From Porphyrobacter sp. (lineage in GTDB: Bacteria; Pseudomonadota; Alphaproteobacteria; Sphingomonadales; Sphingomonadaceae), in the NCBI GenBank assembly GCA_016125555.1, contig WGLN01000012.1:11238-75237 (forward strand): 64,000 bases of DNA. The letters run 5' to 3'. Position numbers and translations under genes: made by a program. Below the pieces are notes generated by a model that had not been told where the DNA came from, searched no databases, and saw nothing but the letters and a program-made list of their open reading frames with translations. Of the stretch, positions 1 to 64,000 are shown piece after piece. Position 1 is the first letter of the stretch, and the number at the start of each line of letters is the position of its first letter.

Positions 1-870
1 GCCAAGGTCCTCGCCAGCCCCGCCGTGCGTCAGCGCGCGCGTGACCTCGGCATCGACCTGGCCGAAGTGAAGCCCGCCGAGGACGGCCGCATCCGCCACG
101 GCGATCTCGACCAGTTCCTCGCCTACAACGCGGGCGGCGGCTTCGCTTCGGGCAAGGCGCGCGCCGACGAGACGATCAAGGTCATCGGCTTGCGCAAGCG
201 CATCGCCCAGAACATGGCCGCCTCCAAGCGCCACATCCCGCACTTCACCTATGTCGAGGAATGCGACGTCACCGACCTCGAGGAACTGCGCGCCCAGCTC
301 AATGCCGGGCGGGGCGAGAAGCCCAAGCTCACCATGCTGCCGCTGCTGATCCGCGCGATCTGCAAGGCGCTGCCCGATTACCCGATGATCAACGCCCGCT
401 ACGACGACGAGGCGGGGGTGGTGACCCGCCACGGCTCTGTGCATCTCGGCATGGCGACCCAGACCGACAGCGGGCTTATGGTGCCGGTGATCCGCGACGC
501 GCATGCGAAGAACCTGTGGCAGCTTGCCCGCGAGATCGTGCGGCTGGCCGAGGCGGCGCGCAGCGGCAAAGCGACCTCGGAGGAACTCTCCGGTTCCACG
601 CTCACGATCACCTCATTGGGCCCGCTCGGCGGGGTGGCGACAACGCCGGTCATCAACCGGCCCGAGGTGGCGATCATCGGCCCCAACCGCATCGTCGAGC
701 GCCCGATGTTCGTGCCCGACGGGTTTGGCGGCGAGCGCGTCGCCAAGCGCAAGCTGATGAACATCTCGATTTCCTGCGATCACCGCGTGGTCGATGGATA
801 TGACGCCGCCAGCTTCGTTCAGGACGTGAAGAGGCTGCTCGAAAGCCCGGCGCTTCTTCTGGTCGAGTAG
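1..870 (+). CDS. 2-oxoacid dehydrogenase complex E2 (dihydrolipoamide acyltransferase), C-terminal part; 5' end lies upstream of the window
   Basis: Frame 1 is open from base 1 (AKVLASPAVRQRARDLGIDL resembles a peripheral subunit-binding domain). C-terminal catalytic motif DHRVVDGYDAASF. Confidence 0.9.
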   Translation, partial: AKVLASPAVRQRARDLGIDLAEVKPAEDGRIRHGDLDQFLAYNAGGGFASGKARADETIKVIGLRKRIAQNMAASKRHIPHFTYVEECDVTDLEELRAQLNAGRGEKPKLTMLPLLIRAICKALPDYPMINARYDDEAGVVTRHGSVHLGMATQTDSGLMVPVIRDAHAKNLWQLAREIVRLAEAARSGKATSEELSGSTLTITSLGPLGGVATTPVINRPEVAIIGPNRIVERPMFVPDGFGGERVAKRKLMNISISCDHRVVDGYDAASFVQDVKRLLESPALLLVE

Positions 871-906
871 GGCGAAAAAATTGCGCCGCGGACGGTGAGG
901 AGGGCG

Positions 907-935
907 TTGACAGCCCCTCGCGCCGGTCCTAATGG
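907..935 (+). promoter_or_regulatory. Candidate sigma70-type promoter for tRNA-Asp (TTGACA, 17 nt, TAATGG)
   Basis: Perfect -35 hexamer at 907-912 with a weak -10 at 17-nt spacing, about 50 nt upstream of the tRNA. Confidence 0.3.
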
Positions 936-988
936 CGCTGCTCCACGAGCGGGGCGCCCAAGGCCGCGCTGCTCGGAAAAGCCCATGC

Positions 989-1065
<77 letters not shown>

Positions 1066-1103
1066 CTTTCCGTCCCTCGAAAGTTGGCCGGAAACAAGCA
1101 GGC

Positions 1104-1133
1104 AAGGCGGGCGTCAGTCCGCCTTTTCTTTTG
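1104..1133 (+). terminator. Rho-independent terminator after tRNA-Asp
   Basis: AAGGCGG / CCGCCTT stem followed by TTCTTTTG. The stop codon of the convergent 1114-1356 gene lies in the loop. Confidence 0.6.
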
Positions 1134-1356
1134 CCTGCGGCGCGCTCCAGCGGCCCGTCTCCATCCAAATCAGGAAGCGTCTGAGCGGCAGCAGCCAGAC
1201 GAGGCCGAGCACGACGTAGACGATCGTCTGCGCCAAGGTCGGCCAGCCGCCGATCAGCTCGGGGGCGTAGACGGCGATCACCACTCCATAGGCCATCAGC
1301 GCGAGGAACAGCGCGAGGATACCGAAGGGGATTCGCCAGGTTGGGGTCTCGCGCAT
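1114..1356 (-). CDS. Small two-TM membrane protein, DUF2842-like
   Basis: 80-aa ORF with two hydrophobic helices and good GC3. Its start overlaps the stop of the upstream gene by 1 nt. Confidence 0.65.
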   Translation of the reverse strand: MRETPTWRIPFGILALFLALMAYGVVIAVYAPELIGGWPTLAQTIVYVVLGLVWLLPLRRFLIWMETGRWSAPQAKEKAD

Positions 1357-1928
1357 CAGTCAAGTCCGTAAATCCTGGTCGGGGTGACGACCGCATCGAG
1401 CGGCACGTCGTGGCTTTCGGTGGGCAGGGTTTCGCACAGCTGCACGTCCCATGCGAGGCCAATCGCCAGCGTGCCGGGATGTTCCCCGAGCCAGCGGTCG
1501 TAATGCCCGCCGCCCTGTCCCAGCCGCGCCAGATCGGCGGTGAAGCCGACCAGCGGCACGAACAGGACGTCCGGCACCAGCACCTCGGCGTCGGCTGCGG
1601 GTTGCAGCAGTCCGAAGGGGCCGACCTCGAGATCGCTTTCGCCATAGGGATCTTTGTGATGCGCGAAGACCATCGGCGCGCTGCGTCCGGCGAACCGGGG
1701 CAGGGCGAGCCTGTGCCCGGCTTCGAGGAAGAAGCGCGCATAGCCGCGCGCGGGCGCCTCCCAAGGGCCGGCGTGATAGAGCCCGATCACTGCGTCGCCC
1801 GCGATGCGCGCGGCGAGTGGTGCGGGTGGGCGATGGAACAGCAGCGCCCGGATCGCCTCGGGCTGCGCCGCAACATGGGCACGGCGCGCGGCGCGCAGGG
1901 AGCGGCGAAGATCAGGTTTGCTAAGCAC
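1356..1928 (-). CDS. 5-formyltetrahydrofolate cyclo-ligase
   Basis: 190 aa. C-terminal GQGGGHYDRWL-type motif, and a position downstream of zapA/6S as in E. coli zapA-ssrS-ygfA. Confidence 0.85.
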   Translation of the reverse strand: MLSKPDLRRSLRAARRAHVAAQPEAIRALLFHRPPAPLAARIAGDAVIGLYHAGPWEAPARGYARFFLEAGHRLALPRFAGRSAPMVFAHHKDPYGESDLEVGPFGLLQPAADAEVLVPDVLFVPLVGFTADLARLGQGGGHYDRWLGEHPGTLAIGLAWDVQLCETLPTESHDVPLDAVVTPTRIYGLD

Positions 1929-2019
1929 GGCGGCAATCGCCCTTCATCAATGGCGCCGGAACGGCCCGCAGGCCGCAAGCGCGACCGCGCGCCCGCAGGG
2001 GTGGCCCGAAGGGCCGGGC

Positions 2020-2210
2020 CCCCGGAGGAAAGCCAAGCGCGCGGACGCGCGCGCCGGCGCTTGAGGCCAGACAGAAAAAGTGGCGGAACCACCATGGGTC
2101 GTTTGCACTCGAAATCCTCTGACGCCAGTAACGTCAGGTGGGCGCCGTATACCCGAGCCTCCCGGACGAACCGGCAGACAGGGGCAGGGACAGCTCCCAT
2201 GGATTGCTTA
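2020..2210 (-). ncRNA. ssrS: Probable 6S RNA (ends approximate, +/-20 nt)
   Basis: 336-nt non-coding gap between zapA and the cyclo-ligase gene, which is the conserved ssrS position. Internal hairpin GACGTTACTGGCGTC, partial long-range complementarity (GCUCGGG/UUCGAGU, GGAGG/CCUCC), and a TATAAG -10-like element at about 2207-2212. Confidence 0.4.
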
Positions 2211-2264
2211 TAGCCTCAGGGATATTCAATCGGCTCGTGCCGGGCAGTCCCGCCGGGACTCAAT

Positions 2265-2717
2265 CTAGGCGCTTGGCCGGAGCGCTTCAAGCGCCGCCGC
2301 ACTGGCCTCGGCGCGTTCGGCGAGCGCTTCGAGGCGCTGGGCGATCGCGCCAGCGGCTTCGGCCGACCCGAACAGGTCGCTCTGCGACGGGGCTGCGGGC
2401 TGCGGCGCGGGGGCGGGCGGGGCTGCGCGCGCGGCGGACAGTTCGCTTTCGAGCCGCTCGATCTCGGCGCGCAATTCCGCGATATCGCCCTTGCCGCCTT
2501 TGCCGCCCCTGCCGCCCTTGCGTGCCTCGGCCAGCTCGTCGGCGAGGAACAGCGCGGCGAAGAGCAGGTTCTGCGCCTCGAGCGGTCCCCGCGCAGCCCC
2601 GAGCAGCGCGTATTTCTCCGCGATCATCGCACCGAGCTTCTCGACATGCGCCTCCTCGCCATCGGCGCAGGCCACCGGGTAGGACTTGGGGCCGATGGTG
2701 AGGGTGACGGTGCTCAT
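2265..2717 (-). CDS. zapA: Cell division protein ZapA
   Basis: 150 aa. The N-terminus MSTVTLTIGPKSYPVACADGEEAHV is typical of ZapA, and the gene lies in conserved synteny with 6S and the cyclo-ligase. Confidence 0.8.
   Translation of the reverse strand: MSTVTLTIGPKSYPVACADGEEAHVEKLGAMIAEKYALLGAARGPLEAQNLLFAALFLADELAEARKGGRGGKGGKGDIAELRAEIERLESELSAARAAPPAPAPQPAAPSQSDLFGSAEAAGAIAQRLEALAERAEASAAALEALRPSA
2489..2518. repeat. About 3.5 tandem copies of a 9-bp unit (YYTGCCGCC) inside zapA
   Basis: Read directly from the sequence. Encodes GGRGGKGGKG in ZapA. Confidence 0.6.
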
Positions 2718-2721
2718 CGCG

Positions 2722-2937
2722 CTATTCTCCCAGCCGGGCGATCAGCTCGTCGAGTTCGCGTAAGGAGTCCGCGACCTGTTCGCGCATCTTCTCGTGACTG
2801 TTAACGAGCTCGACCACGCGGCCCTGGCCCGCGGCTTGCTGTTCGCCGGGCAAGGCCAGTCGGGCGCGCACGGCGGCGATCCGTTCCATCGCGGCTTCGA
2901 TGCGCGTCATCGCGCTTTCGATGCGGCCTGCTGCCAT
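2722..2937 (-). CDS. Coiled-coil protein, DUF4164 / ZauP-like (ZapA partner)
   Basis: I trimmed the track ORF 2722-3171 to the ATG at 2937 (MAAGRIESAMTRIEAAMERI...). 71 aa, heptad-like, immediately upstream of zapA. Confidence 0.6.
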   Translation of the reverse strand: MAAGRIESAMTRIEAAMERIAAVRARLALPGEQQAAGQGRVVELVNSHEKMREQVADSLRELDELIARLGE

Positions 2938-3179
2938 GACCGCTCGAAATACCAATATAGCCGCGCGCGCGCAAAGCCTTGGGGGCGCCTGTTGATAAGT
3001 CTCCTGCGACGGGCTTGGCGCGGGCCTGTCACACGAGGTTGACCTCACCCCGCCGCTCGGCAATGGCACAGCCCGAAAATCGAGGGATCGAATCGCCGTT
3101 TGCCGCAGGTGGCGGACGGTCAAGGCTCCGGACCGGTAAGCGTCAGGTACCGGGGCCGCATCAGGAGACACGCGCGCCC

Positions 3180-5156
3180 ATGACGTTCGAACCCGCCCGC
3201 CTGCCGCTCATGGCCAACGTCATCCGCGCCCTCTCGATGGACGCGGTCGAGGCGGCCAATTCGGGCCACCCGGGGATGCCGATGGGCATGGCCGACGTGG
3301 CGACGGTGCTGTTCACCGGCCACCTCAAGTTCGATCCCAAGGCGCCCAAATGGGCCGACCGCGACCGCTTCGTGCTGTCGGCGGGGCACGGCTCGATGCT
3401 GATCTACAGCCTGCTCTACCTCACCGGCTATGCCGCGCCGACGATCGGGGACATCAGGAACTTCCGCCAGCTGACCAGCCCCTGCGCCGGGCACCCGGAG
3501 AATTTCCTGCTCGAGGGCGTCGAATGCACCACCGGCCCGCTGGGGCAGGGGATCGCGATGGCGGTCGGCATGGCGATGGCCGAGCGCCACCTCAACGCTG
3601 TCTTCGGCGACGATCTGGTCGATCACCGCACCTGGGTGATCGCGGGCGACGGCTGCCTGATGGAGGGCATCAACCACGAGGCGATCGGGCTTGCAGGCCA
3701 CCTCGGCCTCGGCCGCCTCAACGTGCTGTGGGACGACAACCGCATCACCATCGACGGGGCGACCGATCTGTCGACCTCGGAGGACATCAAGGCCCGCTAC
3801 GAGGCGACCGGCTGGCACGTGACGACATGCGACGGCCACGACTTCGCCGATATCGAACGCGCGCTGGAGGAGGCCAAGGCCGACCCGCGCCCCTCGCTCG
3901 TCGCCTGCCGCACGCTGATCGGCAAGGGCGCGCCGAACAAGCAGGGCACCAGCGCGACCCACGGCTCGCCCCTGGGCGCGGCCGAGGTCGCCGCCGCGCG
4001 CAAGGAACTGGGCTGGGAGGCCGAGCCCTTCGTGATCCCATCCGATATCCTCGCCGACTGGCACCGCGCGGGCGAGCCGGGCCGCGCGGCGCATGGCGCC
4101 TGGGCCGGCAGGCTCGAGGCCAGCCCGCACAAGGACGAGTTCCGCCGCCGCATGGCGGGCGACCTGCCCGAAGGCTTCAGCCTCGCCAGCCACATCGCCG
4201 GGCTGATCGGCGCGCCGCAGAAGATCGCCACCCGCAAGGCCTCGGAAATCGCGCTGGCCGCGATCAACCCGGCGCTGCCCGAGACCATCGGCGGCAGCGC
4301 CGACCTGACCGGCTCGAACAACACGCTGGCAGGCGGCATCGGCACCTTCTCCAACGAGAATTACGCGGGCCGCTACGTCTATTACGGCATCCGCGAATTC
4401 GGCATGGCCGCGGCGATGAACGGCATGGCGCTGCATGGCGGCGTGATCCCCTATGGCGGGACCTTCCTTGTCTTCACCGACTACGCCCGCGGCGCGATCC
4501 GACTCTCGGCGCTCCAGCGAACCCGCGTGATCTACGTGATGACGCATGACTCCATAGGTCTGGGCGAGGACGGGCCGACCCACCAGCCGATCGAGCACCT
4601 CGCCTCGCTGCGGGCGATGCCGAACCTCCTCGTGATGCGCCCCGCCGACGCGGTCGAGACCGCCGAATGCTGGGAAATCGCGCTGAACCAGAAGGAGCGC
4701 CCTTCGGTGCTGGCGCTGACCCGCCAGAACCTGCCGCAGCTGCGACTGAAGGCGGGGGAGAACCACTCGGCCAAGGGCGGCTATCGCCTCAAGGCCGCGC
4801 AGGCTCCGCGCAAGGTGGTGATCCTCGCCACCGGATCGGAGGTCGCGCTGGCGGCGGATTGCGCCGCGGCGCTGGAAGAACAGGGCGTGGGTGCGGACGT
4901 CGTCTCGATGGTGTGCTCGGAACTGTTCGACGAGCAGCCCGAGGCCTATCGCGCCGACATCCTGCCTGCCGACGCGCTGATCGTCTCGATCGAGGCGGCG
5001 AGCACCTTCGGCTGGCAGCGCTACACGGGCACCGGCGGCCTCAACATCGGCCTCGACCGCTTCGGCGCCTCGGCCCCGGCGAGCGACCTGTTCGCCCGTT
5101 TCGGCTTCACCGCGGACAGCATCGTGCCGCAAATCCTGAACAAACTGAACGCATAA
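3180..5156 (+). CDS. tkt: Transketolase
   Basis: ATG at 3180 preceded by AGGAGA. Motifs SGHPGMPMG and GDGCLMEG. About 658 aa. Confidence 0.95.
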   Translation: MTFEPARLPLMANVIRALSMDAVEAANSGHPGMPMGMADVATVLFTGHLKFDPKAPKWADRDRFVLSAGHGSMLIYSLLYLTGYAAPTIGDIRNFRQLTSPCAGHPENFLLEGVECTTGPLGQGIAMAVGMAMAERHLNAVFGDDLVDHRTWVIAGDGCLMEGINHEAIGLAGHLGLGRLNVLWDDNRITIDGATDLSTSEDIKARYEATGWHVTTCDGHDFADIERALEEAKADPRPSLVACRTLIGKGAPNKQGTSATHGSPLGAAEVAAARKELGWEAEPFVIPSDILADWHRAGEPGRAAHGAWAGRLEASPHKDEFRRRMAGDLPEGFSLASHIAGLIGAPQKIATRKASEIALAAINPALPETIGGSADLTGSNNTLAGGIGTFSNENYAGRYVYYGIREFGMAAAMNGMALHGGVIPYGGTFLVFTDYARGAIRLSALQRTRVIYVMTHDSIGLGEDGPTHQPIEHLASLRAMPNLLVMRPADAVETAECWEIALNQKERPSVLALTRQNLPQLRLKAGENHSAKGGYRLKAAQAPRKVVILATGSEVALAADCAAALEEQGVGADVVSMVCSELFDEQPEAYRADILPADALIVSIEAASTFGWQRYTGTGGLNIGLDRFGASAPASDLFARFGFTADSIVPQILNKLNA

Positions 5157-5171
5157 GCAGGAGAACTTCTC

Positions 5172-6179
5172 ATGGCCACCAAGGTTGCCATCAACGGCTT
5201 CGGCCGCATCGGCCGTCTCGTCGCCCGCGCCATTCTCGAGCGCACCGACCACGATCTGGAACTGGTTTCGATCAACGACCTCGCCGACGCCAAGTCGAAC
5301 GCGCTGCTGTTCGCCTATGATTCGGTCCACGGGCGCTTCGACGGCGAAGTGAAGGCGGAAGGCGACGCCATCATAGTCAACGGCAAGCGCATCGCGGTGA
5401 CCGCCGAGCGCGATCCGGGCAAGCTGCCGCACGGTGAAATGGGCATCGACATCGTGCTCGAATGCACCGGCTTCTTCCAGTCGGACGAGGCGAGCCGACC
5501 GCACCTCGCCGCCGGCGCCAAGCGCGTGCTGATCTCCGCCCCCGCGACGGGCGTCACCAAGACCATCGTCTACGGCGTCAACCACCAGAGCCTGACCGCC
5601 GAGGACGTGATCATCTCCAACGCGAGCTGCACCACCAACTGCCTCGCGCCGGTCGCCAAGGTGCTCAACGATGTCATCGGCATCGAGCGCGGCTTCATGA
5701 CCACGATCCACTCCTACACCAACGACCAGCGCATGCTCGACCAGATCCACAAGGACCTGCGCCGTGCGCGGGCAGGGGCGGCGAACATGATCCCGACCAC
5801 CACCGGCGCCGCGCGCGCGGTCGGCCTGGTGCTGCCCGAGCTCAAGGGCAAGCTCGACGGGTCGAGCGTGCGCGTGCCGACCCCGAACGTGTCGATGGTC
5901 GATCTCGTCTTCGTGCCTTCGCGCGACACCTCGGTCGAGGAAATCAACGCCGCGCTCAAGGCGGCGGCCGAAGGCCCGATGAAGGGCGTGCTCGATTTCA
6001 CCGACGAGCCGCTGGTTTCGAGCGATTTCAACCACTACCCGGCGTCTTCTACCGTCGATTCGCTGGAAACCAGCGTGATGGAAGGCAAGCTCGCCCGCGT
6101 GGTCAGCTGGTACGACAACGAATGGGGCTTCTCCAACCGCATGGTCGACACCGCCGGGGTGATGGCGAAGTTCCTCTGA
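5172..6179 (+). CDS. gap: Glyceraldehyde-3-phosphate dehydrogenase
   Basis: 335 aa. INGFGRIGR Rossmann motif and active-site [10 protein letters not shown]. Confidence 0.97.
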
Positions 6180-6192
6180 CCTGAACACAGCA

Positions 6193-6262
6193 CCGTTCGT
6201 GTCGAGCATCGTCGAGACACCTCTCGGCACGAACGGTTCTCGTCTGCGCTCGAACCGAACGG
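6193..6262. repeat. Nested-hairpin intercistronic repeat, copy 1 (gap-pgk spacer)
   Basis: CCGTTCGTGTCGAGC...GTCGAGACACCT...GCTCGAACCGAACGG. Shares about 30 nt with copy 2 at 12480-12552 and has the same outer and inner inverted repeats. Confidence 0.7.
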
Positions 6263-6274
6263 AGAAGTTGGCCC

Positions 6275-7474
6275 ATGAGCTTCAAGACCCTCGATGACCT
6301 CCCCGCCGACCTCGCCGGCAAGGTCGCGCTGGTGCGCGTCGACCTGAACCTGCCGATGAAGGACGGCTCGGCCACCGACGTGACGCGGGTCGAGGCGGTG
6401 AAGCCCACCATTCTCGAACTGGCAGGGCGCGGCGCGAAGGTGCTGCTGCTCGCGCATTTCGGGCGGCCGGGCGGGCAGCGCTCCTCGGTGCTCTCGACCA
6501 GCATGGTTGTGGGCGATGTCGAGAAGGTCTTGGGCCGCGAGGTGATGTTCATTCCCGAGATCGCGGGGCCGGTGGTCGAACAGTCGATCGGCATCCTGCG
6601 CGCTGGCGATATCGGCCTCCTCGACAACACCCGCTTCTGGCCGGGCGAGGAGCAGAACGACCCCAACCTCGCGCAGGCGATTGCCGCGCACGGGGATTTC
6701 TACGTCAACGACGCCTTCTCCGCCGCGCACCGCGCCCATGCGACCACGGAAGGCCTCGCCCATTTCCTCCCCGCCTATGCAGGCCGCTCGATGGAAGCGG
6801 AACTGAAGGCGCTGGACGCCGCGCTCGGCAGTCCCGAGCAGCCGGTTGCCGCCGTGGTCGGCGGGGCCAAGGTCTCGACCAAGCTTGCGGTGCTCGAGAA
6901 CCTCGTCGGCAAGGTTCAGCACCTCATCATCGGCGGGGGCATGGCCAACACCTTCCTTGCCGCGCGCGGGGTCGATGTCGGCAAGAGCCTGTGCGAGCAC
7001 GACCTCGCCCCCACGGTCGCGAAGATCATGGACGAGGCCGACCACGCCGGCTGCACAGTGCACCTTCCCTATGACGTTGTCGTGGCGAAGGAGTTCGCCG
7101 CCAACCCCGCCAGCTTGCGGGTCTGCAATGTCCACGAGGTCGCAGCCGACGAGATGATCCTCGATCTCGGCCCTCAGGCGGTCGAGGCGCTCGCCGATGT
7201 GCTCAAGACCTGCCGCACGCTGGTGTGGAACGGTCCGCTGGGCGCCTTCGAGACGGAGCCCTTCGATGCGGCCACGGTCGCGCTCGCCCGCACGGCGGCG
7301 GCGCTGACGCTCGAAGGCTCGCTCACCAGTGTCGCCGGGGGCGGGGACACGGTCGCGGCGCTCGCCCATGCCGGGGCTTCCGAGGATTTCACCTATATCT
7401 CAACCGCGGGCGGGGCTTTCCTCGAATGGATGGAAGGTCGCGAACTGCCGGGCGTGGCGGCGCTCGAGGGCTGA
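6275..7474 (+). CDS. pgk: Phosphoglycerate kinase
   Basis: 399 aa. N-terminal VRVDLNLPM and a full-length PGK-like sequence. Confidence 0.97.
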
Positions 7475-7475
7475 C

Positions 7476-7901
7476 ATGGGTGATGTCGCGGGTGAAATCG
7501 AGGCGCTCGAACTGCGTCTGATGCGCGCCTGGGTGGCGGGCGATGCCAAGGAGGCGAAGAAGCTGCTGGCACGCGATTTCATGGCGATGGTCGGCACCCT
7601 GCCGCCGCAGATCCTCGACCGGCCGAGCTTCCTCGCCGGGGTGGAGCGCGACTTTGCCTGCACCCGCTTCGCCTTCCGCGAGGTGTTCGTCCGCCAATAT
7701 GGCAAAAGTTCATGGTTCGTCGCCGGGGCGGAGCTTGAACTCGTGCTCGGCGCCAAGGCGTGGAAGGGGCCGTTCCTCCTCACCGGGCTGTGGCGCAAGG
7801 GCGCGATCGGCGGGTGGAAACTCGCCGAACGCAGCCTCGCGCGGCTCGACGAGGGCGAGGGGCTGGCGGCCGCGGTCGGCAAGCTGCAATTGTGGAAGTG
7901 A
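7476..7901 (+). CDS. SnoaL/NTF2-like small protein (DUF4440-like)
   Basis: ATG at 7476, 1 nt after the pgk stop. 141 aa. The longer track ORF (7329) overlaps pgk and was trimmed. Confidence 0.55.
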   Translation: MGDVAGEIEALELRLMRAWVAGDAKEAKKLLARDFMAMVGTLPPQILDRPSFLAGVERDFACTRFAFREVFVRQYGKSSWFVAGAELELVLGAKAWKGPFLLTGLWRKGAIGGWKLAERSLARLDEGEGLAAAVGKLQLWK

Positions 7902-7905
7902 CCCC

Positions 7906-8358
7906 ATGAGCGAAGCGGTCGAAAGCGCCTATGCGCGGCTCTCGGTGATGGAGGAGGGCGAGTTCGCCGGGTGGCATTACTGGGAGGGCGACCCTTACGA
8001 GACCCGCTCCGGCCCGTTCTTCCACCGCCGCGAGGCGGACGGCAGCTTTGTCAGCGCCTTCCGCGCCGAGCCGCGCCACATGAACGGGGCGGGGTTCATG
8101 CATGGCGGGTGCCTGATGACCTTCGCCGATTTCGCGCTCTTCGCCATTGCCACCGATGCGCTTGCCGGGGATTCGGCGGTGACGCTCAACCTTTCGGGCG
8201 ATTTCCTCGGTCCGGTCGCGCCCGGCGCGCTGGTCGAGGCGCGGGGCGAGGTTACGCGCGGCGGGGGCAAGACGATCTTCGTGCGCGGCATGGTGACGGG
8301 CGACGGTAATCCCGCGCTCAGTTTCACCGGCATCATCCGCCGCCTGTCGCGGCGCTGA
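7906..8358 (+). CDS. PaaI-family hotdog-fold thioesterase
   Basis: ATG at 7906 in the frame of track ORF 7543-8358. Motif NGAGFMHGGCLMTFADFAL is typical of PaaI/4HBT. Confidence 0.75.
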   Translation: MSEAVESAYARLSVMEEGEFAGWHYWEGDPYETRSGPFFHRREADGSFVSAFRAEPRHMNGAGFMHGGCLMTFADFALFAIATDALAGDSAVTLNLSGDFLGPVAPGALVEARGEVTRGGGKTIFVRGMVTGDGNPALSFTGIIRRLSRR

Positions 8359-8481
8359 TTTGCGCAGCCTGCTCCACGCGGTTGCAGCATCACCGAGGCC
8401 TCGCTAAGGCCGCGCAGAATCGCCCCTGCATAGGTATGCACAGCAGGCCGTCCCGACCGCCCCAGAGACAGGAAGCACGCC

Positions 8482-9372
8482 ATGAACAGCCGTGAAATGA
8501 CCGACCGCATCGCCACCGGACAAGGGTTCATCGCCGCGCTCGACCAGTCGGGCGGCTCGACCCCCAAGGCGCTGCGCGGTTACGGGGTGGAGGACTCCGA
8601 ATGGTCGGGCGATGAGGAGATGTTCGCGCAGATCCACGCGATGCGTGCGCGCGTGATCACCAGCCCCTGCTTCGGCAGCGGCAAGGTGATCGGGGCGATC
8701 CTGTTCGAGAAGACCATGGACGGCACGGTCGAGGGCCAGCCCACCGGCGATGCGCTGAAGGCGCGCGGGATCGTGCCCTTCATCAAGGTCGACGAGGGGC
8801 TCGCCGACGAGGTCGACGGCGTCCAGCTGATGAAGCCGATGACAAAGCTCGACGCGCTGCTCGAGAAGTCGGTGGCCAAGGGCATGTTCGGCACCAAGAT
8901 GCGCTCGGTCATCAAGGCCGCCAATCCGCAAGGCATCGCCGCGATCGTTGCGCAGCAGTTCGCAGTGGCCCGCCGAATCCTCGATGCAGGGCTGATGCCG
9001 ATCATCGAGCCCGAATACGACATCACCGCCGAGGACCGCGCGGCGGGCGAGGAAGTGCTGCTGGCCGAGATCACGAAGCACCTCGACGCGCTGCCCGATG
9101 GCGAGCAGGTGATGCTCAAGCTCTCGATCCCCGCGACCGCGGGCCTCTACGCCCCGCTGGTCAGCCACCCCAAGGTGCTGCGCGTCGTCGCGCTCTCGGG
9201 CGGGTTCTCGACCGACGATGCCTGCGCGCGGCTGGCGAAGAACCCCGGCATGATCGCGAGCTTCAGCCGCGGCCTCTTGCAGGACCTGCGCAAGAGCCAG
9301 TCCGACGCGGAGTTCGACGCGGCGCTCGGCAAGGCGATCGACCAGATCGCCAGCGCCAGCTGCTCGGGCTGA
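8482..9372 (+). CDS. fba: Fructose-bisphosphate aldolase, class I
   Basis: 296 aa. The N-terminal GFIAALDQSGGSTPKAL signature marks class I aldolases. Confidence 0.9.
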   Translation: MNSREMTDRIATGQGFIAALDQSGGSTPKALRGYGVEDSEWSGDEEMFAQIHAMRARVITSPCFGSGKVIGAILFEKTMDGTVEGQPTGDALKARGIVPFIKVDEGLADEVDGVQLMKPMTKLDALLEKSVAKGMFGTKMRSVIKAANPQGIAAIVAQQFAVARRILDAGLMPIIEPEYDITAEDRAAGEEVLLAEITKHLDALPDGEQVMLKLSIPATAGLYAPLVSHPKVLRVVALSGGFSTDDACARLAKNPGMIASFSRGLLQDLRKSQSDAEFDAALGKAIDQIASASCSG

Positions 9373-9385
9373 GCCTCGGCGCGCC

Positions 9386-9790
9386 TCAGCGCGTCTCGTA
9401 GGTGAAGCGGTAGTCCTCCGGCGCGACCTCGCGGCCGGTCTCCGGCGCGGGTTCGCCCGAGGTCAGCGCGATCACGACATCATGGGTGCCGAAGGGCTCG
9501 CCGAGCGTCAGGTCGGCGGTGTCGCGCCAGCCTGCGCCGTCGATGCGGGTCTTCACCACCAGCCGCCCGGCCCAGGTGCAGCGGGCATTGACCGGGCAGC
9601 GGCTGTCCTCGACCACCTCGCGCGGGGTCACGACGACCTTGCCCACCGCCACCGGCTGGAGCAGCGCCACCGCACTGCCCGGCGGCAGCGGCGTGCCCTC
9701 GACGATGGGCGCATCGGGAATGGTGGCGCAGCCTGCGAGCGTTGCGGCGGCAAGGGCGAGGGCGGCGAGGCGGAGCGGCGGTTTCGTCAT
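9386..9790 (-). CDS. Lipoprotein of unknown function
   Basis: Trimmed to the ATG at 9790 (MTKPPLRLAALALAAATLAGC). Signal peptide plus lipobox LAGC. Confidence 0.6.
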   Translation of the reverse strand: MTKPPLRLAALALAAATLAGCATIPDAPIVEGTPLPPGSAVALLQPVAVGKVVVTPREVVEDSRCPVNARCTWAGRLVVKTRIDGAGWRDTADLTLGEPFGTHDVVIALTSGEPAPETGREVAPEDYRFTYETR

Positions 9791-9884
9791 GGTCGCCACT
9801 AGCGGGCCTGCGGCTGACCCTTGGCTGAACGGGCGGCGCATCAACAGGTGACAGGCGCGCGACAAGCGATTAGCCACGCGCGCC

Positions 9885-10523
9885 ATGAACGAGACCCAGC
9901 TCTACCTCATCTCGCCGCTCGCTTGTTCGGGCGAGTTTCCCGCGCGGCTCGAACGCGCGCTGGCGGCGGGCGCGCGGCGGCATGGCGATCTTGTCACCGC
10001 CTTCCAGTTCCGCGTGAAGGGTGTCGACCAGCACGAGGCCGCGCGCCTCGCGACGCCGCTCCAGGCGATCTGCGCGGCGCATGACGTGGCCTTCATCGTC
10101 AACGATTCGGTCGCGCTCGCCAAGCGGCTGAAGGCTGACGGGGTGCATCTCGGGCAGGACGACGGCTCGCCCAAGGATGCCCGCGCCGAATTGGGCCGCG
10201 AGGCGCAGATCGGCGTCACCTGTCACGCCAGCCGCCACCTGGCGATGGAAGCGGGCGAGGCGGGGGCGGACTATGTGGCCTTCGGGGCCTTCTTCCCCTC
10301 GGCCACCAAGGACAAGGGAGACGCGGCGCGACCCGATCCTGAACTGCTGCGCTGGTGGAGCACGCTCTTCGAAATCCCCTGCGTCGCGATCGGCGGGATC
10401 ACGCCCGGAAACTGCCGCCCGCTGGTCGAGGCCGGGGCCGATTTCCTCGCGGTTAGCCATGCGGTCTGGGGCGGGGACGAGGTCGCCGCGATCGAGGCTT
10501 TCGGCAAGGTCATGCGGCCCTGA
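9885..10523 (+). CDS. thiE: Thiamine-phosphate synthase
   Basis: 212 aa with a TMP-TENI family pattern (VHLGQDD, GGI). Good GC3. Confidence 0.85.
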   Translation: MNETQLYLISPLACSGEFPARLERALAAGARRHGDLVTAFQFRVKGVDQHEAARLATPLQAICAAHDVAFIVNDSVALAKRLKADGVHLGQDDGSPKDARAELGREAQIGVTCHASRHLAMEAGEAGADYVAFGAFFPSATKDKGDAARPDPELLRWWSTLFEIPCVAIGGITPGNCRPLVEAGADFLAVSHAVWGGDEVAAIEAFGKVMRP

Positions 10524-10532
10524 GCAGCGGGG

Positions 10533-11291
10533 CTACATCCGCTCCTTCACGCCCTTCCTGATCAGCCACCAGTTGGTCGGATAGGCGGTCAGGAAGCCCG
10601 CCAGCATCGCGATCTGCATGGCGAACCAGAACTCCGGCGTGTTCACCTCGGCCAAGCCCCCGTAGGCGTGCCGGAACCACGCGAATTGCAGCACCGCCAT
10701 CATTCCATACATCCCGACCTGCCACGAGGTGATCGAGGCGGCGTCCGCCTTCACCGCCTGCCACAGGCCTTGCCGGACCGAAAGGTCGCGCATCGGCTTG
10801 ATGGTGAAATACTGGAAGACGACCCCGAGCAGGAAGGCGACCGCATAGTCCAGCACCCAGACGGCGAAGATCTTCTCGGAAAACAGCGCGTGCCACCCGA
10901 GCCAGACCGCGAGCGTCGGGAAGGCGAAGGCGCTCCACTCGGCGATGATGTCGCCCAGGGTGCAGCCCGCGCCGCAGTGACTGGCGCCCTTGGCGACCGC
11001 GGCCCAGAAGGGCGGGTTCTTCTCCGCCTCGCTGGCCGGCACGCCGGCACCCTTGGGCCGGCCGAAGCGCCAGTAGAGCCACGCCCACAAGACCGTGCCG
11101 AACAGGGCCGTGAGCGGCCAGACGAGATTCATCACCCCCATTTTCTGCGGATGGCGCGCGACGTCGATCGCCACGGCCGCCGCGCACAGCGCCCCCAGCA
11201 GGAGCGTCGCGACCGCAAGGATGTGCAGCCATTGGGGAAACGCGGCGGTTGCCATGCGCGGACAAGGGCGCGGACCGGCTTTTTGTTCCAT
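10533..11291 (-). CDS. Integral membrane protein, DUF4396-like
   Basis: 252 aa and multi-TM. The start is uncertain (M1 or M13). Confidence 0.55.
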   Translation of the reverse strand: MEQKAGPRPCPRMATAAFPQWLHILAVATLLLGALCAAAVAIDVARHPQKMGVMNLVWPLTALFGTVLWAWLYWRFGRPKGAGVPASEAEKNPPFWAAVAKGASHCGAGCTLGDIIAEWSAFAFPTLAVWLGWHALFSEKIFAVWVLDYAVAFLLGVVFQYFTIKPMRDLSVRQGLWQAVKADAASITSWQVGMYGMMAVLQFAWFRHAYGGLAEVNTPEFWFAMQIAMLAGFLTAYPTNWWLIRKGVKERM

Positions 11292-11319
11292 CTCCGCCGC
11301 TTGCCGGGGCGGCTGCGCC

Positions 11320-11748
11320 TCAGCCCGAATAGCTGCCCAGACGGGTGCAGACGAGCTTGCTCAGGGTCCCGTCGGCGTTGAGCTTCTGGAGGGTGTTGGC
11401 GCCGAGCAGCCGGAAGCGTTCGTCCTTCTTGGGGCCGCGGGTGAAGACCAGCTCGTTGCCGCGCAGCAGGTAGATCCCGCGCCCCTGCGGACTACGGTAG
11501 CTCGAGGCATTGCCGATCCGGAAGCTTTCGGTCTCGACCACCACGAAGGCCTCGCCGCCCGCATCGCCGGGCAGGGCGCATTGCCAGTTTCCGCGCTGGA
11601 GCGTACCGAGCGTCCCGCCGCCGGGCACCGCGGCGCTGCGTTCCTGCGGGCGCGCCGCCTCGCGGTCCTGGGCGCGGGTGAGGCCCGATCCGAAGGCGGC
11701 GAGCGCCGCCGCGCACAGAGTGAGAAGGATGACATGGCGGGTTCGCAT
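11320..11748 (-). CDS. Secreted hypothetical protein
   Basis: 142 aa. N-terminal signal peptide MRTRHVILLTLCAAALAAFG, two Cys residues, coding-like GC3. Confidence 0.6.
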   Translation of the reverse strand: MRTRHVILLTLCAAALAAFGSGLTRAQDREAARPQERSAAVPGGGTLGTLQRGNWQCALPGDAGGEAFVVVETESFRIGNASSYRSPQGRGIYLLRGNELVFTRGPKKDERFRLLGANTLQKLNADGTLSKLVCTRLGSYSG

Positions 11749-11905
11749 GGCGCGCCTCTACCAGCCCCGCGGGCGCAAGGCCACGCCTTTCCCCGCGCTT
11801 GCCGTGCGGGTCGCTATCGGCTATCGGCGCCCATCCATTGCGGGATGCCTGCCCAAGGGCGGCGCGCCCTCCCACCATTCCTTTCCTTAGAAGGCTCGCA
11901 GCCCC

Positions 11906-12469
11906 ATGAAGATCAGCGGCGTCGATATCCGTCCCGGCAACATCCTCGAATACGAAGGCGGCATCTGGAAGGTCGCCAAGATCCAGCACACCCAGCCCGG
12001 CAAGGGCGGGGCCTACATGCAGGTCGAAATGAAGAACCTGCAGGATGGCCGCAAGACCAACGTTCGCTTCCGCAGCGCGGACACGGTCGAGCGGGTGCGG
12101 CTCGACACCAAGGACTTCCAGTTCCTCTACGAGGACGGCGACATGCTGGTGTTCATGGACCAGGACACCTACGAGCAGATCAACCTGCCCTCGGACCTGC
12201 TCGGCGATGCCCGACCCTTCCTCCAGGACGGGATGCAGGTGATGCTCGAGCTGTGGGACGAAAAACCGATCTCGGTCGAGCTGCCGCAGCAGGTCGAGGC
12301 GACCATCGTCGAGGCCGATGCGGTGGTGAAGGGGCAGACCGCCTCGTCGAGCTACAAGCCCGCGATCCTCGACAACGGCGTGCGCATCATGGTGCCGCCC
12401 CACATCGAAAGCGGCACGCGGATCGTGGTCGATGTCTACGAACAGGCCTATGTCGGCAAGGCCGGCTGA
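11906..12469 (+). CDS. efp: Elongation factor P
   Basis: 187 aa. [16 protein letters not shown] loop and overall EF-P pattern. Confidence 0.97.
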
Positions 12470-12479
12470 GGCCAGACAC

Positions 12480-12552
12480 CCGTTCGTGTCGAGCGAAGTC
12501 GAGACACCTTAGCGCCGTAAACCCGCCTCTCGACGTCGCTCGAGGCGAACGG
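12480..12552. repeat. Nested-hairpin intercistronic repeat, copy 2 (efp-suhB spacer)
   Basis: CCGTTCGTGTCGAGCG..GTCGAGACACCT..TCTCGAC..CGCTCGAGGCGAACGG. Same architecture as 6193-6262. Confidence 0.7.
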
Positions 12553-12565
12553 CAGAGAGTTTGAA

Positions 12566-13384
12566 ATGGCAGCTATTTCCGGCCTCATCCGCGTCATGGA
12601 ACGCGCCGCGCGCAAGGCGGGCGGGCGTTTGCGGCGCGACTTCGGCGAAGTCGAGCACCTGCAGGTCAGCCGCAAGGGGCCGGCGGACTTCGTCTCCAAG
12701 GCCGATATGCGCGCCGAGCGCACGCTCTATGACGAGCTTTCCGCCGCGCGTCCCGGCTGGGGCTTCCTGATGGAGGAAGCGGGCGAGATTGCCGGCGATC
12801 CGGGGATGCCCCGGTGGATCGTCGATCCACTGGACGGCACCAGCAACTTCCTCCACGGCATCCCCCATTTCGCGATCAGCATCGCCGCGCAGGAACCGCG
12901 CCCTGATGGCAAGGGCTGGGGCGAGGTGGTCGCGGGCGTGATCTACCAGCCGGTCACCGACGAGACCTACTGGGCCGAGAAATCGCGCGGCGCATGGCTC
13001 CACGATGCGCGGCTGCGGGTCTCGGCGCGCTCGCGCCTCTCCGATGCGCTGGTGGCGACCGGCATTCCCTTCTTCGGCCACGGCGACTTCGCCGAATGGA
13101 GCCGCATCTTCGGCGCGATCGGGCCCGAGGTCGCGGGCATCCGCCGCTTCGGTTCGGCCGCGCTCGATCTCGCCTATGTGGCGCAGGGCCGCTTCGACGG
13201 GTTCTGGGAAAGCGGACTTTCGGAATGGGACACCGCCGCCGGCTGCCTGCTGGTGCGCGAGGCGGGCGGCTTCGTTTCTGACTTCCGCGGCCGCTCGCAG
13301 CCGATCCACGCCGATCAGGTGCTCGCCGCCAACGATGTGCTGCATTCCAAGCTCCACAAGCTGCTGGCCGGAAGCCTGCGGTAA
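12566..13384 (+). CDS. suhB: Inositol monophosphatase family protein
   Basis: 272 aa. Motif WIVDPLDGTSNF. Confidence 0.9.
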   Translation: MAAISGLIRVMERAARKAGGRLRRDFGEVEHLQVSRKGPADFVSKADMRAERTLYDELSAARPGWGFLMEEAGEIAGDPGMPRWIVDPLDGTSNFLHGIPHFAISIAAQEPRPDGKGWGEVVAGVIYQPVTDETYWAEKSRGAWLHDARLRVSARSRLSDALVATGIPFFGHGDFAEWSRIFGAIGPEVAGIRRFGSAALDLAYVAQGRFDGFWESGLSEWDTAAGCLLVREAGGFVSDFRGRSQPIHADQVLAANDVLHSKLHKLLAGSLR

Positions 13385-13438
13385 GTTCTGTTGATTTGCG
13401 CCGGGGCGGGGTTTAACAGCGCTCCCACCCGCACAGGC

Positions 13439-13523
13439 GCCCCTGTGGTGGAATTGGTAGACGCGACCGACTCAAAATCGGTTGGAGAAATCCGTGCCAG
13501 TTCGAGTCTGGCCAGGGGCACCA
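13439..13523 (+). tRNA. tRNA-Leu (anticodon CAA)
   Basis: 85 nt with a long variable arm. Acceptor GCCCCTG/CAGGGGC, anticodon loop CTCAAAA, encoded CCA. Confidence 0.95.
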
Positions 13524-13592
13524 CCTTCGGACACTTCCCCATAAACCGCTTGTCTTTGCCCCGCGCCATTGGGTAGCCACGAGGGCATTACG

Positions 13593-15428
13593 ATGCTGGA
13601 AGCCCCGTCCTATCACGCGATAGCAGCCATGGCGGTGACCATCGCGATGTTCATCGCCTTCGCCCGCGGGCGCTATCCGGTCGAGATCATCTCGCTCATC
13701 ACCATCGCAGTCATCGGAGTGGGGCTCTATTTCGCCCCGCTCGAAGGCACCAAGCCGACCGATGGGCTCGCCATCGCCTTCGGGGGCTTCGGCCACCAGG
13801 CGCTGATCACGATCTGCGCGCTGATGATCATGGGGCGCGGGCTGGTGGTGACCGGCGCGCTCGAGCCCTTCGCCCGTCTGCTTGAACGGATCTTCCGCGC
13901 CAATGGGCAGCTCGGCCTGCTGTTCGCGCTGCTGATCGCCTTCGCCCTCTCGATGTTCGTCAACGACACGCCGGTGATGGTGCTGCTGCTGCCGATCCTC
14001 GTCGCGTTGGCGGGCAAGGGCGTTGCGGCCTCCTCCAAGACGCTCATGCCGGTCAATGCCGCGGTGCTGATCGGCGGGATGGCGACGACCATCGGCACCT
14101 CGACCAATATCCTCGTGGTGAGCATCGCCGAGGATATCGGGATGAAGACCATCGGGGTGTTCCAGTTCACCCCGATCGTGCTGATCGCCGCGATGGCCGC
14201 GCTGCCTTACCTGTGGCTGGTGATGCCGCGGCTGCTGCGCGACAATTCGGTGCTGGCCGACACCATGCGGCGCATCTTCCACACCCGGCTGCGGGTGGGT
14301 TCCTCCAGCCTGCTTGCGGGCGCCGACATGGCGGCGATCAAGGCGAGGCTGCCCGAGGGCATCACCTTCCACGATCAGCCGACCGGCGCGCTCCAGCCGC
14401 ACCAGCGCCTGCACATATCGGGCACGCACGAGGCGATCGAGGAGGCCGCGCGCGCGCTCAAGGGCGAACTCGCGCCCTCGTGGGTGCTCGACCGGATCCG
14501 CCGCATCTCCAAGACGCAGGATCAGGATGTCGTCGCGGTCGAGATGACGGTGACGTCGGATTCGCGTCTCATCACCCGCACGCTCGCCAGCTCGGGCATT
14601 GCCGATCTCTACGGTGTCGCGGTGCTCGGCATCCACCGGCCGGACCGCGTTCTGGGCGAGCGTGACACCTATTCCGAGGCCGGCGACCTGCGCATTCTGG
14701 AAGGCGACGTGCTGCTGGTGATGGGGATCGAGGAAGACCTCAACAACTTCGCCGCCAATGACGGGCTGCTCAGGCTCGAAGGCGCGCGCGAGATGCCGCG
14801 CCGGTCGAAGGCGGTGCTGGCGGGCGCTATCATGCTCGGCGCGATCGCCACCGCCTCGCTCGGCGTGCCGTGGATCGGACCGGGGGGGCTCACCTCGATC
14901 AAGCTGCCGATCGCGATCTCGGCGCTGGCCGGGGCGATCGTGATGTTCGTGACGGGCTGCGTGAAGTTCGACCGCGTGGGGCGCGCCCTGTCGGCCAAGG
15001 TGATCGTGCTGATCGCCGCGAGCATCGCCATCGGCCGGGTGATCGACGCGAGCGGGGCGGCGGCGTGGCTGGGCGAGGCGCTGGCGCTCGGGCTGGCCTA
15101 CCTGCCGCCGGCGCTGGTGCTTTCCGCGATCATGATCTTCGTCACCATCGTCACCAATTTCGCCTCCAACGCCACTGCCGCGACCATCGGCACACCCATC
15201 GCCTACAGCATCGCGAGCCAGCTTGGCTTGCCGCCCGAGCCGTTGGTGCTCGCGGTGCTGTTCGGCTGCAACCTGTGTTACGCCACCCCGATCGCCTATC
15301 AGACCAACATGCTGATCATGTCCGAAGGCGGCTATGATTTCGGCGACTACGTGCGCGCCGGTGTGCCGCTGGTGGCACTGATGGTGACCGTGCTCTCGGT
15401 GCTTCTGGTGCTGTGGTACGGGCTGTGA
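13593..15428 (+). CDS. SLC13/DASS-family anion permease with internal TrkA-C (RCK_C) domains
   Basis: ATG at 13593 after GAGGG (the track ORF starts at a TTG at 13569). Multi-TM halves flank a soluble middle region. Confidence 0.8.
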   Translation: MLEAPSYHAIAAMAVTIAMFIAFARGRYPVEIISLITIAVIGVGLYFAPLEGTKPTDGLAIAFGGFGHQALITICALMIMGRGLVVTGALEPFARLLERIFRANGQLGLLFALLIAFALSMFVNDTPVMVLLLPILVALAGKGVAASSKTLMPVNAAVLIGGMATTIGTSTNILVVSIAEDIGMKTIGVFQFTPIVLIAAMAALPYLWLVMPRLLRDNSVLADTMRRIFHTRLRVGSSSLLAGADMAAIKARLPEGITFHDQPTGALQPHQRLHISGTHEAIEEAARALKGELAPSWVLDRIRRISKTQDQDVVAVEMTVTSDSRLITRTLASSGIADLYGVAVLGIHRPDRVLGERDTYSEAGDLRILEGDVLLVMGIEEDLNNFAANDGLLRLEGAREMPRRSKAVLAGAIMLGAIATASLGVPWIGPGGLTSIKLPIAISALAGAIVMFVTGCVKFDRVGRALSAKVIVLIAASIAIGRVIDASGAAAWLGEALALGLAYLPPALVLSAIMIFVTIVTNFASNATAATIGTPIAYSIASQLGLPPEPLVLAVLFGCNLCYATPIAYQTNMLIMSEGGYDFGDYVRAGVPLVALMVTVLSVLLVLWYGL

Positions 15429-15457
15429 AGATCGAGAGGCCAAACAGGGAGAAGATC

Positions 15458-16777
15458 ATGAGGTTGCGTTTCGGATTGGCAGGGGCAAGCGCGCTGGCGC
15501 TGCTGGCGGTGCCTGCGCAGGCGGACGAGCTGCGCGAGGCGGTGGCGGCGGAGATGCCCGCACTGGTCGATCTCTACAAGGACCTCCACGCCAATCCCGA
15601 ACTGAGCTTCCAGGAGGTCGAGACCGCGAAGAAGCTAGCCGCCCGCGCCCGCGCGCTGGGCTTCGAGGTGACCGAGGGCGTCGGCCGGACCGGTGTGGTC
15701 GCGGTGCTGAAGAACGGCGAGGGGCCCACGGTGATGCTGCGCGCCGACATGGACGGGCTGCCGGTGGTCGAGCAGACCGGGCTGCCCTTCGCCTCGACCA
15801 AGAAGGGCGTCCCCGCGAGCGGGATCGAGACCGGCATCATGCACGCCTGCGGCCACGACACCCACATGACCGCCTGGGTCGGCACCGCGCAATTGCTGGC
15901 CGCGCGCAGGGATGAATGGTCGGGCACGCTGGTGATGATCCTCCAGCCCGCCGAGGAAATCGGCGAGGGCGCCAAGGCGATGCTCGACGATGGGCTCTAC
16001 ACCCGCTTTCCCAAGCCCGACTATGTGCTCGCCTTCCACGATGCGGCGGCCGCGCCTGCCGGGATGATCGGCTATTCCAAGGGCTTCGCGCTGGCGAACG
16101 TGGACTCGGTCGACGTGGTGGTGCCCGGTGTCGGCGGCCACGGGGCCTATCCGCACACCACCAAGGACCCGATCGTGATCGCGTCCGCCATCGTCATGCG
16201 GTTGCAGACGCTGGTGAGCCGCGAGCTCGACCCGCAGGAGCCCGCCGTGGTGACCGTCGGCAGCTTCCAGGCCGGGGCCAAGCACAACATCATCCCGGAC
16301 GAGGCGCGGCTCCAGATCACCGTGCGCTCCTATGCCGACAAGACCCGCCAGCACCTGCTCGACGGGATCGCCCGCATCGCGCGGGGCGAGGCGCTGGCGG
16401 CGGGAGTGCCCAAGGACAAGCTGCCGAAGGTGACGGTGCAGGACCCCTATACGCCTGCCACCTACAACACCCCGGAGTTCACCGACCGGGTGATGGCGGG
16501 GCTCAAGACCCGCTTCGGCGAGCGGGTCATGGCGACGCCTGCGGTGATGGGCGGCGAGGATTTCAGCCAGTATTACCGCGCCGACCGCGAGAACGTCGAA
16601 TCGCTGATCTTCTGGGTCGGCGGGGTGCCACAGGCGCAGTGGGAGCGCGCGCAGAAGGGTGAGATAGAACTGCCCTCGCTGCACTCCCCGTTCTCGGCGC
16701 CCGACGCTCCGGTGGTCATCGCCACCGCGACCGAGGCGCTGACTGCGGCGACGCTCGACCTGATGAAGAAGGGTTGA
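15458..16777 (+). CDS. Secreted M20-family amidohydrolase (aminoacylase/hippurate-hydrolase-like)
   Basis: ATG at 15458 after AGGGAGAAG. Signal peptide MRLRFGLAGASALALLAVPAQA. Metal-site pattern HACGHD. Confidence 0.85.
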   Translation: MRLRFGLAGASALALLAVPAQADELREAVAAEMPALVDLYKDLHANPELSFQEVETAKKLAARARALGFEVTEGVGRTGVVAVLKNGEGPTVMLRADMDGLPVVEQTGLPFASTKKGVPASGIETGIMHACGHDTHMTAWVGTAQLLAARRDEWSGTLVMILQPAEEIGEGAKAMLDDGLYTRFPKPDYVLAFHDAAAAPAGMIGYSKGFALANVDSVDVVVPGVGGHGAYPHTTKDPIVIASAIVMRLQTLVSRELDPQEPAVVTVGSFQAGAKHNIIPDEARLQITVRSYADKTRQHLLDGIARIARGEALAAGVPKDKLPKVTVQDPYTPATYNTPEFTDRVMAGLKTRFGERVMATPAVMGGEDFSQYYRADRENVESLIFWVGGVPQAQWERAQKGEIELPSLHSPFSAPDAPVVIATATEALTAATLDLMKKG

Positions 16778-16785
16778 ACGATTTC

Positions 16786-16832
16786 GGCCGCCGGAGCGCA
16801 TCCCTCGCGGGAGCGTTCCGGCGGCCGTTTCT
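16786..16832 (+). terminator. Rho-independent terminator of the M20 gene
   Basis: 14-bp stem GGCCGCCGGAGCGC / GCGTTCCGGCGGCC (one mismatch) followed by GTTTCT. Confidence 0.7.
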
Positions 16833-16859
16833 CCTCCCCAGGAGAACTGTTGAAACGGG

Positions 16860-17045
16860 CTATTCCGAAGCGGGCACGTAGGTCCCGAGGCGGTGGTGCA
16901 GGGCGTTGATCTTGGCCAGCTCCTCGCGGTCCTCGGTGGTGCGGGCGTGGCTTTCGAGCGCGCGGCGCAGCAGCTTCATGTCGGCGGTCGAGAGCAGCGC
17001 ACGGGCGCGGGCGGGCTCGGTCTTGGGGGTATCGGTATCGCTCAT
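16860..17045 (-). CDS. Small hypothetical protein (about 61 aa)
   Basis: GAGGAGA lies 6 nt upstream of the ATG at 17045. Charged and helical-looking. No family recognised. Confidence 0.4.
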   Translation of the reverse strand: MSDTDTPKTEPARARALLSTADMKLLRRALESHARTTEDREELAKINALHHRLGTYVPASE

Positions 17046-17096
17046 CGTCACTCTCCTCGGGTGAATATCCCGAGTCCTTAGGCGGATCGGAGGCTT

Positions 17097-17128
17097 CCCG
17101 CAAAGGCCGGATTGCCGGCCCTTGCGGG
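17097..17128 (-). terminator. 14-bp GC hairpin just downstream of aceA (possible terminator or stabiliser; no U-tract on the minus strand)
   Basis: CCCGCAAAGGCCGG ATTG CCGGCCCTTGCGGG, read directly. Confidence 0.35.
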
Positions 17129-17139
17129 GTTTCAGCGGA

Positions 17140-18738
17140 TTACGCAGCCTCGAACTGGTTCATCGTGTTGTGCGCACCGCCCGCCTTCAGGGCAGCCTCG
17201 CCGGCGAAGTATTCCTTGTGGTCATCGCCGATGTCGCTGCCGGCCATGTTCTGGTGCTTCACGCAGGCGATCCCTTCGCGGATCTCCTTGCGCTGCACGT
17301 TCTTGACATAGCCCAGCATCGCCTGCTCGCCGAAATACTCGCGGGCGAGATTGTCGGTGCTGAGCGCCGCGGTGTGATAGGTCGGCAGGGTGATGAGGTG
17401 GTGGAAGATGCCGGCCCGCGCCGCGGCGTCGCGCTGGAAGGTGCGGATCTTCTCGTCGGCCTCGGCGGCGAGTTCGGTGCCGTCGTAGTCGACGCTCATC
17501 AACCGGTCGCGATCGTAGGCCGAGACATCCTTTCCTTCCTCGACCCACTTGTCGAAGATCTGCTGCCGGAAGTTGAGCGTCCAGTTGAAGCTCGGCGAGT
17601 TGTTGTAGACGAGCTTCGCATTGGGCACGACTTCGCGGATGCGGTCGACCATCTTGGCGATCTGTTCCACATGCGGCTTCTCGGTCTCGATCCACAAGAG
17701 GTCGGCGCCGTTCTGGAGCGAGGTTATGCAGTCGAGCACGACGCGGTCCTCGCCGGTGCCGGGGCGGAACTGGTAGAGGTTCGAGGGCAGGCGCTTGGGC
17801 GCGAGCAGCTTGCCGTCGCGGCTGATGAAGACCTGGCCGTTGGTGACGTTCGCGGGATCGACCTCGTCTGCATCGAGGAAGGCGTTGTACTGGTCGCCAA
17901 GGTCGCCCGGCTCCTTCGAATAGGCGATCTGCTTGGTCAGGCCGGCGCCGAGCGAATCGGTCCGCGCGACGATGATCCCGTCCTCGACGCCCATTTCGAG
18001 GAAGGCGTGGCGGCAGGCGCGGATCTTCTGGAGGAAGTCCTCGTGCGGCACGGTGACCTTGCCGTCCTGGTGGCCGCACTGCTTCTCGTCCGAGACCTGG
18101 TTCTCGATCTGGAGCGCACAGGCCCCCGCCTCGATCATCTTCTTGGCGAGCAGGTAGGTCGCCTCGGCATTGCCGAAGCCTGCGTCGATGTCGGCGATGA
18201 TCGGCACGACGTGGGTTTCGTAATTGTCGATTGCGTTCTCGAGCCGCTTGGCCTCGACCGCGTCACCGGCCTCGCGGGCCTTGTCGAGCGCGCGGAACAT
18301 CATGCCGAGCTCGCGCGCGTCGGCCTGCTTGAGGAAGGTGTAGAGTTCGCCGATGAGGTCGGGCACCGAGGTCTTCTCGTGCATCGACTGGTCGGGCAGG
18401 GGGCCGAATTCGCTGCGCAGCGCGGCGACCATCCAGCCCGAAAGGTAGAGGTAGCGGCGCTTGGTCGAGCCGAAGTGCTTCTTGATCGCGATCATCTTCT
18501 GCTGCGCGATGAAGCCGTGCCAGCAGCCCAGCGACTGGGTGTATTGCGCCGGGTCCGCGTCATAGGCGGCCATGTCGGCGCGCATGATCTTGGCGGTGTA
18601 CTTGGCGATGTCGAGGCCGGTCGGGAAGCGGTTCTGGATCACCATGCGGGCGGCGTTCTCGGGATCGATCGCGGCCCAGCTCGGCCCGTTCGCACTCACG
18701 ATGTCACGCATGCGGGTGATAGTGTTCTGGTAGGTCAT
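17140..18738 (-). CDS. aceA: Isocitrate lyase (long form)
   Basis: 532 aa. Catalytic KQCGHQ motif. Confidence 0.95.
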   Translation of the reverse strand: MTYQNTITRMRDIVSANGPSWAAIDPENAARMVIQNRFPTGLDIAKYTAKIMRADMAAYDADPAQYTQSLGCWHGFIAQQKMIAIKKHFGSTKRRYLYLSGWMVAALRSEFGPLPDQSMHEKTSVPDLIGELYTFLKQADARELGMMFRALDKAREAGDAVEAKRLENAIDNYETHVVPIIADIDAGFGNAEATYLLAKKMIEAGACALQIENQVSDEKQCGHQDGKVTVPHEDFLQKIRACRHAFLEMGVEDGIIVARTDSLGAGLTKQIAYSKEPGDLGDQYNAFLDADEVDPANVTNGQVFISRDGKLLAPKRLPSNLYQFRPGTGEDRVVLDCITSLQNGADLLWIETEKPHVEQIAKMVDRIREVVPNAKLVYNNSPSFNWTLNFRQQIFDKWVEEGKDVSAYDRDRLMSVDYDGTELAAEADEKIRTFQRDAAARAGIFHHLITLPTYHTAALSTDNLAREYFGEQAMLGYVKNVQRKEIREGIACVKHQNMAGSDIGDDHKEYFAGEAALKAGGAHNTMNQFEAA

Positions 18739-18919
18739 TCCTGCTTCTCCTGTCCGTTCGGGCGCGCTTCGGTCGGGGGGAGGGAATCGCGCTGCCCTTC
18801 GAGAGGACTTGTGGCGTGTTGCGGCGCAGCACGACAGGAAAACTTACAAGAAATCGTGTCGCTATGCCGACATTCGGCTGGAATGTTGTGTCAATCGGTA
18901 AAGTAATTTACAAAGCGGC

Positions 18920-20269
18920 ATGGCCGACACCAACCTCCTCGCCGGACCCGCGCTGCGGCGCCTGCGCAAGCGCGAAAGCCTCACCCAGGCCGCGATGGCC
19001 GCCGCGCTCGGCATCTCGCCCTCCTATCTCAACCTCATCGAGCGCAACCAGCGCCCGCTCTCCGCGCGGGTGCTGGTGCAGGTGATCGAACGCTTCGACT
19101 TCGACCCGCGCTCCCTGCGCGAGGACGAGGCAATCGGCGGGCTCGACGGGCTGGTGCGCCGCATGGCCGACAAGCGCTTCGCCGATCTCGCCATCGACCG
19201 CGAGGAGGTGCAGGAGTTCCTCGCCGCCGCGCCGCAGGTCGCCGCTGCCTTCGCACGGCTCTACGACCAGGCGGGCAGCGGGCGCGCCGAGGGCGAGGAT
19301 GCCGCCGCCGCAGCCCGCCGTGCGGTCGAACGCTGGCAGAATCACTTCGCCGATCTCGACCACGCCGCCGAGGACCTTGCCGACGAGTTGCGCCTGGCGC
19401 GCGGGGAGATCAGCGCCGCGCTCGGCGAGCGGCTGCGCGAGAAGCACCGCATGACCGTGCGCATCCTTCCGGCCGAGGTGATGCCGGGCCTCGTCCACCG
19501 GCTCGATCTCCATGCGCGGCAGTTGCAGCTTTCCGAGATGCTCCCGGGCGCGGCGCGGCGGTTTCAGATCGCCCGGCAGGTCGGCGCGCTGGAGATGCGC
19601 GAGGCCATCGAGACGCTGGTGGCGGGCGCCAACCTCGCCTCCGCCGAGGCCGAGGAGATTTTCCGCGCGCACATCACCGATTATCTCGCCGGCGCGCTGC
19701 TGCTGCCCTACCGCCGCTTCCTGCGGGCCTGCGAGCAGACCGGTTATGACCTCGCCGTCCTCCAACGCCGCTTCGCGGTCAGCTTCGACCAGGCCGCGCA
19801 GCGCCTCACCACGCTCGGGCGGGTCGGTGAGCGGGGTCTGCCGTTCTTCATGGCGACGATCGACCGCGCCGGACGGCTCGAAACCTTCAACGCGGGCGGG
19901 AGCGGGGCGCTCTATCCGCTCGAAGGGGCGCGCTGGCCCGCGTGGATACCCTATGCCGCCTTCGAGCGTCCGGGCACCGTTTTGACCCAGGCGGTGACCT
20001 TCGGCGAAGGGGAGGCCGCGCCGCGCCACTGGTTCACCATCACCCGCACGGTCGATGGCGACGGCGTGATGTGCGCCGCGCGGCGCGCGGTCGTGCTCGG
20101 CCTCGAGGCACGCTTCGCGGGCGAGCTTGCTTATGCGCGCGGCGTTTCGCTCGATCCCGCCGATGCTGTGCCGCTGGGGGTGCCCTGCGGGCGTTGCGGG
20201 CGGGCCGAATGCCTCACCCCGGCCCCTGCGCGCATGGCGAGCAGCCTGCCCCGGCCGCGCCGCGCCTGA
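18920..20269 (+). CDS. XRE-HTH transcriptional regulator of the short-chain fatty acyl-CoA regulator (ScfR/RamB/PrpR) type
   Basis: N-terminal HTH LTQAAMAAALGISPSYLNLIERNQRPLS. Long C-terminal domain ending in CGRCGRAEC. Divergent from aceA. Confidence 0.75.
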   Translation: MADTNLLAGPALRRLRKRESLTQAAMAAALGISPSYLNLIERNQRPLSARVLVQVIERFDFDPRSLREDEAIGGLDGLVRRMADKRFADLAIDREEVQEFLAAAPQVAAAFARLYDQAGSGRAEGEDAAAAARRAVERWQNHFADLDHAAEDLADELRLARGEISAALGERLREKHRMTVRILPAEVMPGLVHRLDLHARQLQLSEMLPGAARRFQIARQVGALEMREAIETLVAGANLASAEAEEIFRAHITDYLAGALLLPYRRFLRACEQTGYDLAVLQRRFAVSFDQAAQRLTTLGRVGERGLPFFMATIDRAGRLETFNAGGSGALYPLEGARWPAWIPYAAFERPGTVLTQAVTFGEGEAAPRHWFTITRTVDGDGVMCAARRAVVLGLEARFAGELAYARGVSLDPADAVPLGVPCGRCGRAECLTPAPARMASSLPRPRRA

Positions 20270-20389
20270 GCGGCACGTTAACCTTCGCGAGCCGCGGAAA
20301 ACCGCGCTTCGGCGGCGGTGTAAAGTTTACCGACACTTAAGGAGTGGCGTCTAGAACCGGCCGGGCATGCACCAGAGGCCCGCTTTGCC

Positions 20390-21775
20390 ATGATCCGTCT
20401 GTTCAAGCACTATATCCCGCATGCCGTGCTGCTGCTCGGCCTGCTCGATCTGGTCCTGCTGGTGCTGGCGAGCGAGGCAGCGTGGCAGCTGCGGGCGGGG
20501 CAGCTCGGCATGGATGTCGATCATTTCGCGGACCGCTGGCTGCCGCTGACCGGGACTGCGACGGTCATCTGGCTGGCGATGATCGCGGTCGGGGTCTACG
20601 GCCCCAACGCGCTCAGATCCCTCCGGTTCGCGGGAGCGCGGGTGCTGGTGGCGATCAGCCTCGGCATCATTGCGCTTGCGGTGATCGACTTCGTCGTGCC
20701 GAGCGACTTCTTCTGGCGCTCGACCCTGTTCTACACGATGGTCCTCGCGATCCTCGTGCTGATCGCCGATCGGCTGCTGCTGACCTCCTTCCTCGGCTCC
20801 TCGGCGTTTCGCCGCCGCGTCATGGTGCTTGGCGCGAGCGAGCGCGCGGTGCGGCTGCGCGATCTCGGCGAACGGCCCGAGAGCGGCTTCGCGATCGTCG
20901 CCTTCATCGCGATGAGCGAAAGCGACCGCTGCCTCGACGAGGCGATCCCGCGCGCGGCGATCCACGATCTCGGCCGCTTCGTCGAGAACCTCGGCGTCTC
21001 GGAAGTGGTGCTGGCCTTGCAGGAACGCCGCAACGCCCTGCCGTTGAAGGACCTGCTGCGGATCAAGACCAAGGGCGTCCACGTCAACGACTTTTCGAGT
21101 TTCATCGAGCGCGAGACGGGCCGGGTCGATCTCGACACGGTCAATCCCAGCTGGCTGATCTTCTCCGACGGGTTCTCGAGCGGGCGCATGTTCTCGAGCG
21201 CGGTCAAGAGGATCTTCGATATTGCCGCAAGCAGCCTGGTTCTGGCGCTGACCCTGCCGGTGATCGGCCTGTTCGCGCTGCTGGTGAAGCTCGACAGCAA
21301 GGGGCCGGCCTTCTTCCGCCAGCAGCGTGTCGGGCTTTACGGAGAACCCTTCACGCTGGTGAAGCTGCGCTCGATGCGCACCGATGCGGAAAAGGACGGG
21401 GCCAAGTGGGCCGAGGAGAACGATCCGCGCATCACCCGTCTCGGCCGGTTCATCCGCAAGGTCCGGATCGACGAACTGCCGCAGGCCTGGAGCGTGCTCA
21501 AGGGGCAGATGAGCTTCGTGGGTCCGCGTCCCGAGGTTCCCGCCTTCGTCGAAAGCCTCGAGGAGGAAATCCCCTTCTACGGTGAACGGCACATGGTGAA
21601 GCCGGGCATCACCGGCTGGGCGCAGATCAACTATCCCTATGGCGCCTCGGTCGAGGACAGCCGCCGCAAGCTCGAATATGATCTCTACTACGCCAAGAAC
21701 TACACGCCCTTCCTCGATTTCGTGATCCTGCTCCAAACGGTGCGGGTGATCCTCTGGCCGGAGGGCGCGCGGTGA
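20390..21775 (+). CDS. Polyprenyl-phosphate glycosyl-1-phosphate (priming) sugar transferase, PEP-CTERM-system-associated EpsB type
   Basis: 461 aa. N-terminal TM helices and a C-terminal bacterial sugar transferase domain (RIDELPQ, GPRP). Immediately upstream of PrsK/PrsR. Confidence 0.85.
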
Positions 21776-23898
21776 TCGGCCTCGGCGTCACCCTCGGCAT
21801 TGCGGCCTACCTTGCCGCGGTCGCCGGAGCGGCCCTGTGCCTTGGCGCGGTGGTGTGGCTGTGGCACTGCGGCGACCGCGCGCGGCCCGATCGCCAGCCG
21901 CTCGCGGTGGCGAGCATCTTCGCGGGCGCGGGCTGCGCGATCGCCGCGGCGCTGGGCGCGGAAAGTGCCGGGGTGGCGATCGCGCTGATGGTTCGCAACC
22001 TCGCGCTGATCGCGGCGATCTTCGCGATGTTCGGCGCCGATGGCCGTGCCGCCAGCCTCAAGCCGATCCGGCCGGTGATCATCACGCTGGTGATGGTGCA
22101 GCTGTGCCAGCCTCTGGTGCTGGCACTCGAGCTGCGCGCCGCACCCTTGCCGCAGCTCGCGCAGCTGGCCTTCGAGATGCGCCTGCTGATCGATCTGCTC
22201 GTGGCAATCGGCGCGCTGTTGCTGCTGCACAACCTCTATGCCGGGGCCGCCGATGCCTCGCGCTTCCTGCTGCGCTGGACGGTGATCGGCCTGTCGGGCA
22301 TCTTCGCCTACGACCTCAACCTCGCCACGATCGCCTATCTCGGGGGGGAGTACCCGGCGCTGCTGCGGGACCTGCGCGGCCTGTTCGGCGGGGCCATGAT
22401 GGCGCTTGCCGCGCTCGGGACAAATCCGGCCGGGCCGCGGGTGCAGTTCAGCCCCTCGCGCGCGGTCACCTTCCGCACGCTCTCGCTGCTGCTGATCGGC
22501 AGCTATCTTGCGCTGATGCTGCTGGTCGCCAAGTCGCTGCCGCTGGTCGGCGGGGATTTCGCGCGGACCACTCAGGTGGTGTTCCTGATGCTGGCGGCGG
22601 GCGCTGCGATCCTCGCCCTGCCTTCGCCGCGGCTGCGCGGCTGGCTGCGGGTGACGGCGACCAAGCACCTGTTCCAGCACCGCTACGACTACCGCGAGGA
22701 ATGGTTGCGTTTCACGCGCACCATCGGCCGCGGGGGGAAGGGCAGCGCGAGCCTCGAGGAGCGCGCAGTCAAGGCGCTCGCCGACATTACCGAAAGCCCG
22801 GCGGGCCTGTTGCTGATGCCGGACGAGGAGGCGCATCTCGAACTTGTCGCGCGCTGGAACTGGCAGACCCTGCCGGTGCCCGCGATCGCCGCCGGCCATC
22901 GGCTCTCGGCGCTGCTGGAGCGGCACCACCTGATCGTCGCGCTCGACGAGGCGCGGGCGGGGACCGACCATCACGGCGAGCGCGTCGAACTGCCCGATTG
23001 GCTGGGCGATGCCGAGGATGCCTGGGCGCTGGTGCCGCTGCTCCATTTCGAGCGGCTGGTGGGCGTCGTGGTGCTCGCGCGCCCGCGCACCCCGCGGCGG
23101 CTCGACTGGGAGGATTTCGACCTGCTCAAGGTCGCCGGCCAGCAGCTTGCCAGCTACCTGTCCGAACAGGCCGGCCAGCAGGCGCTGATGGACGCCTCGC
23201 GCTTCGACGATTTCAACCGCCGCATGGCCTTCGTGATGCACGACATCAAGAATCTCGCGAGCCAGCTTTCGCTGCTTGCCGCCAATGCGCAGAAGCACGC
23301 CGACAACCCCGCCTTCCGGGCCGACATGCTGGTGACGCTACGCAATTCGGCGGACAAGCTCACCGCCCTGCTGGCGCGGCTCGGGCGCTATGGCGCGGGG
23401 CCGGTGAGCGATCGGCGCGCGATCGACCTCGCCGCGCTTGCCGGCAGCATCGCCGAGCGGTTCCGCGGCGTCCACGAGGTGTCGCTCACGCGCGAAACGC
23501 CGGTCATGGTGATGGGCAATCCCGAGGCGCTCGAGCAGACGCTGACGCATCTCGTACAGAACGCCATCGACGCGAGCAGCGCCGACATGCCGGTCTTTCT
23601 CGACGTCACTGCCGACGCGCTTCACGGCACCATCGAGGTGATCGACACCGGCTGCGGGATGTCCCCGGAATTCGTGCGGACGGGCCTGTTCAAGCCCTTC
23701 GTCTCCTCCAAGCAGGGCGGCTTCGGGATCGGCGCCTTCGAGGCGCGCGAGCTGGTCAAGGCGATGGGCGGGCGGGTCGCGGTCGAATCCCGCGAAGGGC
23801 TGGGCACGCGCTTCAGCGTCGTCCTGCCGCTCGCCGATGCCGTGCGCCTGCTTGGCGCGACCGATCCCGACACACCCCCTTCCCGCGAGGTTGCCTGA
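21772..23898 (+). CDS. prsK: PEP-CTERM-system histidine kinase PrsK-like
   Basis: 708 aa. GTG start overlaps the upstream stop (GTGA). Multi-TM N-half and H-box FVMHDIKNL, followed by a C-terminal region consistent with an ATPase domain. Confidence 0.8.
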   Translation: MIGLGVTLGIAAYLAAVAGAALCLGAVVWLWHCGDRARPDRQPLAVASIFAGAGCAIAAALGAESAGVAIALMVRNLALIAAIFAMFGADGRAASLKPIRPVIITLVMVQLCQPLVLALELRAAPLPQLAQLAFEMRLLIDLLVAIGALLLLHNLYAGAADASRFLLRWTVIGLSGIFAYDLNLATIAYLGGEYPALLRDLRGLFGGAMMALAALGTNPAGPRVQFSPSRAVTFRTLSLLLIGSYLALMLLVAKSLPLVGGDFARTTQVVFLMLAAGAAILALPSPRLRGWLRVTATKHLFQHRYDYREEWLRFTRTIGRGGKGSASLEERAVKALADITESPAGLLLMPDEEAHLELVARWNWQTLPVPAIAAGHRLSALLERHHLIVALDEARAGTDHHGERVELPDWLGDAEDAWALVPLLHFERLVGVVVLARPRTPRRLDWEDFDLLKVAGQQLASYLSEQAGQQALMDASRFDDFNRRMAFVMHDIKNLASQLSLLAANAQKHADNPAFRADMLVTLRNSADKLTALLARLGRYGAGPVSDRRAIDLAALAGSIAERFRGVHEVSLTRETPVMVMGNPEALEQTLTHLVQNAIDASSADMPVFLDVTADALHGTIEVIDTGCGMSPEFVRTGLFKPFVSSKQGGFGIGAFEARELVKAMGGRVAVESREGLGTRFSVVLPLADAVRLLGATDPDTPPSREVA

Positions 23899-25262
23899 TG
23901 CCCGACAAGAAGCCCCCCCTGCTGGTGATCGAGGACGATCCCGGCCTGCAGGCCCAGCTCAAGTGGGCCTACGAGGATTTCGAGGTGATCCTCGCCGGGG
24001 ATCGCGACAGCGCGCTCGCCGCGCTCCGGTCCGAAGCCCCTGCGGTGGTGACGCTCGATCTCGGCCTGCCGCCCGATCCCGACGGCACCAGCGAAGGCTT
24101 CGCCGTGCTCGATGCGATCATGGCGCTGAAGCCCGACACCAAGGTGATTGTCGCAAGCGGGCACGGCGCGCGCGAAAGCACGCTGCAGGCCATCGCCCGG
24201 GGCGCCTATGACTTCTATCAGAAGCCGCTCGACATCGACCAGCTCGGGCTGATCGTGCGGCGGGCCTTCAATCTTCACCGGATCGAGCAGGAGAACCGCC
24301 GCCTCGTCGCCAGCGCCAGTGCCGACAAGACCGTGCTCGGGCGCCTGATCACCGGTGCGCCCGAGATGGTCAAGGTCGCGCGCACCATCGAGCGGGTCGC
24401 CAAGACGAGCGTTTCGGTGATGCTCCTGGGTGCGAGCGGGACCGGCAAGGAACTGCTGGCCCGCGGCCTGCACGACGCCAGCGACCGGGCGGATGGACCG
24501 TTCATCGCCATCAACTGCGCCGCGATCCCGGAAAACCTCCTCGAAAGCGAGCTGTTCGGGCATGAAAAGGGGGCCTTCACCGGTGCGGTCAAGACCACCG
24601 AGGGCAAGATCGAGAGCGCCAACGGCGGCACGCTGTTCCTCGACGAGGTCGGCGACATCCCGCTCCCGCTGCAGGTCAAGCTGCTGCGCTTCCTGCAGGA
24701 ACGCACCATCGAGCGGATCGGCGGGCGGCGCCAGATCGCGGTCAACACCCGGATCGTGTGCGCTACCCATCAGGATCTCGAGAGCATGATCGGCGCGGGC
24801 ACCTTCCGCGAGGACCTGTTCTACCGTCTTGCCGAGATCGTGGTGCGCATTCCCGGCCTGGCCGAAAGGCACGGCGATCCGGTCCTGCTCGCCAAGGCGT
24901 TTCTCAAGCGGTTCGCCGCCGAGATGAACCCGCACGTCACCGGCTTCGCCCCCGATGCGCTCACCGCGATTGACGCGCACGACTGGCCGGGCAACGTCCG
25001 CGAGCTCGAGAACCGCGTGAAGCGCGCGGTGATCATGGCCGACGGCAAGCTGGTGAGCGCCGAGGACCTCGACTTCGCCGACGCCGGGGAGGAAGGCGGC
25101 GACGTCCTCAACCTCAAGGCGGCGCGCGAGGCGGCCGACCGCCGGGTGATCCGTCACGCGCTCGCCCGCAGCGAGGGCAACATCTCGAACAGCGCGAAGC
25201 TGCTCGGGATCAGTCGCCCGACGCTCTACGATCTCCTCAAGCAGTATGACCTGCAGACCTAG
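23898..25262 (+). CDS. prsR: Sigma-54-dependent response regulator PrsR-like
   Basis: ATG at 23898 overlaps the prsK stop (TGATG). Receiver domain, AAA+ domain with GAFTGA, and a C-terminal Fis-type HTH. Confidence 0.85.
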
Positions 25263-26748
25263 GTGTCTGGCGCCGCTGCTGACGCTGGCGCTGGCGGGCT
25301 GCGCACCGGCGGGAGGCGCTCCGGCGGGAGGCGCCCCGGCGAACGAGGGTAAGCCTCCCGCCGACCCGGCTCTGGCGGGGCTGCTCGGTGAAGCCGACCG
25401 CGCCATCGCCGAGGGCCGCCTGCCTGAGGCCGAGCGGCTGATCGAGCAGGCGCGCAGGATCGACAAGGACAGCTCCGACCTGTGGGTCGCGACCGCTCGC
25501 CTGCGGTTTCGCGGCGGTCAGCACCTCGCCGCGCTCGATGCCGCCGACCGTGCGCTCGCGCTTGGACCCGATCACGCGCCTGCGCTGCTGATGCGGGCAC
25601 TGATGGTGCGCGACGCGCACGGCCTTGCCCCTTCGCTTCCCTGGTTCGAGGCGGCGCTTGCCGCGGGTGACGGGGAGGCGCGGACGCGGGCCGACGCCTG
25701 GGCCGAATATGCCGCAACGCTCGGCGATGCCGGGAACAATCGCGCGATGCTGGCTGCGGTGCGCGAACTGGCGGCAATTGCCCCGCACGACCCGCGGGTG
25801 TTCTACCTTCAGGCGGTGCTCGCCGGGCGTGCCGAGCGGTCGGTGCTGGCGCGCAGCCTGCTCGATCGCAGCGGCATGGCGGCGCGCGGGGTGCCGGCGG
25901 CGCTGCTGCTCGATGCGCTGCTCGACCTCCAGGAAGGCAACAATGCCAGCGCCGCGCAGACGCTGGAGGGGCTTGTGCAGCGCCAGCCCGCCAACCCGCG
26001 GCTGCGCGAACTCCTCGCCCGTGCGATGCTGCTGGGCGGGCGCGAGGCAGAGGTGGTGGAACGCTTCGCCGCGGAAGCCGCGCGGCCCGAAGCCTCGCCC
26101 TATCTCGCGGTGCTGGTGGGGCGCGCCTACGAACGGCTGGGCCAGCGGGCTGCCGCCGCGCCGCTGCTGGAGCGCGGCTACGCCGCACCTTCGCAGGCAC
26201 CGGTGCAGCTCGCGGTGCGTCCCGGACTGCCGCAACCCACTGCCGCGCTGCGCGCGCTGGCCGCAGACCCGATCGCGCAGCGCGCTGCCGCACAAGCCGA
26301 CCGCGCGCGCTTCCCGCAATCTGCGGACTTCGCGCAGCTTGCGGGCGATGCCGCGCTGGCTGCGGGCGATCCGCGCGCGGCGCTCGAGGCCTATGCCTCC
26401 GCCACGCGCGTGCGCCGCCCGTGGTCGCTCACGGCCAAGGCGGTGTTCGCCTACGAGCGTGCTGGCGATGGGGAGGCTGCCGAAACCTTGCTGGCGCGCC
26501 ATGTCGCGGGCGAGCCCGACAATATTTCCGCGCTCGGCGCGCTGGCGCGGGTGCTCGCGCGGCGCGGCGACACGGGCCGCGCCGCACTGCTGCTCGACCA
26601 CGCCATCGCGCTTGGCGGGGGGCATGACCCTGCGCTGCTGCGCTGGCGGGCCGAAATCGCGCGCGTGCGCGGGGACGAAGCGGCTGCGGGCCGCTTCGCC
26701 GCCCTGGCCGACGAACTGCACCCGCGCCCGCTCGCCGGGCGGCGCTGA
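25246..26748 (+). CDS. TPR-repeat lipoprotein (short PrsT-like?)
   Basis: Lipobox LALAGC at the N-terminus. Ala/Leu-rich helical repeats. Overlaps the prsR end by 17 nt. Confidence 0.7.
   Translation: MTCRPRCLAPLLTLALAGCAPAGGAPAGGAPANEGKPPADPALAGLLGEADRAIAEGRLPEAERLIEQARRIDKDSSDLWVATARLRFRGGQHLAALDAADRALALGPDHAPALLMRALMVRDAHGLAPSLPWFEAALAAGDGEARTRADAWAEYAATLGDAGNNRAMLAAVRELAAIAPHDPRVFYLQAVLAGRAERSVLARSLLDRSGMAARGVPAALLLDALLDLQEGNNASAAQTLEGLVQRQPANPRLRELLARAMLLGGREAEVVERFAAEAARPEASPYLAVLVGRAYERLGQRAAAAPLLERGYAAPSQAPVQLAVRPGLPQPTAALRALAADPIAQRAAAQADRARFPQSADFAQLAGDAALAAGDPRAALEAYASATRVRRPWSLTAKAVFAYERAGDGEAAETLLARHVAGEPDNISALGALARVLARRGDTGRAALLLDHAIALGGGHDPALLRWRAEIARVRGDEAAAGRFAALADELHPRPLAGRR
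25306..25341. repeat. Tandem 15-bp repeat CCGGCGGGAGGCGCY, 2.4 copies
   Basis: Read directly. Encodes PAGGAPAGGAPA just after the lipobox. Confidence 0.6.
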
Positions 26749-26796
26749 CGCCGCAGCGCTCGACATTCGGCTCCGGGCGGGGCAGGGCGCATCGCC

Positions 26797-27759
26797 ATGC
26801 TGTCCCGGCGCCCCCCTTTCGTGACCGATCCGATGATCGCCGTGCTGGTGCTGGCGACCGCGCTCGCGCTGCTGCTCCCCGCCACCGGCGAGGGTCGCGA
26901 CGTGGCGCGTGCCGTCTCCAATCTCGGGATCTTCGCGCTGTTCCTCGTCAACGGCATGCGCATCCGGCGCAGCGAGATCGCGCGCGGGATCGCCAACTGG
27001 CGCTTCTTCGCGCCTCTGATGCTGTTCGTGTTTGGCGTCATGGCGCTGGCCGGGCTGGGCTTTGCGAGCCTTGCAGGCCCAATCCTGCCGCCGCTGGTGG
27101 CGCTGGGCTTCGTCTATCTCGGTTGCCTGCCCTCGACGATCCAGTCGGCGACCTCCTACACCAGTCTGGCGGATGGCAATGTCGCCCTGGCGGTGGTCGG
27201 TGCGGCGTTGATCAACATCGCGGGCGTGTTCGTGAGCGCCCCGCTGTTCGCGCTGCTCGGCGGGGGCGGGGCAGGGGAGGTCGGCGGCGAGGCGATCCTC
27301 CGCATCGGCCTCGTGCTGGTGCTGCCCTTCGTCATCGGACAGGCGGTGCAGGACCGCGTGATCGAACGGCTCGCCGCACAACGCGCCAGAATCGTCTGGC
27401 TCGATCGCGGGGTGATCGGCCTTGCGGTCTATGTCGCCTTTTCGGGCGCGGTCGCGCAGGGCCTGATCGGGATGTTCGCGCCCGCAGACTGGGCGGTGCT
27501 CGCGGGACTGGTGCTGGCCTGGCTTGGACTGGCCTTGGCGGCGGCCTGGGGCACGGGCGGACTGCTCGGCCTGCCCCGGCGTGACCGCGTCACCTTCCTG
27601 TTCGCCGGATCGCAGAAGAGCGTCGCGATCGGTGCGCCGCTCGCCGCGATCCTGTTCCCGCCCGATCGCGCAGGGTTCCTGATCGCGCCGCTGCTGCTTT
27701 ACCACCTCGCCCAGCTGGTGCTGGCGGCGCCGCTCGCTACGCGTCTGGCACGGGATTAG
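26797..27759 (+). CDS. Bile acid:sodium symporter (BASS) family transporter, YfeH-like
   Basis: 320 aa, about 9-10 TM helices, family-typical N-terminus. Confidence 0.75.
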   Translation: MLSRRPPFVTDPMIAVLVLATALALLLPATGEGRDVARAVSNLGIFALFLVNGMRIRRSEIARGIANWRFFAPLMLFVFGVMALAGLGFASLAGPILPPLVALGFVYLGCLPSTIQSATSYTSLADGNVALAVVGAALINIAGVFVSAPLFALLGGGGAGEVGGEAILRIGLVLVLPFVIGQAVQDRVIERLAAQRARIVWLDRGVIGLAVYVAFSGAVAQGLIGMFAPADWAVLAGLVLAWLGLALAAAWGTGGLLGLPRRDRVTFLFAGSQKSVAIGAPLAAILFPPDRAGFLIAPLLLYHLAQLVLAAPLATRLARD

Positions 27760-28804
27760 CGGCGCGCTCGGCGCGGCGGTGGCGCACCGACCACCAGAAG
27801 GACAGCCCGATCAGGATCGCTCCGATCAGCCCGGTGACGGTCTCGGGAATGTGCACCACGGCCGAGAACAGCATGATCGCCCCCAGCACCACGATCGCCC
27901 AGAAGGCACCGTGTTCGAGATAGCGGTATTCCGCGAGCGTGCCCTTGCGCACCAGGTGCACCGTCATCGAACGCACGAACATCGCCCCGATCGACAGGCC
28001 CAGCGCGATCACGATCATGTTGTTCGACAGCGCGAAGGCGCCGATCACCCCGTCGAAGCTGAAGCTCGCATCGAGGATGTTGAGGTACAGGAACCCGCCG
28101 AGCCCGCTGCGCACCGCCGCTCCGGCCAGCTGCGCCGCCTCCTCGCGCATTTCGAGCCAGTGGCTGATCGCCTCGACCGCGATGAAGGTCACGAGGCCGA
28201 GCATTCCGGCGACCAGGAAGGTCAGCGCCTCCTCGGTCGGCAGCAGGGTCGAGATGCCCCACATCCCGAGCAGGAGGATCGCGATCTCGCTGGCGGGCAA
28301 GTTCGAGACCTTCACGAGCGCGCGTTCGAGGCCGCCGATCCAGTGCACGTCCTTGTCGGCGTCGAAGAAGAACTTCATCCCCACCATCGCCAGGAACGCG
28401 CCGCCGAAACCGGCGATGCCGGTCTGCGCGGAACTGACCAGCCGCTCGTATTCGGCGGGGCTGTTGAGCGACAGGTCGAGCGCCTCCATCGGCCCGATGC
28501 CCGCGGCGATCGCGACGATCGCGAGCGGAAAGACGATCCGCATCCCGAACACCGCGAAGGCGATGCCCCAGGTGAGAAAGCGCTTCTGCCAGACCTCGTC
28601 CATCTCCTTGAGCACCGAGGCATTGACCACGGCATTGTCGAAACTGAGCGAGACTTCGAGCACCGAGAGGATCAGCACGATCCACACCACCTCGGCCATG
28701 CCCGCGAGCGTGCCGGCACTGGCGATGCCGTACCACGCTGCAAGCGCGAGGCAGATCACCGTGAAGATCAGCGAGAAGAGGTAGTAGCGGAGAACCGTCT
28801 GCAT
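27737..28804 (-). CDS. DUF475 / TerC-superfamily integral membrane protein
   Basis: Trimmed to the ATG at 28804 (MQTVLRYY...). Motif LEVSLSFDNAVVNA. 355 aa. Confidence 0.8.
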   Translation of the reverse strand: MQTVLRYYLFSLIFTVICLALAAWYGIASAGTLAGMAEVVWIVLILSVLEVSLSFDNAVVNASVLKEMDEVWQKRFLTWGIAFAVFGMRIVFPLAIVAIAAGIGPMEALDLSLNSPAEYERLVSSAQTGIAGFGGAFLAMVGMKFFFDADKDVHWIGGLERALVKVSNLPASEIAILLLGMWGISTLLPTEEALTFLVAGMLGLVTFIAVEAISHWLEMREEAAQLAGAAVRSGLGGFLYLNILDASFSFDGVIGAFALSNNMIVIALGLSIGAMFVRSMTVHLVRKGTLAEYRYLEHGAFWAIVVLGAIMLFSAVVHIPETVTGLIGAILIGLSFWWSVRHRRAERAANPVPDA

Positions 28805-28869
28805 GATGCGAGGCGAACCTTGGCAGGGCGGACCGACGGGGGAGTCAGGCCGCCGGGAGGGGGAGGGGA

Positions 28870-29742
28870 TCAGTCCTTGGGCTGGTAGGTCTGCTCGTCG
28901 CCCGGGAAGGTGCGGGCGCGCACCTCCTCGGCATAGCGCGCGACGGTCCGGTCGATCACCCCGGCGATGTCCTCGTAGCGCTTGACGAAGCGCGGCACGC
29001 GCTCGAACATCCCGAGCATGTCCTCGGTGACGAGCACCTGCCCGTCGCAGCGGGCCGAGGCGCCGATGCCGATGGTGGGGCAGGACACCGCCTGTGTGGC
29101 GGCGATGGCGATGGGTTCGACCACGCCCTCGATGACGATCGCGAAGGCGCCGGCTTCGTCCAGTGCCTTGGCGTCGGCGACGATCTTGTCGGCCTCGGCG
29201 TCGGAGCGTCCGCGCGCGGCATAGCCGCCGAGCACATTGACCGCCTGCGGGGTCAGCCCGACATGGCCCATCACCGGGATGCCGCGGCTGTTGAGAAAAT
29301 CGACCGTCGGCGCCATCGCCGCCCCGCCTTCGAGCTTCACCGCCGCAGCGCCGGTCTGCTTCAAGAGGAAGGCCGCGCTCTCGAAGGCCTGCTGCGGCGA
29401 GGCCTCGTAGGAGCCGAAAGGCATGTCGACCACCACGACCGAATGATAGGACCCGCGCACCACCGCCGCACCGTGGTTCGCCATCATCTCCAGCGTCACC
29501 GGGATGGTCGAGGGCAGGCCGTAGATCACCTGGCCGAGCGAATCCCCGACCAGCAGCAGGTCGCAATGCGCATCGAGCAGTTGCGCCTGGCGGGCGGTAT
29601 AGGCGGTGAGCATCACCAGCGGCTCTGCGGTGACGCCGTCCTTCTTGCGCGCGCGGATGCGCGGCACGGTCAGCCGGCGCATCGGCTGGGGGGTGGGATT
29701 TGCGCGGCTGGTGCTGGTGTCGAGCTGGAAGGTCGTGGACAT
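28870..29742 (-). CDS. panB: 3-methyl-2-oxobutanoate hydroxymethyltransferase
   Basis: 290 aa. The pattern LTAYTA...LLVGDSLG is characteristic of PanB. Confidence 0.92.
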   Translation of the reverse strand: MSTTFQLDTSTSRANPTPQPMRRLTVPRIRARKKDGVTAEPLVMLTAYTARQAQLLDAHCDLLLVGDSLGQVIYGLPSTIPVTLEMMANHGAAVVRGSYHSVVVVDMPFGSYEASPQQAFESAAFLLKQTGAAAVKLEGGAAMAPTVDFLNSRGIPVMGHVGLTPQAVNVLGGYAARGRSDAEADKIVADAKALDEAGAFAIVIEGVVEPIAIAATQAVSCPTIGIGASARCDGQVLVTEDMLGMFERVPRFVKRYEDIAGVIDRTVARYAEEVRARTFPGDEQTYQPKD

Positions 29743-29880
29743 GAAAGCCGCACTAGCCTTTCGGCTCGATGGGGGAAAGAGTGCGCTTTACCGCTTGTGT
29801 TGCGCTTTCGTTTCGCTAGCGTCCCCCTCCAGCAACGCCGCCGCCGAGGCTGCGCGCGGCCAGTGGGAGAAATTTTTCGC

Positions 29881-31455
29881 ATGTTCCTCGACAGGATTAA
29901 GCCGCTCGACGCGATCCTCGCGACGGCGCAGAAGAAATCGCTGCAACGCTCGCTGGGATGGCTGCAACTGACGCTGCTGGGGATCGGCTGCGTGATCGGC
30001 ACGGGCATCTTTGTGCTGACCGCGGTCGGCGCGCAGAAGGCCGGGCCCGGGCTGATGGTCGCCTTCGCGATCGCCGGCCTCGTCTGCATCGTCGCCGCGC
30101 TGTGCTATGCCGAAATCGCCGCGATGATCCCGGTCGCGGGCAGCGCCTACACCTACAGCTATGCGACGATGGGCGAGTTCTTCGCCTGGACGGTCGGCTG
30201 GGCGCTGATCATGGAATACGCGATTGCCGCCTCTGCCGTGTCGGTCGGCTGGTCGGGGTATTTCAACGGCACCGTGCTGGGAGGGATGGGTATTGAACTG
30301 CCCGTCTGGCTCAGTGCCGGGCCGCTCGCTTTCGGCGGCGCCGAAGGCGGTTTCATCAACCTGCCCGCGCTGATCATCGCCCTGGTCGTGACCGCACTGC
30401 TGGTGGTCGGGACGAGCGAGAGCGCCAAGGTCAACGCGGTGCTGGTCGCCATCAAGGTGACCGCGCTGACCGCCTTCGTGGCGCTGACCCTGACCAGTTC
30501 GGATTTCGATACCAGCCACTTCAACCCCTTCCTGCCCGCCGGCGTGTTCGGCGGCTGGGGCACGGGCGTCGGTGCGGTCGGCGCGGCGGCGACGATGTTC
30601 TTCGCCTATGTCGGCTTCGACGCGGTTTCGACCGCGGCCGAGGAAACCAAGGACCCGCAGAAGAACGTGCCGATCGGTCTCGTCGGTTCGCTGCTGTTCT
30701 GCACGGTGTTCTACATCCTCGTCGCCGCCGGGGCGATCGGGACGATCGGCGGGCAGCCGATCATGGACGCGATGAACCTGCCGCTCGAAGCCGGTTCGCC
30801 CGAACTCGCGCGGCAGTGCGCGATGCCGCAATATGCCGATGCGCTGGTCTGCTCGAAGGAGCCGCTGGCGCATGTGCTCAAGATGCTGGGCTTTTCGACC
30901 ATCGGCAATCTCATCGGTCTGGCGGCGTTCATTGCGCTGCCTTCGGTGATCCTCGTGCTGATCTTCGGTCAGACCCGCATCTTCTTCGTGATGAGCCGCG
31001 ACGGGCTGCTGCCCGAGGCGCTCAGCCGGGTGCACCCGCGCTTCAAGACCCCGCACATCGTGACGCTGATCACCGGCCTCGCGGTGGCGATCGGCGCGGC
31101 GTTCTTCCCGGTCGGGCAGCTTGCCGACATCTCCAACGCGGGAACGCTCTACGCCTTCCTGATGGTGGCGATCGCGGTGCTGCTGCTCAGGGTCAAGGAT
31201 CCCGAGCGCAAGCGGCACTTCAAGGTGCCCTTCGTGTGGGTGATCGCCCCGCTGACGATCATCGGCTGCGTGCTGCTGTTCTTCAACCTGCCGATTGCCG
31301 CGATGCTGTTCCTGCCCGGCTGGGGCGCGATCGGGGTGGTGATCTACATGCTCTACAGCCGCAGCCATAGCCATCTGGGCCGCGGGATCGTCGAGGTGGT
31401 CGACGATGTCGAGGGCGAGGAAACGATGGTGCCGATCCATCCGGACCACAACTGA
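29881..31455 (+). CDS. APC-superfamily amino acid permease (cationic amino acid transporter-like)
   Basis: ATG at 29881 after GGGAGA. GIGCVIGTGIFVLTA signature. 524 aa, about 12-14 TM helices. Confidence 0.9.
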   Translation: MFLDRIKPLDAILATAQKKSLQRSLGWLQLTLLGIGCVIGTGIFVLTAVGAQKAGPGLMVAFAIAGLVCIVAALCYAEIAAMIPVAGSAYTYSYATMGEFFAWTVGWALIMEYAIAASAVSVGWSGYFNGTVLGGMGIELPVWLSAGPLAFGGAEGGFINLPALIIALVVTALLVVGTSESAKVNAVLVAIKVTALTAFVALTLTSSDFDTSHFNPFLPAGVFGGWGTGVGAVGAAATMFFAYVGFDAVSTAAEETKDPQKNVPIGLVGSLLFCTVFYILVAAGAIGTIGGQPIMDAMNLPLEAGSPELARQCAMPQYADALVCSKEPLAHVLKMLGFSTIGNLIGLAAFIALPSVILVLIFGQTRIFFVMSRDGLLPEALSRVHPRFKTPHIVTLITGLAVAIGAAFFPVGQLADISNAGTLYAFLMVAIAVLLLRVKDPERKRHFKVPFVWVIAPLTIIGCVLLFFNLPIAAMLFLPGWGAIGVVIYMLYSRSHSHLGRGIVEVVDDVEGEETMVPIHPDHN

Positions 31456-31480
31456 TCGCCGGCGCCCTGCCGGGACAACC

Positions 31481-31513
31481 AAGGGCCGCCCTCCAGGGCG
31501 GCCCTTTTGCTTT
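31481..31513 (+). terminator. Rho-independent terminator of the permease gene
   Basis: AAGGGCCGCCC TCCA GGGCGGCCCTT followed by TTGCTTTG. Confidence 0.75.
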
Positions 31514-31548
31514 GGGAGCGAAGAGCGATTGCCAAGCCCTGCGTGTTG

Positions 31549-31563
31549 GAACATAATAGGAAC
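31549..31563 (+). promoter_or_regulatory. Alphaproteobacterial LexA (SOS) box GAAC-N7-GAAC
   Basis: GAACATAATAGGAAC ends 2 nt before the imuA ATG. It is the complement of the GTTC-N7-GTTC operator. Confidence 0.75.
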
Positions 31564-31565
31564 AT

Positions 31566-32339
31566 ATGAGTCGTTCCCCCATGCCTTCACGTTTTTCCGG
31601 CACCTCTCCTGCCCGTCTCCTGTCGCGCCCGCGCGCACCCACCCGGTGGCGACCGGGCCTTTCTGCACAGCCGCTCCATTCCGAGATCTTCGCCTCCGCC
31701 GCCGAGGCGAGCGGGGCGGGGCTGGCGCTTGCGCTGGCGCGTGACGCCCTGAAGTCAACCGCCGGGCACGAAGGTGAGGACACGCGCCAGGTGCTGTGGG
31801 TGCAGGACCGCGCGGCAATCCGGCTCGGTGGGCGGCCCTGCGTCGCGGGCCTGCCGTCCGAACTTGCCCACCGCCTGATCCATGTCGCGGCGAAGAGCCC
31901 CGAGGATGCGCTGTTCGCGATGGAGGAGGGGCTGAGATGCCGCGACCTCGCCTGCGTGATCGGCGAGATCGCGGGCAACCCGAAGGCGCTCTCCTTCACC
32001 GCCTCGCGCCGCCTCAGCCTTGCCGCCGAGCGTCACGGCATCGCGCTGTGGCTGGTGCGGCTCGATGCCGTCCCTGAGCTTTCCTCGGCGCGGATGCGCT
32101 GGCGGGTGCGCGCCGCACCCTCTCCCCCGCCGCGCTGGAACGCCGATGCCCCCGGCACCGCCACCTGGCATGCCGAACTGTTCCGCGCCCGGGCCCATGC
32201 GCCCGGCGAATGGATGCTGAGCGATGACAACGGAACCTTGCGCCCCGCGCCTGCCGCCATCACCGCCGCCGCGCCGGATCCTGTCCGTCTGGCTCGCCCG
32301 ACTGTCGGTCGATCGCTGGCGGCTCGCGCACGCGCCTGA
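31566..32339 (+). CDS. imuA: ImuA (RecA/SulA-like component of the mutagenesis cassette); start uncertain
   Basis: 257 aa. The SOS box is immediately upstream. Sequence LHSEIFASAAEASGAGLALALA and a position upstream of imuB. Confidence 0.7.
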   Translation: MSRSPMPSRFSGTSPARLLSRPRAPTRWRPGLSAQPLHSEIFASAAEASGAGLALALARDALKSTAGHEGEDTRQVLWVQDRAAIRLGGRPCVAGLPSELAHRLIHVAAKSPEDALFAMEEGLRCRDLACVIGEIAGNPKALSFTASRRLSLAAERHGIALWLVRLDAVPELSSARMRWRVRAAPSPPPRWNADAPGTATWHAELFRARAHAPGEWMLSDDNGTLRPAPAAITAAAPDPVRLARPTVGRSLAARARA

Positions 32340-33852
32340 AGACCGCGCCGCCGCCGACGCCGCGCCGACTGCGCTGATCACCGAGACCGCGCACGGCCCG
32401 CGCATCGCCGCGGCCAATGATGCCGGGCTTCTCGCCGGCGCGCGCGCGGGCATGCTGCTGGCCGATGCGCGTGCGCTATGCCCCGAGCTTGCCGCGGTTG
32501 CCGCCGATCCCGCAGGCGATCTCGCCACCCTCGAAAAGCTCGCCCTGTGGGCGCAGCGCTGGGGGCCGTGGAGCGCAATGGATCCGCCCGACGGCGTGCT
32601 GGTCGACGTGACCGGCGCGGCGCACCTCTTCGGCGGCGAGGAGCGGCTGCTCGGCGATGTCGCGCGCGGCTTCGCGGCGCGCGGCCTGACGGTGCGCGCC
32701 GCGCTGGCGCCGACCGCGGGGGCGGCCTGGGCGCTCGCCCACTTCGCCGCGCCGGGCACGATCCTCGCGCCCGGTGACGATCCGCTGCGCCTGCTCGGCG
32801 ACCTGCCGGTCGCGGCGCTGAGGCTCGACGATGACGTGCTCACCGTGCTGCGCCGCCTCGGGATCAAGCGCCTCGGCGAACTCGCAGGGGTCAGCGGCGC
32901 GGGCGAGGACCCTGCGCGCGAGGCTGCCGCGCGCGATGCGCTGCACCGCCGTTTCCGCAACCGCCGCTCGCCTGCCGCCAACCCGCTGCTGCGTCTCGAC
33001 CAGCTGCTGGGCAAGGTGCCCGAGCCGCTGTTGCCGGTGCTCGCCCGGCCGCAGCCGATGGTCCAGCGCCGGCTGATGGAGCCGCTGCGCCACCGCAGCC
33101 TGCTCGACCGGGTGGTGGAAGACCTCGCCGAAGACATGGTGCGCACGCTCGAGGCGCGGGGGGAGGGGGCGCGGCGGCTCGAACTGGCGCTGTGGCGGGT
33201 CGATGGCGAGGTGCTGGTGCGCCGCATCGAACTCGCCGCCGCCACCCGCGAGGCCGGGCACATGCTCCGCCTGTTCGCCGCGCGGCTCGAGGATGTCGAG
33301 GCCGGGTTCGGGATCGAGACCGTGCAGCTGCGCGCCAGCTGGAGCGAACCGCTGAGCCTGTCGCAGTCCGATCTCGACGCCGCCGCCGAACAGCACGGCA
33401 CCGCGCTCGCCGCCTGCATCGACCGGCTGAGCGTGCGACTGGGCTCTGCGGCCGTCACCCGACCCGTCGCCCGCGCCAGTCACCTGCCCGAACGCGCGCA
33501 GGGCTGGCAGGCGCCGCTCGATCCCGTGCCCCCGGCGCAAGGGCGTCTCGCCTTCCACGCGCGCCCGCTCAAGCTGCTCGAGCGGCCCGAGCCGATCGCG
33601 GTGCTCTATGCCTCGCCCGACGGCTATCCCCAGCGGTTCCGGTGGCGCGGCTGCGTGCGCGAGGTGGTGCGGGTGGAGGGGCCGGAGCGGATCGCGCCCG
33701 AATGGTGGCGCGAACGCTCGACCGTGCGGCTGCGCGACTACTACCGCATCGAGGACGAGGCCGGGCGACGCTACTGGATCTACCGGTCGGGGCTGGCGGG
33801 GGATGGTCGCGGGGGCGTTCCGGAATGGTTCCTGCAAGGCCTGTTCGCTTGA
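32224..33852 (+). CDS. imuB: ImuB (Y-family polymerase-like, non-catalytic)
   Basis: 542 aa. N-terminus RILSVWLARLSVDRW is typical of ImuB. The only in-frame ATG gives a 116-nt overlap with imuA. Confidence 0.8.
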   Translation: MTTEPCAPRLPPSPPPRRILSVWLARLSVDRWRLAHAPEDRAAADAAPTALITETAHGPRIAAANDAGLLAGARAGMLLADARALCPELAAVAADPAGDLATLEKLALWAQRWGPWSAMDPPDGVLVDVTGAAHLFGGEERLLGDVARGFAARGLTVRAALAPTAGAAWALAHFAAPGTILAPGDDPLRLLGDLPVAALRLDDDVLTVLRRLGIKRLGELAGVSGAGEDPAREAAARDALHRRFRNRRSPAANPLLRLDQLLGKVPEPLLPVLARPQPMVQRRLMEPLRHRSLLDRVVEDLAEDMVRTLEARGEGARRLELALWRVDGEVLVRRIELAAATREAGHMLRLFAARLEDVEAGFGIETVQLRASWSEPLSLSQSDLDAAAEQHGTALAACIDRLSVRLGSAAVTRPVARASHLPERAQGWQAPLDPVPPAQGRLAFHARPLKLLERPEPIAVLYASPDGYPQRFRWRGCVREVVRVEGPERIAPEWWRERSTVRLRDYYRIEDEAGRRYWIYRSGLAGDGRGGVPEWFLQGLFA

Positions 33853-33907
33853 GGATGCCGATCCGCGCGCTCAGACTTCCTTTACCCGATTGTGCTAGGG
33901 AAGAGGC

Positions 33908-34246
33908 ATGAATCTGCACACGATCCCCCGCGCCTCGGAGCGCCGACCGCTCAGCCTGATGGTGAAGAGCCGGGTGCGCGCGCGCGCGGTGTTCGTGGAT
34001 CTCGTCGACATCTCGGAAGGCGGTTGCAAGATTCGCGGCAAGCCGGGATTCGCCGCGGTCGGCGACCGGGTGACCATGAAGGTCGGGGGCGTCAATGCGC
34101 CGCTGGGCATGGTGGCCTGGATCGACGGACCGCTTGCCGGAGTGGCCTTCGAGGGCGCGATGCACCCTGCGGTGCTCGATCACCTGACGGCGCAATTGAA
34201 CCCCAAGGGCAAGCGCAACCCGTCAAAGCCCGCGCAGTCGGCCTGA
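33908..34246 (+). CDS. PilZ-domain (c-di-GMP-binding) protein
   Basis: 112 aa. RxxxR (R8-R12, RASER) and DxSxxG (D34-G39, DISEGG) at canonical spacing. RBS GGGAAGAGG. Confidence 0.7.
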   Translation: MNLHTIPRASERRPLSLMVKSRVRARAVFVDLVDISEGGCKIRGKPGFAAVGDRVTMKVGGVNAPLGMVAWIDGPLAGVAFEGAMHPAVLDHLTAQLNPKGKRNPSKPAQSA

Positions 34247-34295
34247 CCGCCGCACAGGTCGCTTGCACGCTTTGCATTTGGCACCGGGAGCGTAG

Positions 34296-34310
34296 GAACA
34301 TATAAGGAAC
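34296..34310 (+). promoter_or_regulatory. Alphaproteobacterial LexA (SOS) box GAAC-N7-GAAC
   Basis: GAACATATAAGGAAC, 26 nt upstream of the radical-SAM ATG. Near-identical to the box at 31549. Confidence 0.75.
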
Positions 34311-34336
34311 GAAACAGCCGTTCCCCAAGGTTCCCA

Positions 34337-35593
34337 ATGGTTCATTACGCGCCTTCCAAACCCACCTTGCGCCAGAAGCTCGAGATTCTCGCCGATGCGG
34401 CGAAATACGATGCCTCCTGCGCGTCCTCGGGCACGGCGAAAAAGAACTCCTTGGGCGGGAAAGGCATCGGCTCGACCGAAGGAATGGGCATCTGCCACGC
34501 CTATGCGCCCGACGGGCGGTGCATCTCGCTGCTGAAGATCCTGCTGACGAATCACTGCATCTTCGATTGCCACTACTGCATCAACCGCAAGAGCTCGAAC
34601 GTGGCGCGCGCGCGCTTCACCCCGCAGGAGGTGGTCGACCTCACGCTCAATTTTTACCGCCGCAACTATATCGAGGGGCTGTTCCTGTCCTCCGGGATCG
34701 TGAAAAGCGCCAACCACACGATGGAGCAGCTGGTCGAGGTCGCGCGGATTTTGCGCGAGGAGCATGATTTTCGCGGCTACATTCACCTCAAGACCATTCC
34801 CGAGGCCGATGCGGAGATCATCCACCAGGCAGGCCTTTATGCGGACCGGGTCTCGATCAATGTCGAACTGCCGACCGACACCGGCTTGACCCGGCTCGCG
34901 CCTGACAAGAACGCCCGCCAGATCGAGGGGGCACTTGCGCGCACCAAGGATCGCATCCTCACCGCCAAGGATGAGCGCAAGCGTTTCCGCCATGCGCCGC
35001 GTTTCGCGCCTGCGGGGCAATCGACCCAGATGATCGTCGGTGCGGACGATGCCAACGACGCGGCGATCATCGGCAAGGCGAGCACGCTCTACTCGGCCTT
35101 CGGGCTCAGGCGCGTCTATTACAGCGCCTTCTCGCCGATCCCCGATGCGAGCGCCGTGCTGCCGCTGAAGCGCCCGCCCTTGCTGCGCGAGCACCGGCTC
35201 TACCAGTCGGACTGGCTGATGCGCTTCTACGGCTTCGCCCCGCAGGAGGTCGCAGACGCGGCCGAGGCCGATGGCAACCTGCCGCTCGATATCGACCCGA
35301 AACTGGCGTGGGCGCTGAAATTCCGCGCAAGCTTTCCCGTCGACGTCAACCGCGCACCTCGGGAGCTGCTGCTGCGCGTGCCGGGGCTCGGCACCAGGGC
35401 GGTGGCGCGCATCCTCGCCGTGCGGCGCCACCGGCGGCTGCGGCTCGACGATGTGGCGCGGCTGACGGCGTCGGTCGCCAAGGTGCGGCCCTTCATCTGC
35501 ACCATCGACTGGCGGCCGACGCTGCTGACCGACCGCGCCGACCTGCGCGGCCTTGTCGCACCGAAGCGGGAACAGCAACTGGAGCTGTTCTGA
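34337..35593 (+). CDS. Putative DNA modification/repair radical-SAM protein with a C-terminal helix-hairpin-helix
   Basis: 418 aa. CIFDCHYC (CxxxCxxC). N-terminus LADAAKYDASCASSG. HhH LLLRVPGLGTRAVARIL. Confidence 0.85.
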   Translation: MVHYAPSKPTLRQKLEILADAAKYDASCASSGTAKKNSLGGKGIGSTEGMGICHAYAPDGRCISLLKILLTNHCIFDCHYCINRKSSNVARARFTPQEVVDLTLNFYRRNYIEGLFLSSGIVKSANHTMEQLVEVARILREEHDFRGYIHLKTIPEADAEIIHQAGLYADRVSINVELPTDTGLTRLAPDKNARQIEGALARTKDRILTAKDERKRFRHAPRFAPAGQSTQMIVGADDANDAAIIGKASTLYSAFGLRRVYYSAFSPIPDASAVLPLKRPPLLREHRLYQSDWLMRFYGFAPQEVADAAEADGNLPLDIDPKLAWALKFRASFPVDVNRAPRELLLRVPGLGTRAVARILAVRRHRRLRLDDVARLTASVAKVRPFICTIDWRPTLLTDRADLRGLVAPKREQQLELF

Positions 35594-37041
35594 TGACCGC
35601 GATGCAGAATGTCTCCATTGGTTCGCACTACGCCGTCCACCTCCCCGCGCCGGACGATTTTGCCGTCTGGCGCGAGCGGGCGCGGGGGCTGGTGCAGTGC
35701 GACGTGCCGCCCGACCGGGTCAGCTGGATCGAACCGGGCGGGACGGGCGATCTGTTCGCCAGCGAAGGCCCCGCGCGCGGCGAAAAGCGCCTGCCCGTGC
35801 CGCCGGTTGACGCTCCGCCGGTGCGCGCCAGCAAACGGTTCCTCGAGCTTGCGCGCCATGCCGCGCTGCATTCGGACCCGGCCCGCTTCGGCCTGCTCTA
35901 CCGGGTGCTGTGGCGGCTCCAGCGCCATCCCCGGCTGATGGAGGACAAGGCCGACCCGGAGGTCCGCCGCATCGAGGAGCTCGCCAAGGCGGTGCGGCGC
36001 GATGCCCACAAGATGCACGCCTTCGTCCGCTTCCGCGAGGTCGAGGAGGAGGGCGGCACCCCCCACTTCGTCGCCTGGTTCGAACCCGATCACCACGTCG
36101 TGCGCAGCGAGGCGGGGTTCTTCATGCGCCGCTTCGCCAACATGCGCTGGTCGATCCTCACGCCGCGCGGGAGCATCCACTGGGACGGCGAGGTGATGCG
36201 CGAAGGCCCGCCCGCCCGGCGCTCCGACGCGCCGGGGGGTGACCCGGTCGAAGACCTGTGGCGCTCCTACTATGCCGCGATATTCAATCCCGCGCGGCTC
36301 AAGGTCGGCGCGATGCTGTCGGAGATGCCGAAGAAATACTGGAAGAACCTGCCCGAGGCCGAGCTCATCCCGCAGCTCATCGCCGGGGCACAGGCAAGGG
36401 AGGCGCGGATGGTTTCGTCGGGCAGCCTCGAACGCGGCGAGAAGCCGGAAACCCTGAAAGGCGTCGGCAAGGCGATCCACGCCTGCCGGATGTGCCCGAT
36501 CGGCGAACTCGACAACCACGCGGTGATGGGCGAGGGGCCGCGCGATGCCCCGCTGATGATCGTCGGCGAACAGCCCGGCGATCAGGAGGACCAGGCCGGA
36601 CGGCCCTTCGTCGGCCCGGCGGGTCAGCTGCTCGGCGAATACCTGACCCGCGCCGGGATCGACCGCGATGCGGCCTATGTCACCAACGCGGTCAAGCACT
36701 TCAAGTTCGTGTGGAAGGGCAAGCGCCGCCTCCACCAGTCGCCGGGCGCCAAGGAGATCGACACCTGCCGCTGGTGGCTCGAAGCCGAGCGCGACCTCGT
36801 GCGCCCGCGTATCGTGCTGGCGCTGGGAGCGAGCGCGGCGCGGGGGCTTTTGGGAAAGACCGTCAGCATCTCCAAGGTGCGCGGGGAGCCGATGATGCTC
36901 GAGGACGGCACCGAGCTGTGGGTCACGGCGCATCCCTCCTACCTGCTGCGCCTCGACGGCGCGGCGCGCGAGACGCAGGCGGCGCTGTTCGCGGCCGACC
37001 TCGCGGCGGTCAGGGAGCGGCTCGAAGACCTGGCGGGCTGA
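35593..37041 (+). CDS. DUF4130-like N-domain fused to a UdgX-type family-4 uracil-DNA glycosylase domain
   Basis: ATG overlaps the upstream stop (TGATG). 482 aa. CRMC (298-301), GEQPG (325-329), KRRLH (377-381, nt 36721-36735), HPSYLLR (447-453). Confidence 0.8.
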   Translation: MTAMQNVSIGSHYAVHLPAPDDFAVWRERARGLVQCDVPPDRVSWIEPGGTGDLFASEGPARGEKRLPVPPVDAPPVRASKRFLELARHAALHSDPARFGLLYRVLWRLQRHPRLMEDKADPEVRRIEELAKAVRRDAHKMHAFVRFREVEEEGGTPHFVAWFEPDHHVVRSEAGFFMRRFANMRWSILTPRGSIHWDGEVMREGPPARRSDAPGGDPVEDLWRSYYAAIFNPARLKVGAMLSEMPKKYWKNLPEAELIPQLIAGAQAREARMVSSGSLERGEKPETLKGVGKAIHACRMCPIGELDNHAVMGEGPRDAPLMIVGEQPGDQEDQAGRPFVGPAGQLLGEYLTRAGIDRDAAYVTNAVKHFKFVWKGKRRLHQSPGAKEIDTCRWWLEAERDLVRPRIVLALGASAARGLLGKTVSISKVRGEPMMLEDGTELWVTAHPSYLLRLDGAARETQAALFAADLAAVRERLEDLAG

Positions 37042-37042
37042 G

Positions 37043-40000
37043 ATGCCCGACGCCCCGCTCACCCCCGACAAGCGCACGCTCGACATCGATCCCGAGAGCA
37101 TTGCCGCGCCCGAACGCGCGCCCTTTGTCGAACTGGGCCTCGTCAGCTGCTTCAGCTTCCTGCGCGGAGCCTCGGACGCGGTGGATCTCGTGCTGGCCGC
37201 GCACGCCGCGGGCTATGACGCGATCGGGATCGCCGACGCCAATTCGATGGCAGGCGTGGTGCGCGTCCACACCGAGGCGAAGACGCTCAAGCTCAGGCCG
37301 GTGATCGGCTGCCGGATCGAGACGGTGGAGGGACTGGTCTTCCTCGCCTACCCCGAGGACCGCGCCGCCTATGGCCGCCTCACCCGCCTCATCAGCGCCG
37401 GACGAATGCGCACGCTCGAAGGCGAGTGGCAGGAGAAGGGCGTGTGCGAGATCGATTGCGTGATGCTCGCCGCCCATTCCGAGGGCGTGCAGCTGATCCT
37501 GCTCCCGCCCGACGATCTCGAGACCGCCTTCGCCCTCAGGGTGCCGAGCAATGTCGTCCCCTTTCCCCGTCCCGGCCCCCGAGCCGGGACCCCGCTGCCT
37601 TCCGACAGCGGCCCGCAAGAGAGCGGGGCCCCGGATCGGGTCCGGGGCGGGGAAAGCATGGAACTGAGCGCCCCTTTTTCCGAACTCATCCCCCACCTCG
37701 TCAACCAGTTGCCCACGCTCCGCCACCTTGCCGCCAGCTACCTCTACCGCGGCGACGACATCGCCCGGATCGCGCGTCTGGACAGCCTCGCGCGTGCCCA
37801 CGACCTGACGCTGCTCGCCACCAACGATGTCCACTACCACGCGCCCGAACGCCGCGCGCTTCAGGACGTGATGACCGCGATCCGGCACAAGACCACCGTC
37901 GCGGCGGCAGGGCACCTGCTCCACCCCAATGCCGAGCGGCACCTCAAGAGCCCGGGGGAAATGCAGCGCCTGTTTGCCCGCTGGCCCCACGCGATTGCCG
38001 CCGCGCGCGACGTGGCGGACCGCTGCCGCTTCAGCCTCGACGAACTGGCTTACGAATACCCGGAAGAAATCTACCCCGACGGCCATACCCCTCAGGCTTT
38101 TCTCGAAAGCGAAGTCTGGAAAGGGGCGGTGCGGCGCTATCCCGATGGCCTGCCTCATTCCGTCCGCCAGACGCTGGAGCGCGAGTTGGCGCTGATCACA
38201 AAGCTCGACCTTGCGCGCTACTTCCTCACCATCAAGGACATCGTCGATTTCGCGCGGGGGTGCGATCCGCCGATCCTGTGCCAGGGGCGCGGGTCGGCCG
38301 CCAATTCGGCGGTGTGCTACGTTCTCGGCATCACCGCGGTCGATCCGGCCAAGCACCAGCTGCTGTTCGACCGCTTCATCTCCGAGGAGCGCAAGGAACC
38401 GCCCGATATCGACGTCGATTTCGAGCACGAGCGGCGCGAGGAGGTGATCCAGTACATCTACAGGAAATACGGCCGCCACCGCGCCGGGCTGTGCGCGACC
38501 GTCATCCACTATCGCCCGCGCATGGCGATCCGCGAAGTGGGCAAGGCGATGGGCCTGTCCGAGGACGTCACCAGCGCCCTCGCGCGCACCGTATGGGGCG
38601 GGTGGGGACGCGAGATCACCGAGAAGCACGCCGCCGAAACCGGGATGGACGTGACCGACCCGCACTTGAGGCGCGTGCTCAAGCTGACCGAGCAGATGAT
38701 CGGCATGCCGCGCCATCTCGGTCAGCATGTCGGCGGCTTCATCCTGACCGAAGGGCCGCTGACCGAGACCGTGCCGATCGGCAACGGCGCCATGCCGGAA
38801 CGCAGCTTCATCGAGTGGGACAAGGACGACATCGAGGCATTGGGCATCCTCAAGGTCGACGTGCTGGCGCTGGGCATGCTGACCTGCATCAGGAAATGCC
38901 TCGATCTGCTGGCGGCGCATCACGACCGCCCGCTCACCCTCGCCACCGTCCCGCGCGAGGACCCGGAGACCTACGCGATGCTGCGCAAGGGCGATTCGCT
39001 CGGGGTGTTCCAGGTCGAGAGCCGGGCGCAGATGAACATGCTCCCGCGCCTGCGCCCGCGCGAGTTCTACGATCTCGTCATCCAGGTCGCGATCGTGCGG
39101 CCTGGGCCGATCCAGGGCGACATGGTGCACCCCTATCTCAAGCGCCGCCGGGGCGCGGAGCCCGTGCAGATTCCCGCACCCGCCCCCGAACACGGGCCGC
39201 CGGATGAATTGACCAGCATCCTCGGACGCACGCTGGGCGTGCCGATCTTCCAGGAACAGGCGATGAAGATCGCATTGGATGCGGCGAAGTTCTCCAGCCT
39301 CGAGGCCAACCGGTTGAGGAAGGCGATGGCGACCTTCCGCAGCCGCGGCATGGTCGACGAGCTTCAGGACATGATGGTCGAACGCATGGTCGCGCGCGGA
39401 TATGACCGCGACTTCGCGCAGCGCTGCTTCAACCAGATCCGGGGTTTCGGCGAATACGGCTTTCCCGAAAGCCACGCGGCGAGCTTCGCGCAGCTGGTTT
39501 ACGTGTCGAGCTGGCTCAAGTGCCATTACCCCGCCGCCTTCGCCTGCGCGCTGCTCAATTCGCAGCCGATGGGCTTCTACGCGCCCGCGCAGATCGTGCG
39601 CGATGCGGCCGAGCACGGGGTCAGGGTGCTGCCGGTCGACGTGAACCATTCGGACTGGGACTGCACGCTGGAAGGCGCAGCCCTGCGCCTCGGCCTGCGC
39701 CAGATCGACGGGCTTCCCGAACACATCGCCGCCGCGCTCGTCGCCAGCCGCGAAGAAGGCGGGGCCTATCGCGACATCGCCGGCCTGCGCGAGCGGGCGG
39801 GGCTTTCCCCTGCCCATATCGAGCGGCTCGCCAGCGCTGATGCCTTCACCTCGCTGGGGCTGTCACGCCGCCAGGCGCTGTGGGACGCGAGGAGCCTTGT
39901 CGCCGCACCGGACCTGCCGCTGTTCCGCGCCGCCGGTGTGCGCGAGGAGGGGGCCGAGCGCAGGGCCATCGCGCTCCCCGCCATGCCGCTGTCCGAGGAG

Positions 40001-40570
40001 GTGGTCGCCGATTACCAGACCACCCGTCTCAGCCTGAAGGCGCATCCGATGGCCTTCCTGCGCGCAGGGCTCGCTGCGCGCGGCTTCGTGCGCGCCTGCG
40101 ATCTGCGCGCGAGGAAGTTCCGCAGCATGGTGCAGGTCGCCGGCGTGGTGCTGATCCGCCAGCGCCCGGGCAGTGCCAAGGGGGTGTGCTTCATCACGCT
40201 CGAGGATGAGACCGGGGTCATCAACCTGGTGGTCTGGCCCGATCTCAAGGAAAAGCAGCGCAAGGTGGTGATGGGCGCGCGGCTGATGGAGGTGCGCGGG
40301 CGCGTCGAATATGACGACGAGGTGATCCACGTGATCGCCCATCACATGACCGACGCGACCGATGCGCTCCACGCCTTGTCGGACGATCTGCTGGCCGCCC
40401 CGCTGGCGCGCGCGGACCATGTCAATGCGCCGCTGTTGGGACGAAAGCCCCCGCAGGAGCGCGAGGCGCTGCGCGCGCGCGACATGATCGACGAACTCGC
40501 ACCCCGGCCCAATGTCACCGGCCATCCGCGCGATCACCGCATCCTGCCGAAATCACGCGATTTTCATTAG
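37043..40570 (+). CDS. dnaE2: Error-prone DNA polymerase III alpha-like subunit DnaE2
   Basis: 1175 aa. N-terminal PHP signature FVELGLVSCFSFLRGAS. The ATG is 1 nt after the upstream stop. Confidence 0.95.
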   Translation: MPDAPLTPDKRTLDIDPESIAAPERAPFVELGLVSCFSFLRGASDAVDLVLAAHAAGYDAIGIADANSMAGVVRVHTEAKTLKLRPVIGCRIETVEGLVFLAYPEDRAAYGRLTRLISAGRMRTLEGEWQEKGVCEIDCVMLAAHSEGVQLILLPPDDLETAFALRVPSNVVPFPRPGPRAGTPLPSDSGPQESGAPDRVRGGESMELSAPFSELIPHLVNQLPTLRHLAASYLYRGDDIARIARLDSLARAHDLTLLATNDVHYHAPERRALQDVMTAIRHKTTVAAAGHLLHPNAERHLKSPGEMQRLFARWPHAIAAARDVADRCRFSLDELAYEYPEEIYPDGHTPQAFLESEVWKGAVRRYPDGLPHSVRQTLERELALITKLDLARYFLTIKDIVDFARGCDPPILCQGRGSAANSAVCYVLGITAVDPAKHQLLFDRFISEERKEPPDIDVDFEHERREEVIQYIYRKYGRHRAGLCATVIHYRPRMAIREVGKAMGLSEDVTSALARTVWGGWGREITEKHAAETGMDVTDPHLRRVLKLTEQMIGMPRHLGQHVGGFILTEGPLTETVPIGNGAMPERSFIEWDKDDIEALGILKVDVLALGMLTCIRKCLDLLAAHHDRPLTLATVPREDPETYAMLRKGDSLGVFQVESRAQMNMLPRLRPREFYDLVIQVAIVRPGPIQGDMVHPYLKRRRGAEPVQIPAPAPEHGPPDELTSILGRTLGVPIFQEQAMKIALDAAKFSSLEANRLRKAMATFRSRGMVDELQDMMVERMVARGYDRDFAQRCFNQIRGFGEYGFPESHAASFAQLVYVSSWLKCHYPAAFACALLNSQPMGFYAPAQIVRDAAEHGVRVLPVDVNHSDWDCTLEGAALRLGLRQIDGLPEHIAAALVASREEGGAYRDIAGLRERAGLSPAHIERLASADAFTSLGLSRRQALWDARSLVAAPDLPLFRAAGVREEGAERRAIALPAMPLSEEVVADYQTTRLSLKAHPMAFLRAGLAARGFVRACDLRARKFRSMVQVAGVVLIRQRPGSAKGVCFITLEDETGVINLVVWPDLKEKQRKVVMGARLMEVRGRVEYDDEVIHVIAHHMTDATDALHALSDDLLAAPLARADHVNAPLLGRKPPQEREALRARDMIDELAPRPNVTGHPRDHRILPKSRDFH

Positions 40571-40585
40571 GTTGGGGCGCGTTCC

Positions 40586-41275
40586 TCAGCTCGCCTCGAG
40601 CGCATATCCGGCCGAGCGCACGGTGCGGATCGGGTCCTTCGCGCCCTCAATCCCGATCGCCTTGCGCAACCGGCGGATGTGGACGTCGACCGTGCGCAGC
40701 TCGATGTCCGAGCCGGTGCCCCACACCCCGTCGAGCAACTGCCCGCGGCTGAACACCCGGCCCGGGCTCTCCATGAAGAACTTCAGGAGCCGGTATTCGG
40801 TCGGACCCAGTTGCAGCGCACGGCCGCGGCGCTGGACCTTGTGCGCGACCGGATCGAGGCGGATGTCGCCGACCTCGATGGTCTCGCCGGCGAGCGCCGG
40901 ACGAATGCGGCGCATCACCGCCGCAACGCGGGCAAGCAGCTCGCGCGGAGAAAAGGGCTTGGTCAGATAGTCGTCCGCGCCCGTTTCCAGCCCGCGCACC
41001 CGGTCGTCCTCCGCCTCGCGCGCGGTAAGCATGATGATCGGGACGTGGGCGGTGTCCTTGTCGCGGCGCAGACGGCGGCACACCTCGATCCCGCTGGTGC
41101 CCTCGATCATCCAGTCAAGGATGATGAGATCGGGAACATCTTCGCTCGCCAGCACCAGCGCCTCGTCACCGTCGCCGGTGCAGCGGACGTTGTAGCCCTC
41201 GTTCTGGAAACGGTATTCGAGCAGTTCGGACAGGGCCGGGTCGTCTTCGACCAGCAGAAGTTTGGCAGCGGACAT
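40586..41275 (-). CDS. phoB: Phosphate regulon response regulator PhoB
   Basis: 229 aa. Receiver plus winged-helix OmpR/PhoB domains. Adjacent to phoU-pstBAC. Confidence 0.93.
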   Translation of the reverse strand: MSAAKLLLVEDDPALSELLEYRFQNEGYNVRCTGDGDEALVLASEDVPDLIILDWMIEGTSGIEVCRRLRRDKDTAHVPIIMLTAREAEDDRVRGLETGADDYLTKPFSPRELLARVAAVMRRIRPALAGETIEVGDIRLDPVAHKVQRRGRALQLGPTEYRLLKFFMESPGRVFSRGQLLDGVWGTGSDIELRTVDVHIRRLRKAIGIEGAKDPIRTVRSAGYALEAS

Positions 41276-41321
41276 GCGGATGATGCCTCCTCGTGCCCCT
41301 CAGGGGCGGTGCCCGAAGCTA

Positions 41322-41350
41322 TGTTTCATTTCGGCTACAGTTTGATGAAA
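41322..41350 (-). promoter_or_regulatory. Pho-box-like 7-4-7-4-7 array upstream of phoB (also an inverted repeat GTTTCAT/ATGAAAC)
   Basis: The minus strand reads GTTTCAT caaa CTGTAGC cgaa ATGAAAC. It forms an AT-rich island 47 nt upstream of the phoB ATG. Confidence 0.35.
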
Positions 41351-41388
41351 CCGGCTCCGGCCATTTTTCCACAATCGCCGTGCTGCGC

Positions 41389-42057
41389 CTACCGGTCGCC
41401 CTCGGGCGGGTAGGCGCCGGTCGCGGCGAAGTGGACCATCTCGGCGACGTTGGTCGCGTGGTCGCCGATGCGCTCGATATTGCGGGCGACGAAGAGCAGC
41501 TGCGCGGCGCTCGAAATGGTCGAAGGATTCTCGACCATGTGGCTGACAAGATTGCGGAAGATACTGTTGTAGAAGGCATCGACCTTGACATCGGTGGCGA
41601 TCACCTCGCGGGCGAGGTCGGGGTCGCGCGCGGCATAGGCGGTGAGCACGTCGTGCACCATCTCGCCCGCCAGTTCGCCCATCGCGGGAAGCAGGGTGAG
41701 CGGCTCGAACCGGGCGCGGCCCTCGATCATGCCGACCCGCTTGGCGATGTTCTTCGAATAGTCGCCGATCCGCTCGACCACGCCGCCGATCTTGAGCGCG
41801 GCGATCACTTCGCGCAGATCGTCGGCCATCGGTGCGCGCAGGGCGATGATCCGCACCGCGAGCTTGTCGACCTCGGTCTCGAGCGCGTCGATGCGCTTGT
41901 CGCGGGCCACCACCTTCTCGGCCAGCTCCTGATCGCCGCGCACGAGCGCATCGAGCGATTCCTGGATCGCGACCTCGGCGAGCCCGCCCATCTCGGCGAT
42001 CAGCCCGCGCAGGCGGGTGATGTCCTCGTCGAACGCCTTGACCGTATGTTCGGCCAT
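41389..42057 (-). CDS. phoU: Phosphate signalling complex protein PhoU
   Basis: Trimmed to the ATG at 42057 ([13 protein letters not shown]...), which overlaps the pstB stop. Two ERIGDxxxN(I/V)A repeats. Confidence 0.92.
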   Translation of the reverse strand: MAEHTVKAFDEDITRLRGLIAEMGGLAEVAIQESLDALVRGDQELAEKVVARDKRIDALETEVDKLAVRIIALRAPMADDLREVIAALKIGGVVERIGDYSKNIAKRVGMIEGRARFEPLTLLPAMGELAGEMVHDVLTAYAARDPDLAREVIATDVKVDAFYNSIFRNLVSHMVENPSTISSAAQLLFVARNIERIGDHATNVAEMVHFAATGAYPPEGDR

Positions 42058-42824
42058 CAGCCGTACCTTCCTGTGATGTAGTCCTTCGTCCGCTCCTCGA
42101 TGGGATTGGTGAAGATTTCGGATGTGGGGCCGTATTCCACCATTTTGCCGAGGTGGAAAAAGGCGGTGCGCTGGCTGACGCGAGCGGCCTGCTGCATCGA
42201 GTGGGTGACGATGACGATGGCGTAGCGGCCCGAGAGCTCGTCGATCAACTCCTCGATCTTGGCGGTGGCGATGGGATCGAGCGCGGAGGCAGGCTCGTCC
42301 ATCAGGATCACCTCGGGATCGACCGCGATGGCGCGCGCGATGCACAGCCGCTGCTGCTGGCCGCCCGACAGCGCCGTGCCCGAATCCTCGAGCCGGTCCT
42401 TGACCTCGTCCCACAGTCCGGCGCGGGTCAACGAGCGTTCGACGATCACGTCGAGATCGGCCTTCTTCTCGGCGAGGCCGTGAATCTTGGGGCCGTAGGC
42501 GATGTTCTCGTAGATCGACTTGGGGAAGGGATTGGGCTTCTGGAACACCATGCCCACGCGCGCGCGCAGCTGGACCACGTCCATCCGCTCGCCATGGATG
42601 TCCTCGCCCTCGAGCTCGATGAGGCCCGTCACCCGGGCGGCGGCGATGGTGTCGTTCATGCGGTTGAAGCACCTGAGGAAGGTCGACTTCCCGCAGCCCG
42701 AGGGACCGATGAAGGCGGTGACGTAGTCGGGCGAGATGTCGATCGACACGTCGTCGATCGCCTTCTTGTCGCCGTAGTAGACCGAGACGTCGCGCGCGCG
42801 GATCTTCGCGTTCTCGTCCGTCAT
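42057..42824 (-). CDS. pstB: Phosphate ABC transporter ATP-binding protein PstB
   Basis: Trimmed to the ATG at 42824 ([18 protein letters not shown]). Walker [10 protein letters not shown] and signature LSGGQQQR. Confidence 0.95.
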
Positions 42825-42841
42825 CTTGGGATGGATATAGG

Positions 42842-44149
42842 TCACCAGCGTTTCTCGAACTTGTTGCGAAGGTAGATGGCGAGGCCGTTCATGGCGAGCA
42901 GGAACGCGAGCAGCACGATGATAGCCGCGCTGGTGCGCTCGACAAAGCCGCGATCGATTTCGTCCGACCACAGGAAGATCTGCATCGGCAGCACGGTGGC
43001 GGGCGAAGTGAAACCTTCGGGCGGGGTGGCGACGAAGGCGCGCATTCCGATCAGCAGCAGCGGCGCGGTTTCGCCCAGCGCGCGCGCCATGCCGATGATC
43101 GTTCCGGTCAGCATCCCCGGCAGCGCAAGCGGCAGCACGTGATGGAACACCACCTGCATCGGCGATGCGCCCACCGCCAGCGCGCCGTCGCGGATCGAGG
43201 GCGGCACCGCCTTGATCGCGTTGCGCCCCGAGATCACGATCACCGGCATGGTCATCAGCGCCAGCGTCATGCCCCCGATCAGCGGGGCGGAGCGCAGGTT
43301 CGGGAAGGCCGAGAGGAAAATCGCGAGGCCCAGCAGGCCGAAGATGATCGAAGGGACTGCCGCAAGATTGTTGATCGACACCTCGATGAGGTCGGTCCAG
43401 CGGTTCCGGGGAGCATATTCCTCGAGATAGAGCGCCGAGAGGACCCCGATGGGAAAGGCCAGCGCCAAGGTCACAAGCATGGTCAGGATCGAGCCCTTGA
43501 GCGCGCCCCAGATGCCCACCGCCTGCGGGCTGGTCGCATCCGAGCGGGCGAGGAAGCCCCAGTCCCAGTTCTTCGCCAGCGCGCCCTTCGCGGCGAGCCG
43601 TGCGGCGAGCGCCTGCATTTCGGGCGAACCTTCGCCCTCCAGCCCGGCGGCGAGATCCGACGAGGCGGGCAGGTGGAAGGTCTCACTGCGCCCGATCAGG
43701 CCCGGATCGTCCGCCAGCGCCTTGGCGACATCGCGCCAGGCGTCGGACGAAAGCTGCGCCGCGGCATCGGCGCCGAGCTGCTTTTCGGCGAAGAAGGAGA
43801 CGACTTGCGGCAGACCCTGCATCTCGAGCGTCTGCACCGCGCTCGGCGCAGTCAGCGAGACGGCATCGCCGCTGATGCCGCTCGCCGGGAAGTCGATGGT
43901 CACGGCCAGCTCGGCACGCTGGAAGCCGCCGATGCCGTTCAAGAGCATCGTGCCGAGCAGGAACACCAGCACCGCCACCGAGAAGGCCACCGCGCCGAGG
44001 CCCATCAGCCGGAAATTGCGCTCGGCCCGGTATCGCTTGGCGAGCCGCTTCTCGAAGGCGGGCGTGCGGGTCGGGCCCATGGCTTCGGGGCGGCCTGAGG
44101 CGATCGCGCCGGCGATGGAGCCCGAGGGGGGAAGGGCGGAACTACTCAT
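42842..44149 (-). CDS. pstA: Phosphate ABC transporter permease PstA
   Basis: 435 aa and multi-TM. The ATG overlaps the pstC stop (ATGA). Confidence 0.9.
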
Positions 44150-45531
44150 TCATAGGCCTCCCGGAAGCGCTTCACCACGCGCAGCGCGACGAAATTGAGC
44201 GCCAGCGTCACCATGAAGAGCACAAAGCCGAGCGCGAAGGCGCTCAGCGTCGCCGGGTGGTCGGTGCTCTGCTCCCCGGTCAGCAGCTTGACGATCTGCA
44301 CGGTGACGGTCGACATCGGCTTGAGCGGATTGGCAGTGAGGTTTGCGGCGGGCGATGCGGCCATCACCACGATCATCGTCTCGCCGATGGCGCGGCTCAC
44401 CGCCAGCATGATCCCCGCGACGATGCCGGGCAGGGCTGCCGGGAAGAGCACCCGGCGGATGGTTTCGGACTTGGTCGCCCCCATCGCCAGGCTGCCGTCG
44501 CGCATCGCATTGGGCACTGCGGCCATCGAATCGTCCGCCATCGAGGAGACGAAGGGAATGATCATCACCCCCATCACCACGCCCGCGGCGAGCGCGCTTT
44601 CGGTGGAGGCGCCCGAGATGCCGAGCGCCACCGCCGCGTCGCGGATCGCCGGCGCGACGGTCAGCGCGGCGAAATAGCCGTAGACCACGGTGGGCACCCC
44701 GGCGAGGATCTCGAGCAGCGGCTTGACCCACTGGCGCACCCGCGGATTGGCATATTGGGTGAGATAGACCGCGCTCATCAGCCCGAGCGGAATGGCGACG
44801 AGCATCGCGATGATCGCGCCGATGAAGATCGTTCCCCAGAACAGCGGCACCGCGCCGTAGCGCGTCGGGTCGATCGCGTCGGGGCTGACCATCGTGTCCG
44901 GACCCCATTTGGTCCCGAACAGGAAATCGATCGGCGAGACCACACCGAAGAAGCGCACCGTCTCGAACACGAGGCTTCCGAAGATGCCGAAGGTCGTGAG
45001 GATCGCCACGAGCGAGGCGAGCAGCAGGATGATCATCACCGTGCGCTCCACCCGGGTGCGGGCGCGGAAATCGGGGCGCAGGCGCAGGAAGGCGAAGGCA
45101 CCGCCGGCGAGCGCGATCAGCACGGTCACGGTGATGCCGATGAGGTTGTAGCGCGAGATCGCCTCGCGGAACGGCTCGACCAGCGGCTCGGCGGCATCGT
45201 TGAACACGCCGGGGGCACTGCCCTGCGCCACCGCACGCGCCTCGCCGAGGAAGGCATCGCGCTCGAAGCCGAAGGCGGGCAGGTCGGCGGCGGCGGGCGA
45301 GGCGAGCACGCTCTGGGTGACAAGGCCGGGCGCGATCGCCGACCACAGCGCGACGAAGGCGAGCACCGGCAACGCGGCCCACAGCGCGACGTACCACGCA
45401 TGGTAGACCGGGCGCGAGGCCGGGCGCAGGGCGGGATCGCTGCTCTGGAAGCTCCACGCCTTCGCGCGGCCCGCCAGCCACCCGGCAAGGCCGAGCCCGA
45501 TGGCAATCAGGATGAGCGTGATCGGCGACAT
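44146..45531 (-). CDS. pstC: Phosphate ABC transporter permease PstC
   Basis: 461 aa and multi-TM. First gene of pstCAB. Confidence 0.9.
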   Translation of the reverse strand: MSPITLILIAIGLGLAGWLAGRAKAWSFQSSDPALRPASRPVYHAWYVALWAALPVLAFVALWSAIAPGLVTQSVLASPAAADLPAFGFERDAFLGEARAVAQGSAPGVFNDAAEPLVEPFREAISRYNLIGITVTVLIALAGGAFAFLRLRPDFRARTRVERTVMIILLLASLVAILTTFGIFGSLVFETVRFFGVVSPIDFLFGTKWGPDTMVSPDAIDPTRYGAVPLFWGTIFIGAIIAMLVAIPLGLMSAVYLTQYANPRVRQWVKPLLEILAGVPTVVYGYFAALTVAPAIRDAAVALGISGASTESALAAGVVMGVMIIPFVSSMADDSMAAVPNAMRDGSLAMGATKSETIRRVLFPAALPGIVAGIMLAVSRAIGETMIVVMAASPAANLTANPLKPMSTVTVQIVKLLTGEQSTDHPATLSAFALGFVLFMVTLALNFVALRVVKRFREAYE

Positions 45532-45623
45532 CGAATGAACCCGTTTACCCCGCAGGCGGCGCGCAAGAATCGCTTGTCCGGACCCGCCCCGCTGCCCCGG
45601 CCATCACGCCATGGCGGGCGCAT

Positions 45624-45652
45624 GTTGAAGAAATAAGACACAGCTATGACAG
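45624..45652 (-). promoter_or_regulatory. Pho box array upstream of pstC
   Basis: The minus strand reads CTGTCAT agct GTGTCTT attt CTTCAAC. The first heptamer matches the E. coli consensus CTGTCAT exactly. It overlaps the phoR stop codon. Confidence 0.5.
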
Positions 45653-46897
45653 TTCTTGGGTTTCGCTCTCGAGCCGTCCCGCGTCCGTGTCGGGCTCACC
45701 CGCTTCATCGCCCGGATTTTCCGGCGCGGCGAGCGGAATGCGAACCACGACGCGGGTTCCCTTGCCCACTTCGCTCGCGATGTCGAGCCGTCCGCGGTGG
45801 CGCTCCACGATGTGCTTGACGATCGCGAGGCCGAGTCCCGTTCCCCCCGAGGCGCGACTGCGGCCCGGATCGGTGCGGTAGAAGCGGCGGGTGAGGTGCG
45901 GGATCTGCTCGGGCGCGATGCCTTCGCCCTCGTCCTGCACCGCGATCCGCGCCTGCTCGCCCGTGGTCAGGTCGAGCGTCACCGTCACCGCGCGATCGTG
46001 CGCGCCGTACTTGAGCGCGTTGTCGACGAGATTGCGCACCACCTGTTCGAGCTGCTGCTGGTCGCCGATCACCTGCGGCGCGGCCGCAAGGTCGAGCACC
46101 AGTCGCTCGATCCGGTTCGAACCCGCAGCGTCGCACGCCGCGCGCTCGACCAGCGGGGCGAGTTCGATGCGCTCGGTGGGCAGTTCGTGCTTTTCCGCCT
46201 CGACGCGACTGAGGCTCATGAGGTCGCTGACCAGCGCATGGAGGCGCTGCGCCTCGCGCTCGATGATGCCGAGGAACTTCTGCGCGGTGGGCGTGTCGAC
46301 CCGGCCCTCGTCCTCGCGCAGCGTTTCGACATAGCCGAGGATCGCGGCGAGCGGCGTGCGCAGTTCGTGGCTCGCGTTGGCGACGAAATCGGTGTGCGCG
46401 CGGCTGATGTCGGCCTCGGCGGTCTGGTTGGTGAGCTCCAGCATCGCGAACCGCTCGTCGATCGCCTGGCGGTTGATCTGCCAGATGTCCTGCCGCCGCA
46501 CGAGCCCGCGCACGATCGCCTCGCCGTTGCGATTGTCGTTGAGCAGCGAAATCGCCTCGGGCTGGCGCAGCGCGACGCGCGCGTCCTGTCCGACGACGTG
46601 CTGGCCGAGCATGGTGCGCGCCGCACGGTTGGCGAGCGCGATGGTGTTGCGTTCGGTGATCATCAGCGGGGTCGAGAAATTCTCGATCAGCTCGCGGATC
46701 GATTCGAGGTCGAGCCTGCGCGTCACGGTCGCCTTCGGCGGTTCGGGCGGCCGGCCGGCGGCGACCAGCAGCGACCCGATCCACACCATCAGCACCGACA
46801 GCGCGATCACCGCGTCGACCCCGAGCAGCATTATCGCCACGAAGGTCACCGCGGCGAGCAGGATGCCCGCGACCGGAAAGTTCTGGCCCATGCCCAT
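45644..46897 (-). CDS. phoR: Phosphate regulon sensor histidine kinase PhoR
   Basis: Trimmed to MGMGQNF (ATG at 46897). TM helices, H-box ASHELRTPL, and a C-terminal ATPase-like region containing GTGLGLAIV. Confidence 0.85.
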   Translation of the reverse strand: MGMGQNFPVAGILLAAVTFVAIMLLGVDAVIALSVLMVWIGSLLVAAGRPPEPPKATVTRRLDLESIRELIENFSTPLMITERNTIALANRAARTMLGQHVVGQDARVALRQPEAISLLNDNRNGEAIVRGLVRRQDIWQINRQAIDERFAMLELTNQTAEADISRAHTDFVANASHELRTPLAAILGYVETLREDEGRVDTPTAQKFLGIIEREAQRLHALVSDLMSLSRVEAEKHELPTERIELAPLVERAACDAAGSNRIERLVLDLAAAPQVIGDQQQLEQVVRNLVDNALKYGAHDRAVTVTLDLTTGEQARIAVQDEGEGIAPEQIPHLTRRFYRTDPGRSRASGGTGLGLAIVKHIVERHRGRLDIASEVGKGTRVVVRIPLAAPENPGDEAGEPDTDAGRLESETQELS

Positions 46898-46958
46898 GGC
46901 GCTTCGCCTTACAGCCAAGCGGCAGGTGTGCAAAGCGCAAGCCGCGTCCGCCCGGGCA

Positions 46959-46995
46959 CAGCAAAAGGGCGGCCAAGCCGAAGCCTGCCGCCCTT
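46959..46995 (-). terminator. Rho-independent terminator after tRNA-Glu
   Basis: On the minus strand: AAGGGCGGC (13-nt loop) GCCGCCCTT followed by TTGCTG. Confidence 0.6.
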
Positions 46996-47012
46996 GTTCG
47001 CACCCGAAGAAG

Positions 47013-47087
47013 TGGTGACCCGTACGGGAATCGAACCCGTGTTTCAGCCGTGAAAGGGCCGCGTCCTAACCGCTAGACGAACGGGCC
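47013..47087 (-). tRNA. tRNA-Glu (anticodon TTC)
   Basis: 75 nt. GGCCCGTTCGTCTAGCGGTTAGGAC..., anticodon loop CTTTCAC, T-arm GGTTCGATTCC, encoded CCA. Confidence 0.95.
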
Positions 47088-47181
47088 ACGCTCGTTGCGG
47101 AAGCGCGCAACTAGGGGGGTGAACCGCATCGGTCAAGCCCCGTTTGCGCGCGCCGCGACGAAAAATCACCGCGCCCCCCGC

Positions 47182-48981
47182 TCAATCGGCGAAGGCGGCA
47201 TCCTCGAGCTGCAATTCGGCCGCCGGCCGGTTGCCCCAGTCGTCGATCCGCGCACGGCCCGCGAGGTGGAAGCGCCGCCCGTTGCTGCGGTGGAGCAGGG
47301 TCTGCGCCATCTCGGTCTCGGCGGCGCGGAAGGCGATCGCCTTGAAACTTTTTCCGTCATTGCCGCTGGCGACCAGCCGCAGGTGATCCTTGCCGACGAT
47401 GTCCGCCTTCACGATCCTGACCGGCCCTACCGCAACACGCGGCGCGGGCCAGCCGACGCCGTAGGGCCCGGCGGCCTCGAGCGTCTCGACCAACTCCGGC
47501 GTAAGCCCGCCGGGCGCCAGCGCGAGATCGAGCAGCATGGCCGCCCCGGCTCGTGCGCGTTCGACATCGCGGGCGAGCCGCTCGTCGAGGAAGCCTGCGA
47601 AATCGGCGAGGCGTTGCGCCTCGATCGTCAGCCCCGCCGCCATCGCGTGCCCGCCGCCCGCGACCAGCAGCCCGGCCTCGCGCGCGGCGATAATCGCGGC
47701 GCCCAAATCGACCCCGCTGATCGAGCGGCCCGAGCCTTTCCCCTGCATCTCATCGAGCGCGATGACGATTGCGGGCTTGCCGGTCTTCTCCTTGATGCGC
47801 CCGGCAACGATCCCGATCACGCCCGGGTGCCAGCCGTGCCCGGCGAGCACCTGCACCGCCATGTTGTGCTGCCCGGCGATCTGCGCCTCGGCAGCCTCCT
47901 GCACCTCGGCCTCGATCGCGCGGCGTTCCTCGTTCAACTGCGAGAGCTGCATGGCGATGGCGCGGGCTTCCTCGGCATCGGTGGTGGTGAGCAGCCGCAC
48001 GCCCAGCGTCGATTCGCCGATCCGCCCCCCGGCATTGATGCGCGGGCCGAGCGCGAAGCCCAAGTCGCTGCACTGCGGCGCGCGGGTCAGGCGGCTCGCG
48101 TCGATCAGCGCCGCCATGCCGATCCGCTCGCGCCGGGCAAGCACCTTCAGCCCCTGCGCGACGAAGGCGCGGTTGAGGCCGTGGAGCGCCGCGACATCGG
48201 CCACGGTGCCGAGCGCGACCAGATCGAGGAGGCCCATCAGGTCGGGCTCGCGCCTGTCCGCGAACCAGCCGCGCGCGCGCAGCGTCCGCACCAGCGCCAC
48301 GCCGAGCAGGAAGGCGACGCCGACGGCGGCAAGATGCCCGTGCGCCGCGCCGAGGTCGCTCTCGTCGAGGCGGTTGGGGTTGACCAGTGCCGCCGCCTCG
48401 GGAAGTTCGGGCGAGCACTTGTGGTGATCGACCACGATCACGTCGACCCCGGCGCGCTTCGCCATGGCGAGCGCCTCGTGAGCCATCGCGCCGCAATCGA
48501 CCGTCACGATCAGGCTCGACCCGCCCTCGGCGAGGCGGACCAGCGCTTCTCCGGAGGGGCCGTAGCCTTCGAGCAGGCGGTCCGGGATGTAATAGTCCGC
48601 CGCGTGCCCAAGCTGGCGTAGCAGCTCCACCAGCAGCGCCGCGCTGGTCGCGCCGTCGACGTCGTAGTCGCCGTAGATCGTCACCTTCTCGCCCGCCGCC
48701 ACGGCATCGGCGATCCGCTCGGCAGCGGCGTCCATGTCGCGGAAGGCCGATGGATCGGGCAGGAACTCGCGCAGGGTCGGGCGGGCGTGGCGGGCGAGGT
48801 CGGTCTCGGACACGCCGCGGGTCAGGAGCAGCTGATCGAGGATCGAATGGGCAAGACTGTGCGCGCCCTCGCTGCCCAGCTCCATGTTGCCCCCGCGCCA
48901 GCGCCACGCCTTGCCGGACAGCGACGCGGTGATGCCGAGCACATGCGCGTGGGGGGCGGGCGAGAGCGGTGCGGAGGCCAT
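47182..48981 (-). CDS. recJ: Single-stranded-DNA-specific exonuclease RecJ
   Basis: Trimmed to the ATG at 48981 (MASAPLS...). Motifs IYGDYDVDGATS and VVDHHK (DHH). Confidence 0.92.
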   Translation of the reverse strand: MASAPLSPAPHAHVLGITASLSGKAWRWRGGNMELGSEGAHSLAHSILDQLLLTRGVSETDLARHARPTLREFLPDPSAFRDMDAAAERIADAVAAGEKVTIYGDYDVDGATSAALLVELLRQLGHAADYYIPDRLLEGYGPSGEALVRLAEGGSSLIVTVDCGAMAHEALAMAKRAGVDVIVVDHHKCSPELPEAAALVNPNRLDESDLGAAHGHLAAVGVAFLLGVALVRTLRARGWFADRREPDLMGLLDLVALGTVADVAALHGLNRAFVAQGLKVLARRERIGMAALIDASRLTRAPQCSDLGFALGPRINAGGRIGESTLGVRLLTTTDAEEARAIAMQLSQLNEERRAIEAEVQEAAEAQIAGQHNMAVQVLAGHGWHPGVIGIVAGRIKEKTGKPAIVIALDEMQGKGSGRSISGVDLGAAIIAAREAGLLVAGGGHAMAAGLTIEAQRLADFAGFLDERLARDVERARAGAAMLLDLALAPGGLTPELVETLEAAGPYGVGWPAPRVAVGPVRIVKADIVGKDHLRLVASGNDGKSFKAIAFRAAETEMAQTLLHRSNGRRFHLAGRARIDDWGNRPAAELQLEDAAFAD

Positions 48982-49064
48982 GGCGGGTGTCCTACCGCAA
49001 AGCCGCCACGGCGGACAGGCGCAGGCGGTTGACAATCGACAGGAACGGCAGGCACCCGGCAGCA

Positions 49065-49562
49065 ATGGACGACCCCGCTCCCGAACAGCACCTGCTGATC
49101 GCCTGGCACAGCCGCACCGGTGCGAGCGAGGCAATGGCCGCTGCCGCCGCCGAGGGTGCCGGGGGCCGGGCTCGGCTGATGCGGGCAGATGGGGTCACCG
49201 CAGACGATCTGCTGGCGGCGCGGGGATACCTGTTCGCCTGCCCAGAGAACCTCGCCACCATGAGCGGGCTGATGAAGGAGATGTTCGACCGCACCTACTA
49301 TGCGGTGCTCGGACAGGTCGAGGGGCGCCCCTATGCGACGATCATCGCGGCCGGTTCGGACGGGGAGGGCGCGCAGCGCCAGATCGACCGGATCGCGACC
49401 GGCTGGCGGCTGCGCCGGGTGGCCGATCCGGTGATCGTGAACTTCGCCGCACAGACCCCCGAGGCGATCGCTGCGCCCAAGCAGGTGCCGGACAAGGTGC
49501 TGAAACAGTGTCGGGAACTCGGTTCGGCTTTGGCCGAGGGGCTGAACCTCGGCATCTTCTAA
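49065..49562 (+). CDS. Flavodoxin-like-fold protein (NAD(P)H-dependent FMN reductase-like)
   Basis: Trimmed to the ATG at 49065. N-terminus LLIAWHSRTGASEAMA is typical of the flavodoxin-like fold. 165 aa. Confidence 0.5.
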   Translation: MDDPAPEQHLLIAWHSRTGASEAMAAAAAEGAGGRARLMRADGVTADDLLAARGYLFACPENLATMSGLMKEMFDRTYYAVLGQVEGRPYATIIAAGSDGEGAQRQIDRIATGWRLRRVADPVIVNFAAQTPEAIAAPKQVPDKVLKQCRELGSALAEGLNLGIF

Positions 49563-49627
49563 GATAAACTGCGTAAGCCACGCAGCGCAAAGCATTCGGG
49601 ACTCGACGATAGCTGTCAAAAAAGCCA

Positions 49628-50497
49628 ATGTTGCCCGCCGGATTGCGGCTTTGGGTCAGGCGCAGGACGAAGGGGACATCGACAATTCCACAATCGCAGC
49701 ATGTCGAGCCTGCGGGGCTGCAATTGCTGTTCGCGCCCGGCAGGCGGCCCACGCGCGCCGCGCTGCTGGAGTTCCTGTCGCGCCAGCACGCCGTTTCGCT
49801 GAGCCACGATCCTGCCGGGGAAGCCGGAGACGGACTGGTTGCGGCCGAATACGATGCGCCCCACGCGAACGGCGCCAATGCGGCCTGCGACGCAATGTGG
49901 CTCGAACTCCTGCGCGACGGGCTCACCTATGACCTGCGCGGCCTTGCGCCAGGCCCGGCTTGCGACACGCCGGACATCGCCCACCGCTTCGATTTCGCGG
50001 CCGATCCCTCTCACGCGGCGCTCCAGCCGCTCGACCTCCGGCCGGGGCCGCACCTCTCCGGCGGAGAGCGCAGCATGCCGGTGCTGCGCGGAATGCTCGC
50101 GCTCGCCCGCGATCTCAGCCTGCACTTCGCGGAGATGCAGGCGGTCTATTGGGGGCCCTCGCGCAGTGCCATCGGGCGGCGCTTCTTCGAATCCGTCGTC
50201 ACCGCCTGGCTCGAGGGCGGCGCCTTTCCCGCGCTCGGCCTGACCGCCTTCGAGGAGACCGCCGAGGGCGCCTTGCAGAGCGTCGGCCTCGCCTTCTGGA
50301 TCGGCCAGGAATTGCGCATCGAACCTCCGCTCAGCACCGACCGGGTCGCCGCCACGCGGCTCGGTGTGCGCCTGGTCAACCACCTCGTCATCATCGGCGG
50401 CATCGCGGGAAGCGAGCGGATCGTCGCGCCCGACGGGATGCGGCTCGTGATGGAAGCCGGGCCCGGCAGCACGGTCGTGCGGGTGAGGCGCGAGTAG
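49628..50497 (+). CDS. Hypothetical protein with no recognised domain; the start may be the TTG at 49724
   Basis: Strong GC3 from about 49720 onward. The stop TAG abuts the ATG of the next gene. Confidence 0.6.
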   Translation: MLPAGLRLWVRRRTKGTSTIPQSQHVEPAGLQLLFAPGRRPTRAALLEFLSRQHAVSLSHDPAGEAGDGLVAAEYDAPHANGANAACDAMWLELLRDGLTYDLRGLAPGPACDTPDIAHRFDFAADPSHAALQPLDLRPGPHLSGGERSMPVLRGMLALARDLSLHFAEMQAVYWGPSRSAIGRRFFESVVTAWLEGGAFPALGLTAFEETAEGALQSVGLAFWIGQELRIEPPLSTDRVAATRLGVRLVNHLVIIGGIAGSERIVAPDGMRLVMEAGPGSTVVRVRRE

Positions 50498-51016
50498 ATG
50501 CCGCAAAGGGGTCGCACCCGTTCACGTCAGTCCATTGCCTTCCGCGCCGTCAACCGGCGCGACACGCCGGGCTACGACCCTGCGCTGCAGCGCCATCACA
50601 TCCTGCCGCGGCAGTTGCTCTCCAAGCGCTGCTTCGGCCGGATCTTCGCCGAGATCGGGCGCGATTCGGTGGGCTTCGATGATTTCCGCGCCAACGGACT
50701 GCTGCTGCCGGCGAGCGAGGAGGCGACGATCCGCACGGGCATGCCGCTCCACCGCGGTCCCCACCATCGCTACAACGAGGTGGTGATCGCGCGCGTCGGC
50801 CGCATCGAGGAGAGTTGGGCGCGCGCCCGGCGGCGCGACCCCGAGGAGGCGCTTGGCGAGGCGCTCATGCGGCTCCAGCTTCTGCAGGATGCGCTGCGTC
50901 GCCAGCTGCTCGCCGAGCGGCGCCGGGTGGTGCTCAATCGCAAGGATCCGCTTGGCGCAGGCTTCGACTTCACCGAGCTCGACGCGATGGCCGAGGCGCT
51001 GTGGGCCGCGCGATAG
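50498..51016 (+). CDS. AHH-family (HNH/EndoVII-fold) nuclease-like protein
   Basis: 172 aa. RHHILP (32-37), NGLLLP (66-71) and LHRGPHHRYN (84-93) match the order and spacing of the AHH nuclease signature as I recall it. Confidence 0.55.
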   Translation: MPQRGRTRSRQSIAFRAVNRRDTPGYDPALQRHHILPRQLLSKRCFGRIFAEIGRDSVGFDDFRANGLLLPASEEATIRTGMPLHRGPHHRYNEVVIARVGRIEESWARARRRDPEEALGEALMRLQLLQDALRRQLLAERRRVVLNRKDPLGAGFDFTELDAMAEALWAAR

Positions 51017-51019
51017 GCG

Positions 51020-52024
51020 CTACTCCGCAGCCTCCGCCAGCGCCCCCCACGACGAAAAGCCGGAATTGGCGAGGAGCCGCGCCTTGGCGGCATGGTATTC
51101 GCGCTCGAGCCGGGCGACGAGATCCTCGACACTGCCGACCTGCTTGATCGCGCCGACCCCCTGGCCCGAACCCCAGATATCCTTCCACGCCTTCGCCTTG
51201 GTGTTGCCGCCGCTCCCGAAGTTCATCTTGCTGGGATCGCTCTCGGGCAGGTTGTCGGGATCGAGCCCGGCCGCCGCGATCGAGGAGCGGAGGTAGTTGC
51301 CGTGCACCCCGGTGAACAGGTTGGTGTAGACGATCCCGCTCGCATCGCCCTCGACGATGCCGTTCTTGTAGGCCTCGCTGGCGTTGGCTTCCGTGGTGGC
51401 GATGAAGGCGCTGCCCGCATAGGCGAAGTCGGCGCGCAGTGCCTGGGCTGCGAGGATCGATGCCCCGTGCGCGATCGAGCCCGACAGCGCGACGAGGCCG
51501 TCGAACCACTCGCGGATTTCCTGCATCAGCGCGAAGGGCGAGAGCGCACCGGCATGGCCGCCCGCGCCGGCGGCCACCGGAATGAGGCCGGTCGCGCCCT
51601 TCTCGATCGCCTTCTGCGCGAAGCGGTTATTGATCACGTCGTGCATCGTGATCCCGCCCCAGTTCTTCACCGCCTGGTAGACCTCCTCGCGCGCGCCCAG
51701 CGAGGTGATGATCATCGGCACCTGCCACTTCTCGCAGGTCGCCATGTCGGCTTCCACACGGTCGTTGGTCTTGTGGATGATCTGGTTGACCGCGAAGGGT
51801 GCGGCGGGGCGATCGGGGTTCTCGCGGTTGTGCTTGGCGAGTTCCTCGGTGATCTGGTGGAGCCACTCGTCGAGCAGCGACTGGGGCCGGGCGTTCAATG
51901 CCGGGAAGCTGCCGATGATCCCCGCCTTGCACTGCGCGATCACCAGTTCGGGGCCCGAGACGATGAACAGCGGCGATCCGATCAGCGGCAGGCGCAGGCG
52001 ATCGAAGGGAGCGGGGAGGGGCAT
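51020..52024 (-). CDS. Nitronate monooxygenase (NMO / 2-nitropropane dioxygenase family)
   Basis: 334 aa. FMN-binding TIM-barrel pattern with AAGAGGHAG. Confidence 0.85.
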   Translation of the reverse strand: MPLPAPFDRLRLPLIGSPLFIVSGPELVIAQCKAGIIGSFPALNARPQSLLDEWLHQITEELAKHNRENPDRPAAPFAVNQIIHKTNDRVEADMATCEKWQVPMIITSLGAREEVYQAVKNWGGITMHDVINNRFAQKAIEKGATGLIPVAAGAGGHAGALSPFALMQEIREWFDGLVALSGSIAHGASILAAQALRADFAYAGSAFIATTEANASEAYKNGIVEGDASGIVYTNLFTGVHGNYLRSSIAAAGLDPDNLPESDPSKMNFGSGGNTKAKAWKDIWGSGQGVGAIKQVGSVEDLVARLEREYHAAKARLLANSGFSSWGALAEAAE

Positions 52025-52111
52025 CGGTTTCTCCTGAAAACTGTGTTCTCAACCCGTGTCTCTAGCGCGGGTTCCGGGGCTGCCAAGCGTGATTTTGATG
52101 GTGACGCAGCG

Positions 52112-53170
52112 TCAAGCGAGCACATCCTCCAGCCCGTAGAACCGCGCCGCCGTCCCCGCGAACAGAGCCGCCTTATCCTCTGCGCTGGCCGAACGGGCGA
52201 GGCGCTTGAAGGCGTTCCACAGCACGGCATAGTCCGCGCCCCAGTAATCGACGGGGTAATTGCTCTCGAACATGGCGCGCTCGGCCCCGAAGGCCTCGAT
52301 GCAGGTTTCGACATAGGGGCGCCACAGCGCGGCGAGATGCTCCGAGCCGAAGCCGGCCGCCGGGCCTTCCTCGGGCAGGGCGCAGAAGGCCATGGCGAGG
52401 CCGCCGAGCTTCACCACCACGTTCTCGCACTTCGTCAGTTCGTGGATGTTGCGCCGCCAGGTGTCGAACCGCTCGTGCAGCCGCCCCTTGTAAGCCGCGA
52501 CGCCCAGCGGCGTGCCGCAATGGTCGAGGCAGATCGGCTGATCGGGGAAGGCCCGTGCGAGGTCGATCACGTCGGGCAGCTGCGGTTCGAGCACCCAGGC
52601 ATCGAAGGTCAGCCCGCGCTTGCCCAGTTCGGCAAAGCCTTCGCGGAAGGTCGCGTCGCGATAGAGGCCCTCCGGCGCATGGAAGGGCGGGCCGAGCACT
52701 TGCGCGTCGGCGTCCCACGCGCCCTGGTGGCGGATGCCCTTGAAGCGGCGCGGGGCGGCGGCGTGGAGCGCGTCGAGCACTTCGCCCGCACGGCTGCCGA
52801 GCATGAGGTCGGCATGGCCGATGATCCCGGCGCAGGTCCGCCCGGGGCCGTAGAGCCCGCTCGCCCCTTGCGCGGCGACACCATTGACGAATTCGACCTC
52901 GCCCACCGGCTTCAAGGCATCGCCGTATGCGGCGTTGTAGAACGCGCCGCACTCCATGAAGACGGTGGCGATGATGTTGTGCCCGCTCGCAAGGTGCGCG
53001 TGGAGCTGGTCGAAGGTGTAGTGGGCGTTGTCGACCAGCGCGGCGATGAAGTGGTGCCGCGGCTCGGGGAACATCGGCAGCATCGCGCGCAGGTCCCACA
53101 GGTGGTGGTGCGGATCGATGATCGGCAGATCGGGTTCGAGAATCGTTTCGCGCGCGGCCGTGTCGTTCAT
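52112..53170 (-). CDS. Amidohydrolase-2 family metal-dependent hydrolase
   Basis: Trimmed to the ATG at 53170 after GGAGAGAAAC. N-terminal IIDPHHHLWD motif. Confidence 0.8.
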   Translation of the reverse strand: MNDTAARETILEPDLPIIDPHHHLWDLRAMLPMFPEPRHHFIAALVDNAHYTFDQLHAHLASGHNIIATVFMECGAFYNAAYGDALKPVGEVEFVNGVAAQGASGLYGPGRTCAGIIGHADLMLGSRAGEVLDALHAAAPRRFKGIRHQGAWDADAQVLGPPFHAPEGLYRDATFREGFAELGKRGLTFDAWVLEPQLPDVIDLARAFPDQPICLDHCGTPLGVAAYKGRLHERFDTWRRNIHELTKCENVVVKLGGLAMAFCALPEEGPAAGFGSEHLAALWRPYVETCIEAFGAERAMFESNYPVDYWGADYAVLWNAFKRLARSASAEDKAALFAGTAARFYGLEDVLA

Positions 53171-53330
53171 GTTTCTCTCCCATCGGGCGCGTGTTGGAGA
53201 CACATGAGACACTGTTCAGGAACAGAAAACCCCGTGCCGCGCGCCGCTTTCTCGAAAGCAGCACTAATGGCAGGATCGCGGCTCGTCATGCCCGAATTGA
53301 TAGAGGCCGGCCGGGCGGTAGGAAACGGCT

Positions 53331-54110
53331 TCAGGCAACTGCCCGGCGATAGAGGTGCCAGGTGGCGTGGCCGAGCACCGGCAGCGCCACGACAAGGCCG
53401 AGGAAGGCCGGGATCATGGCGAGGAACAGCACGCCCGCGACCAGCGCCGCCCAGCCGAGCATCACCGCGAAATTGCCGCGCACCACCTTGAAGCTGGCGA
53501 TAATCGCGGTGAGGAAGTCCACCTTGCGTTCCACCAGCATCGGCAGGCTGATGACGGTCATGGCATAGAAGGCGAAAGCGAGCACGGCGCCCGCGGCGCT
53601 GCCCACGCCGAGCATCGCCAGTCCTGCCGGCGCGGTGAGTGCCGCGACCGGATCGCTGCCCACGCCGCTCTCGGCCATGAAGATCGCGAAGATCGCGTGG
53701 GCGATGATCATCCAGAAGGAGAAAGCGACGAAGACGATCACCCCCATCGACAGGATCTGGTCATCGCCGTGGCCCTTCAATGCGCCGAGCACCGCGCGCC
53801 ACGACAGCGCCTCGCCCGCCTCGCGGCGACGGCTCGCCTCGTAGAGCCCGACAGCGACGAAGGGCGCGACCAGCGGGAAGCCCGCCATCGCCGGAATCAG
53901 CCAGGTGGGCTGGCTGGCGAACAGCGCCGCCCAGCCCACCGCGAGGCCCGCGACCACATAGACCCCGCCGAAGAACAGTCCGAATTGCGGCAGGCTGCGA
54001 AAGTCGCGCCAGCCCGCGGCGAGCGCACGGCCGAGATCCGCGAACACAAGATCGTGAGCGACTTGCGGGCGCGGCGTCGGGCCCAGCGAATCCGGTTCGA
54101 TCACGTCCAC
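53331..54110 (-). CDS. DUF2189-like integral membrane protein
   Basis: Trimmed to the GTG at 54110 after GAGGGAGGG (VDVIEPDS...). Multi-TM. Confidence 0.6.
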   Translation of the reverse strand: MDVIEPDSLGPTPRPQVAHDLVFADLGRALAAGWRDFRSLPQFGLFFGGVYVVAGLAVGWAALFASQPTWLIPAMAGFPLVAPFVAVGLYEASRRREAGEALSWRAVLGALKGHGDDQILSMGVIVFVAFSFWMIIAHAIFAIFMAESGVGSDPVAALTAPAGLAMLGVGSAAGAVLAFAFYAMTVISLPMLVERKVDFLTAIIASFKVVRGNFAVMLGWAALVAGVLFLAMIPAFLGLVVALPVLGHATWHLYRRAVA

Positions 54111-54178
54111 GCAGGCCCTCCCTCGCGCGCCCCGAAGCCTTGCGAGATTGCGCGGAAATCGCGCAGGCCGCAAGCGGG

Positions 54179-54583
54179 TCAGTCGATGCGCGAACGGCCG
54201 AGGATCAGCGCGGCGATCGAGAGGAGCAGGATCGCGCCGGCCTCGAACATCAGGTTCTCGGGCGCCATGTCCTTGCCCTGCAGCACCACCAGCCGGGCCA
54301 GCGCGGTGATGGCGATGAAGATCGGGTAGATGAAGAAGGCGCGATTGCCCGCGTGGAACACCGCGATCATGCCGATCACCTCGGTATAGAGGAACATCAG
54401 CAGGATGTCGGCGAGCGCGACCCTGCCGGTTTCCCACACCGACCAGATCTCGTGCCCGGCCGCAATCAGTGTCATCGCCGCGGCGATGATCAGCAGCAGC
54501 CGCTCGATCAGCAGATAGCCGCGATCCGCATAGCTGCGGCGGGGCGGATGATCGGTTGCGGGCTCGTCCATCATCTTCATCAT
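54179..54583 (-). CDS. psiE: PsiE-family (phosphate-starvation-inducible) membrane protein
   Basis: 134 aa, 4 TM helices. The pattern FLYTEVIGMI...ITALARLVV resembles E. coli PsiE. Confidence 0.65.
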   Translation of the reverse strand: MMKMMDEPATDHPPRRSYADRGYLLIERLLLIIAAAMTLIAAGHEIWSVWETGRVALADILLMFLYTEVIGMIAVFHAGNRAFFIYPIFIAITALARLVVLQGKDMAPENLMFEAGAILLLSIAALILGRSRID

Positions 54584-54614
54584 ACGCGAGGACTTGGCCG
54601 ATACCTAGTCGCCG

Positions 54615-56306
54615 CTATTGCTGGCCTTTCCGCGCCACCGCGACGTTCGCTGCGGAGAGCACCGCGCGCACGCTGGCGGTCGCGACGTCCTCGTCGATCC
54701 CGCAGCCCCAGACGGTGCGCCCGGCGCCGTCACGGCATTCGAGATAGGCCGCCGCGCGCGCATCGGTGCCTTGCCCCAGCGCGTGCTCGGTGTAGTCGGC
54801 GACCTCGAGATCGACCCCGAAAGCCTCGCGCAGGGTGCCCATCACGCTCGAGATGAGGCCGTTGCCGCGTCCCGAGACGCTCTGCTCCACCCCGTCGACC
54901 GCGATGGTCCCGGCGAAGATGCGCGTGCCATCGGCGGCGCGGCTTTCCTCGTAGCGGACCAGCTGGAAATGCTTCGGGTGGGTCTTGACGTGATAGGCGC
55001 GGCGGAAGGCGTCCCAGATGTCGGCCGCGCCCAGTTCCCGCCCAAGCTCGTCGGCCATCTGCTGGACGTGCTTCGAGAAATCGGCCTGCATCTTCTTGGG
55101 CAGCTTGAGGCCCTGGTCCTTCTCCAGCACCCAGGCAAAGCCGCCCTTGCCGGACTGCGAATTGACCCGGATCACCGCCTCGTAGGAGCGGCCGAGATCG
55201 GCCGGATCGATCGGCAGATAGGGCACGCGCCACTCTTCGTCGTTCTGCGTCTCGCGCGCCTCGAAGCCCTTCTTGATCGCGTCCTGATGGCTGCCGGAAA
55301 AGGCGGTGTAGACCAGTTCCCCGCCATAGGGGTGGCGCTGGTGGACCGGGATGTCGTTGCAGTATTCCACCGTCTCGATCACCCGGTCGATGTCCGAGAA
55401 ATCGAGGCCGGGATCGACCCCTTGGGTGTAGAGATTGAGCGCCATCGTCACGAGGCAGCAATTGCCCGTGCGCTCGCCATTTCCGAACAGGCAGCCCTCC
55501 ACCCGGTCCGCGCCCGCCATCAGCCCCAGTTCCGCCGCCGCGACCCCGGTGCCGCGGTCGTTGTGGGTGTGAAGGGAGATGACCGCGCTCTCGCGATTGG
55601 GCAGGTGGCGGCAGAAATATTCGATCTGGTCGGCGTAGATATTGGGCGTCGCCGCCTCGACCGTGGCAGGCAGGTTGAGGATGATCGGACGCTCGGGCGT
55701 GGGGGTGAGCACCTCCATCACCGCGGCGCAGACCTCGATGCTGAAGTCGAGCTCGGCGGTGGAGAAGGTCTCGGGGCTGTACTGGAAGTGCCACGCGGTG
55801 CCGGGGAAGCGGGCGGCCTCGTCGCGCATCACCTTGGCCCCGGCGACCGCAATCGCCTTCACCTCCTCCTTCGACATACGGAACACGATGTCGCGCCAGG
55901 CGGGGCTGACCGCGTTGTAGAGGTGGACGATCGCCGCCCGCGCGCCTTCGAGGCTTTCGAAGCTGGTGCGGATCAGGTCCTCGCGGCTTTGCGTGAGCAC
56001 TTGCACGGTGACGTCGTCGGGAATCTCCCCCGAGCGAACGAGGCCGGAGATGAAATCGAACTCGGTCGCGCCCGCGCTGGGGAAGCCGACCTCGATTTCC
56101 TTCACGCCGATCTCCACCAGCAGGTCGAAGAAGCGGCGCTTTTTCACCGCATCCATCGGGTCGATGATCGACTGGTTGCCGTCGCGAAGGTCGGTCGAGA
56201 GCCAGCGCGGCGCCTTCTCGATCAGGCGGCTCGGCCATTGGCGGTTCGGCAGGTCGATCTGGCCGAAGGCACGATATTTGGCGGAAGGATCACGGAGCAT
56301 GGGCAT
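54615..56306 (-). CDS. leuA: 2-isopropylmalate synthase (long LeuA type)
   Basis: 563 aa. Motifs LRDGNQS and HTHNDRGTG. Confidence 0.95.
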
Positions 56307-56513
56307 GGAAGAAGGCTCGTCGCACAGAATGGGAAGGAAGGCTCGGCGCTGGTCACCCTTGGGAGCGGCGCCGCTGCGTTCCTTGCACGCGGCCGCCTAC
56401 GCCCAAGGGCGCATAAGTCGAAGCAGCGCAAGTCCATGTCCGGTCATGGCCAGGTTCTTTGCCGATAATTGCGCGATGTGCAAGGCCGCAATGGCCCTGA
56501 TTTCAATTGCGCC

Positions 56514-56960
56514 TCACCCGCAACGCGCATCCCTGATGATGTTGCCCTTGTCGAGCATCAGGTTGAGGCGCGGATTGGTGGGATCGGGATTGACGTAGCC
56601 CACGCTGCCGGGGACGACGAAGCGCAGGTTGTCGCTGCGCCCGAGAGTCTCGGTGATGGCGGCGCGGGTGGCCTCGTCGGCGGGCTTGCCGATGTAGGGG
56701 CCCATCAGGTTCGCGCCGCAGGTGGCCGAGGCGGGATCGGTCTGGGTGCCGGGGACGAAGGGACCGGGCGCCGCGCCCGGCTTGGGCGTGGCGACGGTGG
56801 GCGCGACGGTGCCCTGCGCCGCCGGGGTCGGGGCGGCGTTCTGGTTGATGCGCGCGGCGAAGCTATCCGCGTCGTTGCCGGGTGCCGCCGGCTCGTTGCC
56901 GCAGGCGGCAAGCGCCAGCACGGCGGGCAGGGCGAGGAGGATCTTGGGAAGCATGGTCAT
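56514..56960 (-). CDS. Lipoprotein with a C-terminal peptidase inhibitor I78-like domain
   Basis: Lipobox LALAAC. The C-terminus has ...CGANLMGPYIGK...RLNLMLDKGNIIRDARCG. Confidence 0.6.
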   Translation of the reverse strand: MTMLPKILLALPAVLALAACGNEPAAPGNDADSFAARINQNAAPTPAAQGTVAPTVATPKPGAAPGPFVPGTQTDPASATCGANLMGPYIGKPADEATRAAITETLGRSDNLRFVVPGSVGYVNPDPTNPRLNLMLDKGNIIRDARCG

Positions 56961-57043
56961 GGCGTCGGGTCCCTCCGGGAATGCGTCGCGGACCCCAAGC
57001 GCCTTTCACGTTACCGGATTATGACAGACCCGCGCGCCGCCCT

Positions 57044-58192
57044 TCAGCGCAGCCGCAGGCGATCGGGTGTCAAATGGTCCACCCGCGTCACCCCCATCAG
57101 CCGCATCCCGCGCTCGATCTCGTCCTTGAGGATGCCGAGCGCGCGTTCGACGCCCTCTTGCCCGGCGGCGGCCAGCGCATAGAGATAGAGCCGCCCGCCC
57201 GAAGCCGCCGTCGCGCCGCTCGCCAGCGCTTTCAGCACATGGGTCCCGCGCCGCACCCCGCCGTCGCAGATGATCTCGATCTTGCCGCCCACGGCTTGGA
57301 CGATTTCGGGAAGCTGATCGAAGGGCGCACGGCTGCCGTCCAATTGCCGCCCGCCGTGGTTCGAGATCATGATCGCGTCCGCCCCCATCTCGACCGCGCG
57401 GCGCGCATCGGCGACACTCATCACGCCCTTGAGAACGAAAGTGCCGCCCCATTCCTCGCGGATGCGGGCCGCCGTGTCCCAGTCCATCGACGTATCGAGC
57501 ATGGTGTTGAAATATTCCGCGATGCTCACCGCCCTGCTGCTGCCTTCGCTGACATGGGTGTCGAGATTGGGCAGGCGGAATTTCTCGCGCAGGAGATAAT
57601 CGAGCGTCCAGCGCGGGCGGGTGGCGTAGGACCAGACGCTCGCCGGAGTGAAGCGCGGCGGGGTTGTGAAACCGCTCCTCAGGCAGCGTTCGCGCTTGCC
57701 CGAAACGATGGTGTCGACCGTCAGCGCCAGCGCATCGAAACCCGCCGCCTGACAGCGTTCGATCATATGGGTGTTGAGGCCCTTGTCCTTGTGGACATAG
57801 AGCTGGAACAGCTTGGGGCCGCTGGTCAGCGCGGCGATCTCCTCGATCGAGCGCGTCGCGAGGCTGGAGATGCCGAACCACAGCCCGAACTTCTCCGCCG
57901 CCTTCGCCACCGCCGTTTCACCCTGCCAGTGGAAGGCGCGCTGCACCGCGGTGGGGGAGAGCATCAGCGGCAGCGCCGATTGGCGCCCGAGGATCGTGCA
58001 GGAGGTGTCGATGGTTTCGACACCCGCCAGCACGTCGGGAACCAGGTCGACATCATCGAAAGCGGCGGTGTTGCGCGCCTTGGTCAGCTCGTCGTCGGCC
58101 GCGCCGTCGATGTAATCGAACACGGGGAAGGGCAGCCGAGCCTTCGCCAGCCTGCGGAAATCGTCGATATTGTGGCAATCGGAAAGGCGCAT
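57044..58192 (-). CDS. FMN-dependent alpha-hydroxy-acid dehydrogenase/oxidase (L-lactate dehydrogenase-like)
   Basis: 382 aa. Motif SNHGGRQLD. Confidence 0.85.
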   Translation of the reverse strand: MRLSDCHNIDDFRRLAKARLPFPVFDYIDGAADDELTKARNTAAFDDVDLVPDVLAGVETIDTSCTILGRQSALPLMLSPTAVQRAFHWQGETAVAKAAEKFGLWFGISSLATRSIEEIAALTSGPKLFQLYVHKDKGLNTHMIERCQAAGFDALALTVDTIVSGKRERCLRSGFTTPPRFTPASVWSYATRPRWTLDYLLREKFRLPNLDTHVSEGSSRAVSIAEYFNTMLDTSMDWDTAARIREEWGGTFVLKGVMSVADARRAVEMGADAIMISNHGGRQLDGSRAPFDQLPEIVQAVGGKIEIICDGGVRRGTHVLKALASGATAASGGRLYLYALAAAGQEGVERALGILKDEIERGMRLMGVTRVDHLTPDRLRLR

Positions 58193-58259
58193 GGGCTTGG
58201 TGTTGCAGCAGGCGCGGCGCCGGGCAAGCCCGCTGCGCCGCGCCCGCTTGCGCCTGCCG

Positions 58260-59318
<1,059 letters not shown>

Positions 59319-59840
59319 TCAGGCGCCCTGGGCCCCGCGCATCATGCCCACGATCCCGGTGCGGCCGACCTCGACCAGGCCCAGCTCGCGCATCAGGGCG
59401 ATGAAGCTGTCGACCTTGTCGGGAGGCCCGGTGATCTCGAAGATGAAGCTTTCGGTGGTGGTGTCGACCGGCCGCGCGCGGAAGATGTCGGCGAGGCGCA
59501 GCGCCTCGACCCGCTTTTCGCCCGTGCCTGCGACCTTGATCAGCGCCAGTTCGCGCTCGACATGCGGCCCGGCGGTGGTGAGGTCGGTGACCTTGTGCAC
59601 CGGCACCAGCCGCTCGAGCTGCGCCTCGATCTGGTCGATGACCTGCGGCGGCCCGTTGGTGACGATGGTGATGCGGCTGACCGCGTGGTCCTCGGTGATG
59701 TCGGCCACGGTCAGGCTGTCGATATTGTAGCCGCGCGCGGTGAACAGGCCGGTGATCTTGGCAAGGATGCCCGGCTCGTTGTCGACGGTGACGGCGAGCA
59801 CGTGGCGCTCGGAGGCCGCTTCGGTGATCTTCAATGGCAT
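59319..59840 (-). CDS. ilvN: Acetolactate synthase small (regulatory) subunit
   Basis: 173 aa. ACT-domain N-terminus HVLAVTVDNEPGILAKITGLF. Confidence 0.93.
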   Translation of the reverse strand: MPLKITEAASERHVLAVTVDNEPGILAKITGLFTARGYNIDSLTVADITEDHAVSRITIVTNGPPQVIDQIEAQLERLVPVHKVTDLTTAGPHVERELALIKVAGTGEKRVEALRLADIFRARPVDTTTESFIFEITGPPDKVDSFIALMRELGLVEVGRTGIVGMMRGAQGA

Positions 59841-59850
59841 GGCTCGTATC

Positions 59851-61638
59851 CTAGACCAGCGCCTTGGCTTCGTCGTCCATCGTCCCGTCGACCTTGTCGC
59901 CGTAAAGCAGCATCTCGGTATGCGCGGCTCCGCTCGGGATCATCGGCAGGCAATTGGCGTCCTGCGCGACAAGGCAATCGACGATCACTGGACCGTCGTG
60001 CGCGAGCATCGCCGCGATGCCTTCATCGAGTTCGCTTTCGTCATGAATGCGGATGCCCTTCCAGCCATAGGCTTCGGCGAGCTTCACGAAATCGGGGAGG
60101 CTGTCCGAGTAGCTGTTCGAATATCGGCTCTCATAGGTCAGTTCCTGCCACTGGCGCACCATGCCCATGTATTCGTTGTTGAGGATGAACACCTTGACCG
60201 GCAGGCGGTATTGCGAGGCGGTGCCCAGTTCCTGGATGTTCATCTGGATCGAGGCCTCGCCCGCGATATCGATCACCAGCGCGTCCGGGTGGCCCAATTG
60301 CGCGCCGATTGCTGCGGGCAGGCCATAGCCCATCGTCCCGAGCCCGCCGCTGGTCAGCCACTTGTTCGGGTCCTCGAAGCCGAAATATTGCGCCGCCCAC
60401 ATCTGGTGCTGGCCGACCTCGGTCGAGATGATCGGCTTTCGCGCGTGGGTAAGGGCGTGGAGCCGCTCGACCGCCTTCTGCGGCATGATCATGCCCGGGT
60501 TCTTGGCCGAGCGTTCGGGATAGGCGAGGCATTCGCGCGCGCGCCAGCCGGTGATCCGCGCCTTCCATTCGCCTAGGTCCTGCGGCTTGCGGCTCCCCCA
60601 TGCCTCGATCATTTGCCCGAGCACCGTGGCGCAATCGCCCAGGATGCCGAGATCGACCTCCACCGTCTTGTTGATCGAGGAGCGGTCGATATCGATGTGG
60701 ATCTTCTTCGAATCCGGCGAGAAGGCATCGAGCCTGCCGGTCACCCGGTCATCGAAGCGCGCGCCGATGCACACCATCACGTCGCACTTGTTCATCGCCA
60801 TATTGGCTTCGTAGGTGCCGTGCATCCCCAGCATCCCGAGCCAGTCGGGATGGGTCGAGGGGAAGGCACCGAGGCCCATCAGCGTCGAGGTGACGGGGGC
60901 GCCGGTCAGGTCCTGGAAGCGGCGCAGCAGCGCGCTCGCCTCGGGGCCGGAATTGATCACCCCGCCGCCGGTGTAGAGCACCGGACGCTCGGCGCCCGCG
61001 ATCATTGCGATCGCCTCGACGATCTGCTCGGGCGGCGCGACCATCTGCGGCGCGTAGCGGTGCGAGCCGGGGCGCACGAAGGCGCGGCGCTCGGAAGGCA
61101 CGGCGATCTGCACGTCCTTGGGAATGTCGATCACGACAGGGCCGGGCCTGCCGGTGGTGGCGATGCGGAACGCCTCGGCGATGGTCGCGGCCAAGTCCGC
61201 CGGGTCCTTCACGAGGTAGTTGTGCTTGGTGCAGTGGCGGGTGATGCCGATGGTGTCGGCTTCCTGGAAGGCGTCGGTGCCGATCAGCGCGGTCGGCACC
61301 TGTCCGGTGATGACCACCAGCGGGATCGAATCCATCCACGCATCCGCGATGCCGGTGATCGCGTTGGTCGCGCCGGGGCCGGAGGTGACCAGCACCACGC
61401 CCGGCTTGCCGGTCGCCCGGGCATAGCCTTCCGCCGCATGCGCCGCGCCCGCTTCGTGGCGGACGAGGATGTGGCGGATGCGATCATGGCCGAACAGCTC
61501 GTCATAGATCGGCAGCACCGCGCCGCCGGGATAGCCGAACACATATTCGACGCCCTGCTCGATCAGGCACTGCACGAGGATCGCCGCGCCGCTGCTGGGG
61601 GCTTTGGGGCTCTGGGCGGGGTCCGGCTGACCGGGCAC
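59851..61638 (-). CDS. ilvB: Acetolactate synthase large subunit
   Basis: 595 aa with a ThDP-enzyme pattern ([16 protein letters not shown]). GTG start after GGAG. Confidence 0.95.
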
Positions 61639-61675
61639 GGGTAAACTCCAGTTCTGGCGGGCGCTGGGTGCGCAT

Positions 61676-61716
61676 CAACAAAAACCGGCCCGACGCAGGG
61701 GGACGCGCATCGGACC
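61676..61716 (-). terminator. Hairpin plus U-tract between miaA and ilvB (miaA terminator and/or ilvB leader attenuator)
   Basis: On the minus strand: GGUCCGAUG (12-nt loop) CGUCGGGCC, then GGUUUUUGUU. Confidence 0.6.
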
Positions 61717-61758
61717 GAGTGACCCGCGGCTAAAGGTTAGAATCTGATAGGTCAACCC

Positions 61759-62715
61759 CTATTCGCGCAATAAAGCTGCAAAATGATTATCAATGTCGAT
61801 ATTTTCAGACTCGGCCCCGAGGAAAACGCGTGGCCAATCCTCGGGCGGCTGGCGGCGGAACCAGGTGAACTGGCGCTTGGCGTAGTTGCGGGTCGCCTGC
61901 TGCCCGGCGGCGACCATGGTGTCGGCGTCGATCGTCCCAGCGAGACAGGCAGCGATTTCCGGGACCCCGATCGCGCGCATCACGGGCAGATCTGGATCGA
62001 GTTCGCGTTCGAGCAGCGCGGCGACCTCCTCGATCGCGCCTGCCTCCAGCATCGCGGCGAAGCGCCGGTTGCAGCGGTCGTAAAGCCAATCGCGCTCGGG
62101 CAGCAGCAGCAGCGGGTGAAGCGCGATCTCCTCGCCGATGCCGCCGGCCTTGGCCATTTGCCAGTCGGCGAGCGACACGCCGGTCGAACGCTTGACCTCG
62201 AGCGCGCGGGCGATGCGCTGGCGGTCGCCGGGGTCGAGCTCGGCGGCGCGCTGCGGGTCCTCGATCTGGAGCAGCTTCCAGGCGGCATCCTCGGTGAGCG
62301 CGCGCACCCAGCCGCGCACCGCCGGATCGATAGGAGGAATCGGCGCGATGCCTTCGAGCAGAACGCGCAGATAGAGCCCCGTCCCGCCGACGAGGATCGG
62401 CACCCCGCCACCTGCATGGATCTCCGCAATCTCCGCTTTGGCGCGTGCCGCCCACGCTGCGGCCGAGCACGCCTCGGCGCCGTCCCACGCGCCGAACAGG
62501 CGGTGTTCGATGCCCTCCATCTCCTCTTCGGTGGGGCGCGCGGAGAGCACTTGCAGGTCGGCATAGACCTGCGCGCTGTCGGCGTTGACAATCACCGCGC
62601 GCCGCCCCGCCTCGGCGAGGCGATGGGCAAGCGCGAGCGCCATCGCGCTCTTGCCGCTGGCGGTCGGCCCTGCGATGAGCGCGACCGGTGAAGGTGGAGA
62701 AGTGACGATGCTCAT
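61759..62715 (-). CDS. miaA: tRNA dimethylallyltransferase
   Basis: Trimmed to the ATG at 62715 ([23 protein letters not shown]). The P-loop is at the canonical distance from the N-terminus. Confidence 0.9.
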
Positions 62716-63580
62716 TGCCCGGCTGATAGCAGACGCAGCGACAAGGGAAACACGTCTCGATGCGCTGGCCGCGGCACTTGCGGGCGAGGGCGTGCCGCTG
62801 GCCTCCGCGGCGATGCTGCCGGGCGAGGAGGTGCTCGAACTGCGCTTCCCCGATGGTGAGCCGCAGACGGTGCTGGCCGCCATCGACGCCCATTTCGCGC
62901 CCGCCGCCGCGCTGGTCAGCCGCGATGTGATTGCTGTTCCGCAGGTGTTCGTCTCGGACATGGATTCGACGATGATCGGGCAGGAATGCATCGACGAACT
63001 GGCCGATTACGCCGGGCTCAAGGACAGGATTGCCGCGATCACCGAGCGCGCGATGCAGGGCGATCTCGATTTCGTTTCCGCACTGCGCGAGCGCGTGGCG
63101 CTGCTCGAAGGGCTCGAGGAAAGCGCGATAAGCGCCTGTCTTGCCGAGCGGATCACGCCAACGCCCGGAGCGCGCGTGCTGGTCGCGACGCTCGCCGCGC
63201 TGGGCGCGCGCACGGTGCTGGTGACCGGCGGCTTCCACCACTTCGCCGACCCGGTGGGCGAAATGCTCGGCTTCGACGACGTGGTCGGCAACCGGCTCGA
63301 AGTGGCCGAGGGCAGGTTGACCGGGGGCCTCACCGGCAAGATCGTCGACAGCGGTGTGAAGGCCGCGGTGCTGCGCGCCGAGGCGGGCGAGGGGCTGGTG
63401 AGCCTTGCCACCGGCGATGGGGCCAACGACATCCCGATGATCGACAGCGCGACCTACGGCTTCGCCTTCAAGGGCAAGCCCAAGGCGCGCGCGGCGGCCA
63501 ACGGTCGGATCGACCGGGGAGACCTCACGGCGGTGCTCAGCTTGCTCGGCATTCCGCGCAAGGATTGGCGCGGCGCGTGA
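62708..63580 (+). CDS. serB: Phosphoserine phosphatase SerB
   Basis: Trimmed to the ATG at 62708 (MLIARLIA...). HAD motifs DMDSTMI and GDGANDIPM. Confidence 0.88.
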
Positions 63581-63689
63581 GGCGGGAACGGGTCGCGCAA
63601 AAAAAGGTTTTGAAACGGGACGCGAATCGCTTATTTACACTCATGTAAGCAATTCATGGCATCCCGCAGTGCCAGACGAGGACCGGACA

Positions 63690-64000
63690 ATGACCGCCAC
63701 CGATTACAGCCAGATGTTCGCTGCCGACGGCACCGTGCTGCGCCACCCCGAGCGCCCGGTGCCGCGCTATCGTCCGCTGCGCGCGTGGAAGAACTTCCGC
63801 CTGCTGATCCAGGACAAGGAAGACACCAGCCTGGTCTTCAAGATCTTCGAATCGCTGCCCTCCAAGAGCTTCATGCCGCGGGTCGCCGAACTCGCGCTCT
63901 CGCAGCGCGGCGAGGAGCTGCGCCGCAGCGAGCCGCGCCTGCCGGAGATCCTCGACGATCACGCCGCCTTGCGCCGCACGCCCAAGGGCAGCCTCGCCCA
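63690..64000 (+). CDS. Coq4-family-like protein, N-terminal part (runs off the 3' end of the window)
   Basis: Open frame from the ATG at 63690 (MTATDYSQMF...LRAWKNFRLLIQDKEDTSLVFKIFESLP). It has no stop before base 64000, so it is absent from the ORF track. The listed antisense ORF 63654-63962 has weaker coding character. Confidence 0.5.
   Translation, partial: MTATDYSQMFAADGTVLRHPERPVPRYRPLRAWKNFRLLIQDKEDTSLVFKIFESLPSKSFMPRVAELALSQRGEELRRSEPRLPEILDDHAALRRTPKGSLA

Follow-up and report, generated by a model that had tools for sequence, protein, structure and literature searches.

In this window, a stretch of 64,000 nucleotides from Porphyrobacter sp., dnaE2, which encodes an error-prone polymerase, is the distal gene behind a radical SAM (rSAM) gene and a DUF4130/UdgX fusion gene, and the two together lie between imuB and dnaE2. 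It is known that dnaE2 is a canonical SOS gene, and that GTTC-N7-GTTC (read here as GAAC-N7-GAAC) is the alphaproteobacterial LexA operator. The question raised by this locus is whether the inserted pair and the polymerase share a damage response, or merely a regulon. The block is a real and ancient operon, fused from known SOS modules and present family-wide; its parts are known, while their wiring has been little noticed.

Organization of the SOS block

The hairpin at the 5′ boundary of the block (Table 1) marks the end of an upstream amino-acid permease gene, and a convergent phoB-like gene is found 15 nt past dnaE2. The gene identities proposed in an earlier note on this DNA, namely a TIGR03916 rSAM, a DUF4130/TIGR03915-UdgX fusion and DnaE2, are all borne out by profile scores above the cutoffs. 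The rSAM protein reaches 571 bits against TIGR03916 (cutoff 343.5), the second protein 222 bits against TIGR03915/DUF4130 (cutoff 112) and 309.5 bits against the TIGR03914 UdgX family (cutoff 190), with UdgX fused C-terminally to DUF4130, and DnaE2 1385 bits against the NF004225 error-prone polymerase profile (cutoff 939). The imuA-like gene scores only 28 bits against NF033429 ImuA (cutoff 150) and has no Pfam match. The start of imuB is uncertain, as its open reading frame begins at 32224 and a public gene call (L001) places the start at 32452.

Table 1. Features of the SOS block, with positions in the window
Feature	Position	Strand	Description and basis
Terminator-like hairpin, 5′ boundary of SOS block	31481..31506	+	11-bp stem, 9 GC pairs, T-rich tail
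Promoter-like TTGCCA-17-CATAAT, imuA	31529..31557	+	10/12 matches; -10 inside LexA box 1
LexA box 1 (putative), GAACATAATAGGAAC	31549..31563	+	2 nt 5′ of imuA ATG (31566); GAAC-N7-GAAC
imuA-like, cassette gene 1	31566..32339	+	Weak NF033429 match; position, LexA box, conservation in related loci
imuB, Y-family polymerase-like with ImuB-C domain	32224..33852	+	Pfam IMS, IMS_C and DUF6504 above cutoffs
PilZ-domain gene	33908..34246	+	RxxxR and DxSxxG motifs; Pfam PilZ 27 bits (cutoff 22.5)
Promoter-like TTGGCA-17-TATAAG, rSAM operon	34278..34306	+	Read by eye; -10 inside LexA box 2
LexA box 2 (putative), GAACATATAAGGAAC	34296..34310	+	26 nt 5′ of rSAM ATG (34337); GAAC-N7-GAAC
Radical SAM, TIGR03916	34337..35593	+	CxxxCxxC, C-terminal helix-hairpin-helix
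DUF4130/TIGR03915 + UdgX fusion	35593..37041	+	DUF4130 ~residues 20-256; UdgX-type family-4 UDG ~258-473
dnaE2 (imuC), error-prone polymerase III alpha paralogue, distal cistron	37043..40570	+	NF004225 match

Both tight junctions that had been claimed are present as well. The rSAM stop and the DUF4130-UdgX start overlap in TGATG (35591-35595), and a single nucleotide separates the DUF4130-UdgX stop from the dnaE2 ATG in TGAgATG (37039-37045). From this anatomy, we infer that rSAM, UdgX and dnaE2 are co-transcribed. It had further been stated that dnaE2 is detached from imuA-imuB. This is correct in that the pair intervenes between imuB and dnaE2 and that opposite-strand genes separate the two parts in other genomes, but dnaE2 is not distant in the window, where the six genes are co-oriented and neither a terminator-like nor a sigma-70-like site was predicted by our scan on the gene strand from imuB to the end of dnaE2.

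Between imuB and rSAM there is also a PilZ-domain gene that was overlooked in the earlier note; one large clade of Erythrobacteraceae has it in the same place.

LexA boxes and promoters

Exact GAAC-N7-GAAC boxes occur four times in the window, with 1.19 expected. Two of these are the boxes previously noticed before imuA and rSAM. The remaining two, one of which lies within imuB, were considered as operators and set aside, as they have GC-rich spacers and look like chance matches. The comparison across related loci was the decisive test of the significance of the boxes against chance: among the 157 exact boxes in 80 related loci (1.515 Mb), 77 are located just 5′ of rSAM, 52 are 5′ of imuA and 28 are found elsewhere. 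The distance between rSAM and its box is 2-26 nt in nearly all of these loci.

The promoter and box geometry is the same for imuA and rSAM, with each -10 element lying within its box. The imuA promoter was the sole sigma-70-like match from a scan of 31300-41300; the rSAM-operon promoter was missed because the scanner demands a T at position 6 of the -10 element. Within the rSAM and UdgX genes (34400-37100) the scan predicted no sigma-70-like site, and none of the 63 loci with the rSAM-UdgX-dnaE2 order has a box between UdgX and dnaE2. These results agree with the earlier suggestion that the three genes form one LexA-boxed unit without a separate dnaE2 operator, and a shared regulation of rSAM, UdgX and dnaE2 is well supported.

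Conservation of the block in the Erythrobacteraceae

The order box-rSAM-DUF4130/UdgX-dnaE2 is present in 63 of 72 Erythrobacteraceae loci, ruling out a one-off rearrangement in this strain, an outcome that the earlier note had named as a refutation. In the 63 loci, the distance from the UdgX stop to the dnaE2 start is -1 to 4 nt in 53 cases, 12 nt in one and 100-145 nt in nine. Long palindromes fill the nine longer gaps, none of which has a box; strong hairpins at these positions could attenuate read-through into dnaE2.

The imuA and imuB genes lie upstream with a box of their own, and opposite-strand housekeeping genes often intervene before rSAM. In many genomes the interval between imuB and the rSAM box has been invaded by opposite-strand genes for carbonic anhydrase, TerC, a hydrolase and similar proteins, with rSAM-UdgX-dnaE2 left intact. 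Such opposite-strand genes indicate that imuAB and rSAM-UdgX-dnaE2 are separate transcription units. The flanks are common to the family (panB upstream and phoB-phoU-pst downstream), the window falls deep within the clade bearing the full block in the tree, and, in pairwise comparison, DnaE2 distances correlate with UdgX and rSAM distances (r 0.64-0.69) no less well than with ImuB distances (0.58). Taken together, these observations argue for a single old origin of the block.

The nine loci without dnaE2 all lack imuAB too, and in eight of these the rSAM/UdgX pair is still in place at the same site of the chromosome. This distribution points to a joint loss of imuAB and dnaE2 on at least four occasions; since the pair was retained afterwards, it does not need DnaE2.

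The pair outside the Erythrobacteraceae

The pair stands alone in eight Sphingomonadaceae loci, five other alphaproteobacterial replicons and one Burkholderia replicon, and rSAM with DUF4130 but without a UDG domain was found in Parabacteroides and in 80 Bacteroidota-like metagenomic loci. Neither dnaE2 nor imuB was detected near any of these (flanks up to 10 kb). In Paracoccus, Phaeobacter, Azospirillum, Agrobacterium and Novosphingobium the pair is preceded by a LexA box; in Burkholderia the preceding box has the form CTGT-N8-ACAG. The pair had been put forward as an uncharacterised SOS system; its regulation by LexA in Alphaproteobacteria, Verrucomicrobia and Bacteroidetes has already been published (PMC8565304), and the DdaA regulon in Acinetobacter agrees with the pair being an SOS module (PMC12392091).

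Conserved motifs of the rSAM and DUF4130-UdgX proteins

The CxxxCxxC motif of the rSAM protein is CIFDCHYC (C74, C78 and C81), and three further cysteines, C28, C53 and C62, are conserved. The rSAM protein is better conserved than any other of the block (mean pairwise distance 0.135). A search of the PDB returned no sequence homologue of it, spore photoproduct lyase included. Single-chain fusions of rSAM and DUF4130 exist (P0363, P0365 and P0366), and the two are predicted to form a complex in a published AlphaFold 3 model (bioRxiv 10.64898/2026.08.19.745780), indicating that rSAM and DUF4130 act as one unit.

In the UdgX domain, motif A (IVGEQPGDQED) aligns with GEQPG of the Mycobacterium smegmatis protein, with Q in place of A/G; the R-loop is KRRLH, and its crosslinking histidine is conserved in every aligned proteobacterial fusion; motif B is HPSYLLR, which differs from HPS(S/A)(L/V)(L/V)R by the Y at the fourth position and matches at the others. 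The domain probably excises uracil and caps the abasic site covalently through the R-loop histidine, as judged from these motifs. The statement that the pair has no demonstrated chemistry does not hold for UdgX, since the orthologue from M. smegmatis excises uracil and crosslinks covalently to the AP site (PMC4787834, PMC10359453).

Proposed explanation and its alternatives

We propose that a pre-existing LexA-regulated rSAM and DUF4130/UdgX module became nested between imuB and dnaE2 of the mutagenesis cassette. LexA would bind the two boxes that overlap the -10 elements of the imuA and rSAM promoters, and DNA damage would open the second promoter, giving a tricistronic rSAM-DUF4130/UdgX-dnaE2 mRNA as suggested by the anatomy and its conservation. 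Having no operator of its own, dnaE2 would be translated through coupling to the upstream cistron. UdgX would then excise uracil and cap the abasic site, rSAM/DUF4130 would carry out an unspecified radical reaction on the same DNA, and DnaE2 with ImuA/ImuB would synthesize across what remains. This explanation as a whole, that is an ancient family-wide SOS block under LexA control with its products acting in one damage response, is given a probability of roughly 0.78. That UdgX/rSAM hand over directly to DnaE2 is plausible and favoured but unproven, with about one chance in three.

A serious competitor, to which we give a little short of even odds, is that the linkage serves regulatory convenience alone: insertion of a LexA-controlled two-gene module between imuB and dnaE2 did no harm, as both units were already SOS-regulated, and dnaE2 came to depend on the new promoter, so that the genes have a common regulon and no common pathway. 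In all other lineages sampled, the pair indeed forms a LexA-boxed operon that is sufficient in itself, and it has outlasted the joint losses of imuAB and dnaE2, and the tight udgX-dnaE2 junction would be explained if dnaE2 had no other promoter. Against it, rSAM-UdgX-dnaE2 has been kept together family-wide while the imuB-rSAM interval was repeatedly invaded, and a second, independent dnaE2-rSAM-DUF4130 linkage is found in a Bacteroidetes genome (Nonlabens). Furthermore, UdgX toxicity in Escherichia coli is worse without translesion polymerases, as strains lacking dinB or umuDC grow poorly on expression of UdgX and Ugi (PMC4787834).

It is also conceivable, as a minority possibility, that the rSAM/DUF4130 core targets a UV or radical lesion, by direct reversal or by base modification, and that UdgX serves only as a base-flipping recognition module, uracil and abasic sites not being its real substrates. 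The occurrence of the core without any UDG domain in Bacteroidota and the strong conservation of rSAM are in line with this, and one study terms the rSAM protein SplB-like and suggests thymine modification (PMC3765255). However, all catalytic UdgX motifs, including the crosslinking histidine, are kept in every proteobacterial fusion examined, and recognition alone would not need them. Nor does any solved structure, spore photoproduct lyase among them, have detectable sequence similarity to rSAM.

The most specific version of our proposal, in which rSAM/DUF4130-UdgX processes lesions as a dedicated front end of the ImuA/ImuB/DnaE2 mutasome, is considered unlikely. During the SOS response, UdgX would act on uracils in single-stranded DNA that is exposed, leaving abasic sites capped by protein. 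Trimming or resolution of this adduct by the radical SAM enzyme would come before DnaE2 copies across.

Quite improbable is a dnaE2 promoter that went unrecognised inside the udgX coding region, with the tight junction reflecting gene packing and not one transcription unit: a sigma-70 consensus scan does capture alphaproteobacterial promoters poorly, and nine related loci tolerate the 100-145 nt hairpin insertions before dnaE2, but no promoter-like site was predicted in 34400-37100, none of the 63 loci has a LexA box before this canonical SOS gene, and the junction is 4 nt or shorter in 53 of 63.

Significance of the block

UdgX, the rSAM/DUF4130 pair and the ImuABC mutasome are each known but unexplained; the first is a glycosylase with a covalent, very stable DNA crosslink, and the second is highly conserved and damage-induced in several phyla. 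The Erythrobacteraceae block gives the strongest hint yet from genomes that the three act on related intermediates, and its family-wide wiring, a little-noticed variant, hints at the role of the rSAM-UdgX pair. If the front-end proposal were true, it would provide a pathway of mutagenesis and tolerance in bacteria that is induced by damage and directed at uracil, with a loose parallel in vertebrate deaminase/UNG/translesion hypermutation, together with the missing physiological role for UdgX and a substrate for the TIGR03916 family. If the linkage is regulatory only, the block is still a clean case of SOS operon remodelling with the control logic unchanged. As culturable Erythrobacter/Porphyrobacter strains exist, the question is experimentally tractable.

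Comparison with known systems

SRAP (HMCES/YedK) is a functional analogue of UdgX and not a homologue; it likewise serves in the damage response and becomes covalently attached to an abasic site. SRAP crosslinks abasic sites with a fold and nucleophile unrelated to those of UdgX and does not excise bases, and we know of no rSAM partner for it. SRAP genes occur in linkage with operons for translesion polymerases (PMC3765255).

UdgX of M. smegmatis (PDB 6AJO, 6AIL and others) is ~45% identical to the UdgX domain described here and has in common with it GEQPG, KRR(I/L)H with the crosslinking histidine, HPSxLLR and the Fe-S cysteines. It is, however, a stand-alone protein of ~210 aa without an rSAM/DUF4130 neighbour, whereas the domain here is fused to DUF4130 and coupled to rSAM and DnaE2.

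In Nonlabens dokdonensis DSW-6, an operon listed as SRAP-?-DinB-DnaE2-rSAM-DUF4130 is divergent from lexA (PMC3765255 supplement). As here, rSAM/DUF4130 is linked with dnaE2 in an SOS operon, and the linkage is independent; it differs in belonging to another phylum, in having dnaE2 upstream of rSAM and in listing no UDG domain.

The COG1573-COG4277 two-gene SOS operon of Caulobacter, Verrucomicrobia and Bacteroidetes (PMC8565304, its references 7 and 65) contains the same two families under LexA control, and in the alphaproteobacterial cases the box is directly 5′ of rSAM, as in our block. The published and sampled cases are stand-alone, whereas here a third cistron, dnaE2, follows and the whole lies within an imuAB-dnaE2 cassette.

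Split versions of imuABC have been noted before (PMC3765255, citing Erill 2006). Compared with the imuA-imuB-dnaE2 (imuABC) cassette of Caulobacter, the genes, their order and strand and the LexA box before imuA are the same; the cassette here is non-contiguous, with 3.2 kb of pilZ, rSAM and DUF4130/UdgX between imuB and dnaE2, and dnaE2 is placed behind a second LexA-boxed promoter.

Gene content and junctions of the locus

Profile searches upheld the gene identities proposed in the earlier note, namely a radical SAM protein (rSAM) with CIFDCHYC and a helix-hairpin-helix (HhH), a DUF4130-UdgX fusion protein and the error-prone polymerase DnaE2, and also identified imuB and an imuA-like gene upstream (see the table). 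Both tight junctions are exactly as that note gave them, with overlapping stop and start (TGATG) between rSAM and the fusion gene, and with the fusion gene stop 1 nt before the dnaE2 ATG (TGAgATG). Its account of the locus stands for the features described, but overlooked a PilZ-domain gene. The small PilZ protein has intact c-di-GMP-binding motifs, RxxxR (R8-R12) and DxSxxG (D33-G38). The imuB ORF opens 116 nt within imuA, whereas a public gene call corresponds to a start at 32452, and relatives show tblastn similarity into the imuA/imuB overlap, giving two candidate imuB starts (window 32224-32452).

Prediction gave neither a sigma-70-like nor a terminator-like site on the window's gene strand from imuB to the end of dnaE2, which lies 15 nt before a convergent phoB-like gene. 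Since imuA, imuB, pilZ, rSAM, UdgX and dnaE2 are all co-oriented in the window, read-through from the imuA promoter into rSAM-UdgX-dnaE2 is possible there. An anti-phage defence reading was dropped, as the PADLOC search gave no match for rSAM, the fusion protein, PilZ or ImuA.

Features of the imuAB-pilZ-rSAM-UdgX-dnaE2 locus and all exact GAAC-N7-GAAC matches in the window
Feature	Position	Strand	Description
imuA box	31549-31563		GAACATAATAGGAAC; imuA ATG 2 nt downstream
imuA-like gene	31566-32339	+	upstream of imuB; weak profile match
imuB	32224-33852	+	upstream of rSAM; IMS, IMS_C and ImuB-C (DUF6504) domains
Extra box match	33817-33831	-	inside imuB; GC-rich spacer
pilZ	33908-34246	+	between imuB and the rSAM box
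rSAM promoter-like element	34278-34306		TATAAG within the rSAM box, 17 nt past TTGGCA (read by eye)
rSAM box	34296-34310		GAACATATAAGGAAC; rSAM ATG 26 nt downstream
rSAM	34337-35593	+	TIGR03916 'rSAM_link_UDG', 571 bits; CIFDCHYC and HhH
rSAM/fusion junction	35591-35595		TGATG
DUF4130-UdgX fusion gene	35593-37041	+	TIGR03915/DUF4130, 222 bits; TIGR03914 UdgX-family domain, 309.5 bits
dnaE2	37043-40570	+	NF004225 error-prone polymerase, 1385 bits
Extra box match	62936-62950	-	GC-rich spacer

LexA boxes at two orthologous promoters

Both boxes were found at the coordinates claimed for them. The exact motif occurs four times in the window against 1.19 expected, and the two extra matches are probably non-functional chance occurrences, since they have GC-rich spacers and their count is at the chance expectation. 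In a comparison set of 80 loci fetched around fusion-protein homologues (1.515 Mb), we found 157 exact boxes, 77 directly 5′ of the rSAM start, 52 5′ of imuA and 28 elsewhere. Chance is ruled out as the origin of the conserved boxes, because 129 of the 157 mark the same two orthologous promoters in 1.5 Mb. The consensus in related loci is GAACATATAAGGAAC 5′ of rSAM and GAACATAATGGGAAC 5′ of imuA. The boxes are thus operator-like in position and extremely conserved in placement. A promoter scan returned TTGCCA-17-CATAAT 5′ of imuA, with its −10 element within the imuA box; a −10 element inside the box, as also read at rSAM, is the geometry expected for a repressor operator.

A conserved three-cistron unit in Erythrobacteraceae

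A UdgX-family protein identical to that of the window carries an annotation in a Porphyrobacter MAG, which places the organism in the Erythrobacteraceae. The genes rSAM, DUF4130/UdgX and dnaE2 lie in this order on one strand in 63 of 72 Erythrobacteraceae loci (Erythrobacter, Porphyrobacter, Qipengyuania, Aurantiacibacter, Altererythrobacter, Citromicrobium, Allopontixanthobacter and MAGs). This family-wide linkage rules out a one-off rearrangement in this strain, which the earlier note had named as a possible refutation. In 53 of these 63 loci, dnaE2 starts −1 to 4 nt after the UdgX stop; one locus has 12 nt between the two, and the remaining nine have 100-145 nt. No separate dnaE2 operator was found, with no box between UdgX and dnaE2 in any related locus scanned; the three-cistron unit is retained across the family with no control element of its own for dnaE2.

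The nine longer UdgX-dnaE2 gaps are long near-perfect palindromes devoid of a LexA box, as are the rSAM-UdgX gaps of 88-337 nt seen in some genomes, with folding energies of −44 to −218 kcal/mol. From their sequence they look like REP/MITE-like insertions between cistrons that left the operon unbroken, and on this basis hidden promoters in the gaps were ruled out. Split junctions occur in L002, L003, L008, L009, L012, L025, L031, L032, L035, L038, L045, L048, L050, L055, L057, L058 and L064 (loci of relatives), and several of the palindromes have a common length of 148 nt with the ends TCCCCTCCCGC...GCGGGAGGGGA.

Across the family, the block is flanked by panB and an amino-acid permease gene on one side and by phoB-phoU-pstBAC on the other. 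In many relatives, the interval between imuB and the rSAM box measures 1-6 kb and holds unrelated opposite-strand genes, including those for carbonic anhydrases, TerC, an alpha/beta hydrolase, an Rce1-like protease and PilZ. By this comparison the invariant unit is therefore [box]-rSAM-UdgX-dnaE2, next to which imuAB forms a unit of its own with a separate box. The PilZ gene is co-oriented in one large clade of Erythrobacteraceae, and the other clade has an opposite-strand PilZ in the same interval (L021 6586-7014 and L037 8209-8607; also L034, L043, L048 and L067). For pairwise distances, the correlation of DnaE2 with UdgX and rSAM (r 0.64-0.69) is no weaker than that with ImuB (0.58), which fits vertical co-inheritance.

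Probable repeated loss of the mutasome genes

The nine Erythrobacteraceae loci lacking dnaE2 all lack imuAB as well at the locus level. Set against the window flanks 28870-31455 and 40586-45531, eight of them (L037, L051, L053, L054, L058, L063, L066 and L070) still have rSAM/UdgX and the box in the same position on the chromosome, between panB and phoB; L053 also retains a co-oriented pilZ. Contigs cut at an end excepted, no locus had imuAB without dnaE2 or dnaE2 without imuAB. A neighbour-joining tree of rSAM and UdgX scatters the eight loci over no fewer than four separate positions, all of them within groups of genomes that have the full block. The simplest history is that the pair became nested once, long ago, and that the mutasome genes were afterwards lost together, repeatedly, in at least four lineages. 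Several dnaE2-less loci carry an extensin-like_C gene 3′ of UdgX.

The pair outside Erythrobacteraceae

In all the other lineages sampled, the two genes form an operon by themselves, as in eight Sphingomonadaceae loci. A GAACATnTAnnGAAC-type box lies directly 5′ of it in Novosphingobium, Paracoccus, Phaeobacter, Azospirillum and Agrobacterium vitis, a TACTGTATATACATACAGTA box accompanies the stand-alone pair in Burkholderia, and the rSAM partner in Parabacteroides is a DUF4130 protein without a UDG domain. No dnaE2 adjoins the pair in seven sampled plasmid or chromid contexts, and the flanks covered, up to 10 kb, of 80 Bacteroidota-like metagenomic loci with rSAM and DUF4130 gave no match to dnaE2, imuB or imuA. 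Candidate stand-alone ImuB-C genes beside stand-alone pairs were rejected, these small neighbouring ORFs having no DUF6504 match.

Two peculiarities were seen among the homologues. The first Cys pair of the family-4 Fe-S cluster is missing from the UdgX domain of L084 8206-9636 (Azospirillum brasilense Sp7 plasmid p2), which reads RSEPL where others have CxxC; its other UdgX motifs are intact. The proteins P0056 (UdgX fusion) and P0351 (rSAM) are labelled 'MAG: Hydrogenophaga sp.', with a longest contig of 52,152 bases given for both; at their identities of 83% and 92%, respectively, they almost certainly come from an Erythrobacteraceae contig that was wrongly binned with a betaproteobacterial MAG.

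Proteins of the pair

In the alignment to M. smegmatis UdgX structures (E = 2e-44), the UdgX domain retains motif A (GEQPG), the crosslinking His in the R-loop KRRLH, motif B (HPSYLLR) and the Fe-S cysteines; the same motifs recur in all five other proteobacterial fusions aligned. The earlier statement that the pair has no demonstrated chemistry is wrong for this domain, since UdgX is known to excise uracil and then to bond covalently to the abasic site (PMC10359453, PMC4787834).

The rSAM gene is the most conserved of the block (mean pairwise distance 0.135), and its product is 49-76% identical across Alphaproteobacteria, Betaproteobacteria and Bacteroidota. Against the PDB it gave nothing below E = 0.4, and thus no sequence homologue among solved structures; its predicted structure, from an alignment of sequences ⩾90% identical, had a mean pLDDT of 39. 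Besides CxxxCxxC, an eight-sequence alignment shows C28 (in DxSCASxG), C53 (in GICH) and C62 (in DGRC), all N-terminal to that motif, to be invariant from Alphaproteobacteria to Bacteroidota; in a broader alignment that takes in sequences with shorter N-termini, C53 is nearly invariant and C28 and C62 are not listed as conserved. These cysteines suggest an auxiliary (second) Fe-S cluster in the TIGR03916 family, of which we found no mention in the literature searched. Single-chain rSAM-HhH-DUF4130 proteins of 666-729 aa occur in public metagenomes (P0363, P0365 and P0366), Rosetta-stone evidence that rSAM and DUF4130 work as one unit. They match a published AlphaFold 3 complex, in which DUF4130 resembles a non-catalytic RecJ/DHH-like nucleotide-binding module (bioRxiv 10.64898/2026.08.19.745780).

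Discussion

Taken together, these data point to LexA as the probable repressor of two promoters, from which DNA damage would release imuAB(-pilZ) and rSAM-UdgX-dnaE2, and DnaE2 synthesis would in all likelihood be tied to the upstream cistrons. Downstream of this, UdgX may cap uracil-derived abasic sites, the rSAM/DUF4130 unit may act on the same DNA as UdgX, and DnaE2 with ImuAB may carry out the bypass.

Whether the linkage reflects a biochemical hand-off from UdgX/rSAM to DnaE2 is less certain, and we give this roughly one chance in three. It is favoured by the long retention of the fused units even as other genes repeatedly entered the interval beside them, by the poor tolerance of UdgX in E. 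coli lacking dinB or umuDC (PMC4787834), and by an operon of Nonlabens dokdonensis, SRAP-?-DinB-DnaE2-rSAM-DUF4130, divergent from lexA and listed in the supplement of PMC3765255. As listed, this operon represents an independent second case of dnaE2 linkage, from a different phylum. On the other hand, the pair occurs by itself nearly everywhere outside this family, in at least four lineages it has persisted after the loss of dnaE2, and the rSAM/DUF4130 core occurs without any UDG domain, all of which speak against a hand-off. Purely regulatory hitch-hiking of the linked genes, for its part, has a probability that we place just short of even.

Several parts of the locus have been met before. 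A COG1573-COG4277 operon under SOS control has been described in Alphaproteobacteria, Verrucomicrobia and Bacteroidetes (PMC8565304), the Acinetobacter DdaA damage regulon includes rSAM and TIGR03915 genes (PMC12392091), and a 2013 survey of gene neighbourhoods included DUF4130, a 'SplB-like' rSAM and UDG in its contextual network around ImuB-C/SRAP operons (PMC3765255). We found no description of the Erythrobacteraceae rSAM-UdgX-dnaE2 arrangement in the literature searched, nor any mention of a radical SAM partner in the UdgX literature searched. The linkage described in the earlier note is a real finding, better supported than could be known from the window, but its parts are known and it is no new kind of system. 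Its value is as a pointer to what UdgX and the uncharacterised TIGR03916 radical SAM family do. Whereas mycobacterial UdgX stands alone, with neither rSAM nor DUF4130 as neighbours, the UdgX domain here is fused to DUF4130, and the locus is a conserved new operon variant in which a known SOS rSAM/UdgX module is nested in the known imuAB-dnaE2 cassette.
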